Part shown: piece after piece, positions 1-64,000 of the stretch
Layout of the letters: the number at the start of each line of letters is the position of its first letter
How positions within the stretch are numbered: position 1 is the first letter of the stretch
Source: Candidatus Kerfeldbacteria bacterium
GTDB taxonomy: Bacteria > Patescibacteriota > Patescibacteriia > SBBC01 > CAIJZX01
NCBI GenBank assembly: GCA_903825245.1
Contig: CAIJZX010000028.1
Span: 1,106 to 65,105 of the forward strand
Reading direction: 5' to 3'
DNA: 64,000 nucleotides
Made by a program: the position numbers and the translations under genes
Notes under the pieces: model-generated
Seen by the model: only the letters and a program-made list of their open reading frames with translations
Databases searched by the model: none
Told to the model about the DNA's origin: nothing

Positions 1-2
1 CC

Positions 3-1487
3 AACGTCAACCTTGAACTCTTTCATTCGCAAGATTGGACGAAGTTAACGTATTTTGGGGTAAACTTTCTGGAAAAACCGCCACTGCAGTTTTGGTTAAC
101 GTACCCGCTCTTCGGAATATTCGGCGCAAACGAATTTTCGGTTCGGTTTTGGTCGGTGGCGGCCGGGATTGGTACAGCACTGTTGATTGGTCTGTGGTCA
201 TGGCGGGCATCTCAGAAAAAAATCATTGCCTTGTTGGCGCCCGCGATGTTTATCCTCGGTCGTTTTGCCCTCATTCATGCTTTTCGCACCGGCGACCTGG
301 ACGGCTTACTGACGTTTTTTGTGACGCTGGCGATGTACGGATATTGGCGAGCTAGTGCGCTTACGCACAATGGTCGGTGGATGCTGGTGTGGGGGATGGC
401 GAGCGCCGCCGCCATTATGACAAAGTCACTCGCCGGATTGATACCGGTGATTGTCGTTGGCATCGATGTACTAATCACACGAGGCTGGAAGAAAATTGGA
501 TGGGGGAATATCGCCTGGGGTGTTGGTGCGTTTGTTGTTCTGGTAACACCGTGGCACATGGTTGAAGCACAGCGCTTCGGCAATGCCTTTTGGGATAGCT
601 ATCTTGGCCGTCACGTTCTTGATCGTACCAGCGAAGCGTTATTTAATACCACGTCGTGGACATATTACTTTGGCATTATTCGCGACCGCTTCTTTCCATT
701 CAGCTATCTATTGCCAATTGCGATAATTTCCGGCGTTTGGAGAATGTGGAAACGCGACGGCACATTGGAACGACAATTACTGTTGTGGATTATCACGGTG
801 TTCGCTATTTTCACCTACATTCAAACGCGGCGTGAGTGGTATGTATTGACCCTCTATCCTGCGGCGGTTATGTTGGTCGCATTATCTATACAACAATGGT
901 GGCACGCAACGTGGAAACCGTGGGTGTATGCTGTAGCTACAGTGTGTTGCATCGCGCTCTTCGCCTACATCCCGCAGGATCACTTCTTTTTACTACTCCT
1001 GCAACGTTTTCCCGGAGTAAACGTATTGACGAAAGGAATTTGGCAAAAGAATATTGGACAGCTGATCTTTGGAGTCGCGGCGGCATTATTTGTCTTTGTC
1101 ATTTCATGGTTATTGAGAACGAAACGATTCACACTGTCGAAACGACTGATGCTGACGACGGGCGGTGTAATGTTTTTACTGGTCGGACTTTGGACGATAC
1201 AATATCTTCGTTCGCAACCAACAACACTCCCGTTGAAAACTATCGCGGCCCGCATCGCTAAGGAAAATCCGGAGAATATCCAACTCATCGGCACGAAACT
1301 CAAAAAACAACCAGCCGGCTATTTCTATATTTTGCGGCTTGATACACATAGCATCGAATATCCGCCGCAAACCGATCCGCGCACGCCATTGGTACTCACC
1401 ACAAACGAAGCTTTGAATGCCCCTTTGAATACTGAGGGGAAAGTTCTGGTGCATGCCGGGGTATTTGATTTGATAGATATGCGGTAG
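3..1487 (+). CDS. GT39/ArnT-like (PMT_2 family) membrane glycosyltransferase, 5' end truncated by window edge
   Basis: Frame 3 is open from base 3 with no stop, so the gene extends upstream of the window. The upstream in-frame translation contains ...NFLEKPPLQFWL..., the conserved first-loop EKPPL motif of ArnT/PMT glycosyltransferases. Multiple hydrophobic TM segments follow. Confidence 0.6.
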   Translation, partial: NVNLELFHSQDWTKLTYFGVNFLEKPPLQFWLTYPLFGIFGANEFSVRFWSVAAGIGTALLIGLWSWRASQKKIIALLAPAMFILGRFALIHAFRTGDLDGLLTFFVTLAMYGYWRASALTHNGRWMLVWGMASAAAIMTKSLAGLIPVIVVGIDVLITRGWKKIGWGNIAWGVGAFVVLVTPWHMVEAQRFGNAFWDSYLGRHVLDRTSEALFNTTSWTYYFGIIRDRFFPFSYLLPIAIISGVWRMWKRDGTLERQLLLWIITVFAIFTYIQTRREWYVLTLYPAAVMLVALSIQQWWHATWKPWVYAVATVCCIALFAYIPQDHFFLLLLQRFPGVNVLTKGIWQKNIGQLIFGVAAALFVFVISWLLRTKRFTLSKRLMLTTGGVMFLLVGLWTIQYLRSQPTTLPLKTIAARIAKENPENIQLIGTKLKKQPAGYFYILRLDTHSIEYPPQTDPRTPLVLTTNEALNAPLNTEGKVLVHAGVFDLIDMR

Positions 1488-1490
1488 GTC

Positions 1491-1531
1491 AATGTAGGAA
1501 AAGAAAAACTTCATCGGCTTACGATGAAGTG
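1491..1531 (-). terminator. rho-independent terminator for minus-strand gene 1519..1893
   Basis: 8-bp stem CTTCATCG/CGATGAAG (1509-1531). On the minus strand it is followed by a T-run (plus-strand aaaagaaaaa at 1491-1508). Confidence 0.4.
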
Positions 1532-1893
1532 GTTGATCGTTCGGCAGCCTTACGCTTTTCTTTATTGTAATACGCACTGAGCGTATCGGCGACATCATAT
1601 TCGATGCAGCCGTCAGGGTACACCCGACAACGCACGGGACTGCCGCTGGCGGTGCAGATATCCCACTCTCGAGGCAGAAACTCTACCTCGATGAGCTTGA
1701 CGATAGCCGAGGGCCAAAAGAGGAAGACGAGTCCGAAACAGGTACGGTCGATTTGGACGGCGTGTTTGATCATCGCTGACCACAGGGGCAGCATAGCCAG
1801 GTTGATGATCCAGAACAGAATTGTCAGGACTAGCAGCAATGTCTCTCGTCGATCTCTTCGTCCGATCCAAGGATATTTCTCAGTTTCCTTCAT
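1519..1893 (-). CDS. hypothetical small membrane protein
   Basis: 124-aa ORF with two hydrophobic segments. Its start overlaps the stop of the upstream ORF 1890..2159 (ATGA), and its own terminator sits at its stop. Confidence 0.4.
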   Translation of the reverse strand: MKETEKYPWIGRRDRRETLLLVLTILFWIINLAMLPLWSAMIKHAVQIDRTCFGLVFLFWPSAIVKLIEVEFLPREWDICTASGSPVRCRVYPDGCIEYDVADTLSAYYNKEKRKAAERSTTSS

Positions 1894-2159
1894 GGAGTCC
1901 CTTTCGGTGCCTTTGGCAGTCGTTCACTCAGGAACTTCGTGAACATCATCGCGCTCAGCAGGATGCCAAGCGAACTGAAGACAAAGTCTTCGAGATGATC
2001 AGGGCGTGAGGGAATTTTCGCCATCCAGGAATAGGCGATCAGGACGAGAAGAAAACATCCCGAAAGTATTGCCCGACGATAGAGTGGGCTCATATTTCCT
2101 CCAATGGAAAGGGCAAACTTCGATAGGACGAGTCTACAACTGGTGCCGATTTTTGTCAA
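1890..2159 (-). CDS. hypothetical small membrane protein
   Basis: 89-aa ORF with two hydrophobic segments, translationally coupled to 1519..1893. Confidence 0.3.
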   Translation of the reverse strand: MTKIGTSCRLVLSKFALSIGGNMSPLYRRAILSGCFLLVLIAYSWMAKIPSRPDHLEDFVFSSLGILLSAMMFTKFLSERLPKAPKGTP

Positions 2160-2258
2160 AAGAAAGTAAATTCATCAAGTCGCTCCTCTCCGTCGTCCCG
2201 ACATCTGTCGGGGCTTCCTCCCCATCCCCTGAGTACAGGGGAGGCGTATCTTGACGAA

Positions 2259-2285
2259 TTAGCACTCCTTGCTGTAGACTGCTAA
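2259..2285 (+). promoter_or_regulatory. CIRCE element (HrcA operator) upstream of groES-groEL
   Basis: TTAGCACTC-N9-GACTGCTAA matches the CIRCE consensus TTAGCACTC-N9-GAGTGCTAA with one mismatch. A -35-like TTGACG sits at 2251-2256 immediately upstream. Confidence 0.6.
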
Positions 2286-2462
2286 CTGTAAATACCGATG
2301 GTATTTAGAAGATTTATCGACATTTATTTCAGATTAACTAGCACCACGTCTATGTCCCGTTAGAAATTACTCGGGACAGATACTTACGACCAATCACAAT
2401 AGAGTCTAGAGAAAAACACCACTTCATCAATTTAACTTTATTTCATTAATTTCTAACGGGAT

Positions 2463-4411
<1,949 letters not shown>

Positions 4412-4482
4412 TTGAAAATTCTCGAGTAGAAGTTTATTTGACAGCGCGGGTAGACTACCTCTACTCTGCGTGCACGCAGAGA

Positions 4483-4511
4483 CCCCTCCTCAACTAAGGA
4501 GGGGTTTTGTG
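4483..4511 (+). terminator. rho-independent terminator after groEL
   Basis: Stem CCCCTCCT/AGGAGGGG with loop caacta, followed by TTTTGTGG. A perfect 18-bp palindrome CTCTGCGTGCACGCAGAG (4464-4481) sits immediately upstream. Confidence 0.6.
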
Positions 4512-4586
4512 GCCGCGCTGTTTGTTTGCGCCACAAAAGCTTAAGAGCTATACTGTATTTGAAATATTAAACACTAATACACACCT

Positions 4587-5075
4587 ATGAACGACCTCCT
4601 GAGCATGATGAACAACTATTTAAACGTTCTTTGGTTTGTCCTGTTGATCGGTATGGTGCGCAACATAATTCAAGAACGTGAATTTGTGTTGAGTTGGTTT
4701 CACCACCCAAGAATTGGTAAACATACCGGAGTTAATAGTAAAGAACAGCAACACCGTCGAATGCGAAACCTGCTCTACACACTCGGCGGCGTCTTGATGG
4801 TGCTCATGGCGTGGGCGATGGTGATTACCCTGGCTCGATATTTCTATGGCGTGACAAACATCGCCTTTGCCGGGCATTCGCCGAGCAATATGTTTACGCC
4901 GTTCCGGAATAGTGTCGGTGACTTTGCTGTCCTGGGCGTGATCGGATTTATTATGGCCGGTACGTGTTTTACGCTTTCTGCCGGGGAGCGCTGGTTAGTG
5001 AATACCGGAAAATTATTAACCATCATCACCATTATCGGTTTAGCGTGGTTGTACGTTTTTGCGGCGCTGGGGTAG
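4587..5075 (+). CDS. hypothetical integral membrane protein
   Basis: 162-aa ORF with 4 hydrophobic helices, flanked by terminators. Confidence 0.5.
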   Translation: MNDLLSMMNNYLNVLWFVLLIGMVRNIIQEREFVLSWFHHPRIGKHTGVNSKEQQHRRMRNLLYTLGGVLMVLMAWAMVITLARYFYGVTNIAFAGHSPSNMFTPFRNSVGDFAVLGVIGFIMAGTCFTLSAGERWLVNTGKLLTIITIIGLAWLYVFAALG

Positions 5076-5089
5076 GAAAATAATTACAA

Positions 5090-5122
5090 CAGCGCCGGTT
5101 TCGAAACCGGCGCTGTTTTGTG
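5090..5122 (+). terminator. rho-independent terminator
   Basis: Stem CAGCGCCGGTT/AACCGGCGCTG with loop tcga, followed by TTTTGTG. Confidence 0.6.
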
Positions 5123-5145
5123 AAAACAAAAAACAAGAAAAGAAC

Positions 5146-5174
5146 TTGATTTTTTCCTAAAAATATGCTATACT
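5146..5174 (+). promoter_or_regulatory. sigma70-like promoter
   Basis: TTGATT (5146-5151), 17-nt spacer, TATACT (5169-5174). The predicted TSS falls at the start of the 20-bp inverted repeat leader. Confidence 0.4.
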
Positions 5175-5287
5175 CCACCCATGCCCAGCACTACAATAAC
5201 TACCATAGCTTCATGCGGTGATTCTCGAAGTAGTACTGAGCTTCAACAGGTGATGGTCTTTCTTATTTCTTTATTGTAGTGCTGGGC

Positions 5288-5701
5288 ATGTCGGATTATC
5301 AAACGTTGCCGCCGACCCGAGCGATGATCGGGAAGTGGAGCGTTGATCGGTACATGGCGCTGATACGGCGTTGGATGTATGTCGGTGGCGGAATGGTCGC
5401 CATCCTGACACTAACATCGCAGGCGCGATGGATGACCATCGTCGTTGAAGCAGTTATTCTGCTGGCTATCGGTTGGATTGTTGTTCAACGGAGCGGCGGA
5501 AAGACGGAAAGCTTAGCCGCCGGTGCATTTGTCGGAATATTTCTCGGTCTCGCTAGTTCATTGTGTCATTACATTGTCGCACCGAACGTGGCCAACGGCA
5601 TCAGCATCATTATCGAAACACTCGTGACGGGATTGGCGGCGCCGCTCGTGGCCGTGACCGGAACGCTCATCGCAACAATTATTCATCAACAAAAAAACTA
5701 A
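5288..5701 (+). CDS. hypothetical membrane protein
   Basis: ~137-aa ORF with 4 TM helices. ATG at 5288 lies inside the 3' arm of a 20-bp perfect inverted repeat; a GTG at 5279 is also in frame. Confidence 0.5.
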   Translation: MSDYQTLPPTRAMIGKWSVDRYMALIRRWMYVGGGMVAILTLTSQARWMTIVVEAVILLAIGWIVVQRSGGKTESLAAGAFVGIFLGLASSLCHYIVAPNVANGISIIIETLVTGLAAPLVAVTGTLIATIIHQQKN

Positions 5702-5712
5702 CGCCTTACGCT

Positions 5713-8109
5713 ATGCCTACACCGCGCAGTAAACAGTTCGTCTTGTGGTTCAATGAGCTTGGAATTAAGGATGTGCCGCTCGTCGGCGGAAAGAACGCCT
5801 CGTTAGGCGAAATGTATCGGACGCTGACGCAGAAAGGCGTACGCATTCCGAACGGCTTCGCGGTTACCGCCGCATCGTATTTTTATTTCCTGAAAACGAC
5901 GGGCATCAAGCAGGAAATAAAGAAAATATTAAAAGATCTCGATACCTCAGACATGAAAAATTTGTCTGAGCGCGGTGAAAAAGTGCGGCAAACGATCCTT
6001 GATGCGGAACTACCGGCGGATTTGAAGCGCACGATCGTCACCAATTACCGAAAATTGGAAAAAGAGTTTTTCAAAGGCGTTGATGTCGCCGTTCGCTCGT
6101 CAGCGACGGCCGAAGACTTACCCGATGCATCGTTTGCTGGCCAACAGGAAACGTATTTGAATATTCGTGGGGAAGCGGATTTACTGCTGGCCGTAAAAAA
6201 GTGTTTCTCGTCGCTGTTTACGAATCGCGCTATTTCCTACCGCCACGACAAAGGATTTGATCATTTCTCGATCGGTCTCAGCGCGGCGGTGCAGAAAATG
6301 GTGCGTTCGGATAAAGCCTGTTCCGGCGTCATGTTCTCGATTGATACCGAATCTGGTTTCCGCGACGCCGTACTGTTAACCGGCTCCTATGGACTCGGTG
6401 AAAACATCGTCCTCGGCCGCGTTAATCCGGACGAGTTCTATGTCTTTAAGCCGACCTTAGCCGAAGGCAAGCAGGCGATTCTGACGCACAAGCTCGGCGA
6501 TAAGTTGATTAAGATGGTCTACACCGGCGACCATACGCATCCGACGAAAAATATTCCGGTGCCGCCGTCCGATCGCACGAAATTTATTTTGAATGATAAA
6601 GAAATCGAGCAATTAGCCAAGTGGGCGGTGGTTATCGAACAGCACTACGGTAAGCCGATGGATATGGAATGGGCGAAGGACGGCCGTTCGAAGCACCTGT
6701 TCATCGTTCAGGCTCGTCCGGAAACCGTGCACTCGCATGAAAAGAAAGACGTGCTCGAAGAGTACATTCTTGCGCCGCACAAAGCCAAGACGCTCGTAAC
6801 CGGCGCGCCGGTCGGTTCGAAAATCGGCGGCGGAAAAGCACATATCATTCTCGAAGCGGCGCAAATCAACCAATTTAAAGCCGGCGAAGTCCTGGTGACG
6901 GACATGACCGACCCGGATTGGGAGCCGATCATGAAAATCGCTTCGGCGATTGTCACTAACCGCGGCGGTCGCACCTGCCACGCCGCGATCATCGCCCGCG
7001 AGCTCGGTATTCCGGCGATGGTTGGAACGAAAAACGCCACGAAAGCCATCAAGACCGGACAAGACGTGACGGTCAGTTGTGCTGAAGGCGCAAGCGGCGC
7101 GGTCTACGAAGGACTGTTGAAGTACAAGGTCGTCACGCACAACTTGAAAGCGTTGAAGCGCCCGCCGGTGAAGATTATGATGAACATTGGTAATCCGGAT
7201 CAAGCCTTTGCCCAAAGCCTTATTCCGAACGATGGCGTCGGATTAGCCCGAGAAGAGTTCATCACGGCGTCGTGGATCGGCATTCACCCAATGGCGCTCA
7301 TTAAGTATCCGCGCTTGAAAGATAAAAAAGCCAAGAAACTGATTGATGAAAAAACAATCGGCTACAAAGACAAGACGAAATTCTACGTCGATACAATGGC
7401 GTCAGGTGTGGCCATGATTGCTGCGGCGTTCTACCCGAAAGATGTGATTTTACGCTTAGCTGACTTTAAATCGAATGAATATTCGACGCTCATTGGCGGT
7501 AAAGAATTTGAACCGGTGGAAAGTAACCCGATGATGGGTTGGCGTGGCGCAGCTCGCTACTATAGCGATGCCTATCTCGAAGCGTTTAAACTTGAATTGA
7601 AGGCGATGGTCAAGGTGCGGGAGAAAATGGGACTGACAAACTTAAAGTTGATGATTCCGATGTGCCGCACGACCGACGAAGCGCACAAGGTGCTGAAAAT
7701 TATGGCGGAGAACGGTTTAGTACAGGGAAAAAATGGACTGCAAGTTTACGTCATGGTCGAAGTTCCGTCGAATGTTATTCTGATTGAAGAATTCGCCAAA
7801 ATTTTCGACGGTTTCTCGATTGGTTCGAATGATTTAACGCAATTCACCTTAGCCGCCGACCGCGATTCGGAGCTTGTCAGTCATGTCTACAATGAACACA
7901 ATCCAGCAGCGATGTGGATGTTCTCGCACGCGATTCAAGGCGCCAAAACCGCTAAGCGAAAAATCGGATTCTGCGGCCAAGCGCCGTCTGATTATCCGGA
8001 CATTGCGCTCTTCCTGGCCGAACAAGGCATTGATTCCATCTCGCTCAACCCGGATACGGTCTTGAAGACGACGATGATGTTGAACGAGAAACTGCACCAC
8101 AAGAAATAA
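5713..8109 (+). CDS. ppsA: phosphoenolpyruvate synthase (pyruvate, water dikinase)
   Basis: N-terminus MPTPRSKQFVLWFNELGIKDVPLVGGKNASLGEM, a TNRGGRTCHAAIIARELGIPAMVG phosphohistidine domain, and a C-terminal PEP-utilising domain. The ORF track start at 5563 is an upstream in-frame extension overlapping the previous gene; ATG at 5713 is the likely start. Confidence 0.9.
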   Translation: MPTPRSKQFVLWFNELGIKDVPLVGGKNASLGEMYRTLTQKGVRIPNGFAVTAASYFYFLKTTGIKQEIKKILKDLDTSDMKNLSERGEKVRQTILDAELPADLKRTIVTNYRKLEKEFFKGVDVAVRSSATAEDLPDASFAGQQETYLNIRGEADLLLAVKKCFSSLFTNRAISYRHDKGFDHFSIGLSAAVQKMVRSDKACSGVMFSIDTESGFRDAVLLTGSYGLGENIVLGRVNPDEFYVFKPTLAEGKQAILTHKLGDKLIKMVYTGDHTHPTKNIPVPPSDRTKFILNDKEIEQLAKWAVVIEQHYGKPMDMEWAKDGRSKHLFIVQARPETVHSHEKKDVLEEYILAPHKAKTLVTGAPVGSKIGGGKAHIILEAAQINQFKAGEVLVTDMTDPDWEPIMKIASAIVTNRGGRTCHAAIIARELGIPAMVGTKNATKAIKTGQDVTVSCAEGASGAVYEGLLKYKVVTHNLKALKRPPVKIMMNIGNPDQAFAQSLIPNDGVGLAREEFITASWIGIHPMALIKYPRLKDKKAKKLIDEKTIGYKDKTKFYVDTMASGVAMIAAAFYPKDVILRLADFKSNEYSTLIGGKEFEPVESNPMMGWRGAARYYSDAYLEAFKLELKAMVKVREKMGLTNLKLMIPMCRTTDEAHKVLKIMAENGLVQGKNGLQVYVMVEVPSNVILIEEFAKIFDGFSIGSNDLTQFTLAADRDSELVSHVYNEHNPAAMWMFSHAIQGAKTAKRKIGFCGQAPSDYPDIALFLAEQGIDSISLNPDTVLKTTMMLNEKLHHKK

Positions 8110-8115
8110 CGACTA

Positions 8116-10263
8116 ATGTCGGAACCACGAACAACGTATATTGGCCTGGCGATCATCATCGCCGGGCTCGTGGTATACGGCGGACTTCAGATTCAACAGC
8201 TTACTCCGGTAGCCCATAGTGCTGCTGTCCAGACGGTTCCGCCGTCGAACAATTGGGCGTTCCCGCACACGACGTTGTATGGCGGGGGTTCTTCATCGGG
8301 TTGGCCGTTCACCGGAAATGAAAGCGATCTCCAGGCACCAATCGGTGCACCGTTGAATCCGACGGTGATCGCCGACTATGCCCGTTTTCCAATGATCATC
8401 ATCCCGATCACGCCATCAGGGGATACGCGTCCGGATATTCTTGCCGCTCTGCGTCAACAAAATCCGCAACAGAAAATATTCGCCTATGTCCATGCGACGG
8501 GAATATGGTGTCCAGCTGATTCGAGCAATAACAACTCCTATCCAATGAACGGATTTTATCGTCAAGAATATCTCGACGCGACGTTTGGTGATCCGAGTTG
8601 TGCCTCAAAAAGTAGTGGTCTTCTTTGGATGCAGGATGGAACATCAGCCACTAATAATCTGAATGGCGCTGGAATGAATATGAACTTGGCGCATCGTATC
8701 GATCTCGGCGGCGGTAATTACCAATACGATGTGGCCGATGCGTTGGCGACTACAGCAGCTACATATGCTATTCAATCCCATAACTACGATGGGTTGTTTC
8801 TCGATGTCTTTTGCCCGGACATACAGTGGATGGATCCGATTGATCCAAATCAACCTTACGTTTCGCCGACGAATTTCGACTATGTTAAAGCTGGGTATGG
8901 CGTAGATAAAGATGCCAATGGAAAGTATATTAACGACCAGGCAAGCCATGATGCGTTTCACGCTGGTTGGCAAGCGGGTCAGCAAGCATATACTGAGAAG
9001 CTTCGTGCGTTAGCAATTGCCAACGGACAACCAAACTACCCGATAAGCGGAAACTGTGCTCAGGCGCCGACTCGGCTCCAGCCATATCTGAACGGGTGGA
9101 TGCGCGAAGGCTTTCCGTTCCAAAACTGGTACGCCGGTGCGGCAAATTTCTACTCGAATATGCTGGCTTGGCCATGGGGGTACCTGCACCAAGATCAAGA
9201 TTTTCTCTCGCCGCAATATAATTTTATCTTTACGCCAGCTACCTCGGACTATAAAGACAGTAATGGGATTCCAGTCTACAGTCCATATAGCGTTACCAAT
9301 CAACGGAAAATGCGCTACGGCCTGGGAAGCGCCTCTCTAGGGAATGGCTCAGCTGAATTCCATGACAGCAGTGGTAATCCGGCCTACGGACTATGGTACC
9401 AATGGTGGTATGACGAATATGGTGTACGTACCGATCTGCCGCAAACTAATCCCGCCTTTGCCCAGGCGGTCAAGGATAGCCAACATACAACATGGCTCGG
9501 TATGCCGCTCGGCTCCGCCTACGCACAACCGTCGAATACATTCGCTACCATACCGAATATCCTCATCACCAATACAGGATTTGAAACGGCTGGCGCAGAC
9601 CCGTCGTCGATTCCCGCTTGGACATCGGTTATCAATTCTCAGTTTACGTCGAATACCATACACCGTGACTCCTCATCTGCGGGCGAAGGATTGGCCTCTG
9701 CACGAATTGATGTGGTAACCGTCGATCCGACGAACGCAAATCAGACCGCTTTGGAGACCGGTTCGTTTGCAATTGCCAATGGCCAAACATATACCATAAG
9801 TTTTAAAGCCAAAGCTTCAGCTTCGTTGCCGATCAATGTCAACCTCGGTTCGTACGTGGGTCAAACACTTCGAGCCGACACCGAGTGGCGGGAGTACCAA
9901 GCGGTGGTTACGACTGTGGTCGGTGAGCCAGCGGCGAGCGTAGAATTTGGATTCGCCCTTCAAGCGGGAACCTATTGGCTTGATGATGTACACGTCCAGG
10001 TCGGAGCATTGGGAGTTTGGCGTCGTGATTTTGAGCATGGCACGGTTCTGGTAAATCCAACGAATACGGCTCAGACGATACTTTTAGAAAAACCTTTCCA
10101 ACATATCCGCGGTACAGTTAACCCGACAGTAAATGATGGCTCGATAACCAGCCAAGTAACGATTGCCGGAACGGATTCCGGCGGCGGTGTCGGTGATGCA
10201 ATATTTCTCGTAGCCCGCGACCAAGTTGCACCAGCTGCAGTTACCAACCTTCAGGCGCCGTAA
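8116..10263 (+). CDS. membrane-anchored secreted glycoside-hydrolase-like TIM-barrel protein with C-terminal CBM4/9-like carbohydrate-binding module
   Basis: N-terminal TM anchor. The central region has GH-like motifs (FAYVHATGIW, GLFLDVFCPD). The C-terminal ~150 aa (NTGFETAG...YTISFKAKAS...YWLDDVHVQ) match the CBM_4_9 pattern. Confidence 0.45.
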   Translation: MSEPRTTYIGLAIIIAGLVVYGGLQIQQLTPVAHSAAVQTVPPSNNWAFPHTTLYGGGSSSGWPFTGNESDLQAPIGAPLNPTVIADYARFPMIIIPITPSGDTRPDILAALRQQNPQQKIFAYVHATGIWCPADSSNNNSYPMNGFYRQEYLDATFGDPSCASKSSGLLWMQDGTSATNNLNGAGMNMNLAHRIDLGGGNYQYDVADALATTAATYAIQSHNYDGLFLDVFCPDIQWMDPIDPNQPYVSPTNFDYVKAGYGVDKDANGKYINDQASHDAFHAGWQAGQQAYTEKLRALAIANGQPNYPISGNCAQAPTRLQPYLNGWMREGFPFQNWYAGAANFYSNMLAWPWGYLHQDQDFLSPQYNFIFTPATSDYKDSNGIPVYSPYSVTNQRKMRYGLGSASLGNGSAEFHDSSGNPAYGLWYQWWYDEYGVRTDLPQTNPAFAQAVKDSQHTTWLGMPLGSAYAQPSNTFATIPNILITNTGFETAGADPSSIPAWTSVINSQFTSNTIHRDSSSAGEGLASARIDVVTVDPTNANQTALETGSFAIANGQTYTISFKAKASASLPINVNLGSYVGQTLRADTEWREYQAVVTTVVGEPAASVEFGFALQAGTYWLDDVHVQVGALGVWRRDFEHGTVLVNPTNTAQTILLEKPFQHIRGTVNPTVNDGSITSQVTIAGTDSGGGVGDAIFLVARDQVAPAAVTNLQAP

Positions 10264-10271
10264 GAGTTGAC

Positions 10272-10727
10272 ATGCCATCATCGGAGGAGTATGTTGCTCC
10301 TACGCACTTTTTGGTTTTAACTGCAGGTCGCTTACCACCCGTGGAGGATCAGACTTCGTCTGCTGTCACTTTGATCACGATGATCAACGATTGGCCTACG
10401 AGGAATTGTCCAATGGATCAGTCGCCGCAGATTCGGACGCTGGATGAAGCCGTGACGGTTGCCAACCTTCGTCTGGTACTCAACGAGCATCTGTCGCTCA
10501 CGAGCGCTCAGCTGGAAGAGCTGAGCTCGAACGAAGCGTTCATCAGTCTGGCCATGTCCAAGCTGGACGGCGCAGACGTGAATCAGGCCGAATTGGCCGA
10601 GACGAAGAAGCGCTGTATCACACTCGTGTCCAGCCGCAATCTGGCCAAGTCCGGATCTGCCTGCTGTGCGATCAAGAAGATTGAAGCCGATCTGACTACC
10701 TACGCCGAGGTCCTGCTCTCGAGCTAA
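10272..10727 (+). CDS. hypothetical protein
   Basis: Helical-looking ORF with a plus-strand terminator directly downstream. It is somewhat GC-richer than its flanks. The overlapping minus-strand ORF translates to Arg-rich junk. The true start may be the internal M (MDQSPQIR...). Confidence 0.3.
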   Translation: MPSSEEYVAPTHFLVLTAGRLPPVEDQTSSAVTLITMINDWPTRNCPMDQSPQIRTLDEAVTVANLRLVLNEHLSLTSAQLEELSSNEAFISLAMSKLDGADVNQAELAETKKRCITLVSSRNLAKSGSACCAIKKIEADLTTYAEVLLSS

Positions 10728-10737
10728 CCTCACCGCA

Positions 10738-10766
10738 CTCCCGCTATTTCTGAACGGGAGTTTTTC
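10738..10766 (+). terminator. rho-independent terminator
   Basis: Stem CTCCCG/CGGGAG with an 11-nt loop, followed by TTTTTCTTATT. Confidence 0.5.
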
Positions 10767-11330
10767 TTATTCCGCGTTCATCAATTCCACTAACTTCCTA
10801 ACCGTATTAATATTCCGCGCAGTCATGTGTTTGTAGACCCGCGTGCCGATGAACTTGTGCATGCCGCTTTTGTTGTAAAACTTGCGATCAACGTGCCACA
10901 CGATTGCTCCGGGGCAGTATGAGAGTTCGTCGACGTCCGGATTCTGGATGATTTCTTTGAGTGTTTCCTTCCTATCAACTTCATCCCACAGAAATAGCAC
11001 ATCGGTTTTCTGATCGGCGTCGTTTTGCCACTTACTGGGAACCGCTTTCACAATCGCGGCGATGCTTTGTTCATCACGAATCACCACCGGAATCACAAAG
11101 GAAAAAGCCTTATCCAATCCGGTGCGAATGAGTGTGAGAATGGTTTCTGTTTTTTTATCTGTAGTAAACAACACATTGCCAGAATTGATATAAGTTGAGA
11201 TCTGGCTAAAACCGAGCGACAGAAATAGCTCCCGAAGTTTTTTCATTTCCACTCGGCTATTTCCACCGACGTTAATTCCGCGTAGAAGGGCGACGTAGGT
11301 CGTTTGTTGTTTCACTGTTTTGGTTGGCAT
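10767..11330 (-). CDS. DUF1697 family protein
   Basis: N-terminus TYVALLRGINVGGNSRVEMKKLRELFLSLGF is the signature of DUF1697. Confidence 0.7.
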   Translation of the reverse strand: MPTKTVKQQTTYVALLRGINVGGNSRVEMKKLRELFLSLGFSQISTYINSGNVLFTTDKKTETILTLIRTGLDKAFSFVIPVVIRDEQSIAAIVKAVPSKWQNDADQKTDVLFLWDEVDRKETLKEIIQNPDVDELSYCPGAIVWHVDRKFYNKSGMHKFIGTRVYKHMTARNINTVRKLVELMNAE

Positions 11331-11399
11331 GAAGCGCAGTATAGCAAGGAGCTCTCTCTTTTCAAAATCACGTCAATCTGGTAGGGTAAGTCCTGCATT

Positions 11400-11487
11400 G
11401 GAGGGTTCGCATAGTGGCCTAGTGCATACGCTTGGAAAGCGTACATACCGCAAGGTATCGAGAGTTCGAATCTCTCACCCTCCGCCA
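11400..11487 (+). tRNA. tRNA-Ser (anticodon GGA), CCA encoded
   Basis: Acceptor stem GGAGGGT/ACCCTCC. Anticodon stem-loop TACGC-TTGGAAA-GCGTA gives anticodon GGA. Long variable arm (ATACC/GGTAT). T-arm GAGAG-TTCGAAT-CTCTC, discriminator G, then CCA. Confidence 0.85.
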
Positions 11488-11558
11488 ATACAATCTTTTA
11501 TCGGAGCCGACCCACGTGGCTCAAGCGGTAGCAGGTTGCATTGGCACATATATACCCA

Positions 11559-11598
11559 ACCCCTTGTCGGAGTACCCGACGAGGGGTTCTATGTTTTT
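11559..11598 (+). terminator. terminator after tRNA-Ser
   Basis: 12-bp stem ACCCCTTGTCGG/CCGACGAGGGGT (one G-U pair) with loop agtac, followed by tctatgttttt. Confidence 0.5.
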
Positions 11599-11654
11599 AC
11601 TTCATTTAGATAAAAGGTGACCACTGCGCCTAAAGTGGAGTGGCGTCAATGTTC

Positions 11655-11697
11655 GAATAAGAAAAATACCCCACGAGCTAATTGCTCTTGTGGGGTA
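11655..11697 (-). terminator. minus-strand rho-independent terminator
   Basis: 11-bp stem TACCCCACGAG/CTCTTGTGGGGTA (one G-U pair), followed on the minus strand by TTTTTCTTATTC. It sits ~190 nt downstream of the kinase gene stop at 11885. Confidence 0.4.
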
Positions 11698-11884
11698 TGA
11701 GGGAACCGACTGTTGGAGACCTGTTAAGCTCAGATGCAAGGTCCTTCGCTGATGATGCCACATCGCTTGCAGGGTAGCCGTGCGACATTGAGCTTCACCG
11801 TTCCTGAGGCAGGATCCCAGTCGTGGCCGAGTACTGCGCAGACGAAGCTGCGCCACAACTGCCTGAGAAAGTGCATTGCGCCTC

Positions 11885-12496
11885 CTATCCTTGACTCTCA
11901 AGTGGAAGAGCTGCGACGACCTCAGCGATGGTGTGCCAGACCTCATCGAGATCGGCGTAGCGGGAGTAATCCTTGCCGCGCCGGTCGATCGTGAGAACTG
12001 GGTAGTGTCTCGCAAGCGATTGGATCTCCTCCTGAACGCTGATCATCCGACTCACGACCATCTCGTGTTGTTCGAACTCGCGCGCACGACGGGCAATAAC
12101 CGACCGTAGCTCGGCTTCATCCGTCAGCAGGACGACACAGAGATCGGGCGTCACAGAGCGCAACCGATCTGCCTGAAGATGTACTTCAGGCGAATCGTGC
12201 CGTGCTGCGTCAACACGCAAGTATGCTTCGTGGGTGAGTGGACCGGAGTCGATGAAGCAGTGAATACCAGGTGTACCCAGCCGCATCGCGCACTCGCCTG
12301 CGCGAACACATCGTTCGGTGAACCAGGTATTCCGCTTGGATACGAGTGTGTGCGAGGCGAACGAATTAGTGACCCATTCCGGGAAGACCCCTACTTCACC
12401 TTCGGGGATGACGGGACATCGTGTGAGTGCTGCGAGTTGCGCTGACAGAAACGACTTACCAACGCCGCCGGTACCGTCGATTGCAACGATGGCCAT
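11885..12496 (-). CDS. P-loop nucleoside/nucleotide kinase (dNK/TMK-like fold)
   Basis: Walker A at the N-terminus (AIDGTGGVGKSF) and an Arg-rich LID-like segment (IARRAREFEQ). Clearly GC-richer than the surrounding genome. Confidence 0.55.
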   Translation of the reverse strand: MAIVAIDGTGGVGKSFLSAQLAALTRCPVIPEGEVGVFPEWVTNSFASHTLVSKRNTWFTERCVRAGECAMRLGTPGIHCFIDSGPLTHEAYLRVDAARHDSPEVHLQADRLRSVTPDLCVVLLTDEAELRSVIARRAREFEQHEMVVSRMISVQEEIQSLARHYPVLTIDRRGKDYSRYADLDEVWHTIAEVVAALPLESQG

Positions 12497-12693
12497 GGTG
12501 TCTCCTCTAAAGGGTTAACCTGCGCTAATAGACAATGTGTTGGACAAAGTAGAAGCCACAGCACTGTGGCTGGGTTTTTGTGCATGTAATGAACGTCTTA
12601 CTAAGACCCTAGCAAGCTGGCGCGTAGTGTCAATGGCACACCGTTGGAGGTTGGCTGTTTAAGTGTCCTGCAATAAGTTACAATGCAGGAACC

Positions 12694-13605
12694 ATGGAGC
12701 TTCCGGAAAACATCAAAACCCTCTACCGCCACTGGTCATATCACATCCAAGAGGAATTGTCTCCAATTGGTGATCGACCCTTGATTGATGAGTCTCTTTT
12801 TCGTGACATGTGTTCTTTTATTGATGAGAGAATGTTAATTTGGCAGAAAAAAGTTTCCCTCCAACCTGAACCCTATTCGACGGATCCTATTCTTGCTAAA
12901 TACCGCTTCTGCAATATCTTCCGTGAGCTGGATAAACAAACCATCTTTTTTCATACTCTCCTCAACCCATTGCGAGATGATTTTTCGCTGTGGCTGTTGA
13001 ATATGTTTTATTGCCGGATGGTGGCACGTCCAGAAACTATTGAATCCGTAGGGCTACTCTCTTTTGACACAATGAAGAATGAGGAAGTATTTGGACGCTT
13101 GATATCTTCGTCCCGGCCTCGATTCGGCACCCCGTATGTTTTCCCTATTAGCGTCATCCAGAAAAGCCCAACGCCGACCCGCGAACGATTTATTGCCGAA
13201 TACCTGCCGTCGGTGATGAAGGTGATAGCGGCAGAAATACAAACGTGGAAGAAAAAATCCGTATACGATGGCCTACAAAGGATCATTCCGCTGTTTGGTA
13301 AAAACCTCTACTTCCTCTGGACAGAAGTGCTGATAGATACGGCCTACCAGTTTCCAACATACATCAATCTCTTTGAGCGTTTTCCTATTGGTCCGGGATC
13401 AGCTCCAACATTAAAAAGACTGAACCCTGCTATAGATCTGTCCATTCTTGTACAGCAGCTGACTGATGTGCCCGTGAATACGGCTCTACAGTTTAATAGC
13501 TTGCCGCTTAAACTGTCTGCAGAAAACTGGGAAGGAGTCGGTTGTGAGTTTCGGAAATACACCAACCTAAGATCGGGTATTGGTCGGAAACGCCTGTACC
13601 GTTAG
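12694..13605 (+). CDS. hypothetical protein; possibly alpha-glutamyl/putrescinyl-thymine pyrophosphorylase (aGPT-Pplase)-like (unverified)
   Basis: 303-aa soluble ORF, divergently paired with the P-loop kinase. Contains ...DPILAKYRFCNIFRELDKQT.... The assignment comes from recalled family patterns and gene context only, not from a search. Confidence 0.3.
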   Translation: MELPENIKTLYRHWSYHIQEELSPIGDRPLIDESLFRDMCSFIDERMLIWQKKVSLQPEPYSTDPILAKYRFCNIFRELDKQTIFFHTLLNPLRDDFSLWLLNMFYCRMVARPETIESVGLLSFDTMKNEEVFGRLISSSRPRFGTPYVFPISVIQKSPTPTRERFIAEYLPSVMKVIAAEIQTWKKKSVYDGLQRIIPLFGKNLYFLWTEVLIDTAYQFPTYINLFERFPIGPGSAPTLKRLNPAIDLSILVQQLTDVPVNTALQFNSLPLKLSAENWEGVGCEFRKYTNLRSGIGRKRLYR

Positions 13606-13639
13606 TTTCTTATTAATGAGAATATAAAAAAGAGCAGTT

Positions 13640-13951
13640 TCACGACATGCTCAGGTCAATGTTCTTGGGTTGCAGCACCAAGCGTTTCGGTGCCATGGTT
13701 TCGATTTTCTGCAGCCGCTCACGCAGTTGCGCGAGTGCGATCTGAATGTTGTCGAGATGGCCAGCCGCTTCACTCAAGCGGCGGCGCCACTCGGCCGGAT
13801 CATCGAACAGTCTGGCATTGAACACCAACTTGGCAGCAGTCTCAAGATCTTCGATCGGTCCAGTGCGCGCTGTCACCGAATTCCCAGCATGCATTGGCGA
13901 GTTCTTTCGAGACGCTCGGCGGGACATCGCGGTAGCGAGTCTCATCCTCAT
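13640..13951 (-). CDS. hypothetical protein (doubtful)
   Basis: 103-aa ORF in a GC-rich ~500-bp gap. No RBS and an RS-rich N-terminus. The region may be non-coding. Confidence 0.2.
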   Translation of the reverse strand: MRMRLATAMSRRASRKNSPMHAGNSVTARTGPIEDLETAAKLVFNARLFDDPAEWRRRLSEAAGHLDNIQIALAQLRERLQKIETMAPKRLVLQPKNIDLSMS

Positions 13952-14103
13952 CGGGTTCAGCCATGGAAGAAGTACCCCCCTTTCTTACTCGACATCGAAA
14001 TCGCCACCACCGACCTTCATCCCAGGCTCGACAAGCTCCTTATGGATATAAACCGGATCAATACGAATGCACCGTGGCGCTTTTGGATCGTGGCCATGTC
14101 CTC

Positions 14104-14222
14104 AGACCCCGACCCACATGCCTCAAATCGCCCTCTAGAAAAATCGTCAGAAAACCCTTATAATGCTTGTGTGAGTGTGGTACCTAACCCATGTGTCCCG
14201 CCAATAGAACTAAGTATCGGAC
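14104..14222 (+). repeat. promoter-bearing repeat, copy A
   Basis: gaccccgacccacatgcctcaaatcgccctctagaaaaatcgtcagaaaacccttataatgcttgtgtgagtgtggtacctaac... is near-identical to copy B (15914-16032). It embeds TAGAAA-N17-TATAAT (14136-14164). Confidence 0.6.
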
Positions 14223-14308
14223 AAATCACTTTCCTATGAGCATGAAGCAACCCGGGTGCCTTGTCCCCATCGCATTATAAAACGAATAATGAAGCTTTCG
14301 GATATCAG

Positions 14309-14953
14309 ATGATTATGATGATTATCTTTTCCTACAACATTGACAAGGATATAGAGAATATTATTAATGGAACACATGCGATCAACAGTAAAAAACCAAC
14401 AAAGTTTCAGCTTTCATTTAGCGACAACTACGGTAACAACTTTGAACCAGAAAAAGTAAAAACATACATCCAACAACAAGATAAGATAAATAATTTTGAT
14501 GCGAACAAAGAAACTGTCACCATGGAAGCAAAGTGGAAAAATGCCGAGTCTATTTTTATCGAGCGTGCGGAAAAAATATTCAGTCTTACTTACCCATCAC
14601 CGATAACTATATATTTGACCCACAATGAGCGCTGTACTTACAACATTGAAAAAAACTATTTTTTTGTCAAAATCGGATCGGAATTTTCAAACAACGCAAT
14701 CATGCATGAACTGTTACATTTTTATACGTGGCAAGCCTTTGGCAAAAAACTATTGGAAGAAGGAGTTGCAAAGTCAACATATAATGACGTCAAAGAATCT
14801 CTGACGGAACTTCTCAATCTTGAGTTTTCTGACCTTATGAGTGGAAAACCAGATAGTGGATATCCGCAGCATCAGGGGATGAGACGAATAATCCACGATA
14901 CATGGCTACCGCAAAAAGATCTTTTTTCCATAGTTCAAAAATTGATCTCATAG
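14309..14953 (+). CDS. YgjP/DUF45-like HExxH zincin (putative metal-dependent hydrolase)
   Basis: AT-rich ORF. IMHELLHFYTW is an HExxH motif, preceded by THNERCTY; this resembles the YgjP/WLM/SprT-like layout. First in-frame ATG is at 14309; the ORF track used TTG at 14261. Confidence 0.4.
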   Translation: MIMMIIFSYNIDKDIENIINGTHAINSKKPTKFQLSFSDNYGNNFEPEKVKTYIQQQDKINNFDANKETVTMEAKWKNAESIFIERAEKIFSLTYPSPITIYLTHNERCTYNIEKNYFFVKIGSEFSNNAIMHELLHFYTWQAFGKKLLEEGVAKSTYNDVKESLTELLNLEFSDLMSGKPDSGYPQHQGMRRIIHDTWLPQKDLFSIVQKLIS

Positions 14954-15054
14954 GTATTGGCGATGTAGTTGCAGGCACAAAACAAATTTATAGAAATAAT
15001 CTTCGAGGGATCGTCTTCTACGTCTCAGCTACCGACCTACTCTCCTTAACATCC

Positions 15055-15148
15055 TCCCTAGGGCGAACCTCATAAAACCCTTATAATGCTTACGCGGGTA
15101 GGATACCTAACTCGAGTGTCTCGCCAAGAGAACTTAGTATCGGGTGAC
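15055..15148 (+). repeat. promoter-bearing repeat, copy C (diverged)
   Basis: cataaaacccttataatgcttacgcgggtaggatacctaactcgagtgtctcgccaagagaacttagtatcgg aligns with copies A and B (TATAAT at 15082-15087; conserved ACCTAAC...GCCAA...TTAGTATCG). Confidence 0.5.
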
Positions 15149-15205
15149 CCATATGCCTAGAATCAAAGTCAAAATGTGGGAGGCACAAATAGGCAGAATT
15201 TGACT

Positions 15206-15856
15206 ATGCAAGTAGCCCAACTCCACAAAAAATTCGATGCTCTACAGAAAACATTCGGCCACGGTGAACTAAATCCGATATACGGCGCTGGATGTGTACA
15301 ACATCCAAGGTTAATGTTGGTATTTATGAATCCAACTGGAAAGAATGTTGCATCAAATACCAATTGGTCTGGACTTCGTGCCCCGTGGCTCGGAACAAAA
15401 AACATCTGGAAACTTTTACACGAGATAAAAGTTGTGTCAGAAGAAAGTTTTTCTGCAACCCAGACAAAAAAGTCAAACGAGTGGACACCCTTGTTTTGTT
15501 CTAATTTGTATAAGGAAATTGATTCGCACGAGGTGTACATTACAAACTTAGCCAAATGTACTCAATTGGACGCACGACCATTATCAAATTTGGTCTTCCA
15601 AAAATATCTAGAGTTATTCAAACAGGAAACACTCCTGATCCATCCAAAGAAGATAATTACCTTTGGCAACCAAGTAAGTTCGATTATTGTTGGAGAAAAT
15701 ATCTCAGTGGGAAAGTATGCTGGTAATCGGCATGAAGATGTGAAAATTGGGAGCAAGATTTTCCCAGTTTATCCGACGTGGTATCCAGTTGGGCAGGGCA
15801 TGAGAAACCTCCCATTAGCTGCGAAACGAATTAAGAAAGTTCTCTCCACCAAATAA
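15206..15856 (+). CDS. uracil-DNA glycosylase superfamily protein (family-4-like layout, divergent motif A)
   Basis: EVYITNLAKCTQ matches UDG motif EVYITNxVKCRP. LLIHPKKIITFGNQV and KIFPVYPTWYP correspond to the family-4 UDG C-terminal motifs. Motif A is FMNPTG instead of GEAPG. Confidence 0.55.
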   Translation: MQVAQLHKKFDALQKTFGHGELNPIYGAGCVQHPRLMLVFMNPTGKNVASNTNWSGLRAPWLGTKNIWKLLHEIKVVSEESFSATQTKKSNEWTPLFCSNLYKEIDSHEVYITNLAKCTQLDARPLSNLVFQKYLELFKQETLLIHPKKIITFGNQVSSIIVGENISVGKYAGNRHEDVKIGSKIFPVYPTWYPVGQGMRNLPLAAKRIKKVLSTK

Positions 15857-15913
15857 TCTAAAAAGGGTACCGAACAATTGAGACATCCTTAAGAAGTGCC
15901 TCATTTTGGTTTT

Positions 15914-16032
15914 AGACCCCGACCCACATGCCTCAAATCGCCCCCTAGAAAAATCGTCAGAAAACCCTTATAATGCTTGTGTGAGTGTGGTACCTAACTC
16001 GAATGTCCCGCCAATAAAATTTAGTATCGCGC
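15914..16032 (+). repeat. promoter-bearing repeat, copy B
   Basis: Near-identical to copy A over ~95 bp (TAGAAA 15946-15951, TATAAT 15969-15974), then diverges. It is preceded by the tail motif gagacatccttaagaagtgcctca that is shared with copy D. Confidence 0.6.
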
Positions 16033-16058
16033 AACTCATCCAGGCAGTTACTTTATCC

Positions 16059-16742
16059 ATGAATCCAGAAAACACGAAAATCGAATCTCGCGAAATCCCG
16101 GAGATTGGTTTGCGTATCGAATTTTCACCACAACATGATGCCGAAATGGTTCGTGATAATCTCGATCCGGAAGAAATAGAATGGAATCGTACAATGGGAT
16201 ATCCATGCAGATTACCGAATAAAGTTGAAGAAGCTGTTTCGCGCGGAACCATTCCAACAGTTGAAGAAATTATTGAAGCGGTGACAGCCGAGTACCAGTC
16301 GGCGAGATACGAGCAACAATCTCTGGTCTTTACCGAGGCGTGGAATGAACAACGGGATGGATTCATAAAAAACCTATCGACCCTTGGTGTACCATTGCCA
16401 AACGAATATATCCTCCGATTGACCAGGTATGGTACCGGCGGAATGTACAAACTCCCGAATGAGATTGAGGTGATTGTGAACGACCCGATTACGACCGATT
16501 TCCACACACCCTTTCATGAGATGGTTCATTTGACCATCGAAGATCTGATTGTCGAGCACCATATTGGTCACTGGACCAAGGAACGATTGGTTGATCTTAT
16601 TCTCAATATGTTCGTTCCGGAAAAGAAATATCTCCAACAAGACCCGCCACACACAAAGCAAATCGATCAACTTTTCGAGCAGTATTTTCCTGACGTGAAG
16701 CGCATTATTGAAGAAATAACTACATTGGGGAGAGGTGCTTGA
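16059..16742 (+). CDS. YgjP/DUF45-like zincin (putative nucleotide pyrophosphatase/metal-dependent hydrolase)
   Basis: TRYGTGGMY...FHEMVHLTIEDLIVEHHIGHW matches the DUF45/YgjP pattern (RWGSC...HELxHLxExNHSxxFW). ATG at 16059; the upstream in-frame extension in the ORF track is a translation of repeat B. Confidence 0.5.
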   Translation: MNPENTKIESREIPEIGLRIEFSPQHDAEMVRDNLDPEEIEWNRTMGYPCRLPNKVEEAVSRGTIPTVEEIIEAVTAEYQSARYEQQSLVFTEAWNEQRDGFIKNLSTLGVPLPNEYILRLTRYGTGGMYKLPNEIEVIVNDPITTDFHTPFHEMVHLTIEDLIVEHHIGHWTKERLVDLILNMFVPEKKYLQQDPPHTKQIDQLFEQYFPDVKRIIEEITTLGRGA

Positions 16743-16757
16743 TTATACTACAGTTCT

Positions 16758-16823
16758 ATGGCCGAACTCCCACTACAACCCACCCTCGTCGATTTCCAAG
16801 CCCAACTTCTTAAATCTCGTTAA
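16758..16823 (+). pseudogene. relic 5' fragment of a mazG-like gene (22 codons then stop)
   Basis: ATG at 16758 encodes MAELPLQPTLVDFQAQLLKSR*. It is ~80% nt-identical over ~48 nt to the start of the intact mazG at 17202 (MPELSPQPTLADFQAH...). Confidence 0.5.
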
Positions 16824-16842
16824 TTCCATTATTTTCTTTGGT

Positions 16843-17193
16843 ATGAAAATCACTCGAAAAGAATCTCATATTGAGGATAAGCATGGAATTAAACTTTGGG
16901 TTTATCCTGTTGGTCGGAAAGAGGCTGGGGTGGTTTATGTTGAAGTTGAGGAAGGACACTTCCAAGAGTTTTTTGATAAGAAAAGTACTTTTATTTACTA
17001 CATTATTGAAGGCCAAGGAACTTTTTTTCTTGATGGCAAAGAAACTACCGTTAAAGAGGCGGATTTGGTCGTTATTCCGCCCATGACAAAAATTTACTAT
17101 TTTGGGAAAATGAGAATGACCCTAACGACGGTTCCCGCCTGGGAGCCGGAAAATGAAGTTCACGTCAGGTTCATTGAAAAACCAAGCAACTAA
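16843..17193 (+). CDS. cupin domain protein
   Basis: 116 aa. GVVYVEVEEGHFQEF...YIIEGQGTFFLDGKETTVKEADLVVIPP is a typical cupin two-motif beta-barrel. Confidence 0.55.
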   Translation: MKITRKESHIEDKHGIKLWVYPVGRKEAGVVYVEVEEGHFQEFFDKKSTFIYYIIEGQGTFFLDGKETTVKEADLVVIPPMTKIYYFGKMRMTLTTVPAWEPENEVHVRFIEKPSN

Positions 17194-17201
17194 TACTTTT
17201 T

Positions 17202-17534
17202 ATGCCCGAACTTTCGCCACAGCCAACCCTCGCCGATTTCCAAGCCCACATCAAGGCAGTTTGCACTGAACGCGGTTGGGACAAAAATTCCTATTCGGAA
17301 ATATTTTTATTGTTTACCGAAGAAGTTGGAGAACTCGCGAAATCAATTCGAAATGAAGCGAAATTACATGCCCAAGTCGATCCGAAGAAACGCTTTGAGC
17401 TGGAAGAAGAGTTCGCTGATGTTTTTAACTACCTTCTGGACTTAGCCAATTACTTTAACGTTGATCTCGAAGCGGCATATCGGAAGAAACATGAGCATAA
17501 TACAACAAGAGCTTGGAAAGCGAAAGGGGAATAA
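17202..17534 (+). CDS. MazG-like nucleotide pyrophosphohydrolase
   Basis: 110 aa. TLADFQAHIKAVCTERGWDKNS...EEVGELAKSIRNE...EEEFADVFNYLLDLANYF is the MazG/NTP-PPase EExxE helical-bundle pattern. Confidence 0.7.
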   Translation: MPELSPQPTLADFQAHIKAVCTERGWDKNSYSEIFLLFTEEVGELAKSIRNEAKLHAQVDPKKRFELEEEFADVFNYLLDLANYFNVDLEAAYRKKHEHNTTRAWKAKGE

Positions 17535-17540
17535 CACTCT

Positions 17541-18320
17541 ATGAGCACACAGCGTCGAACCGTCGTTTCCTACAATCGTTATGCAGGATCATGGGCCTCG
17601 TTGATGCGGTCCGGCGGTAATACTTCGCATCGGTACCTCGAGAAACCGGCGATGTTCCGTGCCTTGCCGAGCCTTCGCGGTAAAACGGTGTTGTGTGTCG
17701 GTTGCGGGACTGGCGAAGAGTGCGAATTATTGATGAAGCTCGGCGCTAAGCGCGTCGTTGGTACAGATATTTCCAAAAACCTCATTCGCGAAGCGAAACG
17801 CGCTTTTCCCGCGATCGAATTTTACACGAGGGATATGGAGCGACTGCGATTGCCGGCGCATGCATTCGACGTGGTCTACTCGAGTTTGACCATGCACTAC
17901 GTGCCGAGCTGGAAGCAAACCCTGGCCCAAGTCAAGAAGGTGCTGAAACCCGGCGGACAGTTTGTTTTTTCAACGCACCATCCAGTCCGTTGGGGCGCTG
18001 AGACGAAAGAAACGAAGCACCACAAGTCACACATTCTCGGGTATGAAAAAATAGACAAGGGCAAGGCAATTGTGTACGGCGATTATCTGAATGGCCACTG
18101 GATTCACGATCGTTGGTTCGGCGATTTCGATGTCACGTATTATCATCGGCCGTTATCGCTCTTGATACGCGATATTTTGGAAAGCGGACTTGAGCTTATC
18201 GATTTTCAAGAGCCAAAACCGCTAGCAACTGTCCGCCGCGAGAACCCGCAATACTGGAAGATCCATCAGAAAATCCCGCTCTTCATGATCTTCGTCTTGC
18301 GAAAAAAGGAGTCAAAATAA
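17541..18320 (+). CDS. class I SAM-dependent methyltransferase
   Basis: Motif I VLCVGCGTGEE, post-I acidic residue (VVGTDIS), and motif LKPGGQFVFS. Confidence 0.75.
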   Translation: MSTQRRTVVSYNRYAGSWASLMRSGGNTSHRYLEKPAMFRALPSLRGKTVLCVGCGTGEECELLMKLGAKRVVGTDISKNLIREAKRAFPAIEFYTRDMERLRLPAHAFDVVYSSLTMHYVPSWKQTLAQVKKVLKPGGQFVFSTHHPVRWGAETKETKHHKSHILGYEKIDKGKAIVYGDYLNGHWIHDRWFGDFDVTYYHRPLSLLIRDILESGLELIDFQEPKPLATVRRENPQYWKIHQKIPLFMIFVLRKKESK

Positions 18321-18387
18321 ATAGTCTTAATCGACTTCGCATTTTGTTCGGTTTTTGGTATACTGCAGAAATAACGCACAATAAATT

Positions 18388-18852
18388 ATGAAACTACGCA
18401 ACCACGCCGTCCCGGCGGTGTACCTCGTGATGCGAAAGGATAACAAGATTCTCTTTATGCGCCGGCAAGGCAGCGGTTTTTATGACGGTTGGTATTCGCT
18501 TCCGGCCGGCCACGTTGAAGCCGGTGAATTGCCAAAGGTGGGATTAGCGCGAGAAATGGAAGAAGAACTGGGGATAGGTATCGACGTGAACGCGCTCCGG
18601 CTCGTACATACGCTGTACCGGACGAAGAGCGATGAATCCGGCGATCGGGTGGACATGTTTTTTGACGTCCCGTCGTGGCAGGGCGAGCCAACGATTATGG
18701 AGCCGCACAAGTGTGATGATTTGCAGTGGTGCTCGATGCAAGAATTACCGGACAAAGTGATGCCGCACGTACGGCGAATATTGGAGGCCATCGATCGAGG
18801 CGAGACGTTCTCCGAGTTCGATTTGCCGACAATGTTGTCGTTTCCGAAATAA
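18388..18852 (+). CDS. Nudix hydrolase
   Basis: Nudix box GHVEAGELPKVGLAREMEEELGI. Confidence 0.8.
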   Translation: MKLRNHAVPAVYLVMRKDNKILFMRRQGSGFYDGWYSLPAGHVEAGELPKVGLAREMEEELGIGIDVNALRLVHTLYRTKSDESGDRVDMFFDVPSWQGEPTIMEPHKCDDLQWCSMQELPDKVMPHVRRILEAIDRGETFSEFDLPTMLSFPK

Positions 18853-18887
18853 TTCGCTTATTTAATTGTTTGTGGTAGGCTAGAACC

Positions 18888-19358
18888 ATGGCACACCTTC
18901 ACGACAAAATAGATTTCACGACCGAAGTCTTCATTGTTTTTCAGGGCAAAGTATTGTTGCGGAAGCACGATAAATACAAGATTTGGCTGAGTGTGGGTGG
19001 GCATATTGAACTTGATGAAGACCCGATACAGGCCGCACTGCGTGAAGTGAAAGAAGAAGTTGGGCTTGATGTTCAACTCTTTGGTCAACCGATCAGTGTC
19101 AGCAATGAAGGAGAAAACGGCTATCACGAGCTACTCCCGCCGATGTTTATGAACCGACACCATATTTCTGATACGCATGATCATATAACACTGACGTATT
19201 TTGCCAAAGCGACAACTAGTACTATTCGAAATCAAGAAGACGAGCATAGCGACGAGCTGAGATGGTTTACTGCGGAAGAACTTTCAGATTCGAAGTTTGG
19301 CATTCGGGATAGTGTTCAGAAATACGCATTGGCCGCCTTACAAACAATTCAAGGATAA
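18888..19358 (+). CDS. Nudix hydrolase
   Basis: Nudix box GGHIELDEDPIQAALREVKEEVGL. Confidence 0.75.
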   Translation: MAHLHDKIDFTTEVFIVFQGKVLLRKHDKYKIWLSVGGHIELDEDPIQAALREVKEEVGLDVQLFGQPISVSNEGENGYHELLPPMFMNRHHISDTHDHITLTYFAKATTSTIRNQEDEHSDELRWFTAEELSDSKFGIRDSVQKYALAALQTIQG

Positions 19359-19361
19359 ACC

Positions 19362-19910
19362 ATGTCAGAAGAAATGATCGACGTGCTCGATACACAGGGG
19401 GAAAAAACCGGACAAATATTGGAATTAAAAGAAGTCCATCGGCAAGGACTTTGGCATCGTACGGCGCATATTTGGGTTGTGACCTCAAAAGGTAATATAC
19501 TTTTTCAACAGCGCTCGCCGATCCTTGATGTCTACCCTAACTGTTGGGATATTTCCGCGTCCGGCCACATTCGAACTGGTCAAACGAGCCTTGAAGGGGC
19601 TATAGCAGAAACACAAGAAGAAATCGGATTATCCTTAAAACCCAACTCGTTAGAATTTCTGACTACACTGCAGCATGAAAGCGAACATAATCAAGGCACA
19701 AACATTAATAGAGAATTTCAGGATGTGTATTTGGTAACACAAGACGTGTCATTGAATGAATTAACAATACTCAATACCGAGGTCAGCAATCTGCAATTTA
19801 TACATTGGTCGAAATTACGTCGACTAGTTGACAATCATGACCAGGGGTTTGCCCCACGTGGTCAAGAATACCAACTACTATTCTCAATATTGCAGCAACG
19901 TTATCCATAA
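19362..19910 (+). CDS. Nudix hydrolase (IDI-like clade)
   Basis: Nudix box SGHIRTGQTSLEGAIAETQEEIGL. The N-terminal LWHRTAHIWV...LFQQRS...YPNCWD resembles the isopentenyl-diphosphate-isomerase-like Nudix subfamily. Confidence 0.7.
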   Translation: MSEEMIDVLDTQGEKTGQILELKEVHRQGLWHRTAHIWVVTSKGNILFQQRSPILDVYPNCWDISASGHIRTGQTSLEGAIAETQEEIGLSLKPNSLEFLTTLQHESEHNQGTNINREFQDVYLVTQDVSLNELTILNTEVSNLQFIHWSKLRRLVDNHDQGFAPRGQEYQLLFSILQQRYP

Positions 19911-19990
19911 TGCCCACCCCCGTCGAAGACATCATGGTTCGACAGGCTCACCATTCAGTGATCAATAACCTGCCGTTATATAACATTTAG
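19910..19990 (+). other. uORF / duplicated dnaG start fragment (26 codons)
   Basis: ATG overlaps the Nudix stop (taATG). It encodes [12 protein letters not shown]..., whose first 8 codons duplicate the dnaG N-terminus MPTPVEDI at 19999 (23 of 28 nt identical). Confidence 0.35.
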
Positions 19991-19998
19991 TTTATTTC

Positions 19999-21822
19999 AT
20001 GCCGACACCCGTAGAAGACATAAAGGCTCGCATCGATATCGTCGATTTTATCGGCGAGTCGTTGCCGTTGAAGCAAGCGGGCAATAATTGGAAAGGGAAG
20101 TGCCCGTTCCATAACGAAAAGTCGCCGTCGTTTATGGTGTCGCGCGAGCGCGGCTCGTGGCACTGTTTCGGGTGCGGTGAAGGCGGAGATATTTTTACCT
20201 TTGTCGAAAAACAGGAAGGGTTGGATTTTCCGGAGGCATTGCGATTGCTGGCCAAGCGTGCCGGTGTCCAACTCCGCGAGTACAACGCCGAAGAGCAGAC
20301 GCAACGCACGAAAGTGCTTGATGTCTTGCGCTGGGTGAGCCGATATTACCAGGAAGTGTTCCGCAAAGCCGCTGATGCTGAGCCGGCGCGCGAATATTTA
20401 CAGAAGCGCCAAGTGAATGAAACATCGCTGGAAGATTTTGGTGTTGGTTATGCGCCGGCGGCTTGGGATAGTACGTTTCAAGCATTGAAGAAAAAAGGAT
20501 TTAGCGACGATGATATTTTCCAAGCCGGTTTAACGATTCGCAAAGATCGCGGCGCGGGTTTTTATGATCGTTTCCGCAATCGGATTATGTTCCCGATTCA
20601 GGATGTGCACGGTACAGTTGTCGGATTCAGCGGTCGTGTTCTCGATGCGCTCGTTGATCCGAAAGGACCGGTGCCGGCGAAGTACATCAACTCACCGCAA
20701 ACCATCGTTTATGACAAAGGAAATATCTTGTATGGTTTAGATAAAGCCAAGCAGGCGATAAAAAAAGCAGACAAGGCGGTCATCGTCGAAGGACAGATGG
20801 ATTGCCTCATGTCGCATCAAGCGGGCGTGAACAACGTCGTAGCGTCGTCGGGCACGGCATTGACCGCCGAGCACGTTAGTTTACTCAAACGGTTTACGAC
20901 GAACTTGGTACTGTCGTTCGATCAAGATGCGGCGGGGGCGCAAGCGGCGCTTCGCGGAGTTGACCAAGCCTTGATGGCAAAGATGAGCGTGCGCATCGTC
21001 CGGCTCACGCAAGGCAAAGATCCGGATGAGCTGATAAAAAACGATCTGCCGGCGTGGCAGAAGGCGATTGATAGCGCCCAGCCGTTGATGGAGTATTACG
21101 TCCAAGAGGCGACGGCGGGAAAAGATTTACAGAGCGTTGATGATAAAAAAGCAGTAGTGAAGTTCCTGTTACCGATTATCGGCAAGCTCGGCGATCCAGT
21201 TGAACGATCGCACTATCTCCAACAATTGGCCGACATGGTGCACGTCGAACGCGATGCTCTTCAGCAATCGCTTGATGCACAGGCACCGAAACGCCAAGCA
21301 TCGACCACCCAACCGGTGCCTGTCAAACAGAAAACCGAAGCCATCGCCGACCTCCGCGTTGACCGTTTTCGTGCGGTTTCGGAGCGATTGGTGGCCTTAT
21401 TTGTTCATGAGCCTTCATTGCTTGACCGATTTGCCAGCGGGTTTGACCCGGCTGTGCTTGTGGGGCAGGATCTTCAGACCCTATACAAGACGCTCATCAT
21501 CTGGTATAGTGTAAATCACTTTTCTACCCGCCATGCCTTGGCGGATGCAGCCTCGTCACTCGACCCGGAACAACAGGAGTTATTTACCCTCCTCACCCTC
21601 CTCGGAGATCATGAGTATCCCGATGGAATTACACCGAGCGTCGAACACGATATTTTAACGATGATCGTCGCCATGAAGCGTCGGTCACTCTCTCTCGAAT
21701 TACATCGGCTCGAAGCCGATATTCGCCGTCTCGAGCAATCGGGTGGCGCCAATGCCAGCCAACTCTCGGAGTTGTTGGCCAATGTGCAAACCGTGACCGA
21801 TCAACTTCGGACACTCGAGTAG
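19999..21822 (+). CDS. dnaG: DNA primase DnaG
   Basis: CHC2 zinc finger ([14 protein letters not shown]...[11 protein letters not shown]), Toprim region ([11 protein letters not shown]...FDQDAAG), 607 aa. Confidence 0.9.
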
Positions 21823-21941
21823 ATGTTCCTTCGCAGTATCAACGTTCCAGAATACTTCACAGCTCGTCGCCTTGTCGACCGCTGAAGCTTCAGGACGAAG
21901 ATAACTTTTTTATCCATTGTTATAGAGAGGATTTTTTCACC

Positions 21942-23162
21942 ATGCCAAAAAAAGTAGTCAAGAGCAGTAAGCATCCAGCGCCGAAAAAGCACCCGGCAGC
22001 GAAACGAAACAAATCGAATAAGCGATACGTCGCAAAAACAGCGCCGCGTGCTCCGCGACCACCACGACCGGTGATCACGCCGGAAACTATTGCCGATCTT
22101 GTGCGAAAAGGACGCCAACGCGGTTTCTTAACCGAGACCGAGTTATTGTATGCCTTTCCGGATCTTGAGAATTATATTGACCAGTATGAAGGCGCGCTCG
22201 ATGAGTTTGAAAAGAACGGCGTCCAAATCGTAGAAAATGCCGGCAGCATTCTCGAGCCGGTCAAGCCGTCATTTCTCGAACCAGCACACGCCAAGAAACA
22301 TTTGCCGACTGATGAGCGCCATTTTGATTTAGGTGATATTTCTGGCGACTCGATTCAAATGTACTTACGAGAAATTGGTAAAGTCCCATTGCTCACCGGT
22401 GAAGAAGAGGTCTCGTTAGCCAAGCGCAAAGAAGCTGGAGATGTTGAAGCTTCGAAGCGTCTCGTTGAGGCTAACCTTCGACTCGTTGTTTCGATCGCTA
22501 AGAAGTTTACCGGACGATCACTGTCACTACTTGATCTTATTCAAGAAGGGAATATTGGGTTGTTTCGGGCAGTTGAAAAATTTGATTATCGTAAAGGGTA
22601 TAAGTTTTCAACGTATGCCACCTGGTGGATTCGACAAGCGATCACTCGCGCCCTTGCCGATCAATCCCGCACCATCCGTATTCCGGTGCACATGGTTGAA
22701 ACGATCAATAAGTTCCAGCAGATCCAGCGCCAACTCATTCAGGACCTCGGTCGTGAACCGCTGCCGGAAGAAATTGCCGCGGAAATGGGCGAGCCAATCG
22801 ACAAGATCCGCCACGTCATGAAAATTTCTCAAGACACGGTATCGTTGGAAACATCGGTTGGTGAGGACGATGAAGACTCGACACTCGGTGACTTCATCGA
22901 AGACGTTAAAACAGTGTCGCCGGATAAAGTGGCCGCTCTGCAACTGTTGCGCGATGATGTTCGCACGATTATCGAATCGCTCAGTCCGCGTGAACAGAAA
23001 ATTCTGGAAATGCGCTTTGGATTAAATGACGGTGTGGCACACACACTTGAAGAAGTCGGTCAGGAGTTCGGCGTCACGAGAGAGCGTATTCGCCAAATCG
23101 AATCGAAAGCGCTGGAGAAAATCCAACAGCATCAGCACATGCGGAAACTTAAAGACTATTAG
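21942..23162 (+). CDS. rpoD: RNA polymerase sigma-70 factor RpoD
   Basis: Region 2 ([40 protein letters not shown]), region 3, and region 4.2 ([27 protein letters not shown]). Confidence 0.9.
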
Positions 23163-23222
23163 AACACCCCCAGTCCTACGGACAACCCCCTCCCACGACT
23201 ACCCCATACTCACTTCGCTCGA

Positions 23223-23250
23223 CCCCTCCTCGCAAAGGAGGGGTTTGGGG
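23223..23250 (+). terminator. terminator after rpoD
   Basis: Stem CCCCTCCT/AGGAGGGG (same stem sequence as the groEL terminator), followed by TTTGGGG. Confidence 0.45.
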
Positions 23251-23324
23251 GGCGCTGAAAAGACTGACCGTTGACGAGAATAGCATTTTTCCTTATACTC
23301 CTCCTGTTCTTGAACACTGTTGAT

Positions 23325-23396
23325 TCCCAGGTAGCTCAATGGTAGAGCAATCGGCTGTTAACCGATTGGTTCTCGGTTCGAATCCGAGCCTGGGAG
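23325..23396 (+). tRNA. tRNA-Asn (anticodon GTT), copy 1
   Basis: Acceptor TCCCAGG/CCTGGGA, D-arm GCTC-AATGGTA-GAGC, anticodon arm ATCGG-CTGTTAA-CCGAT (GTT), T-arm CTCGG-TTCGAAT-CCGAG. No encoded CCA. Confidence 0.85.
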
Positions 23397-23586
23397 GTTA
23401 GAGGAGAAGTTGCCCGGCGACCGACCCCTATCCAAACCGCCCCACTGCCTTAGCCAAATTCTCTCGTCCCTCACATCGTCGAATTTTCCAAAAGCGTCAA
23501 AGATGAGGAGACTAGGCACGATATTCGAACCAGTCCATTTCCTGTAGAATAGTAGAATCTTTGAAAACATTTTGAGCGCTATTGAT

Positions 23587-23661
23587 TCCCAGGTAGCTCA
23601 GCGGTAGAGCAATCGGCTGTTAACCGATTGGTCGTCGGTTCGAATCCGACCCTGGGAGCCA
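23587..23661 (+). tRNA. tRNA-Asn (anticodon GTT), copy 2, CCA encoded
   Basis: Same acceptor and anticodon arms as copy 1 with diverged D-loop (agcgg) and T-stem (GTCGG/CCGAC). It shares the 12-nt leader ttgattcccagg. Confidence 0.85.
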
Positions 23662-23709
23662 AGAGCGTTTGAGGTGAGTTTACACGGAAAATCACAGGTT
23701 CGAATCCTG

Positions 23710-23737
23710 TCCCCGGGTACGGTGGGGATTTTGGTTT
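23710..23737 (+). terminator. possible terminator after the tRNA-Asn pair
   Basis: Stem TCCCC/GGGGA with a 9-nt loop, followed by TTTTGGTTT. Confidence 0.3.
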
Positions 23738-23759
23738 ACAAAAGTGATACAATTGAACC

Positions 23760-24338
23760 ATGACACTCATTAAGTACCAGGAGTTCCTACTTCACTTTCC
23801 GACATCAGAACAAAGGATCTTCCATCTCGGTACAATTACGGAAAGATATTTTTACATGTCTGAAGATCAGGTTGAGGAGTTTCAAAAAGAGCTTGCCGCA
23901 GTATTTGACCCATCAAGAAGATTCACTAAACCCGCTGATAGGCTGTACTCGTTCTGTTTTGGTTTCTATTCCCTGATAAGGGTTACTCTAGAAGCAACGT
24001 ACAAACTGAATCAATACTTTGACAAGAAGTATAGTAACCAGGAATTACAGCAATACCGTGAAGATTGGTTTACACGGATTGACGCAATAAGGCAGATAGC
24101 AAATGATATCGTCAAACATCCCCTCGATGATGAGACAAGAAAGAAAGATTACTTTTTTGAACCAGGAGGCTCAGATAGCATGGGGTCTGTTACCATCTAC
24201 AAATGGTGGATCGACCCCCAAAAAGAGATGGATTTCTCCAAAGAGATAAAACCAGCAATAGATTTGCAAACCGTCTTTGATTATCTAGAAGGGCTTGCCG
24301 AAAAGTACTCAGCCGTTCTGGGTGCAGTGGTAAAATAA
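23760..24338 (+). CDS. hypothetical protein (AT-rich island)
   Basis: 192-aa ORF in DNA markedly AT-richer than the core genes, immediately downstream of the tRNA-Asn pair. Confidence 0.4.
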   Translation: MTLIKYQEFLLHFPTSEQRIFHLGTITERYFYMSEDQVEEFQKELAAVFDPSRRFTKPADRLYSFCFGFYSLIRVTLEATYKLNQYFDKKYSNQELQQYREDWFTRIDAIRQIANDIVKHPLDDETRKKDYFFEPGGSDSMGSVTIYKWWIDPQKEMDFSKEIKPAIDLQTVFDYLEGLAEKYSAVLGAVVK

Positions 24339-24396
24339 GTTCCAAGGTACAAAATAGAACCGAAGTCTCTTTCAAGTATTACCTACATAAGCCAGT

Positions 24397-25305
24397 ATGA
24401 AAATAGTAAAACCTATAAAGGCAGACATTGTTTGGCATACTTGGCTTCAAAGCGAGTGGTTTAGAATTGAGCAAGATAATCACGAAATTTCTCATCTAAT
24501 ACCCCTTGTTCTCAATCCAAACTTTGGAGATGAGAACGAAAACAAAATAAGGTTAGAAACCCTAAGATTACGCAGGGGTCTTATAATTGATAAAATGCCT
24601 GATGGGACTAATTGGTTTGAAGTAGAAATTGAAGAAAAAGATATAAATAACTTATTTATTATCCCTTCTCCCGATTGGTTTATGGATACGAATGGGACAT
24701 TCAAATTATCTGCGCTTGGAGAGAACCTAAAGCCTGGTCGTGGTTCACGAATTCATGGTATGGAAAATATTGATCACTTCCAAGAAGTTCAGCGAAAGGT
24801 TAAGTATCTTTCTGAACATTCAGAAATCGAATCTCAGGAGTTGCCCATTATTATTGCTACTCAAAACTCCGGACCATACACAATTATTGATGGCACTCAT
24901 CGAGTGGGTGCCTGGCTTCAAACCAATAAGGCTTTTCACTGGAAGATGTACTTGGCCGTGAACTCGGCCTTTGATAATTACGTTTTTAATGCTGATGGTA
25001 ATCAAGTCCACAATACAATCACTGAGCTACAGAAAAATCCTACAATTTCTGTCATTCTTGTAACAATTATCGACTTTGTTGCCTTCCTCCCCACATATCG
25101 AAAAAGCTATGAGGAGCCACACACCGAGACCATCACGACCTATTTCCTGAGTGGAGCATCCAGTCTTGTCGCCCTATTCGCACTCGCTGAGTATTCAGTC
25201 GCTACATCGCTTTACGTATCTAGTCTAGTAATAACAAACGCCGTAGTTGTAGTGATTCTAGTGATACGAAGAAAGAGCGTTAAACAATCAACGGGCATCA
25301 TTTAG
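24397..25305 (+). CDS. ParB/Srx-like nuclease-domain protein fused to a C-terminal 3-TM membrane half-module
   Basis: N-terminal soluble domain with ATQNSGPYTIIDGTHRVGAW (ParB-like DGxHR). The C-terminal ~80 aa (ISVILVTIIDFVAFLPTYRKSYEEP...VILVIRRKS) are paralogous to the second half of the membrane protein at 45673..46260. Confidence 0.45.
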   Translation: MKIVKPIKADIVWHTWLQSEWFRIEQDNHEISHLIPLVLNPNFGDENENKIRLETLRLRRGLIIDKMPDGTNWFEVEIEEKDINNLFIIPSPDWFMDTNGTFKLSALGENLKPGRGSRIHGMENIDHFQEVQRKVKYLSEHSEIESQELPIIIATQNSGPYTIIDGTHRVGAWLQTNKAFHWKMYLAVNSAFDNYVFNADGNQVHNTITELQKNPTISVILVTIIDFVAFLPTYRKSYEEPHTETITTYFLSGASSLVALFALAEYSVATSLYVSSLVITNAVVVVILVIRRKSVKQSTGII

Positions 25306-25307
25306 CG

Positions 25308-25420
25308 ATCCACGACCCACCCGCTTCAACTCCTCTCTTGAAAAATCGTCCGAAAAACCCTTAAAAGTCTATTTTGAGACAGTCCTGAAACAGCCTTAAG
25401 AAGTGTCTCAAGTTTCTCAA
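25308..25420 (+). repeat. promoter-bearing repeat, copy D (permuted core/tail order)
   Basis: gatccacgacccacccgcttcaactcctctcttgaaaaatcgtccgaaaaacccttaaaagtct aligns with copies A and B (~75% identity). It embeds TTGAAA-N17-TTAAAA (25338-25366) and is followed by the tail motif gagaca...ccttaagaagtgtctca. Confidence 0.5.
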
Positions 25421-25542
25421 AATCTGCTACAATAGCCGAAAGACCGCCTAATTCCTTGTAAGGCTCCAAATCCAGACCGGAGTGGCGAGCCAACAGTGTT
25501 TTTAGTATCAACAACCAGGCGCCTGGAATGATTGCGATGCGA

Positions 25543-26076
25543 TTACGAGCTGGTTGTACTGGTGGTGTCTGATGTCGTCGGAGCTGTTTCAGCACCGCCG
25601 TGTCCGCCGCCCATGCCGGTGTCCGTGCCGGTCACTTTGTAGTTAGCGTCGAACTTCACGGTAATCTGTGTACCGTCGGCCTTAGTCATATGCGCCTCGT
25701 AGGTCGCGCCTTCGGCGTCGGTTTCAACGCGTTGGATTGTTCCGCCCGGATAGGCGGCGAGTGCAGCGGCTGTCACCTTCGTGGCTGTGTCACCAGTCAG
25801 AAGTGTCTCAGTAATGCCGTTGGCGGTGTGGCCGCCTTTACTGGGGTCGTGTTGTTCAGGAGGCGATGGTGTGGTTGCGGCAGTGGTTGTAGCGGTAGTT
25901 GTTGAATCATCAGTAGTACTTGCGGCATTGGCAGTTACAGTGCGGATGAGTGATCCGCCGAGTCCGCCTATGAGCAAGGCGGTAGCGGCAATTCCGGTGA
26001 CCATCAGATTTTTCTTGGAAGCCATAGAGCTGTGTCCTTTCGTGTTAGTCACTAAGAAAACCAGCATAACAGTCAC
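25543..26076 (-). CDS. secreted PepSY-like domain protein with Thr/Ala-rich low-complexity regions
   Basis: Signal peptide/TM at the N-terminus. TKVTAAALAAYPGGTIQRVETDAEGATYEAHMTKADGTQITVKFDANYKVTG fits the PepSY pattern and is flanked by T/S-rich tracts. Confidence 0.45.
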   Translation of the reverse strand: MTVMLVFLVTNTKGHSSMASKKNLMVTGIAATALLIGGLGGSLIRTVTANAASTTDDSTTTATTTAATTPSPPEQHDPSKGGHTANGITETLLTGDTATKVTAAALAAYPGGTIQRVETDAEGATYEAHMTKADGTQITVKFDANYKVTGTDTGMGGGHGGAETAPTTSDTTSTTSS

Positions 26077-26130
26077 AACTGAAATATTGCTTACACTCCT
26101 TCTGGCCAGCGTTAAGAGTATATTTTTTCC

Positions 26131-26634
26131 GTGTACACAACAGGGTCATGTTATACTTGTGGTATGTTTCGAACAGTCTTTATTACGACATCAAAGAAAA
26201 CATCAGAAGTAGTTTTGGGTACAGGGTTGTTTATCGCGAGTGAATCGCTGTTTATTTTTACTGTCCATAAACTCGGTTGGGCGGTTGCGGCTACACTGTA
26301 TTCCGTTTTTTACAGTGCATTATGCCTGATGATATTTCGCTGGTTTCATCACGAAGCGACTACAGTTTCACGTGTTGGAAATGTCACTCGCTGGATTATT
26401 GCCAAAGGTGCCGCAGTAAAAACAAAATACCACAAACTTTTTAAAACCAGCGCACCGTTAGCAATATTTCTGTTATCGCCGCTCGTGGGCGTGTTTGTGG
26501 TGACGGTCGTTATTGGCTTGCTCGGCTATACGGGAAAACGAGCATATATGATGCTGATTATCCAGACGATTGAATGCGAAATACTTTGGGCGCTGATCTA
26601 TGCCGGCGCTCTGCATCTCGTGATTGGAAAATAA
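26131..26634 (+). CDS. hypothetical small multi-pass membrane protein
   Basis: 167 aa, 4-5 hydrophobic helices. Confidence 0.4.
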   Translation: MYTTGSCYTCGMFRTVFITTSKKTSEVVLGTGLFIASESLFIFTVHKLGWAVAATLYSVFYSALCLMIFRWFHHEATTVSRVGNVTRWIIAKGAAVKTKYHKLFKTSAPLAIFLLSPLVGVFVVTVVIGLLGYTGKRAYMMLIIQTIECEILWALIYAGALHLVIGK

Positions 26635-26727
26635 CAACGCGTATATTTAGCCATTAGGTCTCTAGCGGAGTCATTGACTTTATTGGTATACTATGGTTTA
26701 CAACTCTGTTTCATCACCGTAAACCAC

Positions 26728-29112
26728 ATGTCGGATCGATATATTCCCTCAACTATTTTACACGAACTCAAGTCTCACGAATTGGAGGATCGTGATCGAG
26801 CCATGGTTGAAGTTGCCCCGGAGGTTGAGCGGCCAACAGGTGCGTCACTCACACTAGCGGAGCATTTTCGGTTAATCCGAGACACAATCCAGGATGTCGT
26901 GGAGCCGGTACCGGAATTAATTCCGGATAAAGTGACGGAAGACACCCCCGAGGTGAAAGAATTACGTGAGTTATTGACGCCGGAATTGAGCGCGGAACAC
27001 GGCAAAATTCTACGGACATTAGTACGAAAAACACAAGTAAGCGATCAGCATGTAACCAGGGAAATTGTCGATATTGAAGCGTCAGCCACTATCGATATAT
27101 TGGAGCACTGGATTAACGGTGTACTTGCCAATGTTGCTGATCGACGGCCGGATTGGAGTGCCGCTGATCGCGAAGAACTTGAGGCTACGTGCTGGATGTA
27201 CTTCGACGCATTGGGTGTGACGTTGAATACACGCTCGGTCGAGGAAGACGTTCGTCAATTCAAGACGGATCGTCATTTTGAAACAACCGATGGAAAAGAC
27301 CGAACCGCCCTTCGCCAGGAACTACAATCCACCGTTCAGGAACGGTATCAATTATCTGAAGTTGACGCGGCAGCCATGGTCGATCTTGTTGAGGCGCAAG
27401 ACAAGGGTAAGCCATACAATCTTCGCGTGCTGATCGATACCTGTGCGAGATTGTGGAAGGATTACGACCTAGACTCTCAGAAGGGACAATTAGGAAAAAT
27501 TTCATTGGGGTACTTGATCGGCAAAAGTGCTGAGAGTTTTGCGCCATATGTCATGAAGGATCTGTATAAAGAAGGAGGTTTTAATTTTGCAGCCTTTGCT
27601 GAGTTTTGGGGTCTCAACTGGAGCTCGGAAATAATTCAGGCCAAGGCCGGGATTGAATTAGAAAAGGTACTGCAAGATATCGGACAGCGGATTAACGAAC
27701 GGATTGTTAATTCACTTTTTTACGAACAGTTCGAATTTGTTCACGAACGATCGCTTGGTGAAGTGTATACAAAACTTCAGCGCGGCAAGAATGCTGTCAA
27801 AGGGATGGTAGGAGAAGTTACCGGTCGGTTCATTCCAACCTTAGCGGGTACAGGGATGTCGATCGGTTTTCTGACGAAGATTAATCCGGTGTTGGGCGGT
27901 GTTGGTCTTGCCGGCTTACCGATTATGTACCATATTGCCCGTCGTCAAAATGAAGCTCAGCGGCGAATGCAAGATCGATTGGAAAAGCAGGATGAGGCGA
28001 TCATGGGATCCTTAGACAAGGCTATACATGGAATTGAAGAAATTCGTACCTCGGCCGAAGCGCCGACCATTGCCGGTGAGGTGCAAAGTACGATGGATGA
28101 ATCGGAACGTTTGAGTTATACCTGGAACGTCGAATCAACGAAACGGATGATGGCGCGGATGATTCCCTACAACGTTACGAGTCTTGCGGCGGGTGGCATC
28201 GGAACCCTACTGCAACGGATGGGGAAGATCGAACCGGGAGCGGTTTTTTCCAATATTATTTATACGAACCAACTTAATCGACCGCTACAGGAATTGGTAC
28301 GAATTTATTTTGATGATCTCTCGCGCTATGTTCAGGATATCGATCGTATGAACGGCATCCTCAGTGATATTGAATCGCAAGACTTGCCGGACGGTGAACG
28401 CGAACAAGGGCGGACTGCGGTTTCATCCTTGCCGAATGTCGATATTTCTCTCCACGGTGTGGGGTATAAAGATATTTTACGCGATGTTGATATCGATGTT
28501 CATCAGGGTGAATTTGTGACTATCGCTGGTCCATCTGGGGCGGGAAAATCAACACTCTTGAGGACGCTGGTTGGTTTGTACAAACCTACACAAGGGACTA
28601 TTACGATGGGCGGTACGCCGGTCGATGATATTAAACGGTATGGCGCGGACTCGCTCTATGGAGCGATGTCCTATGCCAATCAACGGCCGCAGTATTTCGA
28701 AGACATGACACTGCGACAGAATCTGTTGCTGTGGGCCCGGGAATCGGTTGATGATGGACAAATCAACACAACGCTGAAAGAGCTCCACCTCGATCACTTA
28801 GTGGCACGACTTGATGAAAAAATGAGTAATGCTTCTGGCGGAGAACTGGTGCGAATTGGGGTTGCCCGAACATTGCTTAAAAAACCGCGAATCATGTTAC
28901 TCGATGAACCAACATCCAGCCTCGACTCACAATCTGCCGACGAAGTCCGACGGGTTATTCAGGAGCTGCGCGTCAAACACCCAACAACAACAATTATTTG
29001 TGTCTCACATGACCCGACGTTGATTGCCATGGGAGAGCGAACGATCGAAATCCAAAAAGGAACCGGCATCACCGCTGCTGAACAGCAACCGCTAGAGACC
29101 GTTTCGGTGTAA
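26728..29112 (+). CDS. atypical ABC-exporter-type protein: C-terminal ABC ATPase with a largely hydrophilic, degenerate N-terminal 'TMD'
   Basis: Walker A GPSGAGKST, signature ASGGELVRIGVARTL, Walker B IMLLDEPTSSLD. The segment preceding the NBD (AVFSNIIYTNQLNRPLQELVRIYFDDLSRYVQDIDRMNGIL) resembles the end of exporter TM6 and the coupling region. Only 2-3 hydrophobic stretches are visible in the first ~550 aa. Start taken at ATG 26728; the ORF track TTG is at 26674. Confidence 0.6.
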   Translation: MSDRYIPSTILHELKSHELEDRDRAMVEVAPEVERPTGASLTLAEHFRLIRDTIQDVVEPVPELIPDKVTEDTPEVKELRELLTPELSAEHGKILRTLVRKTQVSDQHVTREIVDIEASATIDILEHWINGVLANVADRRPDWSAADREELEATCWMYFDALGVTLNTRSVEEDVRQFKTDRHFETTDGKDRTALRQELQSTVQERYQLSEVDAAAMVDLVEAQDKGKPYNLRVLIDTCARLWKDYDLDSQKGQLGKISLGYLIGKSAESFAPYVMKDLYKEGGFNFAAFAEFWGLNWSSEIIQAKAGIELEKVLQDIGQRINERIVNSLFYEQFEFVHERSLGEVYTKLQRGKNAVKGMVGEVTGRFIPTLAGTGMSIGFLTKINPVLGGVGLAGLPIMYHIARRQNEAQRRMQDRLEKQDEAIMGSLDKAIHGIEEIRTSAEAPTIAGEVQSTMDESERLSYTWNVESTKRMMARMIPYNVTSLAAGGIGTLLQRMGKIEPGAVFSNIIYTNQLNRPLQELVRIYFDDLSRYVQDIDRMNGILSDIESQDLPDGEREQGRTAVSSLPNVDISLHGVGYKDILRDVDIDVHQGEFVTIAGPSGAGKSTLLRTLVGLYKPTQGTITMGGTPVDDIKRYGADSLYGAMSYANQRPQYFEDMTLRQNLLLWARESVDDGQINTTLKELHLDHLVARLDEKMSNASGGELVRIGVARTLLKKPRIMLLDEPTSSLDSQSADEVRRVIQELRVKHPTTTIICVSHDPTLIAMGERTIEIQKGTGITAAEQQPLETVSV

Positions 29113-29862
29113 CCACGCGATCGGATCATCCCACGCCGAAAGCTCGCCTTTGGTTTGGACGTAGCCCTTGTAATTGATATTTGCTCCCTTGATAATTCCG
29201 AAGTGGAGGTGCTTTCGTTCGCCGTCAGTTTCGCTTGAGTAACCGGTGCCGAGGACGGCAATTTTTTGTCCCGTCGTGGCTTTGTCGCCTTTCTTAACGG
29301 TGAACGATGTGATGCGTAAATGGCCGAAGAGCGCGGTCACAGTTTCGCCGTTGATGGTGTATTGAATCATCATCACGCCACCATATCCGTTGACATGCCC
29401 AGCGAAAACAACCGTACCATCGGCGATAGAATAAATCGGAACATCCGTTGTCGCCTCAGACGCCGTGGTTTCTGCATCAGCTCCGGTGTGGTAGCCGGTG
29501 AATTTTTCCGGTTGAACTGGCGATGTTTTTGGCGTAATATAGATGCCGAAGGGTTTTTTTGTGACGCGGGAAAAGAAATTCTCGATCGGGACTACTATCT
29601 TTGGAGTAACCGTTGGTTGAGTAACTGGCGGGATTATAGTGGTATTTGAGTTTACTGAGGAGTTCATGTTGGCTGTTGTACTTGTCGTGTTGTCAACAGC
29701 ACTATTTGATATTGGTATAGTAGTATTGTTATTTTCGGTAACATGAGTGTTGATTGTGGTGGAGGCCGGCGTGGTTGTTGATTGTGGACGCGTAAATACA
29801 TAGACACCAGTGCCGACGACAAGCAGGACAATGGCGATCATCAACCATGTTTTTTGTACCAT
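29092..29862 (-). CDS. M23 family metallopeptidase (LytM-like), membrane anchored
   Basis: YHTGADAE...DGTVVFAGHVNGYGGVMMIQY...HLHFGIIK are the M23 HxxxD and HxH motifs. N-terminal TM and a T/S/N-rich linker. Confidence 0.8.
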   Translation of the reverse strand: MVQKTWLMIAIVLLVVGTGVYVFTRPQSTTTPASTTINTHVTENNNTTIPISNSAVDNTTSTTANMNSSVNSNTTIIPPVTQPTVTPKIVVPIENFFSRVTKKPFGIYITPKTSPVQPEKFTGYHTGADAETTASEATTDVPIYSIADGTVVFAGHVNGYGGVMMIQYTINGETVTALFGHLRITSFTVKKGDKATTGQKIAVLGTGYSSETDGERKHLHFGIIKGANINYKGYVQTKGELSAWDDPIAWLHRNGL

Positions 29863-29959
29863 GTGGATACTATACCAGTCGTCTCCTTGGTTGTATACTG
29901 ACCACGAAAAGCATCAAATATTCAGGAAACCTTCAGATGCTCATAGTTTACTATATCTC

Positions 29960-30385
29960 ATGAAGAAGATTGTCATATCATCGCTTGTGGTTCTCGCGTT
30001 CGTGGCGTACGTCTTGCGTAGTCGTTTTGGCGGCGATCAGACAGCGACGCCAACCTCAAACGCAGCAGCAACGAATGTCGTCCTTGGTACGCCGCCGGTG
30101 ACCTACAAAGATGGCACGTATACGGGATCAGTGGCTGATGCGTTTTATGGCAATATCCAGGTAAAAGCTATTATTACTGGAGCGAAAATTACTGACGTTC
30201 AATTCTTGCAATATCCGAGTGATCGTAGTAATTCGGTGCGTATTAATACTGTAGCCATGCCACTGCTACGACAAGAGGCGCTGCAGGTGCAGACGGCCAA
30301 TGTCCAAACCATCACCGGCGCGACCGCAAGTAGCGGAGCATTCGTTCAGTCGTTGCAGTCCGCACTCAGCCAGGCACAAGTGTAA
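29960..30385 (+). CDS. extracytoplasmic FMN-binding domain protein (flavinylation substrate)
   Basis: N-terminal signal anchor. FMN_bind pattern DGTYTG...GNIQVKAIITGAKITDV...TITGATASSGAF, with the [S/T]GA[S/T] flavinylation motif TGAT. Confidence 0.65.
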   Translation: MKKIVISSLVVLAFVAYVLRSRFGGDQTATPTSNAAATNVVLGTPPVTYKDGTYTGSVADAFYGNIQVKAIITGAKITDVQFLQYPSDRSNSVRINTVAMPLLRQEALQVQTANVQTITGATASSGAFVQSLQSALSQAQV

Positions 30386-30397
30386 TACAAATTTCAC

Positions 30398-31144
30398 ATG
30401 AAAGAATCACGATCGATGATGGGTATGCCGATCACGATTGAAGGTGTCGACAACAATGCTTGTTTTTCCGACATCGATCAGGCGTTTGCCTACTTTGACT
30501 ATGTTGATCATACGTTCAGCACCTACAAACCGCAAAGCGAAATTTCTTGTATCAATCGCGGTGAACTGAAGTTGGAAGATGCGGGTGATGATATGCAAAC
30601 GATTTTTCGTTTAGCCGAGCAGACGAAACAAGCAACACATGGTTTCTTTGATATCCACCATGGTGATAGTGTTGATCCGTCGGGGATTGTCAAAGGTTGG
30701 GCAATTGAGCAAGTATCGCAACTATTGCAACGGCTGGAATGGAAAAACTTCACGGTTGAAGCGGGTGGTGATATTGCCGTCGTTGGCCACTTCAGCGGGA
30801 CGACGCCGTGGAAAGTTGGTGTTCGTCATCCATTCGAAATCGAGAAAATTGTTAAAGTACTGTCAATTTCCAATCTCGGTGTCGCAACGTCGGGTACATA
30901 TCTGCGTGGACATCATATTTATAATCCACGAAATGGCGACGTTGTCGTCGCTGACATAGCGAGTTTAACCGTCATTGGCCCGAATATTTATGAGGCCGAT
31001 CGTTTTGCCACCGCTGCATTTGCCATGGGCAGTCAGGGGATTCAGTTTATCGAAAACCTAGCGGGATTCGAAGGATACATGATTGATTCGCACGGAACTG
31101 CTACACTGACCACCGGGTTTGACCACTATTGCCTACCGTCATGA
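30398..31144 (+). CDS. apbE: FAD:protein FMN transferase (ApbE/Ftp)
   Basis: GMPITIEG...HTFSTYKPQSEISCINRG...GFFDI...VKGWA...AGGDIAV...GVATSGTY is the ApbE family pattern. Confidence 0.8.
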   Translation: MKESRSMMGMPITIEGVDNNACFSDIDQAFAYFDYVDHTFSTYKPQSEISCINRGELKLEDAGDDMQTIFRLAEQTKQATHGFFDIHHGDSVDPSGIVKGWAIEQVSQLLQRLEWKNFTVEAGGDIAVVGHFSGTTPWKVGVRHPFEIEKIVKVLSISNLGVATSGTYLRGHHIYNPRNGDVVVADIASLTVIGPNIYEADRFATAAFAMGSQGIQFIENLAGFEGYMIDSHGTATLTTGFDHYCLPS

Positions 31145-32661
31145 TGAAATTTGTCGACAACATTCTAAATCGGACGACGATGTATCGTTTGTTGCTCTAT
31201 GTTTTAGGTGCATACCTGGCGATTGGAATGATGTTGAGTTTTGCCGGAAAGTTGCCGTATAACGGTTGGATGGTTCTCCTTTCGACCACGATAGTACTTT
31301 TCGGTTGTTGGTTTTCGAATCTCGTTATGGCCTGGGCGTATGATGCACCGCGACATAATCCATCAGCCTACATCACCGCACTTATATTAGCGCTCATTAT
31401 TTCTCCAATCCGCACGGTCGGCGACCTACCACTGTATTTCTGGGCGCCGATTTTAGCTATGGCTGGAAAATATATCCTGGCATCAGGAAAGCAGCACCTA
31501 TTCAATCCCGCGGCTTTCGCGGTAGCGCTGACAGCGATCGCCATCAATGGTTCGGCGACGTGGTGGGTGGGAAATGTCTGGATGTTGCCGGCGGTGGCGA
31601 TTGGCGGATTTCTCATTGTTCGTAAGATTCGACGCTGGGATGTGGTTGGCGCTTTCCTTGGTATGGCGGCGATTTCCGTCACCGTGTTAGCACTATTCCG
31701 GCACACGCCGATTCTTAACACTTGGAAAGTATTGATTCTTGATGCCCCACTCGTTTTTTTTGCGACCGTCATGTTGACCGAACCCTTCACCATGCCACCG
31801 ACACATCGTTATCGCTTGTTCTATGGCGCTACGATCGGATTGCTCTTTGCACCGCAGTTGCATATTGGTTCCTTGTACTCAACACCAGAATTAGCCTTGG
31901 TCATAGGTAATTTTATATTTTGGTTAATTGCCAGTCGAGATCGTTATGTCTTGAAATTGATTCAACGCGTTCAGTTGTCGGATACGACGTATGATTTTAT
32001 TTTTTCTTCTGATCGACCGATACGCTTTCGGGCTGGACAATACTTAGAGTGGGCGTTGCCGCACGCTAGCAGTGATCAACGCGGCTCACGTCGATATTTC
32101 ACGATTGCTTCCGCGCCGACAGAATCGACTATCCGGATGGGCGTTAAATTCTATCCCCAATCGAGTAGCTATAAACAGACGCTGCGTAAACTTCATCCCG
32201 GGCAAACGATTGTGGCCGGGCAACTCGATGGAGATTTCACACTGCCAAAAGATGTTCATCAGAAGCTCGTGTTTCTCGCGGGTGGTATTGGTGTCACGCC
32301 ATTTCGAAGTATGATTCAGCAACTCATCAACACACAGGAACAACGGGACGTCGTTTTGTTGTTTGCTAATCAACGACCATCAGATATCGTCTACCAAGAT
32401 ATTTTTGATCAAGCTAGCCAGCACAATGGAGTACGCGTCGTACACGTTATTGCCGACGAAGCATCACTACCGCCAATGTGGGGCGGTGAGCGCGGATATG
32501 TCACGGCCGAAATGATCCAACGCCAGGTCCCGGATTATGCGGAACGACTTTTTTACATTAGCGGTCCGCAGGGAATGGTTCAGGCGTATAAAAAAACACT
32601 CCGATCGCTCGGTGTACCGAATCAGCACATAAAGACCGATTATTTCCCCGGATTTTCTTGA
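31141..32661 (+). CDS. membrane oxidoreductase: NqrB/RnfD-like polytopic domain fused to NqrF/FNR-like FAD and NAD(P)-binding domain
   Basis: N-terminal ~270 aa with ~8 TM helices, containing GKQHLFNPAAFAVALTAIAINGSATWW (RnfD/NqrB-like FNPA plus a GSAT site). The C-terminal RFRAGQYLEWALP...RRYFTIASAP...FLAGGIGVTPFRSMI is a ferredoxin-NADP-reductase-type fold. ATG overlaps the apbE stop (ATGA). Confidence 0.6.
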   Translation: MMKFVDNILNRTTMYRLLLYVLGAYLAIGMMLSFAGKLPYNGWMVLLSTTIVLFGCWFSNLVMAWAYDAPRHNPSAYITALILALIISPIRTVGDLPLYFWAPILAMAGKYILASGKQHLFNPAAFAVALTAIAINGSATWWVGNVWMLPAVAIGGFLIVRKIRRWDVVGAFLGMAAISVTVLALFRHTPILNTWKVLILDAPLVFFATVMLTEPFTMPPTHRYRLFYGATIGLLFAPQLHIGSLYSTPELALVIGNFIFWLIASRDRYVLKLIQRVQLSDTTYDFIFSSDRPIRFRAGQYLEWALPHASSDQRGSRRYFTIASAPTESTIRMGVKFYPQSSSYKQTLRKLHPGQTIVAGQLDGDFTLPKDVHQKLVFLAGGIGVTPFRSMIQQLINTQEQRDVVLLFANQRPSDIVYQDIFDQASQHNGVRVVHVIADEASLPPMWGGERGYVTAEMIQRQVPDYAERLFYISGPQGMVQAYKKTLRSLGVPNQHIKTDYFPGFS

Positions 32662-32680
32662 TGCGGTATACTGTGCACCT

Positions 32681-34135
32681 GTGCGACTGATACCACCAAA
32701 ATTCAATCCAAAAACCGTTGTGGTGCTTGCCACAATAGTGTTTATTGTATTCTTTTCCGCCTCGAATTGGTTTCGGCAGGTAAATCTTGTGACCTCGCAG
32801 TTTGACATGGGCAACATGGATCAAGTACTTTGGCACAGTCTCCACGGACAATGGTTCATGATGGCCGATCCGATTGCTGGAGCTCTAGAATCCAGAGCCG
32901 CTATTCACACCGATTTTTTATTGCTGGCCTATATGCCGTTCTATGCACTCTGGCCAGATCCGCGGACACCATTACTCTTGCAAGTCCTGGCGGTAGCTAG
33001 CGGCGTGATACCGTTGTGGTGGTTAGCCAGAAAAAAACTATCACCGCGCCTGAGTGCAATGGTGGCCGTAACATACCTGGCATTTCCGGCACTGGAGTGG
33101 TCGATTATCTTTGATGTTCACGCTGTCGTCTTGGTCACACCACTGTTCTTGTGGGCGTGGTGGGCGGCATCAGAAAAACGATGGTGGCTGTACGGATTGA
33201 CGGTTGGATTAGCGCTGCTCGGCAAAGAAGAAGTTGGTTTGGTGGTGGCAGCCATGGGCGTGTATTGGTTGTGGCGTCGCGGGTATCGCACGATGGGTAT
33301 TGCCAGTGTTGTGGCGGGATTAAGTTGGACGATTGCTATGGTGGAATGGGTAATTCCACATGCTCGCCAATTACCGGGGCACTTCGCACTCAATTATTTT
33401 TCCGATTACGGTTCGTCATACGAAGCGATAATAAAGGGTATTATTCAACATCCGCTAAAAGTTCTTGGCGACGTGTTTGGCAAAACGCAGCTTGAATTGA
33501 TGTTGATGATGCTTGCTCCGGTTGGTTTTGTGGCGCTACTGGGTTGGCCGATCTTGTTGGTGGCGCTACCCGATCTCGGTATTAATCTGCTGAGCAATAA
33601 TGCCAATCAACACACCATCTTTTTTCAATACATGGCGGTCACGACGCCATTTATTTTTTTAGCTGCAATTGATGGTTTAACGAAAGTCGTACGGTGGCAT
33701 GATCGTGGACGAAAAACCCTGTCTGGTTATCGACGGCGTACCGCGATTCTTGGTTTGGCGGCTGGTGTGGCCGTAGCTACCGTGTGGTGGCTTAGTCCAT
33801 TGCCGTTTTTTCACCATGGCGGTGATGCGCTGACGCCGTTCAAAGCATCGCCCTATCTGCAAGACGTGAAAACCGTTCAACGGCAACTGCTCGCTACCGA
33901 TAAAGTCGCGGTGACGAATAATCTTGGACCGCAATTCTCCCGTCGGGAATATATCTGGGCATTTCCGAATTCATTGGATCGGGCCGATGCGGTGATCGTC
34001 CTAACCGGAGGCGCATACGACGTCTTACCGAAAGAGCAAATCATCGCCAAAGTTGCACAGCTGGCGAACGACAGTCGTTTTACGCTCGTTTTGCACGATC
34101 AAGACTTTTGGTATTTCCGACGAGTAGCAAAATAA
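32681..34135 (+). CDS. DUF2079 family polytopic membrane protein
   Basis: 484 aa with many TM helices. The N-terminal DMGNMDQVLWHSLHGQWFMMADPIAG matches the DUF2079 (COG3463) pattern. GTG start. Confidence 0.5.
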   Translation: MRLIPPKFNPKTVVVLATIVFIVFFSASNWFRQVNLVTSQFDMGNMDQVLWHSLHGQWFMMADPIAGALESRAAIHTDFLLLAYMPFYALWPDPRTPLLLQVLAVASGVIPLWWLARKKLSPRLSAMVAVTYLAFPALEWSIIFDVHAVVLVTPLFLWAWWAASEKRWWLYGLTVGLALLGKEEVGLVVAAMGVYWLWRRGYRTMGIASVVAGLSWTIAMVEWVIPHARQLPGHFALNYFSDYGSSYEAIIKGIIQHPLKVLGDVFGKTQLELMLMMLAPVGFVALLGWPILLVALPDLGINLLSNNANQHTIFFQYMAVTTPFIFLAAIDGLTKVVRWHDRGRKTLSGYRRRTAILGLAAGVAVATVWWLSPLPFFHHGGDALTPFKASPYLQDVKTVQRQLLATDKVAVTNNLGPQFSRREYIWAFPNSLDRADAVIVLTGGAYDVLPKEQIIAKVAQLANDSRFTLVLHDQDFWYFRRVAK

Positions 34136-34152
34136 TCATCGTTTTGTAGGTA

Positions 34153-36187
34153 GTGTACATAGCCGCGTGGTATACTGTCTCCATGGTACGAAAAACCATT
34201 ATTATTACGATCGGGATACTCCTTGGACTGGCCTCATGGCGGCTTTTCCCATTATTAACATCGGCGCAAAGCGTTATTAGTATTATCGGTTGCGATCAGA
34301 TCACAAGCCCAGGTACGTATCGTATTGCCAATAATCTGACCACGGTAGGGCCCATTTGTCTTGATATTAAAGGCAACGATATTACGATCGATGGAAACGG
34401 GAAAACCATAACCATGCAAAACGGCGGATCGGCATTGAAAGTAATGATGAACGATCCGAGCGTACCAGCGCAGCGATGGCATAACATTACTGTTAGTAAT
34501 TTCGTTTCCAAGCGGCGATTTTCAAGCGTATGCTGATGTCCATAATATTAGCTTGGATAATCTCACCATAACTGGTGTGAGTGTGCTTGGTTCGCATTTT
34601 GTCAGTATCACAAATTCCACAATTAACGGTGATGTTGGTATTTCTCTCTTGAATCAGGTGGATTCAACAAACATTACCTTTACCGGAAACACGGTAACCG
34701 GTAGTAGCAACCGACTAGCAGTATTCGCTGGTGATGCACACACGATAGGGAATTGCGATACGACCGGTTATACGATTAACAACAATACATTCACAAACAC
34801 GATTCCTGTGGTCGGAGATAATGCGGTCAATGTTTTCCTTTCCTGCACAGAAAATGGTTCGTTCAGTAATAACACGGTGAACTCACCGGGGCAGGCAACC
34901 GGTCTGCTTATCCGCGACGGCTATTCGCATAATACCATGTCCGGAAACACCATCCACGTTAACCAGGCGGTCAATGACTCCAGAGGGGCAATTGCTTTTG
35001 TTTCCGGATCAACGACCGTCGGACCGGCTACCTTCAATACCTTGAGTGGGAACACTGTCATAGCCGATAATGGTAAAGCTTTATTCATGTATGATGCGAC
35101 AGGGACCTCGAACACGGGTACTCTTTTTCAAAACAACCTTTTTGTCTCGAACAGCGGAGCGGGAAGCCAGGAATTCTACACCACCACCGATGCCAGTAAT
35201 CCGAATGTTTTTTCACATAACACTTTTATTGAACATGGGACTGGATATGCCTTTGGTTTTCCTGATGATGGAATGGTCGATGGAATGGAAAACACTGTTC
35301 TTCATGACAATATTTTTGTTGCTGCATCCGGTCCGGTGATTGGCGGAGATACCGCGCCCCGCGCAGGATTCGTTGCCAATCATAATCTCTACTACAATCG
35401 TTCTGGGGCGGCGAGTTTTACTGGTATTGGCAATTTCAATGCTTGGAAAACAGCTACCGGAGATACGTCCTCACTTGAAGCCAATCCGTTGTTCGTTGAT
35501 TACACGAACGGTAATTACCATCTCCAAGCGACCTCGCCGGCGGTTGGTGCTGGCACGGGTGGATCGGATATTGGGGCATATGGAGCGAGCGGATCGTGTA
35601 CCGAATCCTGGTCATGTGGTTCTTGGTCAACCTGCACGAACAACACGCAATCGCGCACCTGCGCGGACGCTAATAGTTGTAATACCTTCGTCAACCAACC
35701 GGCTTTGACCCAAAGCTGTGACAGCACCGCGCCGACGGTGTCTCTTACCGCTCCGACGAACGGCACAACCGTTTCAGCCACGGTTTCCGTAACAGCGACG
35801 GCCAGCGATAACGTCGGCGTCGTCGGCGTACAATTTAAGCTGGATGGCGTAAATCTCGGCAGTGAAGATGCGTCATCGCCCTACAGTGTTAGCTGGAATA
35901 CGACCGGAGCAACCAATGCATCACACACGCTGACTGCAGTAGCGCGGGATGCGGCCGGACTTACGACAACAGCGACGACAGTCATCGTGACCGTCAACAA
36001 CGTCGTTGCTTGTACCGAGTCGTGGTCCTATAGTGCCTGGTCAACATGTGTCAATGGAACACAAACCCGAACCGCGACAGACGCCAACCATTGCGGTACG
36101 ACGGTTAATCGTCAACCGCTGACGCAAAGTTGCAGTTCGCCGGATTTGACGCCGCCGTCTGCGGTTGATAATCTGCAGGTGAGGTAA
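34153..36187 (+). CDS. secreted right-handed beta-helix (pectate-lyase-like) repeat protein with Ig-like and Cys-rich modules; interrupted by a +1 frameshift near 34505-34512
   Basis: Two consecutive ORFs (34153..34536 in frame 1; 34553..36187 in frame 2) both encode parallel beta-helix repeats (NITVSNF / HNISLDNLTITG...NSTINGDVGI...). Frame 2 is open back to 34451, so a single-nt indel joins them. The C-terminus has two copies of the module C(T)ESWSxxxWSTCxNxTQxRTxxDANxC. Confidence 0.5.
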
Positions 36188-36224
36188 ACAGTACTCATTA
36201 ATTCACATCAACTTCCACGCGAAG

Positions 36225-36695
36225 TTGATAGTATTAAGTAATTATTTCATTAATCACCAGGCTATGCAACAAACAACATCGTTTCGAAAACTTATTACGC
36301 TGACATCGGCCATGCTGGGATTATTGTCGGCAGAATTTCTTCTGGGCATGCTGAGCAATCTCTATGTCGAATTTCCTACTACCACAGACCAGCAGACGTT
36401 GATGGATGCAACCTGGAAACATTGGCAAACTGCCAGCCACGCAATTTTGGGTATTCTGATCGTGTTGATAGGATTGTGGCTCGTCATTTTGTCGATCAAA
36501 GCGAAGGTTCGGAGTGTGACTGTTATCAGTGTATTGGCGTTTCTGTCACTTGTTCTGGCCGCGGTTGGCGGCGATCGTTTTGTTCGCACGCAGCATAATG
36601 TCTGGTCGTTGACGATGGCTGTTGGCTTCATTGTGGCTATGGGATTATACGGACGTTTATTAGCGCTCGTGCAATCTGCTACAAACGGTTCATGA
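36225..36695 (+). CDS. hypothetical membrane protein
   Basis: 156 aa, 4 TM helices. Confidence 0.4.
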   Translation: MIVLSNYFINHQAMQQTTSFRKLITLTSAMLGLLSAEFLLGMLSNLYVEFPTTTDQQTLMDATWKHWQTASHAILGILIVLIGLWLVILSIKAKVRSVTVISVLAFLSLVLAAVGGDRFVRTQHNVWSLTMAVGFIVAMGLYGRLLALVQSATNGS

Positions 36696-37048
36696 ATAAA
36701 CACACATCGTTTTATATTTCAGGATTGATTGGCATGGTACTTGGCTTCATATCAGCCAAAACATTTTTTGCTCACTCGTGGACGGCACTGATTCCGTGGG
36801 GTATTGCCGGACTGGCCGTTGGTTTGGCTTCGAAAAATAGAAAATCAGCACTGTGGAATGGTGCGATCTATGGTTTTTTCCTACCAATGAGTTTTACCAT
36901 TTTCGGTTTCCAAGGAAATAACGGCTCAGTACCGGCACTGCTGTTGCTGGCGATCATTCTGGGGGTAATCGGCGCAGGATGTGGGATGGTATTGTCGTTG
37001 ACTGGCAAGAGTGTACGGCGAGAGCGCATGCGGCGTTTTGATATCTAA
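36692..37048 (+). CDS. hypothetical membrane protein
   Basis: 118 aa, 3-4 TM helices. Its start overlaps the upstream stop (ATGA). Confidence 0.4.
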   Translation: MNKHTSFYISGLIGMVLGFISAKTFFAHSWTALIPWGIAGLAVGLASKNRKSALWNGAIYGFFLPMSFTIFGFQGNNGSVPALLLLAIILGVIGAGCGMVLSLTGKSVRRERMRRFDI

Positions 37049-37084
37049 AGAAAAAGCCAGTCGCATGTGCGCTGGCTAGAATCG

Positions 37085-37408
37085 CTAATTGAGCGAGGGC
37101 TTGTCGCTCTGCCACGGAAACACGTCGTGCCACTTGGCCTTGTCGAGATCCTCGAGTTCGCCGGTGGGGACAATGAATTTCGTCTTCGTGGAGATTTGTG
37201 CCGACTCGATGACTGCCGTGAAGTACACGCCGCTGATGCAGCCCATGTTGGCGCTCTCACCCTTGGTGTAGACCGCGCCTTCAAAATCGTCAGTTCTGAA
37301 CGCTCGCTTGCTTGTGCCATTGGCTACCATCTCACGGGCGACAGTGAACAGATGATCCCGCATGATCTTGGTCAACGGGGTACCGCTAGTCATGAGACAG
37401 TAAATCAT
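37085..37408 (-). CDS. hypothetical protein
   Basis: 107-aa ORF starting MIYCLMTSGTPL..., with RBS GGAGGG 5 nt upstream. No family recognised. Confidence 0.4.
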   Translation of the reverse strand: MIYCLMTSGTPLTKIMRDHLFTVAREMVANGTSKRAFRTDDFEGAVYTKGESANMGCISGVYFTAVIESAQISTKTKFIVPTGELEDLDKAKWHDVFPWQSDKPSLN

Positions 37409-37663
37409 CGTAGCCCTCCGTGGAAGTATTGTGGGTATTGAAGGTGCCACTTCGTTGCGGCAACGCTAGCGTACAAACTGATTGTTGTCAAGACGGACTT
37501 TGTTGCTGATGCATGAGGTGTGGGCTTTGGTGTATACTCTTTACATGCCATACCTGATCGCGTTTTTCATCGGTGCATTCGGCGCGAATGGACTGCCGTC
37601 TGTTATGCAACGAAGAACCAGGACAGTGCGGCTTACGCCTTTGACTCGTTCTCACCAACCACA

Positions 37664-38278
37664 ATGACTACACCGACATACACGCGCTCTGATTTTGGGC
37701 CGCGCATTTCTTGGGCAGAGTACGGAATAATTGTAGATCGGTTGGCTAAGAAAGTTGCGTTGTATCTCAAACAGCACCGGATAAACATTGACGCTGTCGT
37801 CCCAATCGGCCGTGCGGGGTACATTCCTGGTACGATTATCGCGTACAAATTGACAACACTTCGCATTGTACCGGTGCAGTATAAATATCTTGACGGTCCC
37901 GGCGGAATCAAGCTGCGAAAGTTGTTTTGGCCATCGCCGGGAAAATTCTCCAAAAAACCCCGCCCGATATTTCTCGTTGTCGAAAATAACCATTGTTTCG
38001 GCACGACGTCGCGGGCGGTCATCGCCGAACTGAAGAAAAGAAATCCTCATTGCCGGATAATCTATGTCGCTGTATTGGCTGACTATTCATATCAGCGCAT
38101 GGAACAAGCGGACGCGGTGCTGTATGGTGAACTAACGAATGAAACAAAAACGTTATTGCCGAAACAAGCAAAAAAATTACGCATCCGCACGTTGTTGTCA
38201 CTCTATCCTTGGGAAAACATCACAGAAGAGATGGCCGCGGTGCAGGGAAAAAAGTACACGTATAGCGCGCCCGTGTAA
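37664..38278 (+). CDS. type I phosphoribosyltransferase-fold protein (Prs/PRTase-like) in NrtR regulon context
   Basis: IFLVVENNHCFGTTSRAVIAELKK resembles a PRPP-binding loop (VLIVDDVxxTGGT) with the acidic pair replaced. It sits next to nrtR-nadM-nadV. Confidence 0.5.
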   Translation: MTTPTYTRSDFGPRISWAEYGIIVDRLAKKVALYLKQHRINIDAVVPIGRAGYIPGTIIAYKLTTLRIVPVQYKYLDGPGGIKLRKLFWPSPGKFSKKPRPIFLVVENNHCFGTTSRAVIAELKKRNPHCRIIYVAVLADYSYQRMEQADAVLYGELTNETKTLLPKQAKKLRIRTLLSLYPWENITEEMAAVQGKKYTYSAPV

Positions 38279-38358
38279 AATCACCGACAGTATGGTGGTG
38301 CGGGGGACGATGTTACGATAAGAGTTATCCACAGGAGGGGACTTGACGTTCTTTATAC

Positions 38359-38379
38359 TTAGTGTAGTATATACACCAT
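38359..38379 (+). promoter_or_regulatory. candidate NrtR operator 1
   Basis: TTAGTGTA-gtata-TACACCAT, overlapping the nrtR start codon. Half-sites are identical to the site at 39087. Confidence 0.45.
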
Positions 38380-39070
38380 GAAGCACTCAAGCCCTGTCCC
38401 GCATGAACTCCGATTCGCCGTTCTAGCCGCTGATGCGGTTATGTTCACGGTCTTTGATGGCCGTTTACACGTTCGGCTGATTCCAGTGCACCTACCGCCG
38501 TACTTCAGCCATCTTGCTGGTATCCCCGGTGGTTTACTGGCGCCAACGGAAACGGCCGATCAAGCTGCAGTGCGGCACGCCACGACCAAGGGCGGCGTAC
38601 TTCACGAACATTTATATCTGGAACAATTGTATACCTTCAGCGCTATCAACCGTGATCCTCGTAATCGTGTGGTGGCAGTGGCCTATCTCGGCCTTGTGCC
38701 GTGGGAAGTGTTAACGAAAACCGCAGAACGGGATACCGCCGCGGCGACCTGGGTTCGTATCGACAAGTTACCGAAACTTGCCTATGACCATCGAGAAATT
38801 ATTCGCGTCGGCCTCGAACGTTTGCGGTCGCGGGTAACCTATACCACAATTATCAAACAGTTGATGCCGAAAGAGTTCACACTGACCGACCTTGAAGTAA
38901 TGTATGAAACCGTATTGGGTCAAGATATTGATAAACGGAACTTCCGCAAAAAAGTATTGAAGACCGGCGTCCTGCAAGTGTTACCTCGTGAACGGACAGG
39001 GGAGCAACACCGCCCGGCAAAGCTCTATCGGTTTCTCAATCGTGACATCGAACCAATCGCGATCATCTAA
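38378..39070 (+). CDS. nrtR: NrtR-family Nudix-related transcriptional regulator
   Basis: N-terminal Nudix fold with a degenerate Nudix box (GIPGGLLAPTETADQAAVRHATTKGGV, catalytic Glu residues lost). The C-terminal winged-helix (TLTDLEVMYETVLGQDIDKRNFRKKVL...RPAKLYRF) is typical of NrtR. Confidence 0.75.
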   Translation: MKHSSPVPHELRFAVLAADAVMFTVFDGRLHVRLIPVHLPPYFSHLAGIPGGLLAPTETADQAAVRHATTKGGVLHEHLYLEQLYTFSAINRDPRNRVVAVAYLGLVPWEVLTKTAERDTAAATWVRIDKLPKLAYDHREIIRVGLERLRSRVTYTTIIKQLMPKEFTLTDLEVMYETVLGQDIDKRNFRKKVLKTGVLQVLPRERTGEQHRPAKLYRFLNRDIEPIAII

Positions 39071-39086
39071 ATTTTTTTATGTTTAG

Positions 39087-39107
39087 TTAGTGTAAGATTT
39101 ACACCAT
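39087..39107 (+). promoter_or_regulatory. candidate NrtR operator 2
   Basis: TTAGTGTA-agatt-TACACCAT, ~70 nt upstream of nadM-Nudix. Confidence 0.45.
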
Positions 39108-39175
39108 TCAAACCAAGCTGGGTCGTCACCGCAACGATACACCTTGGCTGGAGTCAAGGACTTGTCCTTTACAAC

Positions 39176-40120
39176 ATGGAGAATATCATGGACTCGAAGA
39201 ATATCGGTGTCATCGTGGCACGGTTTCAAGTGCCGGAGTTGCACGACGGCCATCGGTACCTGATTGATCACGTTCGTGAGCGCCATGCCCGCGTCCTGAT
39301 CGTTCTCGGGTATTCCGAAGCCCACCTGACCACGCGGAATCCGCTCGATGTAGCAACGCGATTGATGATGGTACAGGCAGCGTATCCCGACGTACGGGTG
39401 GCCAGTCTGCCCGATATGCGCTGCGATCAACTATGGTCGAAGACTCTGGATCATGTAATCAACCAGGAATTCCCCGGATGCTCGGCAGTGCTCTACGGAT
39501 CGCGATCGAGTTTTCTCAGCCAGTATCACGGCCGACATCAATGCCAGGAAATACCGCCGCTGCCGTGTCCGGCAGCAACGGAGGTGCGGGAAACAATTAC
39601 CGCTCCGCTGGATTCGATGGAGTTTCGCCAGGGCGTCATCTATGCCGCTCGTCAAAAGTACCCGACGTCATACCAAACGGTCGATGTCGCGGTGCTGAAC
39701 GGCGATCGAACGAAGGTGCTGATGGCGATGAAGGTCGACGACAACAATCGTTGGCGGTTCATCGGTGGCTTTGTTGATCCGGCTGACGCTTCGCTCGAAG
39801 CAGCGGCCAAGCGGGAAGTAACGGAAGAAACGTCGATGATCGAGACGGATGATTATATCTATCTCGGTTCCTCGCGGGTGTTCGATTACCGTTACCCGCG
39901 CGGCGACGTCGACGCGATCATGACGGCGTTGTTTGCTGCCACGTACATATTTGGTGCGCCCACTCCCAAGGACGACATTGTCCGTTTGGAATGGAGACCA
40001 ATCGATGAGCTGGAGAACACGCTGGTCCCGGAACATCAAGCCTTGGGCGCACAGCTGCGCGCCTATCTCGCCACTGTCAATCACGGAAGGAGCGATCACC
40101 ATGCGACGAAATCGTTCTAA
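39176..40120 (+). CDS. nadM: bifunctional NMN adenylyltransferase / Nudix (ADP-ribose pyrophosphatase), NadM-Nudix
   Basis: N-terminus GVIVARFQVPELHDGH is the archaeal-type NadM (H/T)xGH motif. The C-terminal Nudix box is GGFVDPADASLEAAAKREVTEETSM. Confidence 0.8.
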   Translation: MENIMDSKNIGVIVARFQVPELHDGHRYLIDHVRERHARVLIVLGYSEAHLTTRNPLDVATRLMMVQAAYPDVRVASLPDMRCDQLWSKTLDHVINQEFPGCSAVLYGSRSSFLSQYHGRHQCQEIPPLPCPAATEVRETITAPLDSMEFRQGVIYAARQKYPTSYQTVDVAVLNGDRTKVLMAMKVDDNNRWRFIGGFVDPADASLEAAAKREVTEETSMIETDDYIYLGSSRVFDYRYPRGDVDAIMTALFAATYIFGAPTPKDDIVRLEWRPIDELENTLVPEHQALGAQLRAYLATVNHGRSDHHATKSF

Positions 40121-41501
40121 CATCATCGAGATGTCGGACAGCTACAAGATTTCGCATTGGCGGCAGTACCCGCCGGGTACGACGCGTGTCTTCTCGTTTC
40201 TCGAGAGCCGTGGCGGTGCCTTCTCGCACGTGACATTGTTCGGTCTGCAGTACATCATCAAGCAGTATCTCGAAGGCGTCGTCGTGACCAAGGAGATGAT
40301 CGACGAGGCGAGCGAGGATTTCGCACTCCACTTCGGTAATGCAACATTGTTCAACGAAGCCGGCTGGCGGCACATCCTCAATGTTCACGGCGGACGTTTG
40401 CCGGTGCGCATTTCGGCGATTCCCGAAGGCACACCGGTGCCGATTTCGAACGTCATGCTGACGATCGAAAACACCGATCCTGCCGTGCCATGGCTGACGA
40501 GCTACCTCGAGACGCTGCTGTGCGAAGTTTGGTACCCGACGACTGTCTGTACGCAAAGCCGGGTCATGCGGCAAGTGATTCTTGAGGCGCTTGAGAAGTC
40601 CGGTGATCCGGCGGGCGTGGATTTCAAGCTCCACGACTTCGGTTTTCGCGGCAGTACATCAGTCGAATCCTCGGGAATTGGCGGCGCTGCGCATCTGGTC
40701 AATTTCAACGGAACGGACACGATGTCAGCGCTGAAGGTGGCTCGCGAATTTTACGGCGAACGCATGGCCGGGTTTTCCATCCCGGCCGCCGAACACAGCA
40801 CGATCACGTCGTGGGGTCGTGAGCATGAAGGCGACGCCTATGCCAACATGTTGCGGTCGTTTCCGACCGGGCCGGTGGCGGTTGTCAGCGATAGCTACGA
40901 CATCTTCCACGCCTGCCGCCAACTATGGGGCGCCGAACTGAAGGTCGAAGTGATTGAGCGCGACGGTGTGCTCATCGTTCGTCCGGACAGCGGCGATCCG
41001 CCGACGGTTGTCCTGCGCGTGCTCGACATTCTCGGCGAAGCTTTCGGCACAACGATCAACAGCAAAGGCTACCGCCTGCTTCATCCCAAGGTGCGAGTCA
41101 TTCAGGGCGACGGTATCGACCTGGCGATGATTCAGAACATCTTGGGGGCGATCATAGCGGCTGGTTGGTCGGCAGACAATATCGCCTTCGGTTCAGGCGG
41201 CGGATTGCTCCAGAAAGTTGATCGCGACACCTGTAAGTTCGCATTCAAGTGCAGTGCCATCGAGATCAATGGTGCCTGGCACGACGTGTCCAAGGATCCG
41301 ATCACCGATCACGGCAAAAAGTCGAAGGCCGGCCGGCTGAAGCTCGTCCGTCGTGGCGACTCTGTGGCAACCGTGACGGAAGAACAGTCTGTCGAAGTCA
41401 ATCTCCTCGTGCCGGTATTCGAGAACGGTCAACTACTCGTCGACCAGTCATTCTCAGACATCCGCTCTCGTGCGCGCGCTGTCGCTCCGATTCTCGTTTG
41501 A
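40101..41501 (+). CDS. nadV: nicotinamide phosphoribosyltransferase (NadV/NAMPT)
   Basis: N-terminus MRRNRSNIIEMSDSYKISHW (NadV xTDSYKxSH motif), full-length ~466 aa. Its start overlaps the 3' end of nadM by 20 nt. Confidence 0.85.
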   Translation: MRRNRSNIIEMSDSYKISHWRQYPPGTTRVFSFLESRGGAFSHVTLFGLQYIIKQYLEGVVVTKEMIDEASEDFALHFGNATLFNEAGWRHILNVHGGRLPVRISAIPEGTPVPISNVMLTIENTDPAVPWLTSYLETLLCEVWYPTTVCTQSRVMRQVILEALEKSGDPAGVDFKLHDFGFRGSTSVESSGIGGAAHLVNFNGTDTMSALKVAREFYGERMAGFSIPAAEHSTITSWGREHEGDAYANMLRSFPTGPVAVVSDSYDIFHACRQLWGAELKVEVIERDGVLIVRPDSGDPPTVVLRVLDILGEAFGTTINSKGYRLLHPKVRVIQGDGIDLAMIQNILGAIIAAGWSADNIAFGSGGGLLQKVDRDTCKFAFKCSAIEINGAWHDVSKDPITDHGKKSKAGRLKLVRRGDSVATVTEEQSVEVNLLVPVFENGQLLVDQSFSDIRSRARAVAPILV

Positions 41502-41511
41502 TCTTTGTACC

Positions 41512-41553
41512 CGTTACTTGCTTCCTCATGGAAGTCGGTAGCGGGTTTTTTCT
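41512..41553 (+). terminator. terminator after nadV
   Basis: Outer stem CCCGTTAC/GTAGCGGG enclosing inner hairpin CTTCC-tcat-GGAAG, followed by TTTTTT. Confidence 0.5.
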
Positions 41554-41565
41554 TTGGCTGGGATT

Positions 41566-41594
41566 GACAACAACATCGTTTTTTGCTAGTATCA
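41566..41594 (+). promoter_or_regulatory. sigma70 promoter (GGGATTGACA type)
   Basis: TTGACA-N17-TAGTAT, preceded by GGGA. Confidence 0.45.
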
Positions 41595-41662
41595 TCGGTC
41601 ATTAGAAGGGTCTGATGATTCGATCTTTTACATACACCATCTTCAAACATAGGAGGTGATTT

Positions 41663-42433
41663 GTGATTCCCATGAACGCCAAGACGGTCGGTGAGTGGGG
41701 ATGTAATTCCTTCACTGTCGTGGAGGGCTTAGGCTTGTTTTCGCAGATTCGTAAGATCTGGCAGAAACGATCCGGAGCATCGGTGTCAGTCGGAATGTCG
41801 TTGTTCCTAATGGCGCTGTCCATTTCGGCGATTACTTACGGCTGGCCGAACCAGATGTGGCCGCTCGTCATCAACGGTGCGGTGCTCGGACTGGGTTTCG
41901 GCGTAATCGCCCTCAGTCTGCGGAAGTTCAAGGGCTACAATCGGCGGGAAGAAGAATTTTTCTTTGCGCTGTTGTTATCTCTGCTGTCGATGCTCCTTTC
42001 ACATCACCTTGATCGGTGGTACTTCGTCTTCAGTGTCGGTTCGGTCGTTGCGCTTCTGCTACAGCCGATCGAGATCTGGAAGCGGAAGAGTTCCGGCGTG
42101 GTCGATGTTCGACTGCTTTGGCTCTTCCTCGCCAGTAATACGTTCTGGGTAATCTACGCGTACGCTATCCAGAATTGGGTGCTGATGGCGCTCTGCCCGT
42201 TTTACGTGGCGGTGTTGATCCTGACCATCGTGATGTGGCGGATCTATCGTCCGCGAGCCGTTCCGGAAATCTTTGACATCGACACGTCATGTCCGGCGAT
42301 GACCGACGACGGACAGGAATACTACTGTGTCGATTGCGATCATCCACTAGTTCGGACAGAAGGTGGTCGTCTCTTCTGCGCCACCTGCAACTACCAACCG
42401 TCGAAGCAGGACGTCTACCTGGTGAGGAGGTGA
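41663..42433 (+). CDS. membrane protein with C-terminal zinc-ribbon
   Basis: GTG start with RBS AGGAGGTGA 5 nt upstream. 5-6 TM helices. C-terminal YCVDCDHP...CATCNY (CxxC...CxxC). Confidence 0.45.
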   Translation: MIPMNAKTVGEWGCNSFTVVEGLGLFSQIRKIWQKRSGASVSVGMSLFLMALSISAITYGWPNQMWPLVINGAVLGLGFGVIALSLRKFKGYNRREEEFFFALLLSLLSMLLSHHLDRWYFVFSVGSVVALLLQPIEIWKRKSSGVVDVRLLWLFLASNTFWVIYAYAIQNWVLMALCPFYVAVLILTIVMWRIYRPRAVPEIFDIDTSCPAMTDDGQEYYCVDCDHPLVRTEGGRLFCATCNYQPSKQDVYLVRR

Positions 42434-42440
42434 ACGAACA

Positions 42441-42728
42441 ATGCACGAGGAAGAATTCCTCGGTGATCCGACACAATTCAGCGATGTCGATTGGCAACAG
42501 CTGGCCGATGTCGTGAAAGAGCACGGCGAGGTGACGATCTACTTCGTCGTCGGTATGCCGCCGCTTGGCCATGAGTACAGTCGACGCGTCGACGCTATGA
42601 CCAGCGCGCTTCGCATGAATCTCAACCGCCTCATCGAGGGCACCGTACTCGTGGCCGAAGCCACGCGAGACGGCGGGCCCAACGCGCATGTCGGTTACGA
42701 CATCGAGGTACAGCACCTTAACGAGTGA
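42441..42728 (+). CDS. hypothetical protein
   Basis: 95-aa ORF 8 nt after the upstream stop. Confidence 0.35.
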   Translation: MHEEEFLGDPTQFSDVDWQQLADVVKEHGEVTIYFVVGMPPLGHEYSRRVDAMTSALRMNLNRLIEGTVLVAEATRDGGPNAHVGYDIEVQHLNE

Positions 42729-42781
42729 GTCAGCACTGACCACTCGTTTTTTCTTATCTCCACACCAATTGGCGAGGGGAA

Positions 42782-42810
42782 TTGACAGAAGTAAATACTT
42801 GATATATACT
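42782..42810 (+). promoter_or_regulatory. sigma70 promoter
   Basis: TTGACA-N17-TATACT. Confidence 0.45.
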
Positions 42811-42836
42811 TGAGTAGTCAAGTAATTAATATCTCT

Positions 42837-43268
42837 ATGCACAAACTCTCGCCATCAACATCATTTTTCATTCAACTAGCGAAGTCGCAAGCCATACTGT
42901 CGTATCGTTTTGACCGCGCCCTCGGCGGTCTTGGGTTTACTGAGTTCCTTATTCTTCTTCAACTCGATCAGGCGCCCGGTGGTCAACTAAGCCGCATTGC
43001 CCTGGCTGAGAATATCGGTTTAACTGCGTCCGGTATTACTCGCGTTCTTTTACCGATGGCGAAAGTCCACCTGGTGAAAGACGGGAAAGCGTCGGATGAC
43101 GCGCGGGTTCGGAGTGTGGAAGCGACTGCCGCTGGTAAACAAAAACTTGCCGATGAAATTGCGCGATTGAAATTTTTGACTGATGACCTGGTGCTAAAGA
43201 ATACGCACAAAGAGCTCGAGCGCATCGCCGATGTGCTTCGCGACATTGCCGGCCGGGCGAAGACATAG
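42837..43268 (+). CDS. MarR family transcriptional regulator
   Basis: FTEFLILLQLDQAPGGQLSRIALAENIGLTASGITRVLLPMAKVHLVKDGKASDDARVRSVEATAAGKQK is a MarR wHTH pattern. Confidence 0.65.
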   Translation: MHKLSPSTSFFIQLAKSQAILSYRFDRALGGLGFTEFLILLQLDQAPGGQLSRIALAENIGLTASGITRVLLPMAKVHLVKDGKASDDARVRSVEATAAGKQKLADEIARLKFLTDDLVLKNTHKELERIADVLRDIAGRAKT

Positions 43269-43354
43269 CGCATCTAGACGACCAGGGCAAAGGTATGGTA
43301 GGTTTTTTACATCGTCCTTTGTTGCTTGCCCAGGTCGTTACCGAGGAGGGAGTC

Positions 43355-43501
43355 ATGAAGTGTGCCTACTGTCCCACCCAGGACGAAGAGCTTCACTGGC
43401 CGACCAATACGGAAACCGGTAAACGCGAACCCGTCTGTGCCGCCTGCCTCATCACGGCACCGCCCGGCAAGTTCGATGTTGCCGTTTCTCACGCCGCCTA
43501 G
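43355..43501 (+). CDS. small zinc-ribbon protein (hypothetical)
   Basis: MKCAYCP...CAAC gives a CxxC...CxxC pair in 48 aa. Terminator immediately downstream. Confidence 0.3.
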   Translation: MKCAYCPTQDEELHWPTNTETGKREPVCAACLITAPPGKFDVAVSHAA

Positions 43502-43525
43502 CACCACCAGGCGGTTTTTTATTTT
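43494..43525 (+). terminator. rho-independent terminator
   Basis: Stem CCGCCT/AGGCGG followed by TTTTTTATTTTC. Confidence 0.5.
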
Positions 43526-43539
43526 CTCACAGCTAGGGA

Positions 43540-43568
43540 TTGACAAAAAGTCATTCCCGTGCTAGTTT
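43540..43568 (+). promoter_or_regulatory. sigma70 promoter (GGGATTGACA type)
   Basis: TAGGGATTGACA-N17-TAGTTT. Confidence 0.4.
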
Positions 43569-43654
43569 TTCCCGTTCCGTTAGCACCCAACTAAGCGATA
43601 GCGTTCATTACAACTTTGCTCGACAAAACGACAAACCCCTACTCCGGAGGAATC

Positions 43655-44683
43655 ATGAAGATCGCACACTTGCTACTCTGTCTCGCCGTCCTGCTGTGTG
43701 TCCCGTTCGTCGCGTCTGCGCAGATCAACTCGTACTTCCACTTGGCTGGACCGCCTGGGGAGCCTGTTTCCGGTGGGCAGGATATTGTTTTAACGCCTGC
43801 CGACGGTACGTTCCAAGTCAACCACGACCCCACGACCAATCAACTCCAGTTAGTGTGCTACACCCCGACACGTAGCCAGGATTGGCAGTTGTTGATCATG
43901 AACGCCAGAGAAACTCGCCTACAGGTAGGAACCTATAACAACACTAAGGCCCCTACCTGTGACGATCGGGCGCACCCGCTTCTCTACATCTTCGGTAGTG
44001 GTGAAGTAGGCGGTGAATCAGGTGGTTGTCCGACTGGAGCATTCATTGTACACCAGGTCAGCTATGCTCCGAACGGCGATGTGCTCACACTGTGGGTAAC
44101 ATTTACTCAGACCACCCATGGCGGGCACGGCTCACTGGTTGGTGAACTGGTGTTTAACCTCGACCATCAGGTTACGCCCCTTCCCGTTGCGCCACCAAAT
44201 CTGAACAGTTTTACGATGACTAGCGATCCAGGGGATTTCGTTGGACAGGGCGTGCAGTACTCTTTCACTCCCGCCTATGGCTCAGGTAGTTCCTGGCGCC
44301 TAGATCGCAGTAATGGAGTACAGTTTGGTTATCGTCCTTCGACGACGACTGACTTCTGGAGTGTCTTAATCAATACTCCATCCAGCATTCCTCTAACGAC
44401 CGGAGCATACACGAACATCCCGCGGACGAGCGATGCAACCCACTACGGTTTCAGTGTCTCCGGTGAATATCGTGCTTGTGGCTTGTCGATAAGTAACATC
44501 GACGTCCGGTATATGCAATATGATGCCGAGGGTTACCCGCTGTCACTTTGGCTGACCTTCGACCAGTTTTGCAGTGGTGCGACAGCCGGACTTCACGGTG
44601 AGTTGAAGTTCAACGTGCCGCCAAATCTTCCGGTCCCGATTCGACGCACGAGTTGGGGTTATCTGAAGTCGATGTACCGGTAG
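43655..44683 (+). CDS. secreted hypothetical protein with internal two-domain repeat
   Basis: RBS GGAGG and signal peptide MKIAHLLLCLAVLLCVPFVASAQ. Two similar halves (LWVTFTQTTHGGHGSLVGELVFNLD / LWLTFDQFCSGATAGLHGELKFNVP). Confidence 0.5.
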   Translation: MKIAHLLLCLAVLLCVPFVASAQINSYFHLAGPPGEPVSGGQDIVLTPADGTFQVNHDPTTNQLQLVCYTPTRSQDWQLLIMNARETRLQVGTYNNTKAPTCDDRAHPLLYIFGSGEVGGESGGCPTGAFIVHQVSYAPNGDVLTLWVTFTQTTHGGHGSLVGELVFNLDHQVTPLPVAPPNLNSFTMTSDPGDFVGQGVQYSFTPAYGSGSSWRLDRSNGVQFGYRPSTTTDFWSVLINTPSSIPLTTGAYTNIPRTSDATHYGFSVSGEYRACGLSISNIDVRYMQYDAEGYPLSLWLTFDQFCSGATAGLHGELKFNVPPNLPVPIRRTSWGYLKSMYR

Positions 44684-44776
44684 TTGTCCTCAGCGATAAT
44701 GATGTAGCGCCCACGATGAAATATTTCGTGGGCTTTTTCTTTACGTTGCTAACACCTTTTGTGATATACTATAGCT

Positions 44777-45676
44777 ATGCCGGAACCAGTCGTTTCTATC
44801 AAGAATTTCACAAAAACGTTTGGGAATAATCAGGTCGTGAAGGACTTGTCATTTGACGTCTATCAAGGCGAAACATTTGCCTTTTTAGGTGCGAACGGTT
44901 CTGGTAAGACAACGACCATCCGTTGTTTGCTTGATATTCTCCAACCGACCAGCGGCGAACTTCTGATTCACGGCCAACGGTATAGCGTTGCCATGGCCAA
45001 GGATCTCGGGTATATGCCGGAGGAACGGGGATTGTATGTTGACGCGAATGTACTCGAGACGATGGTGTACTTCGGGACACTGAAGGGCGTCAACCCGATG
45101 GCGGCGAAACAATGGTCTATTGATTATCTGCAGCGCGTTGGTCTTGGTGACAAGATTAACCAGAAGATAAAAACCATGTCGTCGGGGCAACAACAGAAGA
45201 TTCAACTTGGCATTACTATCATTAATAAACCAGCACTACTAATTCTTGATGAACCGACGAAAGGCCTCGATCCGCTGAATCGCGAAGTATTGTTGTCCTC
45301 GTTAGAGGAAATGCGGAAAAACGGATCGACCATTATTTTTATTACTCACCAAATGGATGAAGTGGAGAAGTTAGCCGACCGACTGATCATGATCAAGGAT
45401 GGGAAGCGGGTGTTGTATGGGGAATTACAGGATGTTCGTGAAAGTTTTGGCGAAAATCGCGTACATGTTGAATTTGATGGTTTGTTTCCGGTCAACGAGA
45501 AACTGTATCGCATCGTCACGGCGGAAAATAATGTAGCGGAACTTGTGCCGGTCGATGGGGTAAAAGCCCCAGCCATATTCAAATACCTCGCCGGGTCGGA
45601 TATTGAAATTACGAAGTTTGACTTAGCCCTGCCGTCGCTGCAAGAAATGTTTGTGGCTATTCAACAACGTCCATGA
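44777..45676 (+). CDS. ABC transporter ATP-binding protein (ABC-2 type)
   Basis: Walker A GANGSGKTT, Q-loop, signature MSSGQQQK, Walker B LLILDEPTKGLD. Confidence 0.85.
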   Translation: MPEPVVSIKNFTKTFGNNQVVKDLSFDVYQGETFAFLGANGSGKTTTIRCLLDILQPTSGELLIHGQRYSVAMAKDLGYMPEERGLYVDANVLETMVYFGTLKGVNPMAAKQWSIDYLQRVGLGDKINQKIKTMSSGQQQKIQLGITIINKPALLILDEPTKGLDPLNREVLLSSLEEMRKNGSTIIFITHQMDEVEKLADRLIMIKDGKRVLYGELQDVRESFGENRVHVEFDGLFPVNEKLYRIVTAENNVAELVPVDGVKAPAIFKYLAGSDIEITKFDLALPSLQEMFVAIQQRP

Positions 45677-46260
45677 GCTTGAAACTCTTATTCGGCATAA
45701 TCGCGACTATCCTAGCAATAGTTTGTTTTCTGCCATATCTGAGAGATATTGTTGCCAAGAAAACTACGCCGCATATTTACTCGTGGCTTGTTTGGAGTAT
45801 CCTCCAAACAGTTGGGGTAATCGCAATTTTTCAAGGTGGCGGACAGTTCGGATCTTTAGGTTTGGCAGTTGGTTTACTTTTCTGTATCAGCATATTCTTA
45901 TTATCGTTTAAATACGGAACTAAAAACATTACAAAATTTGATACCCTCTGCCTGATTGGCTCAATGATCGCCATAGTGATCTGGTTAATACAGCGTGACC
46001 ACACGCTTTCCGTTATTCTGATCACAATAATAGACTTCGTTGCCTTTCTTCCGACCTATCGCAAAGGGTATGCCGAGCCGCGAAGTGAGACTTCCACCAC
46101 GTACCTCCTGAGCGCAATTTCAAATGTTTTTGCATTGTTAGCACTAGCTCAGTATTCCTTGACTACTTCTTTGTATATAGTCAGCCTGGTGGCATCGAAC
46201 AGTGGCATAGTATTGATTCTTCTTATTCGCCGAAAAACTTTACGTGTGCACCATGCGTAA
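45673..46260 (+). CDS. 6-TM membrane protein built from two 3-TM repeats (PQ-loop/SemiSWEET-like topology), embedded in the ABC operon
   Basis: Internal repeat FLPYLRDIVAKKTTPHIYS / FLPTYRKGYAEPRSETSTTY after TM1 and TM4. The second half is paralogous to the C-terminus of 24397..25305. Start overlaps the upstream stop (ATGA). Confidence 0.45.
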   Translation: MSLKLLFGIIATILAIVCFLPYLRDIVAKKTTPHIYSWLVWSILQTVGVIAIFQGGGQFGSLGLAVGLLFCISIFLLSFKYGTKNITKFDTLCLIGSMIAIVIWLIQRDHTLSVILITIIDFVAFLPTYRKGYAEPRSETSTTYLLSAISNVFALLALAQYSLTTSLYIVSLVASNSGIVLILLIRRKTLRVHHA

Positions 46261-47467
46261 TCCTCTACTCCTCATCGCCAAGCGTGAGTATTTAAAGGTC
46301 GTTCGTAAGAAATCATTTTGGGTGATCATATTATTGATTCCGACATTTACCGCCATCGTCTCGGTCATTTCCGGTAATTCAGCTAACACGATTCAAAAGC
46401 ACATTGAACAGCAAGTCAAAGGTGCCAAGCGGATTATCATTGTAGATAAGTCGGGCTTAATTGCTCCAGCTTTCATAAAAACACCACTGGAGGCGATGGC
46501 TGATGCCCAAGCGGCACAAACGGCTGTACAACAGGGGAAAGCGGACGCGGCCTTAGTCTATCCGGCGGACATCGCCAGCTCGCACGTGATGCAATCGTAT
46601 GTCGTCGATACCGGCCTGATTAGCCGCGGTCGTTTTGATGCACTGGGGCAATCACTGTTACAGCAGAGTATTTTGGCGAAACTGCCAAATCCGAGTGATG
46701 CGGCGCTGATTGCCACGCCGCCGAAAGTACAAGCCACCGTCTATGCCAAGGGGCAAAAAATCATCACGTCGATTGAAGCCTACATTCTGCCGATTCTCGC
46801 GGTGGTTATTTATTTTCTGCTGACCGTGACCTCGGTGAACTACATGCTGATGGCTATGTCCGAGGAAAAGGAGAATCGCATGATCGAAACGATTCGTTCG
46901 ATGGTCACGCCGCAACAACTGATCTGGGGAAAGTTGTTAGCTATGATCGGTTTAGCCTTCACTCAGGTGATGACCCTAGCAATCTACGGCGTGATTGCCT
47001 ACCAAGTTTCGACGAAAATTTTACCAGTTCATATCGACTGGTCGCTTGTGCATTTTGGTGTGTGGCAATTGATCTTGACGATCTACTTTATTGTTTCCGG
47101 TTTTGCGGTCATGGCGGCGATGATGGTCGGGATCGGCGCGGCTATGCCGAGCTACCGCGATGCGCAACAAGTTTCGCCGTTGTTCCTCCTGACCTCAATT
47201 CTGCCGATCTACTTTTTCTCGATCTTGCTTGCCGATCCAAGTGGTTCGGTGGCACGGATTACAAGTTACGTGCCGTTCATGTCGCCGTTAGTACTGACGT
47301 TCCGTGCGTCGGTCGGCGCCTTGCCGGTGATCGAACAAATCATCGGGATTATTGTTTCGGCGCTCTATGTCGTCATCAGTTTCTATGTGGCCTTCAAATT
47401 ATTTGAAGTCGGGAGTCTTGAATTCGGGAAGAAAGTTAGCCTGAAGAACATCTTGAGACGATCGTAG
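46253..47467 (+). CDS. ABC-2 family transporter permease
   Basis: N-terminal TM, a large extracytoplasmic domain, then 5 C-terminal TM helices. Directly follows the ATPase and small membrane protein. Confidence 0.65.
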   Translation: MRNPLLLIAKREYLKVVRKKSFWVIILLIPTFTAIVSVISGNSANTIQKHIEQQVKGAKRIIIVDKSGLIAPAFIKTPLEAMADAQAAQTAVQQGKADAALVYPADIASSHVMQSYVVDTGLISRGRFDALGQSLLQQSILAKLPNPSDAALIATPPKVQATVYAKGQKIITSIEAYILPILAVVIYFLLTVTSVNYMLMAMSEEKENRMIETIRSMVTPQQLIWGKLLAMIGLAFTQVMTLAIYGVIAYQVSTKILPVHIDWSLVHFGVWQLILTIYFIVSGFAVMAAMMVGIGAAMPSYRDAQQVSPLFLLTSILPIYFFSILLADPSGSVARITSYVPFMSPLVLTFRASVGALPVIEQIIGIIVSALYVVISFYVAFKLFEVGSLEFGKKVSLKNILRRS

Positions 47468-47559
47468 TTCCGGTAATACTGTGTTTCACCGAATCTGCTC
47501 AACGCAGGCGGGATTAGTGCTGTTGTTGCTACGCGAGTAATGGTGGGCGGAGGTAGGGG

Positions 47560-47588
47560 TTGACAAAATACCTATTTTGCGCTACAGT
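47560..47588 (+). promoter_or_regulatory. sigma70 promoter (GGGGTTGACA type)
   Basis: TTGACA-N17-TACAGT. Confidence 0.4.
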
Positions 47589-47689
47589 GTTCGGTCTCTT
47601 TCGCAAATCGCGATCGGGACGATACCACTTCACTCGCCCGCTCATGACCGGCAAGATCCGGCAGAGGATACACGGGCAGGAGGTACATC

Positions 47690-48142
47690 ATGAGTATTCA
47701 CGTGTTCTTTGACCCGTCGAAGCTGGACGAAGCCGCCCGAGTCGCTATCAGTGATCCTGATAGGAGCCACCTCACGATCACTATCGGCGGTCGACCGGTT
47801 TTGGTCGAAGCTCGCGATGGGGAAGTGTCCACCAAGATCGAACGCGAACGCCAGCTGAACCCCGAAGCCTGGGCTGCGGTCGGCCACGTCTCGATTCGGG
47901 ACACCGTCACCGATTCGAAGATGGTCGCGCAGATGGCGTCCGGCGAATACGACGTCGAGGGCAGTTCGGCGACGGTGCAGATTTGGGAGAAAGCGCAAAC
48001 TGGTTACGGCATGATCGCGGCAGACATCGAAATCATCGCCCCGACCTGGGCCGCCGCTACCACGCTGCACCGCGACATCCTGTTTGGCAAGTTGCCGGAT
48101 CGTCCGTACGTGCGCACAGTTCTTTCGGTCGACGAGTCGTAA
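47690..48142 (+). CDS. hypothetical protein
   Basis: 150-aa ORF with strong RBS AGGAGG. GC-rich. The overlapping minus-strand ORF is Arg-rich junk. Confidence 0.45.
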   Translation: MSIHVFFDPSKLDEAARVAISDPDRSHLTITIGGRPVLVEARDGEVSTKIERERQLNPEAWAAVGHVSIRDTVTDSKMVAQMASGEYDVEGSSATVQIWEKAQTGYGMIAADIEIIAPTWAAATTLHRDILFGKLPDRPYVRTVLSVDES

Positions 48143-48312
48143 AGCATTTTGCCGGCCGCTGCTATCCACGCTTTTGCGAGGATGACAGTGGCCGGTTCTT
48201 CATTTCTTTTGATTGCTCGGCGCGCCTCTGTGTGCTCGTCTCAGCGTAAACCGGGCGTTTTGATTTTGTTGAAAAAAGCGCTACAATAGAGCAGCTAGAT
48301 AATCTTGATGAA

Positions 48313-50703
48313 ATGGGTTCCGTTACGGAAATAATACACATGAACGACACGACAACCAATACAAAGATTTCGCAACGAACGAGAGTCGTCGCCCTTGGTC
48401 TCATCGCCGCAGGCACTATTTTTGCTGCCGCGGCAATTATCTTCGGTTTCTCCAAGTCGTCATCAAACACCAGCACCACGGAAATTCGCCTCAGTGGTGT
48501 CGTTCGCGACGTGGTTATCGACACCATCGATCGACCGTCGGGTGACCAATATTACCTGGAGACGCCCGATGGACAGCACATTCTCCTTTCTCTGCCTACG
48601 ACCCTGCCAGCCCCCGGTAGTGGCGACAACATCACCGTTACCGGTAGCCGACATGGCGACACGTTCTCCGTCACGTCCGTCATGCCAACGAACAACACAA
48701 CCGCGGAAGTTCACGCAGCGTCCTTGGGTTCAGTCAGTGCACTATCGGCCACGCCGACCGAGTACCATGTTCTCGTCGTGATGGGTTATTATTCCGGGCA
48801 AGCCGTTCCAACGACGCCGACTCAGAGCGATGTACAGACGGTCATGTTTGGTTCTTCGCCGAGTGTGGCTGACTTCTATCAGGACAATTCGTTCGGCCAT
48901 GTGCACGTGACGGGAATCGTCACGCCGTGGATTCCCGTGACCGGCTCGGAGTCGGGGAACATTAATACTTCGGCGAGCATGGCTCTCCAGGCGGCAAAAA
49001 CCGCGGATCCGACGCTCGACTTAAAACAGTTCCAACACGTCGTTTTCATCTCACCCTATACGAGTAATACACTTCCGGACGCCTATTCGGTCGTCGGACC
49101 GCTATCGGTATCGTCTCCGGACGGCCCGCTCACTATCTCGGTAGAGATGGTGCGCTCGACCATCAATCAACTTCCGCGGACGACACTCCTGCTACCATAT
49201 ATCCTCATCCACGAGTTCGGCCATGGACTCGGCCTCGGTCACGCCGGATTACTCGGTTGCACCGACGTCCCGATTGCAACGACATGCCGGGTCATGGAAT
49301 ACGCGGATCGGTTCGATGTCATGGGTGGTGCCTACGAGCTTTCGTACGCCGAGGATTTGAATGCAGCACACCTCGACAAACTCGGCTGGCTCGATTCCTC
49401 CAACCTGCAGCTCGTCGATGTGAATCCCGGACAGGGCGGCACGTATACCCTCGAGCCGATCGAGAATCGGACGACCGGTCTTAAGGCACTCAAGATACCG
49501 CGTGGTAACGACGATTACTTCTACGTCGAATACCGTCAGCCGATCGGGTACGATACAGCTATCGACGATCCGCTACTGTTCACCGGTGCACTTCTGCATG
49601 TGTTGAATTTTGGCAGTTATCCTAACTCGCTTGGTTCCGATACGCTGGTTATTGATCCGAACCAACATCCTTCGGCTTTCAAGAATGACAGCCTGAAAGT
49701 TGGGTCATCGCTTACCGATCCGATTACCGGTGTCGTTATCACGACTACCGCGCAGGATGCGAACGGCGTTACCGTCCGCGTCGACCCGGCCACGAAACCG
49801 ATTGTCACTGACCTTCCGCCTACCGTTACGATCACCGCCCCGCAAAGCGGTTCGACCGTCACTTCCCCCGTCACCTTTTCGGCAACTATCGACGATGACC
49901 ACGGCGTCTCGACATCGCGATTTTACGTCGATTGTCCGGCGACAAGCTCCCTCGCGTCGTGCTCGTATACGTACCAAGGGTATCCGTATCAGATGAGCAA
50001 GGTGCTCGCGACCGGCGCGCACTCTATTCAAGTTACCGCCGACGACTACACCGGTCATCGGACTTCAAGCCCGCGCGTCGTATTCACCGTGGGAACTGCG
50101 CCAGCTACGGTCCCGGCTACTACTGTCACACCGCCGACTGTTCCCCCGCCGACAACCACTATCGCCCCGCCGATTGTTGCGGTGTCCGGTCTCGTCAATG
50201 GGAAGACGGCTGTCGGCCAGAAGACCACGCTCGTCGTCAAGGGCACAACAAGTACGATCTCTTCGGCAGTATTGAAGGTCGATGGAAAAAATGTCTATAA
50301 GCGGACGACTGCTCCATTCTCCTTCTATGTCGATTCGCCCGCCTATCCAAATGGTGCCCATACCGTCAGCCTTGTTGTCACCCAGACGAATGGTGTTATC
50401 ACGACAAAGAACGTTACGGTAGTCACCAGCAACTCGTTATCGGTGTCGATTAGTGCACCCGCCAAGAACGCGAAGGTGAAAAAGTCTGTGATCATTAGCC
50501 CGACGGTCCGCGGTGGCTATGGCACGAAAAGCATCGCCTATACGCTCGATGGAAAAAAACTCGCCACGACAACGAAAACACCATTTAGTTATTCATGGAA
50601 TACAACCAAAACGAAAATCGGCACGCATACGATCACGGTCAAGGTCACGGACAAGAAGGGCAAGACGGCATCCGCATCCGTCAAGGTTAAAGTGACGCGT
50701 TAA
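48313..50703 (+). CDS. secreted zinc metalloprotease (metzincin-type HExxHxxGxxH) with multiple C-terminal Ig-like domains
   Basis: N-terminal TM/signal. Catalytic ILIHEFGHGLGLGHAG. The C-terminal ~300 aa have repeated beta-sandwich modules (TVTITAPQSGSTVTSPVTFSAT..., SVSISAPAKNAKVKKSVIISPTV...). Confidence 0.6.
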   Translation: MGSVTEIIHMNDTTTNTKISQRTRVVALGLIAAGTIFAAAAIIFGFSKSSSNTSTTEIRLSGVVRDVVIDTIDRPSGDQYYLETPDGQHILLSLPTTLPAPGSGDNITVTGSRHGDTFSVTSVMPTNNTTAEVHAASLGSVSALSATPTEYHVLVVMGYYSGQAVPTTPTQSDVQTVMFGSSPSVADFYQDNSFGHVHVTGIVTPWIPVTGSESGNINTSASMALQAAKTADPTLDLKQFQHVVFISPYTSNTLPDAYSVVGPLSVSSPDGPLTISVEMVRSTINQLPRTTLLLPYILIHEFGHGLGLGHAGLLGCTDVPIATTCRVMEYADRFDVMGGAYELSYAEDLNAAHLDKLGWLDSSNLQLVDVNPGQGGTYTLEPIENRTTGLKALKIPRGNDDYFYVEYRQPIGYDTAIDDPLLFTGALLHVLNFGSYPNSLGSDTLVIDPNQHPSAFKNDSLKVGSSLTDPITGVVITTTAQDANGVTVRVDPATKPIVTDLPPTVTITAPQSGSTVTSPVTFSATIDDDHGVSTSRFYVDCPATSSLASCSYTYQGYPYQMSKVLATGAHSIQVTADDYTGHRTSSPRVVFTVGTAPATVPATTVTPPTVPPPTTTIAPPIVAVSGLVNGKTAVGQKTTLVVKGTTSTISSAVLKVDGKNVYKRTTAPFSFYVDSPAYPNGAHTVSLVVTQTNGVITTKNVTVVTSNSLSVSISAPAKNAKVKKSVIISPTVRGGYGTKSIAYTLDGKKLATTTKTPFSYSWNTTKTKIGTHTITVKVTDKKGKTASASVKVKVTR

Positions 50704-50815
50704 TCCGAGGTTAACCGGATTCGCATCTTACCTCCACAACCTCTCCTGCCTGAGGAGGGGTGGCATTATGCACTAAAGGTGGAGGAGATTTTTGTTTTGG
50801 CATGATGTAAAGGGA

Positions 50816-50844
50816 TTGACAAATTTTCTAAAAGAAGATAACCT
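50816..50844 (+). promoter_or_regulatory. sigma70 promoter (GGGATTGACA type)
   Basis: AGGGATTGACA-N17-TAACCT. Confidence 0.4.
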
Positions 50845-50891
50845 CGGCTCACAAAAAACTGCTCGTCGCACTTTTCCAACGGAGGGAGTAC

Positions 50892-51314
50892 ATGACTGAA
50901 TCGGTAGTGGGTAAGATCCGTATTCGGCCGACGGGTAAGAAGTTGTTCTTCGGATGCAACCAGCTCGTCCGCAGTACGTATGGGATCTTTGCCACCTGCG
51001 AGAAGAAAGAGGAAGTGTTTGAAGTGTCCCTCGACATCAGCGTCGCCAAGCGATTTTACAAGGGCATGACGGAAGTACTCGAAGCATATGCGCAGACCCA
51101 TGGCATGGTCTACCGCAATCGCGGTACATGGTGCGGTTCGTACGAGTACACCCTGTCCCAGGAACATGAGCACATCAAGCCCGCTCGACAATCAGTTCGG
51201 GAGCACGTGCTCAACTTGATCAAGCAAGTGCAAGGCGTGATCATTGTCCAGGGGCGCGGAGAACTCCTGAATAGACGGATCCGAGCCAAGCGCAAGCGTT
51301 ACCAGAACGGCTAG
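50892..51314 (+). CDS. hypothetical protein
   Basis: 140-aa ORF with RBS GGAGGG, its own promoter and terminator. Confidence 0.4.
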   Translation: MTESVVGKIRIRPTGKKLFFGCNQLVRSTYGIFATCEKKEEVFEVSLDISVAKRFYKGMTEVLEAYAQTHGMVYRNRGTWCGSYEYTLSQEHEHIKPARQSVREHVLNLIKQVQGVIIVQGRGELLNRRIRAKRKRYQNG

Positions 51315-51338
51315 CGGTTATCACCGCCAACATTACTA

Positions 51339-51376
51339 CCCCACCCATTCCTTCGGGAATCGGTGGGGCTTTTTTC
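51339..51376 (+). terminator. rho-independent terminator (module ...CATTCCTTCGGGAATCGGTGGGG-T-run)
   Basis: 13-bp stem CCCCACCCATTCC/GGAATCGGTGGGG (one mismatch) with loop TTCG, followed by TTTTTTCTG. Confidence 0.55.
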
Positions 51377-51395
51377 TGTTTGTTGCGCGCGAATA

Positions 51396-51424
51396 TTGAC
51401 AAAGAGACCCATTTGTGATAACTT
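51396..51424 (+). promoter_or_regulatory. sigma70 promoter
   Basis: TTGACA-N17-TAACTT. Confidence 0.4.
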
Positions 51425-51471
51425 CTGCTGTTCGTTCTAGGCAGTTCATTCAACAAACCCGGAGGCACACC

Positions 51472-52032
51472 ATGCCCGAACCGAAACAAGGAACCAGTAG
51501 TATCGGCCTACCGATGCATTATTCGGCCGGCGCAGTTATTCAGGATGATCACGGCAGGTATCTGCTGATCGATCGGGTCAAGCCGCCGTTCGGGTGGGCT
51601 GGACCGGCCGGTCATGTCGACGAAGGCGAAGACGCGCTGACGGCGGTCCAGCGCGAAGTGCTCGAGGAAACCGGCCTGACGGTCGTCGAGTCCGAACTGC
51701 TCTTCGCTGAGGAAATCGTCGGCAACTACTGCCGCCGCGGTACCACGATTCATCATTGGTCGCTCTACCGCTGTCGCGTGACGGGCGAACTCAAGACGAA
51801 GCCCGACGAGGTCAAGAGCTTCCGCTGGATTTCGGCGGAGGAACTGACGACGCTCCAGCTCGAGCCGGTCTGGATGTACTGGTTCGACAAACTCGGCATC
51901 TGCAATGTCGACCAGTGTGAAGGGGAGAACATCCTTCGCTGCGCGGAGTGTTCAGCTCCAATCGTCGACGGTTTCTGCCCACGATGCGGATTCGCACCGT
52001 CGGCACAGGATATGTACATCGGTATCAAGTAA
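51472..52032 (+). CDS. Nudix hydrolase with C-terminal zinc-ribbon
   Basis: RBS GGAGG. Nudix box GHVDEGEDALTAVQREVLEETGL. C-terminal CEGENILRCAEC...CPRCGF. Confidence 0.75.
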   Translation: MPEPKQGTSSIGLPMHYSAGAVIQDDHGRYLLIDRVKPPFGWAGPAGHVDEGEDALTAVQREVLEETGLTVVESELLFAEEIVGNYCRRGTTIHHWSLYRCRVTGELKTKPDEVKSFRWISAEELTTLQLEPVWMYWFDKLGICNVDQCEGENILRCAECSAPIVDGFCPRCGFAPSAQDMYIGIK

Positions 52033-52036
52033 CACG

Positions 52037-52075
52037 CTCCACTCATTCCTCCGGGAATCGGTGGGGTTTTTCTTT
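52037..52075 (+). terminator. rho-independent terminator (same module as 51339)
   Basis: ...CATTCCTCCGGGAATCGGTGGGG followed by TTTTTCTTTT. Confidence 0.5.
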
Positions 52076-52253
52076 TCTCCCATCTTGACACGCTTCATTT
52101 TTTCTGGTAAGAACATGCTGGCTACAAAGCGTAGCTCACTCAGTCGTGCTGATAGTCAGCGGCGCTAACCTGCTGACGGATCGATTGAGGACAATCGTGA
52201 TGCGAGTACCATCGCGGTGACAGCACCTTTCAACTACTTCGACGGGGGAACAC

Positions 52254-52778
52254 ATGTCTGCGAAAACCGGACTTCCCGACACGCTCAACGTTTTGGCCGG
52301 TAAACTGGTTCTGTTGTTCACCAGTGCCATTTCGTTGATTGCCGACAACCATCGCGACAACGACCAGATTCGTTTGCTCATGAAGGCGCTCCAGTTGTTC
52401 AAGGAGAACAAGCTGATCGGCGTCATGTCTCGTGATGATAAGCCGGGAGACGCCCTGGTGTCGTTTCGCGCCGACTTGCGCGAGTTCGATCGCCAGCTGG
52501 TGACGAATCGCGTGTTCGTTCATTTCGGGAATCGCGTGCACAGAATGTTAGTTGTCGCCAAGATCACGACGCTGGCGCAGTTGCTGTCGGCGACCCGAGA
52601 CGAATTGATGTTGTATCGCGTGGCCGGGGCGACGGCGCTCGATACCCTTGAGTCCGACTTGCGCGAGTTCGATCTCCATCTCGGCATGACGCCGGAAGAG
52701 ATTCAGGCGAAGTTGCCGGAACTTAGGGAGGAAGCGCTCGATCTGTTGGCTCATCCCAGGCCTCGCCGCCGTTGGTAA
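52254..52778 (+). CDS. hypothetical protein with two HhH-like repeats (RNA polymerase alpha-CTD-like?)
   Basis: Internal repeat ...SFRADLREFDRQL / ...LESDLREFDLHLG. AKITTLAQLLSATRDELMLYRVAGATALDTLE resembles an alpha-CTD helix-hairpin-helix. GC-rich. Confidence 0.3.
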   Translation: MSAKTGLPDTLNVLAGKLVLLFTSAISLIADNHRDNDQIRLLMKALQLFKENKLIGVMSRDDKPGDALVSFRADLREFDRQLVTNRVFVHFGNRVHRMLVVAKITTLAQLLSATRDELMLYRVAGATALDTLESDLREFDLHLGMTPEEIQAKLPELREEALDLLAHPRPRRRW

Positions 52779-52793
52779 CACGATCGTTCATTT

Positions 52794-52826
52794 CCGCCAC
52801 GTCTTTGGACCTGGCGGTTTTTTCTT
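52794..52826 (+). terminator. rho-independent terminator
   Basis: Stem CCGCCA/TGGCGG followed by TTTTTTC. Confidence 0.5.
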
Positions 52827-52926
52827 TCCTTCGTTTAATCCCCAATTGGTGTGAGGGTCTTTACGTCGGCCATAGCGGGGTGTAAAAGAAAAAAGCAGGG
52901 AACGTGATGTCTCCCTGCTCGTAGAG

Positions 52927-53235
52927 CTAATCCTCCTCGTCGAGTTCATACCCGTAGTTCGAGTAGAACGCCCCTTCGACGAGCCGGTCGATCTCGGCTT
53001 TTCCGACTCTCCATCCGAGGTTGAACGAGGCGGAGTAGTTCCGCCATTGTCCATCGCGGATAGTGTTGTCGTCGAAACCGTAGGCATAGCCGCGGTCCCA
53101 CGACGCCATGTTCTCGCCAGTCGGGTCGAGAACCGGACAACCGTTGTTGTGTCCGCCGATCGAATGCGGACGGTGACAGAAGTAGCAACGGGTGCTGCTG
53201 ACCGATCCGGCCATGGCCATCCCCCTGTTACTCAC
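52927..53235 (-). CDS. small Cys/His-containing hypothetical protein
   Basis: 102 aa with CYFCHRPHSIGGHNNGCP. It is driven by a minus-strand GGGATTGACA promoter: RC of 53296-53330 reads CAGGGATTGACA-N17-TAACCT. Confidence 0.4.
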   Translation of the reverse strand: MSNRGMAMAGSVSSTRCYFCHRPHSIGGHNNGCPVLDPTGENMASWDRGYAYGFDDNTIRDGQWRNYSASFNLGWRVGKAEIDRLVEGAFYSNYGYELDEED

Positions 53236-53452
53236 AGAGAGATAGACCCGACGGGTTTCGGGTATTCCTATCCATCTATGAGAGTAAGTGGCGACAGGTT
53301 AGCACGGATTTTGGTTTTTGTCAATCCCTGACGGCCGCGCCTCCGTCCCTGCCCCAGCCCGCGCGGAGCCTGTGCCCGCGCAGGCGGGCATTGCATTTCA
53401 CTATGGCGGGGTGTAGGCTATGGTGGTTCAAGTATTGCCCTACTAACATACT

Positions 53453-54268
53453 ATGCAGTTAAGAGAAATTTATTCTAATTTGGGACTTACGGCCGACCTG
53501 CGTTCTGAAATAAAGAAAATGAACGTTAGGTTAAATCGTATTGTTGGCTGGATAATAGAAGATCCAGATTTTTTTACAGTTGAAGAACAGGAGTCATCAA
53601 TTCTAGATATATTGAATTATGAACTTGGAGCGGACCATAGTGGACTGGATGATTTTATTAGATATGGCGACACCGAAGAGTCTCTAAAAGATAATCTTCT
53701 TGCCATTCAATTAATTTTAGAATCAATAAAAAGCAATTCAGATTGGAATCGTTCACATGAAAGGTATTCAAAAGCTATCGAAATTGCATTAAATAAATCC
53801 CTTGTAGATTCAGGCTATATCGTTAAAGATGGTGTTTTACTAAAGTCAGGAGCTAAAGAATTGGACGAGCAACTTATTATTGCCAACTTAGTCTGGTTAG
53901 AAAAATACCCTCAAATTAAGGAACCGTTTAGCAATTCTTTACAGCATTATTTACAAAAGAAGTACAAAGACTCAATAACAAATTCATATAGTGCTTTAGA
54001 AGCTAGTGTCAAAATGTTACTAAAAACGAAATCGGGTTTAGATAACGATAAAACGATTGGTTTGTTTATTGCAAGATTGGGCCTGGAGAAGGAATGGGAA
54101 GCTGTCCTTACAAAATATTGTAAAGCCGCACACGAGTTTTCATCAAGGCATGGGAAGATTGAGGAAGGTCTAAAAGACAAGCAACTTCCTGAAAAGGCTG
54201 AGTTTTTTATTTATATGACCGGGACTTTTTTAAGACTAATTAGTCGTTTATCTTCGGAAGTTAAATAA
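53453..54268 (+). CDS. hypothetical protein (AT-rich island)
   Basis: 271-aa helical ORF in strongly AT-rich DNA. No recognised family. Confidence 0.4.
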   Translation: MQLREIYSNLGLTADLRSEIKKMNVRLNRIVGWIIEDPDFFTVEEQESSILDILNYELGADHSGLDDFIRYGDTEESLKDNLLAIQLILESIKSNSDWNRSHERYSKAIEIALNKSLVDSGYIVKDGVLLKSGAKELDEQLIIANLVWLEKYPQIKEPFSNSLQHYLQKKYKDSITNSYSALEASVKMLLKTKSGLDNDKTIGLFIARLGLEKEWEAVLTKYCKAAHEFSSRHGKIEEGLKDKQLPEKAEFFIYMTGTFLRLISRLSSEVK

Positions 54269-54273
54269 ACCTC

Positions 54274-54429
54274 ATGGCCAAAGAAGTTGTAAAATTTATC
54301 GCCACAAAGTATAAAAATAAGCCAGTAAAAATTAGTTTTTATACAAAAACCGGAGAAGAGGTTAACTTTAGGGCAACGCATAAAGTAGCTTCAAAAGTTG
54401 TTGTTAAGTTTCAATCAAAGAAAAAATAG
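54274..54429 (+). CDS. small hypothetical protein (51 aa), not in ORF track
   Basis: ATG 54274 to TAG 54427-54429: MAKEVVKFIATKYKNKPVKISFYTKTGEEVNFRATHKVASKVVVKFQSKKK. It sits 5 nt after the upstream stop and 3 nt before the RusA-like gene. Confidence 0.3.
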   Translation: MAKEVVKFIATKYKNKPVKISFYTKTGEEVNFRATHKVASKVVVKFQSKKK

Positions 54430-54432
54430 TCC

Positions 54433-54876
54433 GTGTCCAGCCATTACTTGGATTATCAATTCGGATTTCCAGAGATAATTCCGTCGAGCAATCGTCATAA
54501 ACAGTCGTTTCATGCTTTTAATGGACTAATATCAAAGGCGATTAATAGTGGATTGCCAGATGTTGATCTATTTCCTACTACAAACCCAGTTTTAATTATT
54601 ATTTTGCAATTTTTTAAGTTTCAAACAGAATACGATCGCAGAGACGTTGATAACATGAGTAAGACAATGCTCGATACCCTTAAAGGAAAATTATTTAATG
54701 ACGATGTTCAAGTGAAAACTTTAATAGTTAGTAAACATGTTGAAAGAAGAATTCCTGAAAATTTTATATTTGTCGGTATAAAAATCACGACAACTGACCA
54801 GGATACTGGAATGATACAAGCTAACAAGGCGGAAGCAATAGCATTATATAAACAGTCGAAACCAACCGAAGCCTGA
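54433..54876 (+). CDS. rusA: RusA-family crossover junction endodeoxyribonuclease
   Basis: RRDVDNMSKTMLDTLKGKLFNDDVQVKTLIVSK matches E. coli RusA [28 protein letters not shown] (catalytic D-x-DN...K...D). Confidence 0.6.
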   Translation: MSSHYLDYQFGFPEIIPSSNRHKQSFHAFNGLISKAINSGLPDVDLFPTTNPVLIIILQFFKFQTEYDRRDVDNMSKTMLDTLKGKLFNDDVQVKTLIVSKHVERRIPENFIFVGIKITTTDQDTGMIQANKAEAIALYKQSKPTEA

Positions 54877-54901
54877 TACATATTCTAGTTGCAAATTAAA
54901 A

Positions 54902-54928
54902 CCACCCTCTTTCGAGGGCGGTTTTTTA
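54902..54928 (+). terminator. rho-independent terminator
   Basis: Stem CCACCCTC/GAGGGCGG with loop tttc, followed by TTTTTT. Confidence 0.5.
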
Positions 54929-54936
54929 ACCCGAGT

Positions 54937-55038
54937 TACGCTCGCATTCCCGCATCCATCGGTTTCATCATAGGCTTTTGTGGTTGAGGGAGTTCCTCAA
55001 TCAGCGGAGCCGTAAATTGTGAGTTGTACAGACTCGCC
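54937..55038 (-). pseudogene. relic 3' fragment of an ABC exporter gene (C-terminal ~33 codons)
   Basis: The minus-strand translation ASLYNSQFTAPLIEELPQPQKPMMKPMDAGMRA* parallels the true C-terminus of the adjacent exporter (FYASLYNSQFTAPLIEEAPMPIKPMRPAMAGGKA*). It forms a ~65-bp imperfect direct repeat with 55122-55190. Confidence 0.5.
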
Positions 55039-55090
55039 CCGCATCACTCGCTTGCGCGAGCGTGCGGGGTAAACTCCGAACCCATTCGCC

Positions 55091-57172
55091 TTAGGCTTTT
55101 CCTCCTGCCATTGCCGGTCGCATAGGCTTGATTGGCATCGGTGCTTCTTCAATAAGCGGGGCAGTAAATTGAGAGTTATATAGTGAAGCGTAGAAACCTT
55201 TGGCGGCTAGCAATTCGTCGTGCTTGCCTTGTTCGACGATGTTGCCGTCTTTCATGACGAGGATCAGGTCGGCGTTCTTGATCGTGGACAGGCGGTGGGC
55301 GATGACGAAGCTCGTCTTATCGTGCATCAGGCGGTCCATCGCTTGTTGGATCAGGATTTCCGTGCGCGTGTCGACCGAGCTCGTGGCTTCGTCGAGGATG
55401 AGCATCGGCGTCTTGATCAACATCGCGCGGGCGATCGTCAGCAACTGCTTTTCACCTTGCGAGATGTTGTTCGCTTCTTCGTCGAGGACCATGTCGTAGC
55501 CCTTCGGGAGGGAATGGACGAAGTGGTCGACGTGAGCGGCTTTGGCCGCTTCGATGACCTCGGCTTCCGTGGCTTCCGGGTGGCCGTAGGCGATGTTATC
55601 GCGGATGGTGCCGTTGAAGAGCCAGGTGTCTTGGAGAACCATGCCGAAGAGTTTGCGGACATCAGCGCGAGCCATGGTGCGCGTATCGACGCCATCGACT
55701 TTGATCGAACCGCTGGTCACGTCGTAGAAGCGCATCAACAGGTTGACCATGGTGGTCTTGCCGGCGCCGGTCGGACCGACGATGGCCACGCGTTGTCCGG
55801 GTTCGATCTTGGCCGTAAAGCCGTGGATGATTTCCTTATCAGGGGAGTAGCCGAAGTGGACGTTATCGAATTCGACTTCACCTTTGACATTGGAAATGTC
55901 TTTCGCGCCGACGGCATCTTTCGACTCTTCTTCCTCAGCCAGGAATTCGAATACGCGTTCCGCGGCGGCGGCTGTCGATTGCATGACGTTGGCCACGTTG
56001 GCGGTCTGGACGACCGGTTGGTTGAACTGCTGGACGTAGGAAATGAAGGCCTGAATGTCGCCGATGTTGATCTTGCCGTTGATGGCGAGCCAACCGCCGA
56101 CAATCGCGACGCCGACGTAACCGATGTTACCGATCACGGTCATCATCGGGAACATCAGGCCGGAGAGGAATTGCGATTTCCAAGCCGTGCCGAAGAGTTC
56201 CTTGTTGAAACCGGTGAAGGTTTTGATCGAGCGTTCCTGGCCGTTGAAGACTTTCATGACTGTGTGGCCGCCGAACATTTCTTCGATGTGGCCATTCAAG
56301 TGGCCGAGGGTTTCTTGCTGTTTCACGAAGAAGGCTTGCGATTTCTTGACCACCAAGGCGAGCAGGCCGAAGCTCATCGGGAGAGTAACGAGTGCGACCA
56401 GCGTCATTTGCCAACTGATGGAGAGCATCATGCCGAGAATGCCGAGTATCATCGTGACGGAGGTGATGATCTGCGTCATCGATTGGTTGAGCGTCTGGCC
56501 GACGGTGTCGATATCGTTCGTGACGCGGCTTAAGACTTCGCCGTAGGTCGTCTTATCGAAGTACCGGAGCGGCATGCGGCCGATTTTTTCCGCCAGGTCT
56601 TTGCGGAACTGGTAGGTGATTTTCTGCGTGACGTTGGTCATGATCAACCCTTGGATGAAGTTGAAGACCATGCTAATCACATACAGAATGAGCAACTCGA
56701 TAGCGATCTTACGCAAGATGTCGTAGTGGAAAATCGGACGGACAGAGAGATCGAGCGAGCTCAGCGTCTTCTGAATGCTCGACGGAATATTCTTTGTGGC
56801 CGCGGCCGGAAGTCTGGCTAAGAATTGCGCGCCGGTGGTGCCGGCCGGGATTTTTGTACCTTTTGGTAACTGCGCGGTAAATTGATTGTAGGCCGTGCGG
56901 TTGATGAAATCGGTGACGATGTGATTCGTCATATTCCCGAGAATCTTCGGGCTGGCGATGGCGAAGCCGGTGCTGGCAATCGTGAAGACAAAGACGAGGA
57001 TGATGTGCCACTTATACGGCGACATGTATTTCACGAGCTGTTTGATTGTGCCCTTGAAGTTCTTCGCTTTCTGCCCCGGCATCATCATCATCGGACCGCC
57101 GCGACCCATCGGACCCATCGGTCGCGGTGGCGTTACTGGCGCTTTTTCTTTCATTGGTGGTTGGTTGCTCAT
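55091..57172 (-). CDS. ABC exporter permease/ATPase fusion (type I exporter), subunit B of a heterodimeric pair
   Basis: 6-TM domain plus NBD with Walker A GPTGAGKTT, signature ISQGEKQLLTIARAM, Walker B ILDEATSSVD. Proline/Met/Gly-rich N- and C-terminal tails (PMGPMGRGGPMMMMPG). Confidence 0.85.
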   Translation of the reverse strand: MSNQPPMKEKAPVTPPRPMGPMGRGGPMMMMPGQKAKNFKGTIKQLVKYMSPYKWHIILVFVFTIASTGFAIASPKILGNMTNHIVTDFINRTAYNQFTAQLPKGTKIPAGTTGAQFLARLPAAATKNIPSSIQKTLSSLDLSVRPIFHYDILRKIAIELLILYVISMVFNFIQGLIMTNVTQKITYQFRKDLAEKIGRMPLRYFDKTTYGEVLSRVTNDIDTVGQTLNQSMTQIITSVTMILGILGMMLSISWQMTLVALVTLPMSFGLLALVVKKSQAFFVKQQETLGHLNGHIEEMFGGHTVMKVFNGQERSIKTFTGFNKELFGTAWKSQFLSGLMFPMMTVIGNIGYVGVAIVGGWLAINGKINIGDIQAFISYVQQFNQPVVQTANVANVMQSTAAAAERVFEFLAEEEESKDAVGAKDISNVKGEVEFDNVHFGYSPDKEIIHGFTAKIEPGQRVAIVGPTGAGKTTMVNLLMRFYDVTSGSIKVDGVDTRTMARADVRKLFGMVLQDTWLFNGTIRDNIAYGHPEATEAEVIEAAKAAHVDHFVHSLPKGYDMVLDEEANNISQGEKQLLTIARAMLIKTPMLILDEATSSVDTRTEILIQQAMDRLMHDKTSFVIAHRLSTIKNADLILVMKDGNIVEQGKHDELLAAKGFYASLYNSQFTAPLIEEAPMPIKPMRPAMAGGKA

Positions 57173-58944
57173 ACAGCGGCTCCTTTCATGGCTAGCTCCG
57201 GAACATTGGTGGGTATATCCAATTCAGTTTCTGAAAGTTGTGATAAGGCGATTTCGCGATAGACTTGGCAGTTCTTCAGCAGTTCTTGGTGCGTGCCTTG
57301 CCCGACGATGCGGCCTTCATCGAGAACGATGATGTTATCGGCATTTCGGATTGTGCCGATGCGTTGGGCAACAATGAGAACAGTCTTGCCCTTCGTTTCG
57401 GTTTCTAAGGCTTTGCGGAGATTCGCGTCAGTAGTGAAGTCGAGCGCCGAGAAGCTATCATCGAAAATGTAGATTTCCGGTTTGCGAGCAACGGCGCGGG
57501 CGATAGACAGGCGTTGCTTCTGACCGCCAGAGACATTGGTGCCACCTTGGGCGATTGGGGCGTTATATGCGCCGTCGAGTTTTTCCACGAAGTCTTTTGC
57601 TTGAGCGATTTCGGTCGCATGTTTGACCGCCGCCTCATCCGCGTTTGGTTCTCCGTACTTCACGTTCGATTCAACCGTGCCGGAGAAGAGGACGCCCTTT
57701 TGTGGAACGTAACCAATCTTGTGATAGACATCTTCCATGCGCATCTGCTTGATATCGACGCCGTCGATTTTCACGGTGCCGGACGTCGGGTCGTAGAAGC
57801 GGGGAATGAGATTAATCAAGGTTGACTTACCGCTGCCGGTGCTGCCGACGAAGGCGGTCGTTTGTCCGGGAATCGCGGTAAAGGAAACATCATGGAGGAC
57901 AGGCGTATCCGCACCGGTGTACGAGAAGGTGACGTGGTCGAATTCGACTTTCCCGCCTTTCTTCTCCGTGACGTCAACCGGATCCTTCGGATCAACGATC
58001 GTCGGATCTGTGTCGAGGACTTCGGCCAGACGTTGCATCGACACCCAAGCGCGTGGCACCATGATGAAGACCATAGTAATCATCAAGAAGGCGAAGATGG
58101 CTTGCATGGCGTATTGCATGAAGGCGATCATGCCGCCGATTTGCAAACTGCCGGCGTCGATTTTATGGGCGCCGAACCAGATGACGGCGAGCATCGTCAG
58201 GTTGACGATGAAGAACATCATCGGTTGCATAATGACCATGACGCGGTTGACGAACAAGTTGATCTTCGTCAGATCGTTGTTGGCCACGTCGAATTTCTGC
58301 TCTTCATACGGTACGCGATTGAAAGCGCGGATGACGCGCAGGCCGGTCAGGATTTCCCGGGTGACGAGGTTGAGGCGGTCGACAAGTTTCTGGAGTTTTT
58401 GGAACCTCGGAATAACAATGATGAAGACCGTCACAATCATGGTAATAACTGCGCCGATAGCTAAGCCCATAATCCAGGTCATCGATGGAGCGTTACGATA
58501 GGCGAGGAAAATTGCCCAGATACCCATGATCGGCGCCATCAAGGCCATACGCAGGACCATCACCATCACGGTCTGAATTTGGGTGATGTCGTTGGTCGTG
58601 CGAGTAATCAGCGACGAGGTCGAGAATTTATTAAATTCAGCAAGTGAAAAACTTTCCACCTTGGTAAAAGCACGCGCCCGAATATCGCGGGCATAACCGG
58701 CGGCAATACGCGAGGCGAGCCAGCTGGTGATAATACTGGCGGCGCCTCCACCGAGGGAGACGAGTAACATGAGTAGTCCGGTCGTCCAAACAATGTGGAG
58801 ATCGGCACCGACAATGCCTTTGTTGATGATGGTGGCCATGTAGTCGGGGAGCGACAACGAAGCCGCCACGCTACCGGTTACCGATCCGATGAGGATGATG
58901 AGGTACCAGGTGTATGGCTTAAATAATGCGAGAAGTTTCTTCAT
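57169..58944 (-). CDS. ABC exporter permease/ATPase fusion, subunit A
   Basis: 6-TM domain plus NBD with Walker A GSTGSGKST, signature VSGGQKQRLSIARAV, Walker B IFDDSFSALD. Its stop overlaps the downstream start (ATGA). Confidence 0.85.
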   Translation of the reverse strand: MKKLLALFKPYTWYLIILIGSVTGSVAASLSLPDYMATIINKGIVGADLHIVWTTGLLMLLVSLGGGAASIITSWLASRIAAGYARDIRARAFTKVESFSLAEFNKFSTSSLITRTTNDITQIQTVMVMVLRMALMAPIMGIWAIFLAYRNAPSMTWIMGLAIGAVITMIVTVFIIVIPRFQKLQKLVDRLNLVTREILTGLRVIRAFNRVPYEEQKFDVANNDLTKINLFVNRVMVIMQPMMFFIVNLTMLAVIWFGAHKIDAGSLQIGGMIAFMQYAMQAIFAFLMITMVFIMVPRAWVSMQRLAEVLDTDPTIVDPKDPVDVTEKKGGKVEFDHVTFSYTGADTPVLHDVSFTAIPGQTTAFVGSTGSGKSTLINLIPRFYDPTSGTVKIDGVDIKQMRMEDVYHKIGYVPQKGVLFSGTVESNVKYGEPNADEAAVKHATEIAQAKDFVEKLDGAYNAPIAQGGTNVSGGQKQRLSIARAVARKPEIYIFDDSFSALDFTTDANLRKALETETKGKTVLIVAQRIGTIRNADNIIVLDEGRIVGQGTHQELLKNCQVYREIALSQLSETELDIPTNVPELAMKGAAV

Positions 58945-58948
58945 AGGC

Positions 58949-59191
58949 TTAGGATTTTTTTAACATTTCGCGGATGCTCTCAACCTTATTACTCATCATG
59001 TCGGCCATTTTCTCTAGTTGGTCGAACTTGGCCAGGGCGACCATGTTCTTGCCCATGCCGAAAACGAGCAGTTTATCGCCGCTCTTTAATCCCATAGCTT
59101 TGCGAGCCTCGGCTGGTATAACGACCTGACCCTTCTCGCCGATGGTCGTCGTGCCGTGGAAATGACGGTGATCGTGAAATCCTGGTTTCAT
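58949..59191 (-). CDS. AbrB/MazE (SpoVT-AbrB) family DNA-binding protein
   Basis: TTIGEKGQVVIPAEARKAMGLKSGDKLLV is the swapped-hairpin AbrB motif. Sits 4 nt upstream of the ABC exporter pair. Confidence 0.55.
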   Translation of the reverse strand: MKPGFHDHRHFHGTTTIGEKGQVVIPAEARKAMGLKSGDKLLVFGMGKNMVALAKFDQLEKMADMMSNKVESIREMLKKS

Positions 59192-59343
59192 AATTATACG
59201 TATTATCCTACATGTAGGAAAAGTAGGTTATTGGTAGTATAGTCGATGGTGTGGATTATGTCAACCCCAGGGATCGTCAGAAATGAAAAACCCCGCCCAC
59301 ATCCGAAATGTTTGGATGTGGAACGGGGCGTATGGGGAACCTC

Positions 59344-60501
59344 CTACTGGGTGGGCGTTTCTTCGGGGATGAGCTGCTCAGCGATGGCGACGCTGGCGAC
59401 GATGCTGGCCATCTCCTCAGCCGTCAGTGCCGGTGTCGGCTTGTAGCCGAGCGTCTTGAAGATACTGACGGCGAACGAGCTGAAATCCTGGTTCGAATAC
59501 TCCGGCCAGGCCTCGATGACGGCCGCAATAACCTTATTCGACTCGACCAGGACGCGATCGAGGTGGTTGATGATATTGTCCTGGCCGCGGATGATGCCAC
59601 CGTGTTCGAAGACGATGGTGTTGACGGACAGGTCGTTGACCACGTTGATCAGCCAGTTGACGTTCAAGGCCATCTGTGCGAAGTGTCCCTCGGGCAGTGG
59701 CATCGGCGTCAGCAATCGGCGCTCGGTGTCGGTCAGGTCGATGAGGTCTGAGGACAGGACGATCGCTTCTTCGTTACGGTTGTCGGGCACAGCCACGAAG
59801 GTCAGTTCGCCCGGCGAGTGTCCACCGAGCTTGAAGACCCGCAGGTAGTAGCCGTTGAAGCGAAAGACTTTACCATCGTCGAGGGGACTGAACCGATAGC
59901 GATCGATGCCGCAGGCGCCGGATCCAAAAATGTTCCAGGCGTAGACGGGGTAAATCCAGTACATCGTGTTCAGCGGCCAGCCCAGGTAGCGGGCGCCGAC
60001 CTTGTTCATGATCGCGTTCATACGTTCCGGCAGGTTCGGGGAACCGCAGGGATCGGTCAGATGCCACGAGTCCTCACTCGAGGTGAAGATGCGCGAGAAC
60101 TGCGTTCCGAGTTTCAGTAGTTCGGGTAGCCCGCCGATGTGATCAGGGTGCGGGTGACCCATGATGAAGTCGGATAGCTGATCAACCTTTTCTTCGCGCA
60201 TCAGTTTCTGTATGGCGCGAATACGACTCGGTGACCAAACGCCGGCGTCGCCACAGTACAACTTGATGTGGAGATCGTCGTTGGGCCGAGTGCCGTACAT
60301 GTTCGTTCCGGGGTTGTAGCCGCCGGGACTGGTGATGATCCACAGGCCGTCGCGGAGCTTGGTGATCTTGTCTCTGCCGAACAGCGCGTGCAGTAGGTAC
60401 TTCCACCCGCCGAAGTAGACGACCTTCTCGTTCCACAGTCCGGCTTCGATAATGACGACCAGGAGAACAACAATCGCCAGACAAATCTGGACGATGGTCA
60501 T
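59344..60501 (-). CDS. membrane-anchored MBL-fold metallo-hydrolase
   Basis: N-terminal TM. GHPHPDHIGG is the HxHxDH motif of the metallo-beta-lactamase fold. Confidence 0.75.
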   Translation of the reverse strand: MTIVQICLAIVVLLVVIIEAGLWNEKVVYFGGWKYLLHALFGRDKITKLRDGLWIITSPGGYNPGTNMYGTRPNDDLHIKLYCGDAGVWSPSRIRAIQKLMREEKVDQLSDFIMGHPHPDHIGGLPELLKLGTQFSRIFTSSEDSWHLTDPCGSPNLPERMNAIMNKVGARYLGWPLNTMYWIYPVYAWNIFGSGACGIDRYRFSPLDDGKVFRFNGYYLRVFKLGGHSPGELTFVAVPDNRNEEAIVLSSDLIDLTDTERRLLTPMPLPEGHFAQMALNVNWLINVVNDLSVNTIVFEHGGIIRGQDNIINHLDRVLVESNKVIAAVIEAWPEYSNQDFSSFAVSIFKTLGYKPTPALTAEEMASIVASVAIAEQLIPEETPTQ

Positions 60502-60639
60502 GGGAGACCCTCACTTTCGTATGGTAGGAGGTTTGTAAAAGAGCCGTGATAATAGCAAGTTCAGGAGCATCAAAAACGTATGAGTATACTGGAAGTATTC
60601 CTATTTGTCAAGACCATGATTGTTCAGTACACTATCGCT

Positions 60640-61059
60640 ATGCAACGACGACATATACTCAACATTACGGCGATGGTCGTTCTTGTTTTGGGAGCCGGAT
60701 TTTGGTTGTGGCAACGATCGGTGCAACAACAGAAGGATGTTGTAACCAAGACCAAACAAGCAGCGATTGTGCATCCTGTGCCATACATCTACATTCTGTT
60801 GATGAATAACGGACAACCGCTCGTTACTACGTTAGCAGCCGTTTCTTATCCGGTCACACCATGCATCCATCAACCCTGTTCATTGTCGCCAGTTCTTCAT
60901 CAGCGGCGTTCCAATGCGCACGGAGTATTTGGTTTACCGGTTGGAGTTGACGTTGGACGGACGACCATTCGAGTTGATGGCTTTACGCCAGTAGTTTTGG
61001 GTACCGCCGGAGTGAAGCAAAAAAATGGTCAGTGGCTGGTGTCGCTGAAGGCAAAATGA
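60640..61059 (+). CDS. hypothetical membrane-anchored protein
   Basis: ORF with signal-anchor MQRRHILNITAMVVLVLGAGFWLW. The upstream extension in the ORF track is less likely. Confidence 0.35.
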   Translation: MQRRHILNITAMVVLVLGAGFWLWQRSVQQQKDVVTKTKQAAIVHPVPYIYILLMNNGQPLVTTLAAVSYPVTPCIHQPCSLSPVLHQRRSNAHGVFGLPVGVDVGRTTIRVDGFTPVVLGTAGVKQKNGQWLVSLKAK

Positions 61060-61101
61060 ATAACCCTGGTGGGTGAGGGTTGATAGCTTAGTACCGTCGC
61101 G

Positions 61102-61464
61102 TTAATCCTGCAACGGTTGAGTCTGGCGTAACTTCGTGCGCTCTCGCGCATCGGCACTGGCATGACGAGCCACAGCATTGACGAACCCGAGAATAGTACC
61201 GAGACCGAGGAAAATATAGACAATGGTGAAGATTTTTCCGGTCGTTGTGACGGGAACGAGATTGCCATACCCAACGGTCGTCAACGTGGTGACACTAAAG
61301 AAGAGCGAATCAAGCCAATGCCAATGTTCGGCGTTGTGATAAAAAACGGTGCCGGTCACTAAAATAATAACCACTACATACAGTAACCCGCGAAACTCGG
61401 CATCTTTTATACCGCTAGCGAGCGACCGCAGGAAACGGTAGATCGTAATAATGAAGGGAAACAT
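61102..61464 (-). CDS. two-TM potassium channel (KcsA/Ion_trans_2-like)
   Basis: Selectivity filter TTVGYGN between two hydrophobic helices. ATG at 61464 chosen because the longer ORF overlaps the upstream gene's 3' end. Confidence 0.7.
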   Translation of the reverse strand: MFPFIITIYRFLRSLASGIKDAEFRGLLYVVVIILVTGTVFYHNAEHWHWLDSLFFSVTTLTTVGYGNLVPVTTTGKIFTIVYIFLGLGTILGFVNAVARHASADARERTKLRQTQPLQD

Positions 61465-61519
61465 GATAGTAGGATACCAAGAACGCCTCGCTCTACGCAA
61501 GGCGTTCGAAAAAGCGAAA

Positions 61520-63907
61520 TTATTTCTTTGGTCGACGCTTGATTGGAGATTTCTTGACCGGCGATATTTGTGCCGCGTGGCCGCCGAATTGTTCGCGAAG
61601 TGCTGAGAGAATTTTTCCGGTGTACGACGGTTTCTGCTCTGATGTTTTGCGGAAGGCAAGTGCGTCAGCAATAACTTTGGCTTGTACTTTCAGTTCCGTC
61701 GCGGTTTTTACTGTCCACAATCCTTCGCCGGTATGGGCGACGGTGCCGGTAATATCGTTGAGTTGCTGTCCGTGCAGCACAAAGGCGTGATGCAACCATT
61801 CCATCAATCGAGACTCAATGACACTGCCGTTGTTGTATATTTCCGATACGGTAGTAAGGTCGAGATCGTATGCGGACTTGTCGAGAATAGCGAAACCTTC
61901 GGCAATCGCCTGCATCATGCCATACTCGATGCCATTGTGCACCATTTTGACAAAGTGGCCGGCGCCGTGACCGGGGAAGAAGCGGTAGCCATCGTGTTGC
62001 GCCAAGTCGTAGAACAAGGTTTCAATCGAATGGACGACGGTTTTTTCACCGCCGACCATCAGCGCCGGACCACTCCGCGCGCCGCCAGGTCCGCCGGAAA
62101 CGCCGATGTCAATGTACGAAATACCGTGACTTGATAATTTTTTCGCGCGAGCGATGGAATCTTTGTAGAATGAATTGCCGCCGTCGATAATAATGTCACC
62201 GCGGTTTAGTAGGGCGGCTAATCCAGTTCGACCGAAGAGTACATCGTCGACTGCGTTATTCGGCACCATCACCCAAATAATTTTTTGGCCGGGAATTGCG
62301 TTGACGAGTGATGGTAGAGATTCGACGGTCTGCATACCGGCAATGGAAATCGATTGCGGATCGAAGCCGATAACGTTCCAGCCCTTGTCTTTCAAACGCA
62401 AGCTAAGATTGGCGCCCATTTTTCCTAAACCGACCATGCCAATCGTTTTCACCGCTGATGTTGGTGTGGTATTTGTCGCGGTGGTTGCCGGTAATGATCC
62501 TGGCGTATACGTAGCAATCGAACCTTGTTTTTTCCAAGCGGCCATAATCGGATCAACGAAGCGCCACGCCGCTAAAGCTTCGCGGCCGGAGACGAACAGG
62601 AGTTGATTGCCAGCGATGGCTTCGGTCAGCAATTGCGAGTATTCGGCTAAGTAGCGGACGCCTTCCTCGGTCGGATAATCAAACGTCATCCAGCGTTCTT
62701 GCAGTTCGGTATCCGAACCGGGCTTTCGCGAGTAGAACTGGACGGCCATGCCGGCATGCGGTTGGATGCGAAACTCGACGCGCGATTGGGCATGATGTCC
62801 GGGCGGACACAGGCATGGCTCAGGGTGTTTGAAGGTGATGATGACGCGTTTGTCGTCATCCGGCATCGCCTTGCCCGCTTCCAATGTTATCGGTACGCCT
62901 TGCCAGTGCGGATGATTGAGCGTCGTGGTTAAGCGGAAGAATGTTTCGGTCGTGGAGTCGGGACGAACGCCAGCCTCGTTTTTATAACCGTCATACTGTG
63001 CGCGGAACGTTTGGCGATCGATATCGTGGATCGGTTCAAGGCTGGTTAATATTTCTTCGCGCTTTTGCCAGATGATGGCCGGCGATACACTGAGCGGATG
63101 ATCCATCGTTACTAAGGCTAACACTTCCAGCAAGTGATTGTGGCCGACATCGAGTAAAGCCCCGACGTTATCATAAAATGCGCCGCGACCTTTGGCGGTC
63201 AGGGTTTCGTGGAGGCGTAATTCAATACTTTCGATATGATCGCGATCCCAGGCTGGTTCGAGGAAGCTATTGGCAAAACGGAAAGAAAGAATATTCTGAA
63301 TCGCTTGTTTCCCGAGGTAGTGGTCGATGCGGTAGATCTGCTCAGCCTTAAAATGTGTGGTTAGTAATTGCTCGGTCCGTTCCGCTTCGGCTAAGTTTGA
63401 GCCGTACGGTTTTTCGATGAGTATTCTGGTCCAGCCAGTGGTTGTACTGCACGGTTCATTCAAATGCACAGCTGCCAGTTGGTGAATGATTGGCGGATAG
63501 GCTGACGGCGGAACGGCCAGGTAAAACAATTTGTTCGTGCACATGCCCCAAGCCAAATCGAGTTCATCGAGCTTCGCTACTAAAGTACGGTAGAATGTTG
63601 GCGTGCCGAAGTCGCCACTGACCGCGTGAAATGCCGATAGGAAGGAATCATCGGCTGGTGGTAAATCGTGACCGAAAGTCGCAACTGCGGTGCGAACGTG
63701 TTCGCGAAACTCGCCGTCGGTACCGATACTGCGGGAAAGTCCGAGGACGGAGAATCGTTGCGGCCATTTTCCGTCGACCTGCATATGCCGTAAGGCAGGA
63801 ATAAGTTTGCGTGCCATCAAGTCACCGGTAGCACCAAACACGACGAGAATCGTCGGTGGTCGATGGTGGTCGTCGGGGATTGGTGGCGGAAGTGGTGTTG
63901 TTGGCAT
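61520..63907 (-). CDS. zwf-gnd: fused glucose-6-phosphate dehydrogenase / 6-phosphogluconate dehydrogenase (Zwf-Gnd)
   Basis: N-terminal ~500 aa has G6PD motifs (ILVVFGATGDLMARKLIPAL; RIDHYLGKQ). A Thr-rich linker (LPATTATNTTPTSAVK) precedes a YqeC-type 6PGDH (MVGLGKMGANLSLRL...GGNSFYKDS...). Single continuous 795-codon frame. Confidence 0.8.
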   Translation of the reverse strand: MPTTPLPPPIPDDHHRPPTILVVFGATGDLMARKLIPALRHMQVDGKWPQRFSVLGLSRSIGTDGEFREHVRTAVATFGHDLPPADDSFLSAFHAVSGDFGTPTFYRTLVAKLDELDLAWGMCTNKLFYLAVPPSAYPPIIHQLAAVHLNEPCSTTTGWTRILIEKPYGSNLAEAERTEQLLTTHFKAEQIYRIDHYLGKQAIQNILSFRFANSFLEPAWDRDHIESIELRLHETLTAKGRGAFYDNVGALLDVGHNHLLEVLALVTMDHPLSVSPAIIWQKREEILTSLEPIHDIDRQTFRAQYDGYKNEAGVRPDSTTETFFRLTTTLNHPHWQGVPITLEAGKAMPDDDKRVIITFKHPEPCLCPPGHHAQSRVEFRIQPHAGMAVQFYSRKPGSDTELQERWMTFDYPTEEGVRYLAEYSQLLTEAIAGNQLLFVSGREALAAWRFVDPIMAAWKKQGSIATYTPGSLPATTATNTTPTSAVKTIGMVGLGKMGANLSLRLKDKGWNVIGFDPQSISIAGMQTVESLPSLVNAIPGQKIIWVMVPNNAVDDVLFGRTGLAALLNRGDIIIDGGNSFYKDSIARAKKLSSHGISYIDIGVSGGPGGARSGPALMVGGEKTVVHSIETLFYDLAQHDGYRFFPGHGAGHFVKMVHNGIEYGMMQAIAEGFAILDKSAYDLDLTTVSEIYNNGSVIESRLMEWLHHAFVLHGQQLNDITGTVAHTGEGLWTVKTATELKVQAKVIADALAFRKTSEQKPSYTGKILSALREQFGGHAAQISPVKKSPIKRRPKK

Positions 63908-64000
63908 TGGATTTTTGATAAGGACTTAAGTAAGTAGAGCGTAACACTCTCATGTCAATCTGAAAACAGACTGATTGTTTGCTTATAGCAAAAAAGCGTT

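Follow-up and report, generated by a model that had tools for sequence, protein, structure and literature searches.

Phage groups that hypermodify thymidine, among them M6, PaMx11, SP10 and phiW-14, encode proteins that GenBank and UniProt name 'aGPT-Pplase1' or 'alpha-glutamyl/putrescinyl thymine pyrophosphorylase clade 1', and that Pfam holds as PF18723 (HMUDK_hel). These clade-1 proteins carry no assigned activity in the literature that we examined, and one of them, M6 gp55, was not required in an in-vitro reconstitution (PMC8989533). It is clade 2 (AADT; PF18724; PaMx11 gp46 or PUGT, 8Z2N; M6 gp51; ViI gp247) that has been shown to work as a transferase, on DNA that contains 5-phosphomethyl-dU (PMC8989533, PMC11472151). 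Since clade 2 is in fact an amino-acid:DNA transferase, the name pyrophosphorylase is outdated (PMC8989533). PMC5889632, PMC8989533 and PMC13458397 describe the aGPT-Pplase families as having a DNA-glycosylase-like HhH fold.

The stretch of DNA analysed here (the window) is 64 kb long and comes from a CPR-like organism, as an earlier note had supposed and as homologue and genome matches bear out. The tRNA-Ser, the minus-strand P-loop kinase and the divergent 303-aa open reading frame of that note are all present, and both reading frames are real genes, given their homologues elsewhere and their confident AlphaFold models (pLDDT 89.9 for the 303-aa protein and 85.7 for the kinase). The 303-aa protein (12694-13605, plus strand) had been guessed, with the word pyrophosphorylase attached, to belong to the aGPT-Pplase family; the name is outdated, but the family itself was well chosen. 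Indeed, the protein matches PF18723 at 61.4 bits (cut-off 25 bits; E = 1.2e-16) over residues 34-291, covering profile positions 2-273 of 281, and PHROG 2396 at E = 3.8e-22. The names used in phage records lead to the same family: the PAC5 'aGPT-Pplase1 domain-containing protein' reaches 190 bits with PF18723, the PAC5 'aGPT-Pplase2' protein matches PF18724 ADDT, and a structural match of the window protein in BFVD is itself named 'Pplase1 ... clade 1'. Thus, by sequence, the 303-aa protein is the CPR orthologue of phage aGPT-Pplase clade 1/HMUDK_hel.

How close is this likeness? As in the phage proteins (M6 gp55, PaMx11 gp50, the C-terminal half of SP10 gp186, phiW-14 and phiRSL1), the profile is matched full-length, the protein is about 300 aa long and usually stand-alone, and the predicted fold is shared. 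Both family motifs, F-x-N-x-x-R-x-x-D and a C-terminal C-E-x-x-K, are present. The N-terminal one, DPILAKYRFCNIFRELDKQT (residues 64-83, nt 12883-12942, plus strand), has its counterpart in PaMx11 gp50 as DPTLQMYRFCNIHREDDKVT, and the C-terminal one, ENWEGVGCEFRK (nt 13522-13557, plus strand), follows a C-E-F-x-K-Y pattern common to both groups. In a 58-sequence alignment that takes in PaMx11 gp50 and the PAC5 homologue, R46, F72, N74, R77, D80, C284, E285 and K288 are invariant. However, identity to the phage members is only 21-28%, and the N-terminus is extended by residues 1-33, which are conserved within the CPR clade but reached neither by the Pfam model nor by the phage proteins in the comparison. 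The AF2 model of the protein, which is basic and all-helical, retrieves phage clade-1 models from BFVD with Foldseek, at probability 1.00 for SP10 gp186 and the phiW-14 and phiRSL1 HMUDK_hel proteins, the Lucky3 HMUDK_hel protein being found too. The match to the SP10 5-hmdU DNA kinase (gp186) has E = 2e-8 and a query TM-score of 0.68, and the best six matches have TM-scores of 0.60-0.68.

The resemblance to clade 2 is more distant. Foldseek also pairs the model with AADT-domain predicted models (E = 3.5e-4), and its best match in the PDB is the clade-2 transferase PUGT (8z2n), albeit a weak one (E = 1.4, TM 0.36). The window protein and clade 2 have in common, in the same order and by two profile methods, a G-x-G/F-rich central motif and an E-x3-C near the C-terminus. 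The profile alignments place the E-x3-C of the window family on E243-x3-C247 of PUGT; the motif so aligned is plausible, but no single alignment reaches significance (hhalign probability 2% with a two-sequence clade-2 alignment; hmmsearch E = 0.017 with two targets). PF18724 gave no significant sequence match to the 303-aa protein, the glycine-binding residues of PUGT, Trp146 and Lys150, could not be mapped onto it, and a search of PDB sequences with the CPR profile returned chance matches only.

To explain the invariant residues, we propose that Cys284, in the motif E280-x3-C284-E285, could add to C6 of uracil or a 5-substituted uracil, the way Cys247 of PUGT does, while R46, N74, R77, D80 and K288 would keep the nucleotide, with its phosphate, in place. 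As substrate we envisage a residue of the deoxyuridine or thymidine type, within DNA or as a free nucleotide, and the enzyme would work in thymidylate/uracil housekeeping rather than in phage-style hypermodification. This chemistry is extrapolated from clade 2, the clade-1 protein M6 gp55 having been dispensable in vitro (PMC8989533). By this analogy the 303-aa protein may depend on a cysteine for catalysis and act on a derivative of uracil or thymine; we infer in the same way what Cys284 does, which substrate the enzyme takes and which pathway it serves in the cell.

The 303-aa protein sits in a stand-alone, strongly conserved cellular branch found across the CPR. Its homologues form 554 clusters of about 300 aa with 59-75% identity, and the branch holds 41-75% identity across the Patescibacteria, with genome matches in Nomura-, Parcu-, Sacchari-, Gracili-, Dojka-, WWE3 and Shapirobacteria (50-56% identity for the orthologues in Saccharibacteria MAGs), whereas the best matches in IMG/VR reach only 23-28% at full length. 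The CPR clade is far tighter in sequence than phage clade 1, and its members lie in a chromosomal, housekeeping context.

The neighbouring gene encodes a 203-aa P-loop kinase (11885-12496, minus strand) with a ribosome-binding site, AGGAG, 7 nt ahead of its ATG. Its Walker A motif is GTGGVGKS (residues 8-15, nt 12452-12475, minus strand) and its Arg-rich LID reads RSVIARRAREFE (residues 131-142, nt 12071-12106, minus strand). The earlier note called this protein dNK/TMK-like, and structure comparison agrees: the best PDB matches of its AF2 model in Foldseek are the deoxyadenosine kinases 8puu and 2jat, dCK and TMK (TM about 0.75, E = 1e-9). The kinase resembles these families (dAK, dCK, TMK; PF01712, PF02223) in fold (TM 0.63-0.78), in its Walker A and R-x3-R-R-x-R-E LID and in its length of about 200 aa, but is only 14-19% identical to the solved structures and passes no curated Pfam cut-off other than AAA_28, and that one barely (27.7 bits against 27). 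Matches to PHROG 'thymidylate kinase' profiles are weak. Because the protein reads D83-S84-G where a D-R-Y/H or E-R-S motif is expected, the sequence does not reveal its substrate. The wider family comprises 68 clusters, from CPR and DPANN; JGI names several members deoxyadenosine/deoxycytidine kinase, and four have a precomputed PF01712 match. The kinase thus belongs to a sparse family common to CPR bacteria and DPANN archaea, and most likely it serves (deoxy)nucleoside salvage. Among the PADLOC defence models, the 303-aa protein matches none and the kinase finds a single weak candidate, PDC-M51B, at 21 bits.

Do the two genes work together? The earlier note suggested a chromosomal kinase-Pplase module for DNA-base modification or nucleotide salvage. 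Read as thymine hypermodification, the kinase would phosphorylate 5-hydroxymethyl-uracil within the chromosome, and the 303-aa protein would put another group in place of the phosphate. The phage precedent is real: a small P-loop kinase adjoins the PF18723 gene in PaMx11 (gp49/gp50), in PAC5 and in loci L107 and L110, and is fused to it in SP10 gp186; the window genes are divergent neighbours, 197 bp apart. Yet the window kinase belongs to another, cellular family from CPR and DPANN. It has no match at E <= 0.1 to PF18748 (HMUDK_HMUD1), the 5-HMUDK model, whereas the PAC5 kinase (65 bits), SP10 gp186 (83 bits) and the L110 kinase (73 bits) all match; its predicted fold is that of dNK/TMK, and BLASTP aligns it with the PAC5 and PaMx11 5-hmdU DNA kinases in the Walker A region only. 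Conserved synteny is absent from the 16 loci of the first set and from the 94 examined overall, where the window kinase family adjoins a PF18723 gene once (1/94), and in the closest kinase relatives (L029, L030) the kinase gene lies at other genomic positions. Partner genes, which could lie elsewhere in the genome, are missing from the window as well. In the 64-kb window, the part of the genome that our search for a dUMP hydroxymethylase covered, tblastn with three phage hydroxymethylases found none; neither a clade-2 AADT (tblastn with PaMx11 gp46 and PAC5 AADT) nor a 5-HMUDK was detected there. The same holds beyond the window: an HMUDK-type kinase lies near the PF18723 gene in 64 of 80 viral loci and none of 90 CPR loci, an AADT in 38/80 and 0/90, a TS-family gene in 71/80 and 5/90, and an HD gene in 48/80 and 2/90; Nmad5 is likewise not found nearby in the CPR loci. 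Moreover, group transfer is the work of clade 2 and not of clade 1 (PMC8989533). The model of a 5-hmdU-kinase/pyrophosphorylase module is thus largely refuted, and we regard it as highly improbable. A looser reading of the locus, as a deoxynucleotide-metabolism neighbourhood, is plausible. Under a loose functional coupling, the kinase and the PF18723 protein would both act in deoxypyrimidine salvage or on the way to thymidylate: the nucleotide that the PF18723 enzyme processes would be supplied or consumed by the kinase, and different lineages would have recruited different kinases. Next to PF18723 genes of the CPR there are four small P-loop kinases that are unrelated to one another: AAA_28 proteins in the window and in L035, an AAA_33/Zeta-like kinase 4 bp downstream of the gene in L044, and Tmk in L043/L045, where it is divergent from hel-Dcd in the same geometry as in the window. 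Since Tmk, AAA_28 and AAA_33 kinases adjoin the gene in three other contexts, the window kinase may not be a wholly accidental neighbour. In addition, dcd adjoins or lies near the gene on the same strand in seven CPR loci, in varying order (ThyA-hel-Dcd in L055); in others the neighbours include a YfbR-like HD gene, NUDIX genes or HIT genes; NUDIX and UDG arrays lie 3' of the PF18723 gene both in the window, where MazG is also present, and in L028. Nonetheless, most CPR loci have neither a kinase nor a nucleotide-metabolism neighbour, the neighbouring kinases are not homologous to each other, and the cases come from about five of roughly 90 loci, so that any enrichment over chance would be modest. 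The context signal as a whole is modest too: fewer than 10% of loci have metabolic neighbours, and these include loci that are mutually related. We consider this specific coupling unlikely.

We favor, as probably correct, the reading in which the two genes form no dedicated two-component system, the kinase being of salvage type and the 303-aa protein a CPR-wide clade-1 orthologue that would perform Cys chemistry on uracil or thymine; the deoxypyrimidine genes beside some CPR PF18723 genes (dcd, thyA, tmk) speak for it too. A more ambitious version of it would make the stand-alone PF18723 clade a near-universal CPR housekeeping enzyme, with covalent Cys-C6 chemistry on uracil/thymine derivatives, that might carry out an unrecognised step in making or salvaging thymidylate, or else put a 5-substituted uracil into the DNA or RNA of the CPR or take it out; we advance this as speculation whose truth we doubt. 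Alternatively, the 303-aa protein could be an HhH glycosylase-like DNA-repair or DNA-binding factor unconnected with nucleotide pools, one that would recognise or excise damaged pyrimidines in DNA or be non-catalytic. Such a role would sit well with the glycosylase-like fold ascribed to the family in the papers cited above, with the basic character of the proteins (median pI 9.1 in the CPR clade), with the fusion of one PF18723 family member to a Dam DNA methyltransferase domain and with the repair genes found nearby, namely UDG (window, L028, L094), MGMT/ATL (seven loci), AP endonuclease (L001, L027) and RecG, some 2.5 kb off (L002, L011). But these repair genes are no commoner than metabolic neighbours, no glycosylase structure appears among the Foldseek PDB matches of the 303-aa protein, and the invariant Cys-Glu, which aligns with the covalent-catalysis motif of clade 2, differs from the usual Asp/Lys chemistry of glycosylases. 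A repair function thus seems to us quite unlikely, and we retain the favored reading of a salvage-type kinase beside a Cys-dependent clade-1 orthologue.

The few TS-family genes beside CPR PF18723 genes deserve a comment. Those of L055 and L106 were considered as hydroxymethylases and rejected, for they are canonical ThyA: the L055 protein scores 415 bits on Pfam Thymidylat_synt, and both are about 63-64% identical to E. coli ThyA. The TS-family gene of L013 is the sole divergent one.

A cellular PF18723 branch without the phage partner genes nearby (90 loci) offers an independent handle on the function of clade 1. In some lineages the gene is wedged among thyA, tmk and dcd, and the branch hints at an unexplored side of either pyrimidine metabolism or DNA chemistry in these organisms, which rely on nucleotide salvage. 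If a near-universal enzymatic role in the CPR were true, it would also show what the clade-1 protein does in hypermodifying phages. Meanwhile, annotations call for caution: 'nucleotide kinase domain-containing' and 'DNA base hypermodification protein' are names and not functions, and a P-loop kinase that adjoins a PF18723 gene is not automatically a 5-hmdU DNA kinase.

The tRNA-Ser (anticodon GGA; 11400-11487, plus strand; found by ARAGORN, 53.2 bits on the Rfam tRNA model) is a landmark only and lies outside any module. It is followed by a terminator-like hairpin with a 13-bp stem and a T run (11558-11588, plus strand), a pattern match from a consensus scan, and by a segment, 11600-11884, that the earlier note had included with the pair and that contains no gene. 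That note had also described the pair as GC-rich, which is true of the kinase gene (0.578) and not of the 303-aa gene (0.451), which falls under the window mean of 0.498. Genes in the window average a GC content of 0.491 (sd 0.058), and the kinase gene, at about 1.5 sd over this mean, makes no striking island. We considered an island integrated at the tRNA-Ser and rejected it: no att-like copy of the tRNA 3' end was found, and GC is raised in the kinase gene only, at a level equalled by further genes of the window (up to 0.579-0.583). No integrase was seen among the genes scanned between 10.2 and 25.3 kb. Downstream, 125-nt repeats were examined as a possible structured RNA and set aside, their RNAalifold consensus structure being essentially nil. 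No sigma-70-like consensus promoter was found in the 197-bp region between the divergent genes (12497-12693); a palindromic hairpin occupies positions 12554-12571 within it.

The 303-aa protein (window 12694-13605, plus strand) has PF18723, 'HMUDK_hel' (5-hmdU DNA kinase, helical domain), as its single Pfam match, with a score of 61.4 bits (cut-off 25) and profile positions 2-273 of 281 covered. The phage genes that it matches by tblastn are annotated 'aGPT-pyrophosphorylase clade 1' or 'aGPT-Pplase1 domain-containing protein'; the PAC5 protein of the latter name scores 190 bits on PF18723, and the PAC5 'aGPT-Pplase2' protein matches PF18724 ADDT. In fact, PF18723 and the aGPT-Pplase clade 1 of phage records are the same family, so the family suspected in the earlier note for this gene was correct, under an older name, and the gene is a further member of a known, already automatically annotated family. 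PaMx11 gp50 has DPTLQMYRFCNIHREDDKVT, and its C-terminal EHTLCEFDKY corresponds to ENWEGVGCEFRKY of the 303-aa protein, whose AlphaFold model is confident (pLDDT 89.9, pTM 0.89) and largely helical. Searched with Foldseek against viral models, it matches at a probability of 1.00 the SP10 5-hmdU DNA kinase (E = 2e-8), the HMUDK_hel proteins of phiRSL1 and phiW-14 together with a 'Pplase1 clade 1' protein, and amino-acid:DNA transferase (clade 2) proteins (E = 3.5e-4). The top PDB match is a clade-2 transferase, PUGT/gp46 (8z2n), at a weak E of 1.4.

Homologues of the protein fall into 554 clusters. The best 120 of these are all 295-331 aa long and 59-75% identical, with PF18723 as sole domain, and their named sources are Patescibacteria, Parcubacteria or Paceibacteria. 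Genome matches at 41-63% identity extend to Nomura-, Parcu-, Sacchari-, Gracili-, Dojka-, WWE3, Shapiro- and Zambryskiibacteria. An exhaustive search of representatives gave about 20 clusters (50% level) with E below 1e-30, the remainder of the family being far more distant (997 representatives at E <= 1e-3, most listed members about 280-330 aa). We regard this clade as cellular because the best full-length identity found in IMG/VR is just 23-28%.

In PaMx11 and M6-like phages, the gene order is 5-HMUDK kinase, PF18723 protein, TS-like dUMP hydroxymethylase and HD protein, and SP10 gp186 is a fusion of the kinase domain PF18748 (residues 35-193) with PF18723 (residues 313-598). The kinase needs no other protein to phosphorylate 5-hmdU in DNA, a clade-2 protein with essential Cys and Glu residues transfers the amino acid, and reconstitution worked without M6 gp55, the clade-1 protein (Lee et al. 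2021, PMC8989533). In PUGT, Cys247 was assigned as the nucleophile attacking C6 (PUGT structure paper, PMC11472151). Our literature search found no paper that assigns a function to clade 1. What remains of interest is that a protein with no assigned function even in phages forms a clade that spans the CPR and lacks the phage partners.

The features of the region described in the earlier note are all present at the coordinates given there. A tRNA-Ser(GGA) at 11400-11487 (+), called by ARAGORN and Rfam, is followed by a terminator-like hairpin (11558-11588); a search for a copy of the tRNA end that could act as an att site gave none. The 203-aa P-loop kinase ORF, preceded by an AGGAG ribosome-binding site, lies at 11885-12496 (-), its residues 8-15 forming the Walker A GTGGVGKS and residues 131-142 the Arg-rich LID RSVIARRAREFE; across a gap of 197 bp begins the divergent 303-aa ORF, whose residues 64-83 read DPILAKYRFCNIFRELDKQT. 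The description of the two as a GC-rich pair holds for the kinase gene (0.578) and fails for the 303-aa gene, which at 0.451 falls short of the mean over the window (0.498); further genes of the window equal the kinase (up to 0.579-0.583).

AAA_28 is the sole Pfam family that the kinase reaches at cut-off (27.7 bits against 27); PF18748 is not matched in the Pfam search, and BLASTP alignments with the 5-HMUDKs of PAC5 and PaMx11 are confined to the Walker A region. Its AlphaFold model (pLDDT 85.7) is nearest to deoxyadenosine kinases, dCK and thymidylate kinases (TM about 0.75), and several relatives are named deoxyadenosine/deoxycytidine kinase by JGI, some carrying PF01712. The initial dNK/TMK-like description was therefore sound, and domain, fold and relatives' labels together argue for a salvage-type, dNK-like enzyme rather than a 5-hmdU DNA kinase. 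Relatives number 5 by single-sequence search and 68 clusters by profile search (the family listing includes proteins P0125 and P0278-P0340), and the latter occur in CPR bacteria (Komeilibacteria, Paceibacterota) and DPANN archaea (Woese-, Nanoarchaeota). This sparse family is common to two groups of ultrasmall episymbionts.

Do the kinase and the PF18723 gene form a module? The earlier note had suggested that they may, as a chromosomal DNA-base-modification or nucleotide-salvage module, by analogy with the tandem action of a 5-hmdU DNA kinase and a pyrophosphorylase in phage thymidine hypermodification. A homologue of the window kinase is absent from all 16 initial PF18723 loci, and a PF18723 gene from all three kinase loci; with 80 further metagenome loci added, the two families adjoin in 1 of 94. 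In the closest kinase relative (L029, 76% nucleotide identity), the kinase ORF follows a uvrB-like gene and is the only match to the window; in L030, it sits between groES and a PMT gene that are both syntenic with window positions 1-2900, so its position differs in a related genome. Neither hydroxymethylase, 5-HMUDK nor AADT is detectable in the 64-kb window. The contrast between viral and CPR PF18723 loci is marked: an HMUDK-type kinase is nearby in 64/80 viral and 0/90 CPR loci, a TS-like gene in 71/80 and 5/90, AADT in 38/80 and 0/90, an HD protein in 48/80 and 2/90, and Nmad5 in 24/80 and 0/90. Taken with the missing PF18748 match and the variable kinase position, these counts leave the hypermodification module unsupported. 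Most likely, the two genes are independent of each other. That they are more loosely coupled inside a shared nucleotide-salvage theme seems to us rather unlikely.

Around the PF18723 gene, no single neighbour family exceeds 9 of 98 loci, the commonest being housekeeping genes (LeuRS, ArgRS, L11, NusG, trigger factor), and the recurring minority theme is deoxynucleotide metabolism together with repair. Seven loci have a dCTP-deaminase-like gene next to the PF18723 gene or close by, in the same orientation and on either side of it; the PF18723 proteins of these lineages share no more than 57-66% identity. In Paceibacteria-like metagenome contigs (L040, L043/L045, L046, L055, L056), the dCTP-deaminase-like gene lies directly beside the PF18723 gene, with one small ORF between them in L046; the order varies, and ArgRS/LeuRS and L11/NusG flank the pair. 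The PF18723 gene is occasionally embedded among thyA, tmk and dcd: L055 has the order canonical ThyA, PF18723 gene, Dcd, and in L043/L045 a thymidylate kinase (Tmk) is divergent from the PF18723 gene, just as the kinase is in the window, with Dcd following. Other neighbours are P-loop genes (AAA_28 in L035; AAA_33 in L044, 4 bp downstream), a YfbR-like HD 5'-deoxynucleotidase (L041) and, in several loci, NUDIX or HIT proteins. On a Candidatus Gracilibacteria chromosome (OY782391.1; L013, 5160-5966, minus strand), a TS-superfamily gene, divergent in sequence, lies beside the PF18723 gene and is divergently transcribed from it. On ThyA models its product reaches 40-54 bits where the cut-offs are 108-327, a wide shortfall that the phage hydroxymethylases also show. 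It lacks the DRTG and PCH motifs and shares about 26-28% identity with phage dUMP hydroxymethylase-like proteins, against about 20% with ThyA; it is possibly a cellular pyrimidine hydroxymethylase. A Shapirobacteria-like clade (L017, L018, L084, L085, L087-L089, L092) conserves the string PNPOx-like gene (1 bp upstream), PF18723 gene, unknown 180-aa protein and MGMT/ATL-type DNA_binding_1 protein. In the window and in L028, the PF18723 gene stands first in an array that includes UDG, MazG and NUDIX genes. These neighbours point to deoxypyrimidine or DNA-base housekeeping, a modest signal in raw locus counts that ignore kinship.

R46, F72, N74, R77, D80, C284, E285 and K288 are invariant in 58 diverse family members. 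Two independent profile methods, with non-significant scores, align the G-x-G/F central region with FGPWIGFK and the E-x3-C-E motif with E243-x3-C247 of PUGT, recovering both in the same order. The N-terminal ~33 aa of the CPR proteins (median pI 9.1, basic) lie outside the Pfam model and the compared phage relatives, and hold residues invariant throughout the CPR alignment. P0230, a 515-aa protein from the representative search, fuses PF18723 (46-315) to a Dam-type DNA N6-adenine methyltransferase domain (351-474), which suggests that DNA is the target of at least some clade-1 proteins. Most likely, the 303-aa protein is orthologous, within the CPR, to the clade-1 aGPT-Pplase of phages. The data show its family membership, predicted fold match and conservation and the lack of partner genes near the gene; chemistry, substrate and pathway we infer. 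On this view Cys284, together with Glu280 and Glu285, may attack C6 of a uracil or thymine derivative in covalent catalysis, the substrate being placed in DNA or in a nucleotide. Such an enzyme would be linked to thymidylate and uracil metabolism, not to a phage-type hypermodification pathway. The window kinase is most likely a dNK-like salvage kinase whose place in the genome varies.

Downstream of the PF18723 gene, window 15176-19910 holds a nucleotide and DNA 'sanitation' array (UDG-family gene, cupin, MazG-like pyrophosphohydrolase, SAM methyltransferase, three consecutive NUDIX genes), followed by dnaG and rpoD; L028 has a similar arrangement (PF18723 gene, NUDIX, NUDIX, UDG, MGMT). Direct repeats of about 125 nt (14104-14228, 15027-15151 and 15914-16038, with a partial copy at 25335-25359; 69-91% identity) each lie just upstream of consecutive genes, a 230-aa ORF, the UDG-family gene and a 278-aa ORF. 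RNAalifold gave no consensus structure for them and Rfam no match; the copy at 14104-14228 has a promoter-like TAGAAA-17-TATAAT box, whose TATAAT element is kept across the aligned copies. The repeat resembles a promoter or 5' leader present in several copies, which makes the array look like a set of cassettes. Two candidate ORFs that are convergent to the PF18723 gene overlap, 13640-13951 (-) and 13670-14239 (+), the former (103 aa, GC 0.571) having no family match. Further along, two tRNA-Asn(GTT) genes stand in tandem at 23324-23397 and 23587-23661, spaced by 262 bp and 88% identical with their flanks included.

Follow-up and report, generated by a model that had tools for sequence, protein, structure and literature searches.

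Results and Discussion

A Kerfeldbacteria-like Patescibacterium carries an 8.5-kb stretch of accessory genes between tRNA-Ser and dnaG (~11.5-20.0 kb of the window, the 64-kb piece of DNA that was analysed as a whole), and comparison with related genomes marks this stretch as a mosaic island specific to the lineage, in a hotspot of recombination. The explanation that we consider probable as a whole is serial insertion at the tRNA-Ser/dnaG hotspot, with att-like, promoter-bearing repeats and a loose cargo.

Locus and synteny

The left anchor of the variable region is tRNA-Ser(GGA) (11400..11487, plus strand; ARAGORN, Rfam tRNA 53.2 bits), followed 3' by a strong terminator-like hairpin (11558..11588, plus strand; a 13-bp stem, then a T run). 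The right anchor is dnaG (19999..21822, plus strand; Pfam), which is kept in 13 related loci and has rpoD on its 3' side (21942-23162). The nine small, co-directional plus-strand genes at 14.3-19.9 kb described in a first-pass annotation are present, seven of them with Pfam support, and make up the right-hand two-thirds of the island. Their placement beside a tRNA gene stands in part: the island does start at tRNA-Ser, but the first repeat copy lies 2.6 kb downstream of it, with three other island genes in between.

We compared the locus with six related genomes (DnaG 57-82 % identical; up to 10 kb upstream of dnaG), which belong to different species from the island host. PPDK, a 715-aa gene, tRNA-Ser, dnaG and rpoD are kept, with tRNA-Ser(GGA) adjoining dnaG in relatives, and the island ORFs found no match around dnaG in any of them, up to 10 kb upstream. 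Between tRNA-Ser and dnaG, three relatives have next to nothing (72 bp in L009, 473 bp in L008 and 294 bp in L011), and the other three have 3.6-4.1 kb of unrelated genes, namely the glycosyltransferases GT1 and PMT_2 in L010, a Type ISP restriction enzyme in L007, and a DUF4153 membrane protein, a uridine-kinase-like protein and a Nudix gene in L006. It is because the interval is near-empty or holds unrelated cargo that we read the island as lineage-specific and mosaic, and this comparison, in which tRNA-Ser, dnaG and rpoD stay fixed, bears out the earlier proposal of a piecemeal, accretive origin. Partial tRNA-Ser duplicates adjoin tRNA-Ser in relatives, which argues that the site is recombinogenic. 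It is highly improbable that the array is a housekeeping operon conserved ahead of dnaG-rpoD, or else an assembly chimera. Its tight packing, its sharing of the dnaG-rpoD strand and the lack of strong internal terminators would suit an operon, but the array is missing at the locus in six of six relatives. The internal junctions and the Nudix3-dnaG junction recur with 99.7-100 % identity in independent assemblies from other samples, so the island is not an assembly chimera.

Gene content

Base composition varies from gene to gene as noted earlier, with GC values in array order of 0.35, 0.40, 0.44, 0.39, 0.44, 0.51, 0.54, 0.44 and 0.42 at a window mean of 0.498 (sd 0.049). The first and third genes, Zn1 (14309..14953, plus strand, GC 0.35) and Zn2 (16059..16742, plus strand, 41 homologues), encode HExxH gluzincin-like proteins, HExxH-X17-E in Zn2, that homologue searches identify as real and conserved. 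Neither matched a Pfam or NCBIfam family, DUF45 included, and in place of the YgjP/DUF45 assignment first given to them they are predicted M1-aminopeptidase-like zincins. Zn2 is remotely homologous to Zn1 (79 % probability and E 1.7e-5 when aligned to the Zn1 family by hhalign), and its AF2 model (pLDDT 92) drew weak zincin matches alone in Foldseek. Zn1 is 65-73 % identical to its nearest homologues in other genomes, set against DnaG of the nearest genomes at only 79-82 %; homologues ~70 % identical occur in Taylor-, Portnoy- and Harrisonbacteria and Paceibacterota. Between the zincins lies a divergent UDG-superfamily protein (15176..15856, plus strand, GC 0.40; PF03167 1.9e-7, 31.7 bits vs cut-off 24.3) with a non-canonical first motif, FMNPTG. 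It scores far under the cut-offs of the family 4 models, and its best PDB match, T. thermophilus UDG 1UI0 (E 1.7e-4), covers the C-terminal half only.

The remaining array genes, all on the plus strand, start with a small cupin (16843..17193, GC 0.39; Cupin_3 24.3 vs 23.5, AraC_binding above cut-off), whose start is at 16843 and whose 116-aa product is called on other contigs as well. A MazG-type NTP pyrophosphohydrolase domain protein (17202..17534; PF03819 25.0 bits vs 22, PHROG pyrophosphatase 3.8e-11) and a class I SAM-dependent methyltransferase (17541..18320, GC 0.51; Methyltransf_11 6.9e-23, 81.6 bits) follow, the latter from a family with 50-57 % identity across Patescibacteria; by its sequence it looks like a small-molecule enzyme related to BioC, UbiE and Tam. 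Three PF00293 proteins complete the array: Nudix 1, MutT-like at family level (18388..18852, GC 0.54; 3e-20, 73 bits; MutT equivalog 49.8 vs cut-off 148), Nudix 2 (18888..19358; 2e-16, 60.7 bits; NudB-like score 41.5 vs 103) and Nudix 3, nearest to IPP isomerase/YfcD (19362..19910; 6.1e-11, 42.9 bits; PRK03759 64.9 vs 127). Genes of the Nudix type are frequent in this genome, and the window has another two at 38.4-40.1 kb. Pfam scores above the cut-offs uphold the original UDG, MazG and Nudix assignments, and Pfam matches those of the cupin and methyltransferase; every equivalog score for array proteins falls below the curated cut-off.

The upstream part of the island contributes a P-loop NTPase or kinase (11885..12496, minus strand; Pfam AAA_28 3.6e-6, PHROG thymidylate-kinase-like 3e-4), which was not found around dnaG in relatives, and a 303-aa HMUDK_hel/aGPT-Pplase-clade-1-like protein (12694..13605, plus strand; PF18723 1.2e-16, profile positions 2-273 of 281). 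A 103-aa ORF without assigned function (13640..13951, minus strand; from the ORF list) is present in same-strain contigs and matched no family in Pfam, PADLOC and PHROG-type searches.

The first-pass annotation had every recognisable array member act on nucleotides or DNA, which is plausible for five of the nine only, the methyltransferase and Nudix 3 pointing elsewhere. About half of the cargo (UDG-like, MazG, Nudix) plausibly polices nucleotide pools or DNA bases, as predicted from domain membership. Another reading has the genes cooperate as one system, either a house-cleaning unit for nucleotide pools and DNA bases or an anti-phage/DNA-modification module against modified pyrimidines (such as 5-hmU), a version that takes in the kinase and the aGPT-Pplase1-like protein of the upstream part. 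UDG, MazG and three Nudix domains do fall inside 5 kb, and the 303-aa protein is homologous over its full length to phage PaMx11 gp50 (26 % identity over 290 aa, E 8e-13) adjoined by the P-loop kinase; the gp50 gene adjoins a 5-hmdU DNA kinase in the phage thymidine-hypermodification cluster (PMC8989533). The Nudix and uridine-kinase-like genes at the L006 hotspot and weak PADLOC matches to the candidate defence families PDC-S07, PDC-M51B and mad2 point the same way, but these matches are to generic domains, and the kinase, of similar size to gp49, shares with it the Walker A motif alone and has no phage match. Neither aGPT-Pplase2 (the amino-acid:DNA transferase) nor thymidylate synthase was matched among the window ORFs scanned; the two zincins, the cupin and the methyltransferase lack a nucleotide link; mixed GC points to separate origins; and cassette homologues are unlinked to each other in other genomes, those of Zn1, Zn2 and the methyltransferase occurring singly in unrelated neighbourhoods of other Patescibacteria. 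We therefore hold cooperation as one system to be unlikely, and the cargo looks like a loose accessory hydrolase set, not like a system whose parts evolved together. Taken together, the first-pass annotation was right in its observations and in reading an accretive, non-integron island; its sanitation theme is supported in part and weakly, its cooperating system weakly or not at all.

A repeat with a predicted promoter

A ~135-nt repeat precedes each of the first three array genes (Zn1, UDG, Zn2) on the plus strand, at 14101-14233 (copy 1; nhmmer E 2.3e-40), 15024-15157 (copy 2, the most divergent; E 6.8e-37) and 15911-16041 (copy 3; E 1.7e-40), with pairwise identities of 69-91 % and AAAACCCTTATAATGCTT invariant in all three. 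Across the 64 kb of the window, a search for this 18-mer that tolerates three mismatches hits these three sites only, against 0.08 expected by chance. Copy 2, taken as far as 15164, continues on its 3' side with the start motif GACCCATATGCCT once more. A partial copy comprising the 5' half (25309..25377, plus strand; E 5.4e-7) follows the AT-rich orf192 and orf302 (GC 0.39-0.41), neither of which was found in the relatives' DNA compared. As first noted for three copies, the repeat appears to bear a promoter: TATAAT is unchanged across four copies and stands 17 nt from a -35-like hexamer (TAGAAA-17-TATAAT in copies 1 and 3; promoter scan 10/12 for copy 1), from which consensus we infer a sigma-70-like promoter; promoter-like sites overall are not in excess (15 found vs 13.2 expected). 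A metagenome scan demanding 22 exact bases found two repeat-bearing loci; the second, unrelated metagenomic contig L019 holds two further copies around an unrelated 101-aa ORF.

The repeat could, with clearly lower probability than the insertion reading, be a cis-regulatory module (promoter plus operator or riboswitch-like 5' leader) that co-regulates Zn1, UDG and the Zn2 operon and spread by duplication without any role in recombination, although the two accounts are not fully exclusive. Besides the promoter, the RNAalifold consensus of four copies has two stems, an outer one with two compensatory pairs and a GGUAC/GUAUC one that encloses a highly conserved loop of 30 nt, and a partly palindromic motif of 13 nt, GACCCAYRTGSCT, lies beside the promoter region in some copies. 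Against this, copies folded singly do no better than shuffled sequences (z -0.3 to -1.8), no Rfam family matched the repeat, conservation over ~60 nt upstream of the -35 equals that of the leader, and copy L019b, which stops right after CCGCCAG, is missing the 3' strand in both stems. No repeat was found upstream of Zn2 homologues elsewhere, a covariance model search of the relatives returned no copies, and such a module leaves the tRNA-flank match described below unexplained.

An integron-like cassette array without integrase (CALIN) is very unlikely. Co-directional, single-gene units of 0.9 kb and ~130-nt repeats of high mutual identity recall one, and the heptamer ACCTAAC fits the RYYYAAC consensus. 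However, the partner GTTRRRY and internal inverted repeats were not seen in the copies, the repeats bear promoters and stand 5' of genes, and no IntI-like protein is among the ORFs scanned. Identity with attC is refuted on structure, no copy forming a hairpin on either strand (ssDNA z +0.7 to +2.3 vs shuffles). The first-pass view that this is no integron holds, and so, for the 47 ORFs scanned, does its view that an integrase is lacking.

Origin of the island

At the tRNA-Ser 3' flank, a circularly permuted repeat profile detects an att-like junction (11482..11525, plus strand; nhmmer E 5.4e-5, local alignments concurring). The tRNA 3' end CCGCCA and 17 further nucleotides resemble the repeat end and, after "AG", CCGACCCACGTGGCTCAAG resembles the repeat start, so that the two lie side by side; an exact copy of the 13-nt motif stands at 11509. 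Similarity on the tRNA side starts at CCGCCA, and L019b breaks right after CCGCCAG; past the 44-nt junction the flank's similarity to the repeat is not significant (p about 0.15). This permuted match and the L019 copies around an unrelated ORF suggest that the repeat is an att-like junction element.

Two genes have relic starts, confirming the duplicated 5' ends reported at two junctions. Between Zn2 and the cupin lies the 5' end of a mazG allele (16758..16823, plus strand; 21 codons and a stop), 16754-16804 being 82 % identical to 17198-17248 and recurring in independent assemblies. A relic dnaG 5' end (19910..19936, plus strand) lies 89 nt before the true start, matches 19999-20025 in 22 of 27 bases (by eye), encodes MPTPVEDI, the first eight DnaG residues, and is reproduced in L039-L042. 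It shares its first 14 nt exactly with the L011 dnaG start, and its overlap with the Nudix 3 stop codon (TAATG) implies a donor genome in which Nudix 3 was translationally coupled to dnaG. Both relics are, by these duplications, apparent recombination scars. Empty or differently filled sites, GC jumps, Zn1 kin in other Patescibacteria groups and the two relic gene starts together show, at the level of sequence, that the island was built from several separately acquired pieces.

In the serial-insertion reading, the CCGCCA core and right arm of the repeat, to which the 3' end and flank of tRNA-Ser correspond, would be an att-like leftover of insertion at or near the tRNA, and each inserted module would gain a promoter from its repeat copy. 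Copy 3 probably drives a seven-gene operon of Zn2, cupin, MazG, methyltransferase and three Nudix genes towards dnaG-rpoD; the genes 3' of it stand only 3-100 nt apart. Recombinase and integrase families had no match among the 47 ORFs scanned, and a recombinase, if any, would lie outside the window. Equally viable would be a route in which DNA is taken up and repeat copies then recombine by homology.

Comparison with known systems

The island resembles tRNA-linked islands and tandem accretion at tRNA 3' ends in its tRNA-adjacent position, absence at this locus in relatives, atypical mosaic composition, partial tRNA duplicates in relatives, and repeated junction sequences sharing the tRNA's terminal bases and flank. 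It differs in having no integrase found, single-gene modules of 0.7-0.9 kb where those elements span several kb, a promoter in the repeat, a distal, dnaG-side end without a repeat copy, and tRNA similarity confined to the last 6 nt and flank. Chromosomal integron arrays and CALINs likewise place ~130-nt, highly similar repeats between co-directional single-gene cassettes, whereas here attC hairpin symmetry, IntI and attI/Pc are missing and the repeats stand 5' of genes with their own promoter.

At the level of proteins, five of nine share domain membership with house-cleaning NTP pyrophosphatases (MazG, MutT-type Nudix) and UDG-superfamily enzymes, but none reaches an equivalog cut-off, Nudix 3 is nearest to IPP isomerase/YfcD, and the UDG departs from repair enzymes in its FMNPTG motif and half-length family 4 match. 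The PaMx11 gp46-gp51 thymidine-hypermodification cluster (5-HMUDK plus aGPT-Pplase) also pairs a PF18723 protein with a P-loop kinase, but the island genes are divergently transcribed on a bacterial chromosome, their kinase is unrelated beyond the P-loop, and clade 2 transferase and dUMP hydroxymethylase were not found here. Flexible-genome hotspots share the fixed flanks, here tRNA-Ser and dnaG, and cargo that differs by lineage (restriction-modification, glycosyltransferases, nucleotide enzymes). They are not known to have internal promoter-bearing repeats, which here are interspersed in the cargo and turn up again on another contig. Where such hotspots are filled by homologous recombination, the joints of donor fragments resemble the dnaG and mazG relic 5' ends.

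Synteny of the tRNA-Ser/dnaG interval

The window derives from a Kerfeldbacteria-like Patescibacterium, its DnaG sharing 79–82% identity with the proteins of three MAGs that carry the label Candidatus Kerfeldbacteria or Patescibacteria group. Using DnaG, we retrieved 13 related loci, and all window ORFs, taken from stop to stop, were searched by tBLASTn against the six closest (L006–L011). A backbone comprising a GroEL-like gene, PPDK, a 715-aa protein, tRNA-Ser(GGA), dnaG, rpoD and tRNA-Asn is kept in the relatives, and variation centres on the interval from tRNA-Ser to dnaG. This measures 72 bp in L009, 294 bp in L011 and 473 bp in L008. In the remaining three relatives it is filled by unrelated genes, which in L010 occupy 3.6 kb and encode a GT1 glycosyltransferase and a PMT_2 protein. 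The 3.5 kb in L007 encode a Type ISP restriction-modification enzyme, and the approximately 4 kb in L006 a uridine-kinase-like protein, a DUF4153 protein and one unknown protein, with Nudix, NTP-transferase and glyoxalase genes lying across an inverted tRNA from this other cargo. In the window the interval spans 11.5–20.0 kb, and none of its ORFs, including a P-loop kinase, an HMUDK_hel protein and the 103-aa orf103 (13640–13951, minus strand), found a tBLASTn match in the DNA around dnaG of the six relatives. As this also applies to the three ORFs located between the tRNA and the first repeat copy, the unit of variation is the whole 11.5–20.0 kb. The tRNA-Ser/dnaG interval is thus a hotspot, whose cargo serves defence, the envelope or nucleotide handling according to lineage. 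The synteny comparison proposed in the first-pass annotation hereby supports its core view, in which the island was put together piece by piece and is no integron.

Three relatives carry a degenerate partial duplicate of tRNA-Ser 10–20 nt after the tRNA itself (L006 5780–5856, L010 6344–6400, L011 9540–9618). These duplicates span the anticodon loop to the T arm and mark the site as recombinogenic; furthermore, the orientation of tRNA-Ser relative to dnaG is inverted in L006 and L011.

Three stretches of the window recur at 99.7–100% identity in contigs from independent assemblies of other samples, namely orf103 to the UDG gene including the first two repeat copies and Zn1, the end of Zn2 through the mazG relic, cupin and MazG to the methyltransferase, and Nudix1–3 with the dnaG relic and dnaG. 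As they carry the same junctions, an assembly chimera is ruled out. Among these same-strain contigs no presence/absence variation of cassettes was seen.

Within 23324–23735, two tRNA-Asn genes lie 262 nt apart, where relatives have one. A displaced tRNA 3′ fragment with its flank (CACAGGTTCGAATCCTGTCCCCGG..GGTGGGG.TTTT, 23697–23735) matches the 3′ end and flank of tRNA-Asn in L007, which carries another one some 90 nt downstream of its own tRNA-Asn. The region 53300–55100, with a GC content below 0.40 and a 271-aa ORF (53453–54268) lacking a Pfam match, may represent a further acquired segment.

Genes of the array

The ORF list confirms nine plus-strand genes within 14.3–19.9 kb, and seven of them score above the Pfam gathering thresholds, encoding a UDG-superfamily protein, a small cupin, MazG, a class I SAM methyltransferase and three Nudix proteins. 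Accordingly, the earlier UDG assignment (15176–15856; PF03167, 31.7 bits against a gathering score of 24.3), the MazG assignment (PF03819, 25.0 bits against 22; PHROG pyrophosphatase, 3.8e-11) and those of the methyltransferase and the three Nudix proteins all stand. None of these seven proteins is a member of an NCBIfam equivalog. The UDG-like protein reaches 25 against a cut-off of 125.3 with the family 4 subfamily model, and we take its first motif, FMNPTG, to be closer to the MUG/SMUG-type GxNPG than to the family 4 GEAPG. By NCBIfam likeness, all well under the cut-offs, Nudix1 (18388–18852) is MutT-like, Nudix2 (18888–19358) NudB-like and Nudix3 (19362–19910) nearest to IPP isomerase/YfcD, the best score with the MutT (8-oxo-dGTP diphosphatase) equivalog being 49.8 for Nudix1 against a cut-off of 148. 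The methyltransferase resembles the small-molecule methylases BioC, UbiE and Tam.

The remaining two genes, Zn1 (14309–14953) and Zn2 (16059–16742), had been annotated as YgjP/DUF45-like, which had to be abandoned since neither matches the PF01863 family profile. Invariant residues are H133, E134, H137 and E163 in the Zn1 family and H153, E154, H157 and E175 in the Zn2 family. With HExxH, a downstream Glu ligand and thermolysin-like fold matches, both proteins are gluzincin-like and predicted metallohydrolases. Their mutual relationship is seen by profile–profile comparison only, BLASTP showing nothing, and PDB sequence searches with both families returned nothing meaningful. Some proteins of the Zn1 family (the 370-aa homologues P0043 and P0068) also contain a GrpB domain (PF04229), and GrpB also adjoins a methyltransferase homologue in L037. 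The public gene call for Zn2 (P0001, 278 aa, 15906–16742) starts at a TTG within the third repeat copy; as the Zn2 homologues are about 220 aa long and begin at ATG 16059, this call is too long and includes 51 codons that belong to the repeat. The 189-aa ORF at 13670–14239, which crosses the first repeat copy, is probably not a gene. The annotation is hence corrected with respect to the zincin families, the position at which the cupin gene starts and the gene call that was too long.

The reported gene-to-gene variation in base composition is borne out, with GC contents of 0.35, 0.40, 0.44, 0.39, 0.44, 0.51, 0.54, 0.44 and 0.42 in gene order. Six array genes lie at 0.35–0.44 compared to 0.498 for the window, and the methyltransferase and Nudix1 are host-like, as had been noted. 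Zn1, the gene with a GC content of 0.35, encodes a protein whose closest homologues in other genomes share 65–73% identity with it. Those with a name belong to other Patescibacteria groups, which points to a transfer between such groups. From the third repeat copy on, the genes are packed with gaps of 3–100 nt and a strong terminator is absent, so that a seven-gene operon reading towards dnaG-rpoD is likely.

Two gene starts are duplicated, as had been described. A 51-nt relic of mazG, 82% identical to the real start, lies between Zn2 and the cupin gene, and a dnaG relic overlaps the Nudix3 stop (TAATG) 89 nt before the real dnaG ATG. The latter encodes the same first eight residues as the real DnaG, and over its first 14 nt it is identical to the start of dnaG in L011. 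The most plausible view of both relics is that they mark where donor fragments were joined by recombination. The overlap with the Nudix3 stop implies a donor in which Nudix3 ran straight into dnaG; the incoming fragment would have ended 27 nt into dnaG and been joined upstream of the resident gene. In the case of mazG, an array variant with the order Zn2-mazG may have been joined illegitimately to a variant with the order cupin-mazG.

A repeat with a predicted promoter

The promoter-bearing repeat described before each of the first three genes was recovered as copies of 69–91% identity at 14101–14233 (copy 1, before Zn1), 15024–15157 (copy 2, before the UDG gene) and 15911–16041 (copy 3, before Zn2). 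An invariant 18-mer, AAAACCCTTATAATGCTT, occurs at only three sites in the 64 kb, these being the repeat copies, at a chance expectation of 0.08, and a predicted promoter, TAGAAA-17-TATAAT, is present in copies 1 and 3. A profile of five copies, searched in the window, further revealed a partial copy at 25309–25377. Just upstream of it, in a segment (23760–25420) that also includes the partial copy, lie two AT-rich ORFs of 192 and 302 aa with GC contents of 0.39–0.41 and no family match, neither being found in the examined DNA of relatives. A hairpin after the partial copy contains CCTTAAGAAGTGTCTCA (25394–25410), which is also located just before copy 3 (15887–15903).

One exact-pattern scan of metagenome contigs brings the known loci carrying the repeat to two, the window and the 4.7 kb contig L019 (Ga0172379_10036077), where two copies lie 650 nt apart (within 3305–4062) and flank an unrelated acidic 101-aa ORF. 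This contig has a GC content similar to that of the window, no protein in common with it and no tRNA. Its second copy, L019b, ends exactly after CCGCCAG. GC-rich DNA comes next, together with an ORF that is P-loop helicase-like and by our own reading resembles PIF1/RecD. Scans of viral contigs with two repeat patterns gave one chance match devoid of flanking similarity for one pattern and none for the other, and blastn of the repeat against phage genomes gave no match. The dnaG upstream regions of relatives were considered as source of the repeat and dismissed, as there was no significant match.

An integron attC site was rejected as an identity for the repeat, since the three copies fold as ssDNA no better than shuffles on either strand (z +0.7 to +2.3). 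No internal inverted repeats were found in the copies, and no IntI-like tyrosine recombinase with attI and Pc is among the scanned ORFs. Taken as ssDNA, the regions 14100–14235, 15023–15165 and 15910–16045 show less structure than their dinucleotide shuffles, whichever strand is taken, with z up to +2.3.

In a less favoured reading the repeat would be regulatory, combining a promoter with an operator or a structured leader. In four copies, RNAalifold predicts a conserved loop enclosed by two stems, which contain two compensatory pairs, although these pairs amount to 2 of 13 in four sequences only, single-sequence folds are unremarkable, and the fifth copy, L019b, is without the 3′ strands of the stems. 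Moreover, approximately 60 nt upstream of the −35 element are conserved equally, and a covariance model of the leader, run against the window and 21 loci, recovered the known copies but no further ones. Rfam gave only tRNAs in a gathering search of the whole window, and a best E of 4.5 in an E-value search of 13900–16200.

A possible attachment-like junction at tRNA-Ser

The 3′ end of tRNA-Ser and its flank read CCGCCA-ATACAATCTTTTATCGG-AG-CCGACCCACGTGGCTCAAG, where CCGCCA-ATACAATCTTTTATCGG resembles the repeat end CCGCCA-ATAGAACTAAGTATCGG and CCGACCCACGTGGCTCAAG the repeat start CCGACCCACATGCCTCAAATC. A circularly permuted repeat profile matches a 44-nt tRNA-Ser stretch across this junction with an E-value of 5.4e-5, CCGCCA and the 17-nt flank being the repeat-end part. 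The same end-then-start arrangement is found after copy 2, and similarity in L019b stops after CCGCCAG, while similarity to the tRNA starts at CCGCCA. No repeat copy is present at the dnaG end of the island. A full-length degenerate copy after tRNA-Ser was rejected, as similarity past the 44-nt junction is not significant, and we do not claim that the 3′ half of the repeat arose from the stretch of tRNA-Ser between anticodon arm and T arm, the alignment being suggestive but weak.

From this sequence pattern we infer that the repeat is an insertion-junction (att-like) element, as the pattern fits insertion around a common core. Such insertion, site-specific or homology-guided, would leave a hybrid of tRNA, core and right arm next to tRNA-Ser, complete left-arm-core-right-arm sites separating tandem insertions, and a left-arm-core hybrid elsewhere. 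Weighing against this reading are the missing copy at the dnaG end, the lack of significant similarity past the junction and the number of known loci, which is just two; furthermore, integrase and recombinase families had no Pfam match in 47 ORFs, including every main gene at 5.5–32.7 kb. A bolder version, to which we give little credence, is that an undescribed Patescibacteria capture system uses the 135-nt element as its attachment site, whereby single-gene cassettes with their own promoter would be inserted serially at a CCGCCA core mimicking a tRNA 3′ end, by a recombinase encoded elsewhere or by repeat-guided homologous exchange after DNA uptake. If true, integron-like arrays would be built on a different kind of site.

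Cargo function and a hypermodification lead

The proposal that every recognisable array member acts on non-canonical nucleotides or damaged DNA is supported by the domains of five of the nine genes and fails for the two zincins, the cupin and the methyltransferase. Homologues of Zn1, Zn2 and the methyltransferase occur alone in unrelated neighbourhoods of other Patescibacteria. Nudix genes are frequent in this genome, two further ones being located at 38378–40120 (one for an NrtR-like regulator combining Nudix and winged-helix parts, the other for a protein of 314 aa whose Nudix domain is C-terminal). Because of these lone homologues and the commonness of Nudix genes, we regard the cargo as accessory hydrolases that are loosely grouped and not as one system. 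PADLOC and PHROGs yielded generic domain matches only.

A lead in the opposite direction, towards one system, comes from between the tRNA and the array, where a divergent gene pair (11885–13605) consists of the minus-strand P-loop kinase and a 303-aa protein (12694–13605) matching PF18723 (HMUDK_hel / aGPT-Pplase-clade-1-like). The latter is a full-length homologue of gp50 of Pseudomonas phage PaMx11 (26% identity, E 8e-13), which is encoded beside the 5-hmdU DNA kinase gp49 in a phage thymidine-hypermodification cluster (PMC8989533). The P-loop kinase has the Walker A motif alone in common with gp49 and found no match among phage proteins, and no ORF scanned in the window matched transferase (aGPT-Pplase clade 2) or thymidylate-synthase families. 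Compared to a thymidine-hypermodification system, the window thus offers the PF18723 protein only, with no recognised 5-HMUDK, clade 2 transferase or dUMP hydroxymethylase among the scanned ORFs. A gene of this type in a Patescibacteria chromosome is unusual. SMUG-type enzymes excise 5-hmU, an activity that may link the UDG-like protein (15176–15856) to the nearby gp50-like gene.

Conclusion

The genomes of Patescibacteria are tiny, and these bacteria are believed to rely on nucleotides and DNA that they scavenge; to our knowledge, the gain and shuffling of accessory genes in this phylum are little documented. The repeat may act both as recombination junction and as portable promoter. Should it prove widespread at cassette boundaries, it would represent a new route of gene capture in the phylum, and otherwise the locus would remain a clear and well-anchored case of flexible-genome mosaicism. 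Like known tRNA-linked genomic islands, it is adjacent to a tRNA, absent from the corresponding locus of relatives and atypical in composition, whereas it differs from them in having no recombinase among the 47 ORFs. The locus is a tRNA-linked flexible-genome island, and its unusual part is the putative junction repeat with its predicted promoter, which recurs on another contig.

Follow-up and report, generated by a model that had tools for sequence, protein, structure and literature searches.

The window, that is, the whole 64-kb stretch of DNA analyzed here, contains four genuine copies (A, B, C, and D) of a repeat that had been noticed in a sequence-only reading. The repeat is a composite junction segment of roughly 130 to 190 bp, in which a hairpin with a T-run is followed by Box1, a promoter-like TAGAAA-17-TATAAT, Box3 (GGTACCTAAC), four nucleotides (N4), Box4 (GTGTCCCGCCAA), a tail, and a second Box1 (Box1'). 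The features of the locus are as follows.

11400..11487, forward strand: tRNA-Ser(GGA), the proposed array anchor (ARAGORN; Rfam tRNA, 53 bits)
11488..11528, forward strand: tRNA-Ser trailer, tail-like ATACAATCTTTTATCGG and then Box1-like CCGACCCACGTGGCTCAA (11507-11524), the proposed attL-type side
11558..11598, forward strand: strong terminator-like hairpin past the trailer (13 pairs, 8 GC, then a T-run)
14104..14241, forward strand: module A (repeat search, nhmmer, promoter scan); Box1 14107-14128, -35 TAGAAA 14136-14141, -10 TATAAT 14159-14164, Box3 14179-14188, N4 14189-14192, Box4 14193-14204, tail 14205-14220, weak Box1' 14221-14241
14309..14953, forward strand: gene downstream of A (214 aa, HExxH; CPR-wide family, no Pfam match; exact protein P0001, start called at 14309)
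15027..15163, forward strand: module C (repeat search, nhmmer); diverged Box1 15030-15051, degenerate -35 15060-15065, -10 TATAAT 15083-15088, Box3 GATACCTAAC 15102-15111, N4 15112-15115, Box4 GTGTCTCGCCAA 15116-15127, tail 15128-15143, Box1' GTGACCCATATGCCTAGAAT 15144-15163
15206..15856, forward strand: gene downstream of C (216 aa, UDG superfamily, weak family-4 similarity)
15880..15913, forward strand: hairpin GAGACA..TGCCTC plus ATTTTGGTTTT (the "tail" of the sequence-only reading), terminator-like 5' element of module B
15914..16045, forward strand: module B (repeat search, nhmmer, promoter scan); Box1 15917-15938, -35 15946-15951, -10 15969-15974, Box3 15989-15998, N4 15999-16002, Box4 16003-16014, tail 16015-16030, weak Box1' 16031-16045
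16059..16742, forward strand: gene downstream of B (227 aa, HExxH, no Pfam match)
25308..25529, forward strand: module D, degenerate (nhmmer, alignment); Box1 25310-25331, TTGAAA 25338-25343 -17- TTAAAA 25361-25366, insert of ~85 nt with a hairpin (25374-25411) and a second promoter-like segment (TACAAT 25428-25433), Box3-like 25466-25477, Box4-like GTGGCGAGCCAA 25482-25493, tail-like 25494-25512, Box1'-like 25513-25529

A repeat search of the window returned one direct-repeat family, made up of A (14104-14228, the reference), B (15914-16038; 91% identical to A over 125 nt and 99% over the Box1-to-Box3 stretch), and C (15027-15151; 69%), and the 19-mer GAAAACCCTTATAATGCTT was present three times versus 0.01 expected. 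An nhmmer search with the family profile recovered D at 25313-25370 (E about 1e-5), with a weak continuation at 25407-25500. These searches upheld the description of A and B as near-identical and of C and D as diverged but homologous, with two corrections: C is a diverged full copy that starts at about 15027 and not at 15055, and D, which might have passed for a 5' half, aligned as a degenerate full copy broken by its insert. As previously noted, the AT-rich stretch that follows a tRNA-Asn pair has D at its far end (GC content of 0.387 in the 24- to 25-kb interval). The motif CCTTAAGAAGTGYCTCA, which had been called a tail, occurs exactly twice (15887-15903 and 25394-25410, versus 0.01 expected), and its permuted placement relative to the core in B and D is real. 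The permutation is better explained, however, because this motif is the hairpin and T-run of the module's own 5' side, which is present in many copies elsewhere (it precedes modules in L013, L014, and L031), and because D, by alignment, holds a nested partial second module. The permutation alone does not show a circular unit, although the model that we prefer does imply a circular cassette intermediate.

Between 11.3 and 26.3 kb, A and B were the two best sigma-70 matches (10/12). A promoter had been claimed for every copy; D carries TTGAAA-17-TTAAAA and the -35 element of C is degenerate (TAGGGC), and only A and B scored as strong matches. The modules are predicted to have outward promoter activity. 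Each module precedes a small gene on the same strand, these genes being unrelated to one another, and the copies without such a gene (D, the copy in L037, and the promoter part of L008) are the decayed ones. In agreement with the sequence-only reading, A, C, and B directly precede genes, at distances of ~105 nt (14309), ~78 nt (15206), and ~44 nt (16059), respectively. These genes encode two different HExxH proteins and one UDG, and those behind modules elsewhere include ASCH, methyltransferase, P-loop kinase, and 140-aa protein genes and a tRNA-Ser. Comparison of the A and B genes revealed no paralogy, and homologues of the A gene in L017 and L023 (about 70% identity) have no module. Because the downstream genes are unrelated and A-gene homologues elsewhere lack the module, the promoter-bearing module is a unit separate from the genes behind it, in support of the sequence-only interpretation. 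The gene downstream of B also heads a run that reaches mazG, Nudix genes, and dnaG.

Using nhmmer and pattern scans, we found the family beyond the window in metagenome-assembled genomes labeled Saccharibacteria (L010/L012 and L008), Paceibacterota (L007), and Kerfeldbacteria (L005/L031 and L037) and in metagenome contigs, with further module loci at L014 and L013, the latter with four co-oriented copies in 6.9 kb. Copies thus occur in several CPR lineages rather than at a single locus shaped by local gene duplication, and they number one to four per locus, clustered rather than dispersed. The syntenic rpoD loci L026, L027, and L028 (RpoD 86 to 90% identical) have no module and L037 has one decayed copy, so that three of four close relatives lack the module at the syntenic site; likewise, it is absent from L033 and L036 at the site where L031 carries one. 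The gene content of the interval from tRNA-Ser(GGA) to dnaG is different in every relative. Distant phyla hold near-identical copies while close relatives lack the module at syntenic sites. Because the same segment is found in distantly related ultra-small (CPR) bacteria, its most likely role is to mark gene cassettes gained by horizontal transfer and to drive their expression.

A same-strand tRNA-Ser gene lies within 5.5 kb of the modules in 5 of 8 loci (the window, L007, L010, L031, and L037), and modules sit at junctions and edges of accessory DNA beside tRNA genes, which supports the earlier suggestion that they mark boundaries of accessory DNA. The tail and Box1' are homologous to the tRNA-Ser 3' end and trailer. 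A search of 322 kb with a profile made from module right parts alone gave, as the best nonmodule match, the end and trailer of the window tRNA-Ser (E = 3.8e-4); in L007 the profile matched a displaced tRNA-Ser end (E = 0.019), and in L010 it matched the tRNA-Ser trailer at an E of 1, below an unrelated L031 match (E = 0.71). Positions 11482-11507 of the window and the tail of module 4 in L013 are identical (26/26), and a Box1 match directly follows the window tRNA-Ser (2/18 mismatches, versus 0 such matches expected by chance). Box4 (GTGTCCCGCCA) agrees with tRNA-Ser 3' ends over the last ~6 to 7 nt only. Fragments of tRNA-Ser are present in L026, L028, L031, and L037, and L007 has a large serine recombinase directly next to the tRNA, with the displaced tRNA 3' end 5 kb away; this island uses its own, different junction, and the module lies 300 nt beyond it. 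Integration does target these tRNA-Ser genes.

The copies are mosaic in their left and right parts. Left and right identities are 99% versus 54% for A and B, 87% versus 29% for L014 and L013 module 1, and 78% versus 35% for L007 and L010, while L031 and L013 module 4 agree almost perfectly as far as CGCCAA, after which they are unrelated. Identity falls after Box3 between A and B and after Box4 between L031 and L013 module 4; because the breakpoints are at no fixed base, homologous exchange fits as well as site-specific exchange. Box3 and Box4 are strictly conserved across phyla, with a variable N4 and neighboring spacers that vary in sequence at a fixed length. The two boxes have no inverted-repeat relation, and so no canonical core-site symmetry was seen.

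Our preferred reading, which is tentative and has not quite an even chance of being right, is that small cassettes without an integrase have accreted one after another at tRNA-Ser, that the repeats are the att-type junctions between them, and that the outward promoter in each junction drives the gene that follows. Cassettes gained horizontally would pile up beside the tRNA gene; the anchor of A, C, and B would be tRNA-Ser(GGA), and that of D probably tRNA-Asn. The left part of each composite module would be the cassette end, comprising the terminator-like hairpin, which would insulate the preceding gene, Box1, the outward sigma-70 promoter, and Box3. The right part would begin within N4/Box4, where the end ...CCCGCCAA mimics the tRNA-Ser 3' end ...CTCCGCCAA, and continue as the tail and second Box1, which are homologous to the sequence directly after tRNA-Ser genes. 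Internal modules would then be attP-like (P arm-core-P' arm) joints, the stretch immediately past the tRNA would form the attL-type side, and distal modules with unrelated right flanks would be attR-type. We infer that the cassettes, each of one to a few small genes, encode no recombinase themselves and would undergo site-specific recombination through an enzyme supplied in trans, and that the promoter would read across the joint to drive the next array gene or, in a circular intermediate, the cassette's own gene. Likeness to a cassette-junction element is the part of the sequence-only interpretation that fits best.

Less probable, although a serious contender, is a portable intergenic module of the putative mobile promoter type (terminator, promoter, and tRNA-Ser-trailer-derived segment) that spreads without a dedicated recombinase. 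Its copies would serve as homology patches, so that DNA taken up by natural transformation could recombine with them through RecA or undergo gene conversion. A circle released by two direct copies could reinsert Campbell-style into a resident copy, and arrays would grow since each gained gene carries a copy. We found no integrase, resolvase, or transposase gene anywhere in the 64-kb window and no recombinase within the L013, L010, and L014 arrays, which favors this alternative, as do the variable breakpoints, the mazG duplication described below, and the documented reuse of promoters across taxa (PMC3575422). It also counts against the preferred reading that we saw neither an excised circle nor an empty site, that no single cassette turned up in two contexts, and that the L013 and L014 contigs are not circular. 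Taken alone, however, a portable module leaves unexplained the strict Box3/Box4 conservation around a variable N4 across phyla and the consistent tRNA-Ser linkage and co-orientation, and cross-phylum homologous recombination requires flanking homology that is missing in unrelated recipients.

We regard as improbable a vertically inherited regulon promoter, in which Box1 and Box3/Box4 would be operators of one transcription factor co-regulating housecleaning genes (UDG, Nudix, MazG, HIT, and HExxH) and similarity would reflect conserved regulation, not mobility. The fixed box spacing, variable spacers, lack of RNA structure, and partial dyad symmetry of Box3 around GGTACC would suit protein-DNA recognition, and the downstream genes are of similar functional flavor. 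The homology, however, spans 125 to 190 nt at 70 to 99% identity, including the hairpin and the tRNA-trailer-like tail, far beyond an operator; orthologous genes elsewhere lack the module; and the sporadic distribution, with near-identical copies in distant phyla and none at syntenic sites of close relatives, argues against it.

The sequence-only reading spoke of a "conserved leader," and a structured, riboswitch-like or processed tRNA-like cis-regulatory leader traveling with the promoter would fit the position of Box3/Box4 within the predicted 5' UTR, the ...GCCA end of Box4, as in a tRNA 3' end, and a GCGGG/CCCGC stem possible in 6 of 11 copies. This reading is already largely refuted and very unlikely: RNAalifold on the module copies gave 0 pairs and no consensus structure, two candidate helices showed no covariation or compensatory changes, with pairing (61%) equal to that in shuffled controls, single-sequence folds matched shuffled sequences in stability at best (z between -1.1 and +1.5), and the modules had no Rfam match even at E<=10. 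Least credible of all is a transposase-mobilized miniature element (MITE), the likeness suggested from sequence alone, or an integron attC site. Pointing that way are the short, repeated, noncoding, promoter-carrying nature of the element, a trait shared with Correia elements, the presence of an IS200-like gene within the L013 array, and a Box3 ACCTAAC that by eye fits the attC R'' consensus RYYYAAC. Against both, the copies lack terminal inverted repeats, target duplications, and any attC-like imperfect-palindrome fold, are few and clustered, have no integron integrase, and lie upstream rather than downstream of genes in cassettes that carry promoters; both identities were rejected for want of their defining features.

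The known kinds of process closest to the module are tRNA-linked island accretion and mobile promoters. It is established that att-flanked elements without an integrase can accrete in tandem (PMC5704250), which gives the preferred reading a precedent. Such elements (CIMEs) and genomic islands at tRNA/tmRNA genes include ICESt1/CIME in Streptococcus (PMC5704250) and tandem ssrA islands in Dehalococcoides (PMC3146451). The arrays described here share with these systems a tRNA 3'-end anchor, repeated junctions holding a copy of the target end, units without their own recombinase, tandem arrangement, sporadic distribution, and an interval that is hypervariable between relatives. They differ in that the units are tiny, often one gene of 0.6 to 1 kb, the junction is a 130- to 190-bp module with a terminator and outward promoter conserved across CPR phyla, and excision and a cognate integrase are putative. 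Like the putative mobile promoters of Nijveen, Matus-Garcia and van Passel (PMC3575422), the modules place highly similar promoter regions before nonhomologous genes in distant taxa, but here the promoter sits in a larger unit with tRNA-trailer homology and copies cluster at tRNA-linked islands; unlike Correia/MITE elements, the module has no inverted repeats. Integron arrays likewise consist of single, unrelated, co-oriented genes in cassettes without a recombinase, separated by a recurring element resembling a recombination junction, whereas the arrays here have no IntI, attI, or attC hairpin, a promoter at every junction instead of one Pc per array, and a tRNA-Ser gene as the platform. In circularized integrative elements of the Tn916 type, promoters that read across the att joint have been demonstrated experimentally; by analogy, an outward promoter at the end of the element would drive genes across the joint here.

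Apart from the modules, the locus holds one more junction duplication, which is unrelated to them: the mazG 5' end is copied over 51 nt, and the copy flanks the cupin gene. In L027 another gene is framed in the same way. This duplication looks like a homology-driven Campbell insertion.

The host belongs to the Patescibacteria (CPR) and lies near Kerfeldbacteria; the best named matches to its RpoD are 81 to 85% identical. A whole-window repeat search returned one repeat family with three members, at 14104-14228 (module A), 15914-16038 (module B, 91% identical to A over 125 nt), and 15027-15151 (module C, 69%). The family profile placed a fourth copy at 25313-25370 (E about 1e-5) with a weak continuation at 25407-25500, and alignment revealed this module D to be full length yet degenerate (25308-25529), split by an insert of about 85 nt that includes a hairpin and a second promoter-like segment. 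The 15-mer AAAATCTGCTACAAT of that segment is identical in the module of a Saccharibacteria MAG. In addition, a 19-mer across the −10 box occurs three times versus 0.01 expected, and a 17-mer of the tail occurs twice, at 15887 and 25394, again versus 0.01 expected. The family that a sequence-only reading had proposed was thus recovered by repeat search, k-mer counts, and family profile. That reading was right to count C and D as homologous members; it started C too late, the true start being at about 15027, and gave D the wrong limits. The modules stand in the window in the following order.

DUF1697 gene, minus strand
tRNA-Ser(GGA), 11400-11487
Genes for an AAA protein (minus strand) and a 5-hmdU-kinase-like protein, and a 103-aa ORF (minus strand)
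Module A, then the gene for a 214-aa HExxH protein
Module C, then the gene for a UDG-superfamily protein, then a hairpin
Module B, then the gene for a 227-aa HExxH protein
Genes for a cupin, MazG, a methyltransferase, and three Nudix proteins
dnaG, rpoD, two tRNA-Asn genes, and two AT-rich ORFs
Module D, last, facing a convergent gene

No integrase, resolvase, or transposase was detectable among the window ORFs of at least 140 aa and the smaller array ORFs that were scanned. Scans of the cassette proteins for defense systems and against NCBIfam gave nothing informative.

The order of the module's parts was derived from an alignment of 12 copies and their flanking sequences, which include comparison loci in other genomes and contigs (L numbers). 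From 5' to 3', the parts are as follows.

Hairpin GAGACA...TGYCTC, then ATTTTGRWTTT (in B, D, two of the L013 copies, L014, and L031)
Box1, CCCGACCCACATGCCTCAAAT
−35 element TAGAAA, a 17-nt spacer with GAAAANCCTTA, and −10 element TAYAAT
Spacer of 14 to 17 nt after the −10 element, variable in sequence and nearly fixed in length
Box3, GGTACCTAAC
N4, variable (CCAT, TCGA, TCAT, CCGA, and others)
Box4, GTGTCCCGCCAA
Tail, TAGAACTWAGTATCGG, and a second, looser Box1 (Box1'), in most copies

In modules A and B, the predicted promoter (TAGAAA-17-TATAAT) agrees with the consensus at 10/12 positions, and the two are the best sigma-70 matches in the 15 kb from 11.3 to 26.3 kb; the −35 element of module C is degenerate. 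Every module points the same way as the gene that follows it, and the copies that have decayed (D, L037, and L008 in its promoter part) are those without a co-oriented gene downstream. This co-orientation, the decay where no co-oriented gene follows, and the rank of the A and B matches are consistent with the predicted promoter being active. Window positions 15866-15875, just 5' of the hairpin before module B, read GGTACCGAAC, with 1 mismatch to Box3, and may be what is left of a further junction.

When one genome per species was scanned for exact matches to the leader pattern TACCTAAC-N5-TGTC-N-CGCCAA, four CPR genomes were recovered besides chance matches, namely, L008 and L010 (Saccharibacteria), L007 (Paceibacterota), and L005 (Kerfeldbacteria), and the upstream boxes are also present in all four. 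Metagenomes contributed L012 (identical in sequence to L010), L014, and L013, a 6.9-kb contig with four co-oriented copies, and later look-ups yielded the full context of L005 (L031) and a decayed copy in L037. Two scans of viral contigs, with the leader pattern and with Box1, returned chance matches only, and thus the module is not evidently phage-borne; nhmmer found no module in the contigs so matched, L011, L029, and L030. A circularity check of the L013 and L014 contigs detected no terminal overlap.

The genes that follow the modules are unrelated. In the window, they encode two different HExxH proteins (the A and B products, unrelated to each other) and the UDG-superfamily protein; elsewhere, they encode an ASCH protein, a methyltransferase, a P-loop kinase, a 140-aa protein, and a 107-aa protein, and in L031 the module is followed by a tRNA-Ser gene. 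The A-gene family is CPR-wide, and no module was found at its homologues in L017 and L023 (about 70% identity) or in other loci, which argues against inheritance together with the gene. The exact UDG cassette protein is not on record in other contexts. Highly similar predicted promoter regions thus precede nonhomologous genes within and between genomes, as in putative mobile promoters. With modules in other CPR genomes and metagenome contigs, and with unrelated A and B products, the family is not local; the finding is real, and local duplication does not account for it.

Pairs of copies give discordant identities for the parts left of Box3 and right of Box4.

A and B: left 81/82 (99%), right 54%
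L014 and L013 copy 1: left 87%, right 29%
L007 and L010 (different phyla): left 78%, right 35%
L013 copies 1 and 3: left 74%, right 77%

Compared by eye, L031 and L013 copy 4 hardly differ between the hairpin and CGCCAA; beyond it they are unrelated, and L031 continues into a tRNA-Ser 5' fragment and L013 copy 4 into a tail identical to the window tRNA-Ser trailer. The discordant identities and this split indicate that the halves of the module differ in their history and are joined in the Box3-N4-Box4 region.

In the window, L007, L010, L031, and L037, which are five of the eight loci, a module and a tRNA-Ser gene on the same strand are 0.1 to 5.5 kb apart. The loci L008, L013, and L014 are short and show no tRNA. 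By a rough estimate for a random point in a genome of about 0.9 Mb with about five tRNA-Ser genes, such proximity would be expected by chance in about 6% of cases. The modules lie on the 3' side of the tRNA gene and in the same orientation. Directly 3' of the window tRNA-Ser, the sequence reads CCGCCA-ATACAATCTTTTATCGG-AG-CCGACCCACGTGGCTCAA, with a tail first and Box1 after it (2/18 mismatches versus 0 expected). When 322 kb were searched with a tail profile built solely from the right-hand parts of seven modules, the best nonmodule match was the window tRNA-Ser trailer (E 3.8e-4). The profile also matched the displaced tRNA-Ser 3' end in L007 (E 0.019) and the L010 tRNA-Ser trailer (E 1), the latter ranking below one unrelated match in L031 (E 0.71). 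Window positions 11482-11507 are identical at 26/26 positions to the tail of L013 module 4. The junctions repeat the tRNA end and its flank, as att sites do, with identity to the tRNA body restricted to the last ~6 to 7 nt.

In L007, the gene for a 488-aa large serine recombinase (L007 59-1602) abuts tRNA-Ser(GCT). The recombinase island ends 5 kb away at the displaced tRNA end, which is followed by a tail and Box1-like sequence, and the module stands 300 nt past the island's end. L017 has a large serine recombinase gene (7785-9400) next to tRNA-Glu and carries a homologue of the A gene. These abutting recombinase genes indicate that, in CPR bacteria such as these, the 3' ends of tRNA genes are targets of serine-integrase islands; the junctions of both islands differ from the module, and no recombinase was found inside the module arrays either. 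Fragments of tRNA-Ser, both 5' and 3', are present in L026, L028, L031, and L037, and these tRNA-Ser genes are genuine targets of integration.

Around the intact tRNA-Ser(GGA) gene of L026 (3800-4220, minus strand) lie several fragments of it, the 5' fragments upstream. In the downstream 3' half, the T-loop is broken by a GC-rich, hairpin-forming insert of ~50 nt (TCCCGCC...GGCGGGA). A homologous insert of ~85 to 110 nt, containing GATTCGAAGGGCGAGCACTTCTGCCRGTGGCAGGAGAGC, is found 3' of tRNA-Ser(TGA) in L031 (9876-9985) and of tRNA-Ser(GGA) in L037 (6370-6500), in both genomes between the intact tRNA-Ser and a repeat of the last 20 nt of the tRNA. This insert may represent an integrated miniature element or the gene of a small RNA targeting the T-loop or 3' end of tRNA-Ser.

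The distribution of the module among relatives is sporadic. No module is present in 20 kb around rpoD in L026, L027, or L028 (RpoD 86 to 90% identical), nor in L033 or L036, despite their sharing the 165-aa/ComF/ClpB synteny of L031. These five loci thus lack the module at syntenic sites, and L037 (84%) has it in decayed form. L037 keeps the backbone of PPDK, a 704-aa protein, tRNA-Ser(GGA), dnaG, and rpoD, and its tRNA-Ser-to-dnaG interval holds only a different UDG-superfamily gene and then the decayed module (E 1.4e-8). The same interval contains a single restriction-modification gene in L028 and other genes in L026. Since its contents vary among relatives and the module comes and goes with them, the interval downstream of tRNA-Ser(GGA) is an insertion hotspot.

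We read the repeats as a junction module with a predicted promoter that is common to CPR lineages and marks tRNA-linked accessory-gene arrays, which bears out the earlier proposal that the repeats mark accessory DNA. The simplest model, to which we give nearly an even chance, is the tandem accretion of small recombinase-less cassettes at the tRNA-Ser 3' end; it covers the spread, the anatomy, the missing RNA structure, the independence from genes, the sporadic site, the tRNA-Ser link, the use of tRNA-Ser genes as integration targets, and the mosaicism. The hairpin, Box1, promoter, and Box3 would form the right arm of a cassette, N4/Box4 would be a core mimicking the tRNA end, and the tail with Box1' would be the left arm of the next cassette, which beside the tRNA would represent the attL-type side. 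Copies at the distal end, whose right flanks are unrelated (L031, L007, and L010), would be of attR type, and Box1, present on both arms, may be an accessory or arm-type binding site. Because the predicted promoter would read across the joint, each cassette end would drive the next gene. An established counterpart of this model is the accretion, at tRNA genes, of att-flanked elements that lack an integrase (CIMEs; PMC5704250); integron arrays are alike in layout only.

The same module might instead spread by homologous recombination or gene conversion, as in “promoter reuse” (PMC3575422), which we consider possible if somewhat unlikely. The lack of a detected recombinase and the variable identity breakpoints would suit such exchange, as would a second junction duplication in the same locus, where the mazG 5' end flanks the cupin gene; the conservation of Box3 and Box4 across phyla around a variable N4, and the tRNA-Ser linkage, speak against it. 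The mazG duplication is a 51-nt direct repeat (16754-16804 versus 17198-17248, 82% identical) on either side of the cupin gene. L027 has the same layout (122-217; 858-1190), with a mazG 5' fragment, a different 174-aa gene, and an intact mazG (89% identical protein), and together these repeats suggest a second recurrent insertion point that duplicates the start of its target gene.

More speculatively, CPR would carry an integron-like cassette platform at tRNA-Ser, in which recombinase-less one-gene cassettes are exchanged across phyla and assembled by a putative trans-acting recombinase, each bringing an attP-like junction with a terminator and an outward promoter. Since each junction would carry its own promoter, the array would be self-expressing. 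We regard this broader proposal as unlikely.

Readings of the repeats as a regulon, a riboswitch, a MITE, or an attC array fail on the features tested. An integron attC array lacks both of its hallmarks here: no attC imperfect palindrome was found (no consensus structure, folds equal to shuffles, and no long inverted repeats), and no Phage_integrase-type protein is present among the window ORFs scanned. The likeness to MITEs or Correia-like elements, put forward in the sequence-only reading, does not hold, as the module has no terminal inverted repeats and its copies are few and clustered rather than many and dispersed (four in 64 kb, and one exact-pattern copy per genome in four reference genomes). 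An RNA structure in the conserved leader, and with it a cis-regulatory RNA such as a riboswitch, found no support either. Rfam recognized only tRNAs in the window at the gathering threshold and gave no module match at E<=10 in 13.9-16.3 kb, single folds of the leader were no better than shuffles, and RNAalifold predicted zero pairs for 11 leaders. Two helices picked by eye (GCGGG/CCCGC, and Box3 with the tail) showed no compensatory change, and their 61% pairing equaled that of shuffled controls. Boxes that are conserved and evenly placed, with spacers free to vary in sequence, point to proteins that recognize the module as DNA. Box3/Box4 is not a truncated tRNA-Ser 3' half, given that the match is restricted to the last nucleotides of the tRNA. 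Nor is the module a general tRNA-Ser promoter, being absent 5' of the tRNA-Ser genes in L033, L023, L026, L028, the window, and L010; an 18-nt likeness of the L007 tRNA-Ser promoter to the L007 module (family D20) is at noise level.

CPR bacteria have tiny genomes and few recognized mobile elements, and how they take up and express accessory genes is poorly understood. In a limited literature search, we found no description of a CPR element of this kind, and the module is best filed under tRNA-linked island or cassette accretion and mobile promoters. A module conserved across phyla would be a sequence handle on the CPR flexible gene pool: it would mark tRNA-Ser-linked hotspots, give each new gene a ready predicted promoter, and point to a compact cassette system. 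It would also offer a natural promoter/terminator part and a possible integration site for emerging CPR genetics. Even as a mere recombination scar with a fortuitous promoter, it would remain a useful marker of island boundaries.

Several further features of the window were observed. The islet between tRNA-Ser and module A encodes, next to an AAA_28 protein, a 303-aa protein (12694-13605) with a match to the 5-hmdU DNA kinase helical domain (PF18723, E 1e-16); in phages, this family is linked to the hypermodification of thymidine. The density of Nudix genes is unusually high (38378-41501, 51415-52032, and also 18388-19910), with three in tandem 5' of dnaG, an NrtR-like Nudix-wHTH regulator beside NAMPT/NAPRTase, and two more. 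A second AT-rich islet (53000-55000, GC 0.36 to 0.45) encodes a RusA-like Holliday-junction resolvase (54433-54876) and ORFs without a Pfam match; it is probably a further piece of horizontally acquired DNA or what remains of a prophage. A duplication of 94 nt (23310-23403 and 23572-23665, 88% identical) covers the tRNA-Asn gene and its flanks. A Box1-like sequence, CGACCGACCCCTATCC, lies about 20 nt past the first copy, and past the second (23690-23730) a T-arm-like fragment of another tRNA, ACAGGTTCGAATCCTGTCCCCGG, overlaps a terminator-like hairpin.
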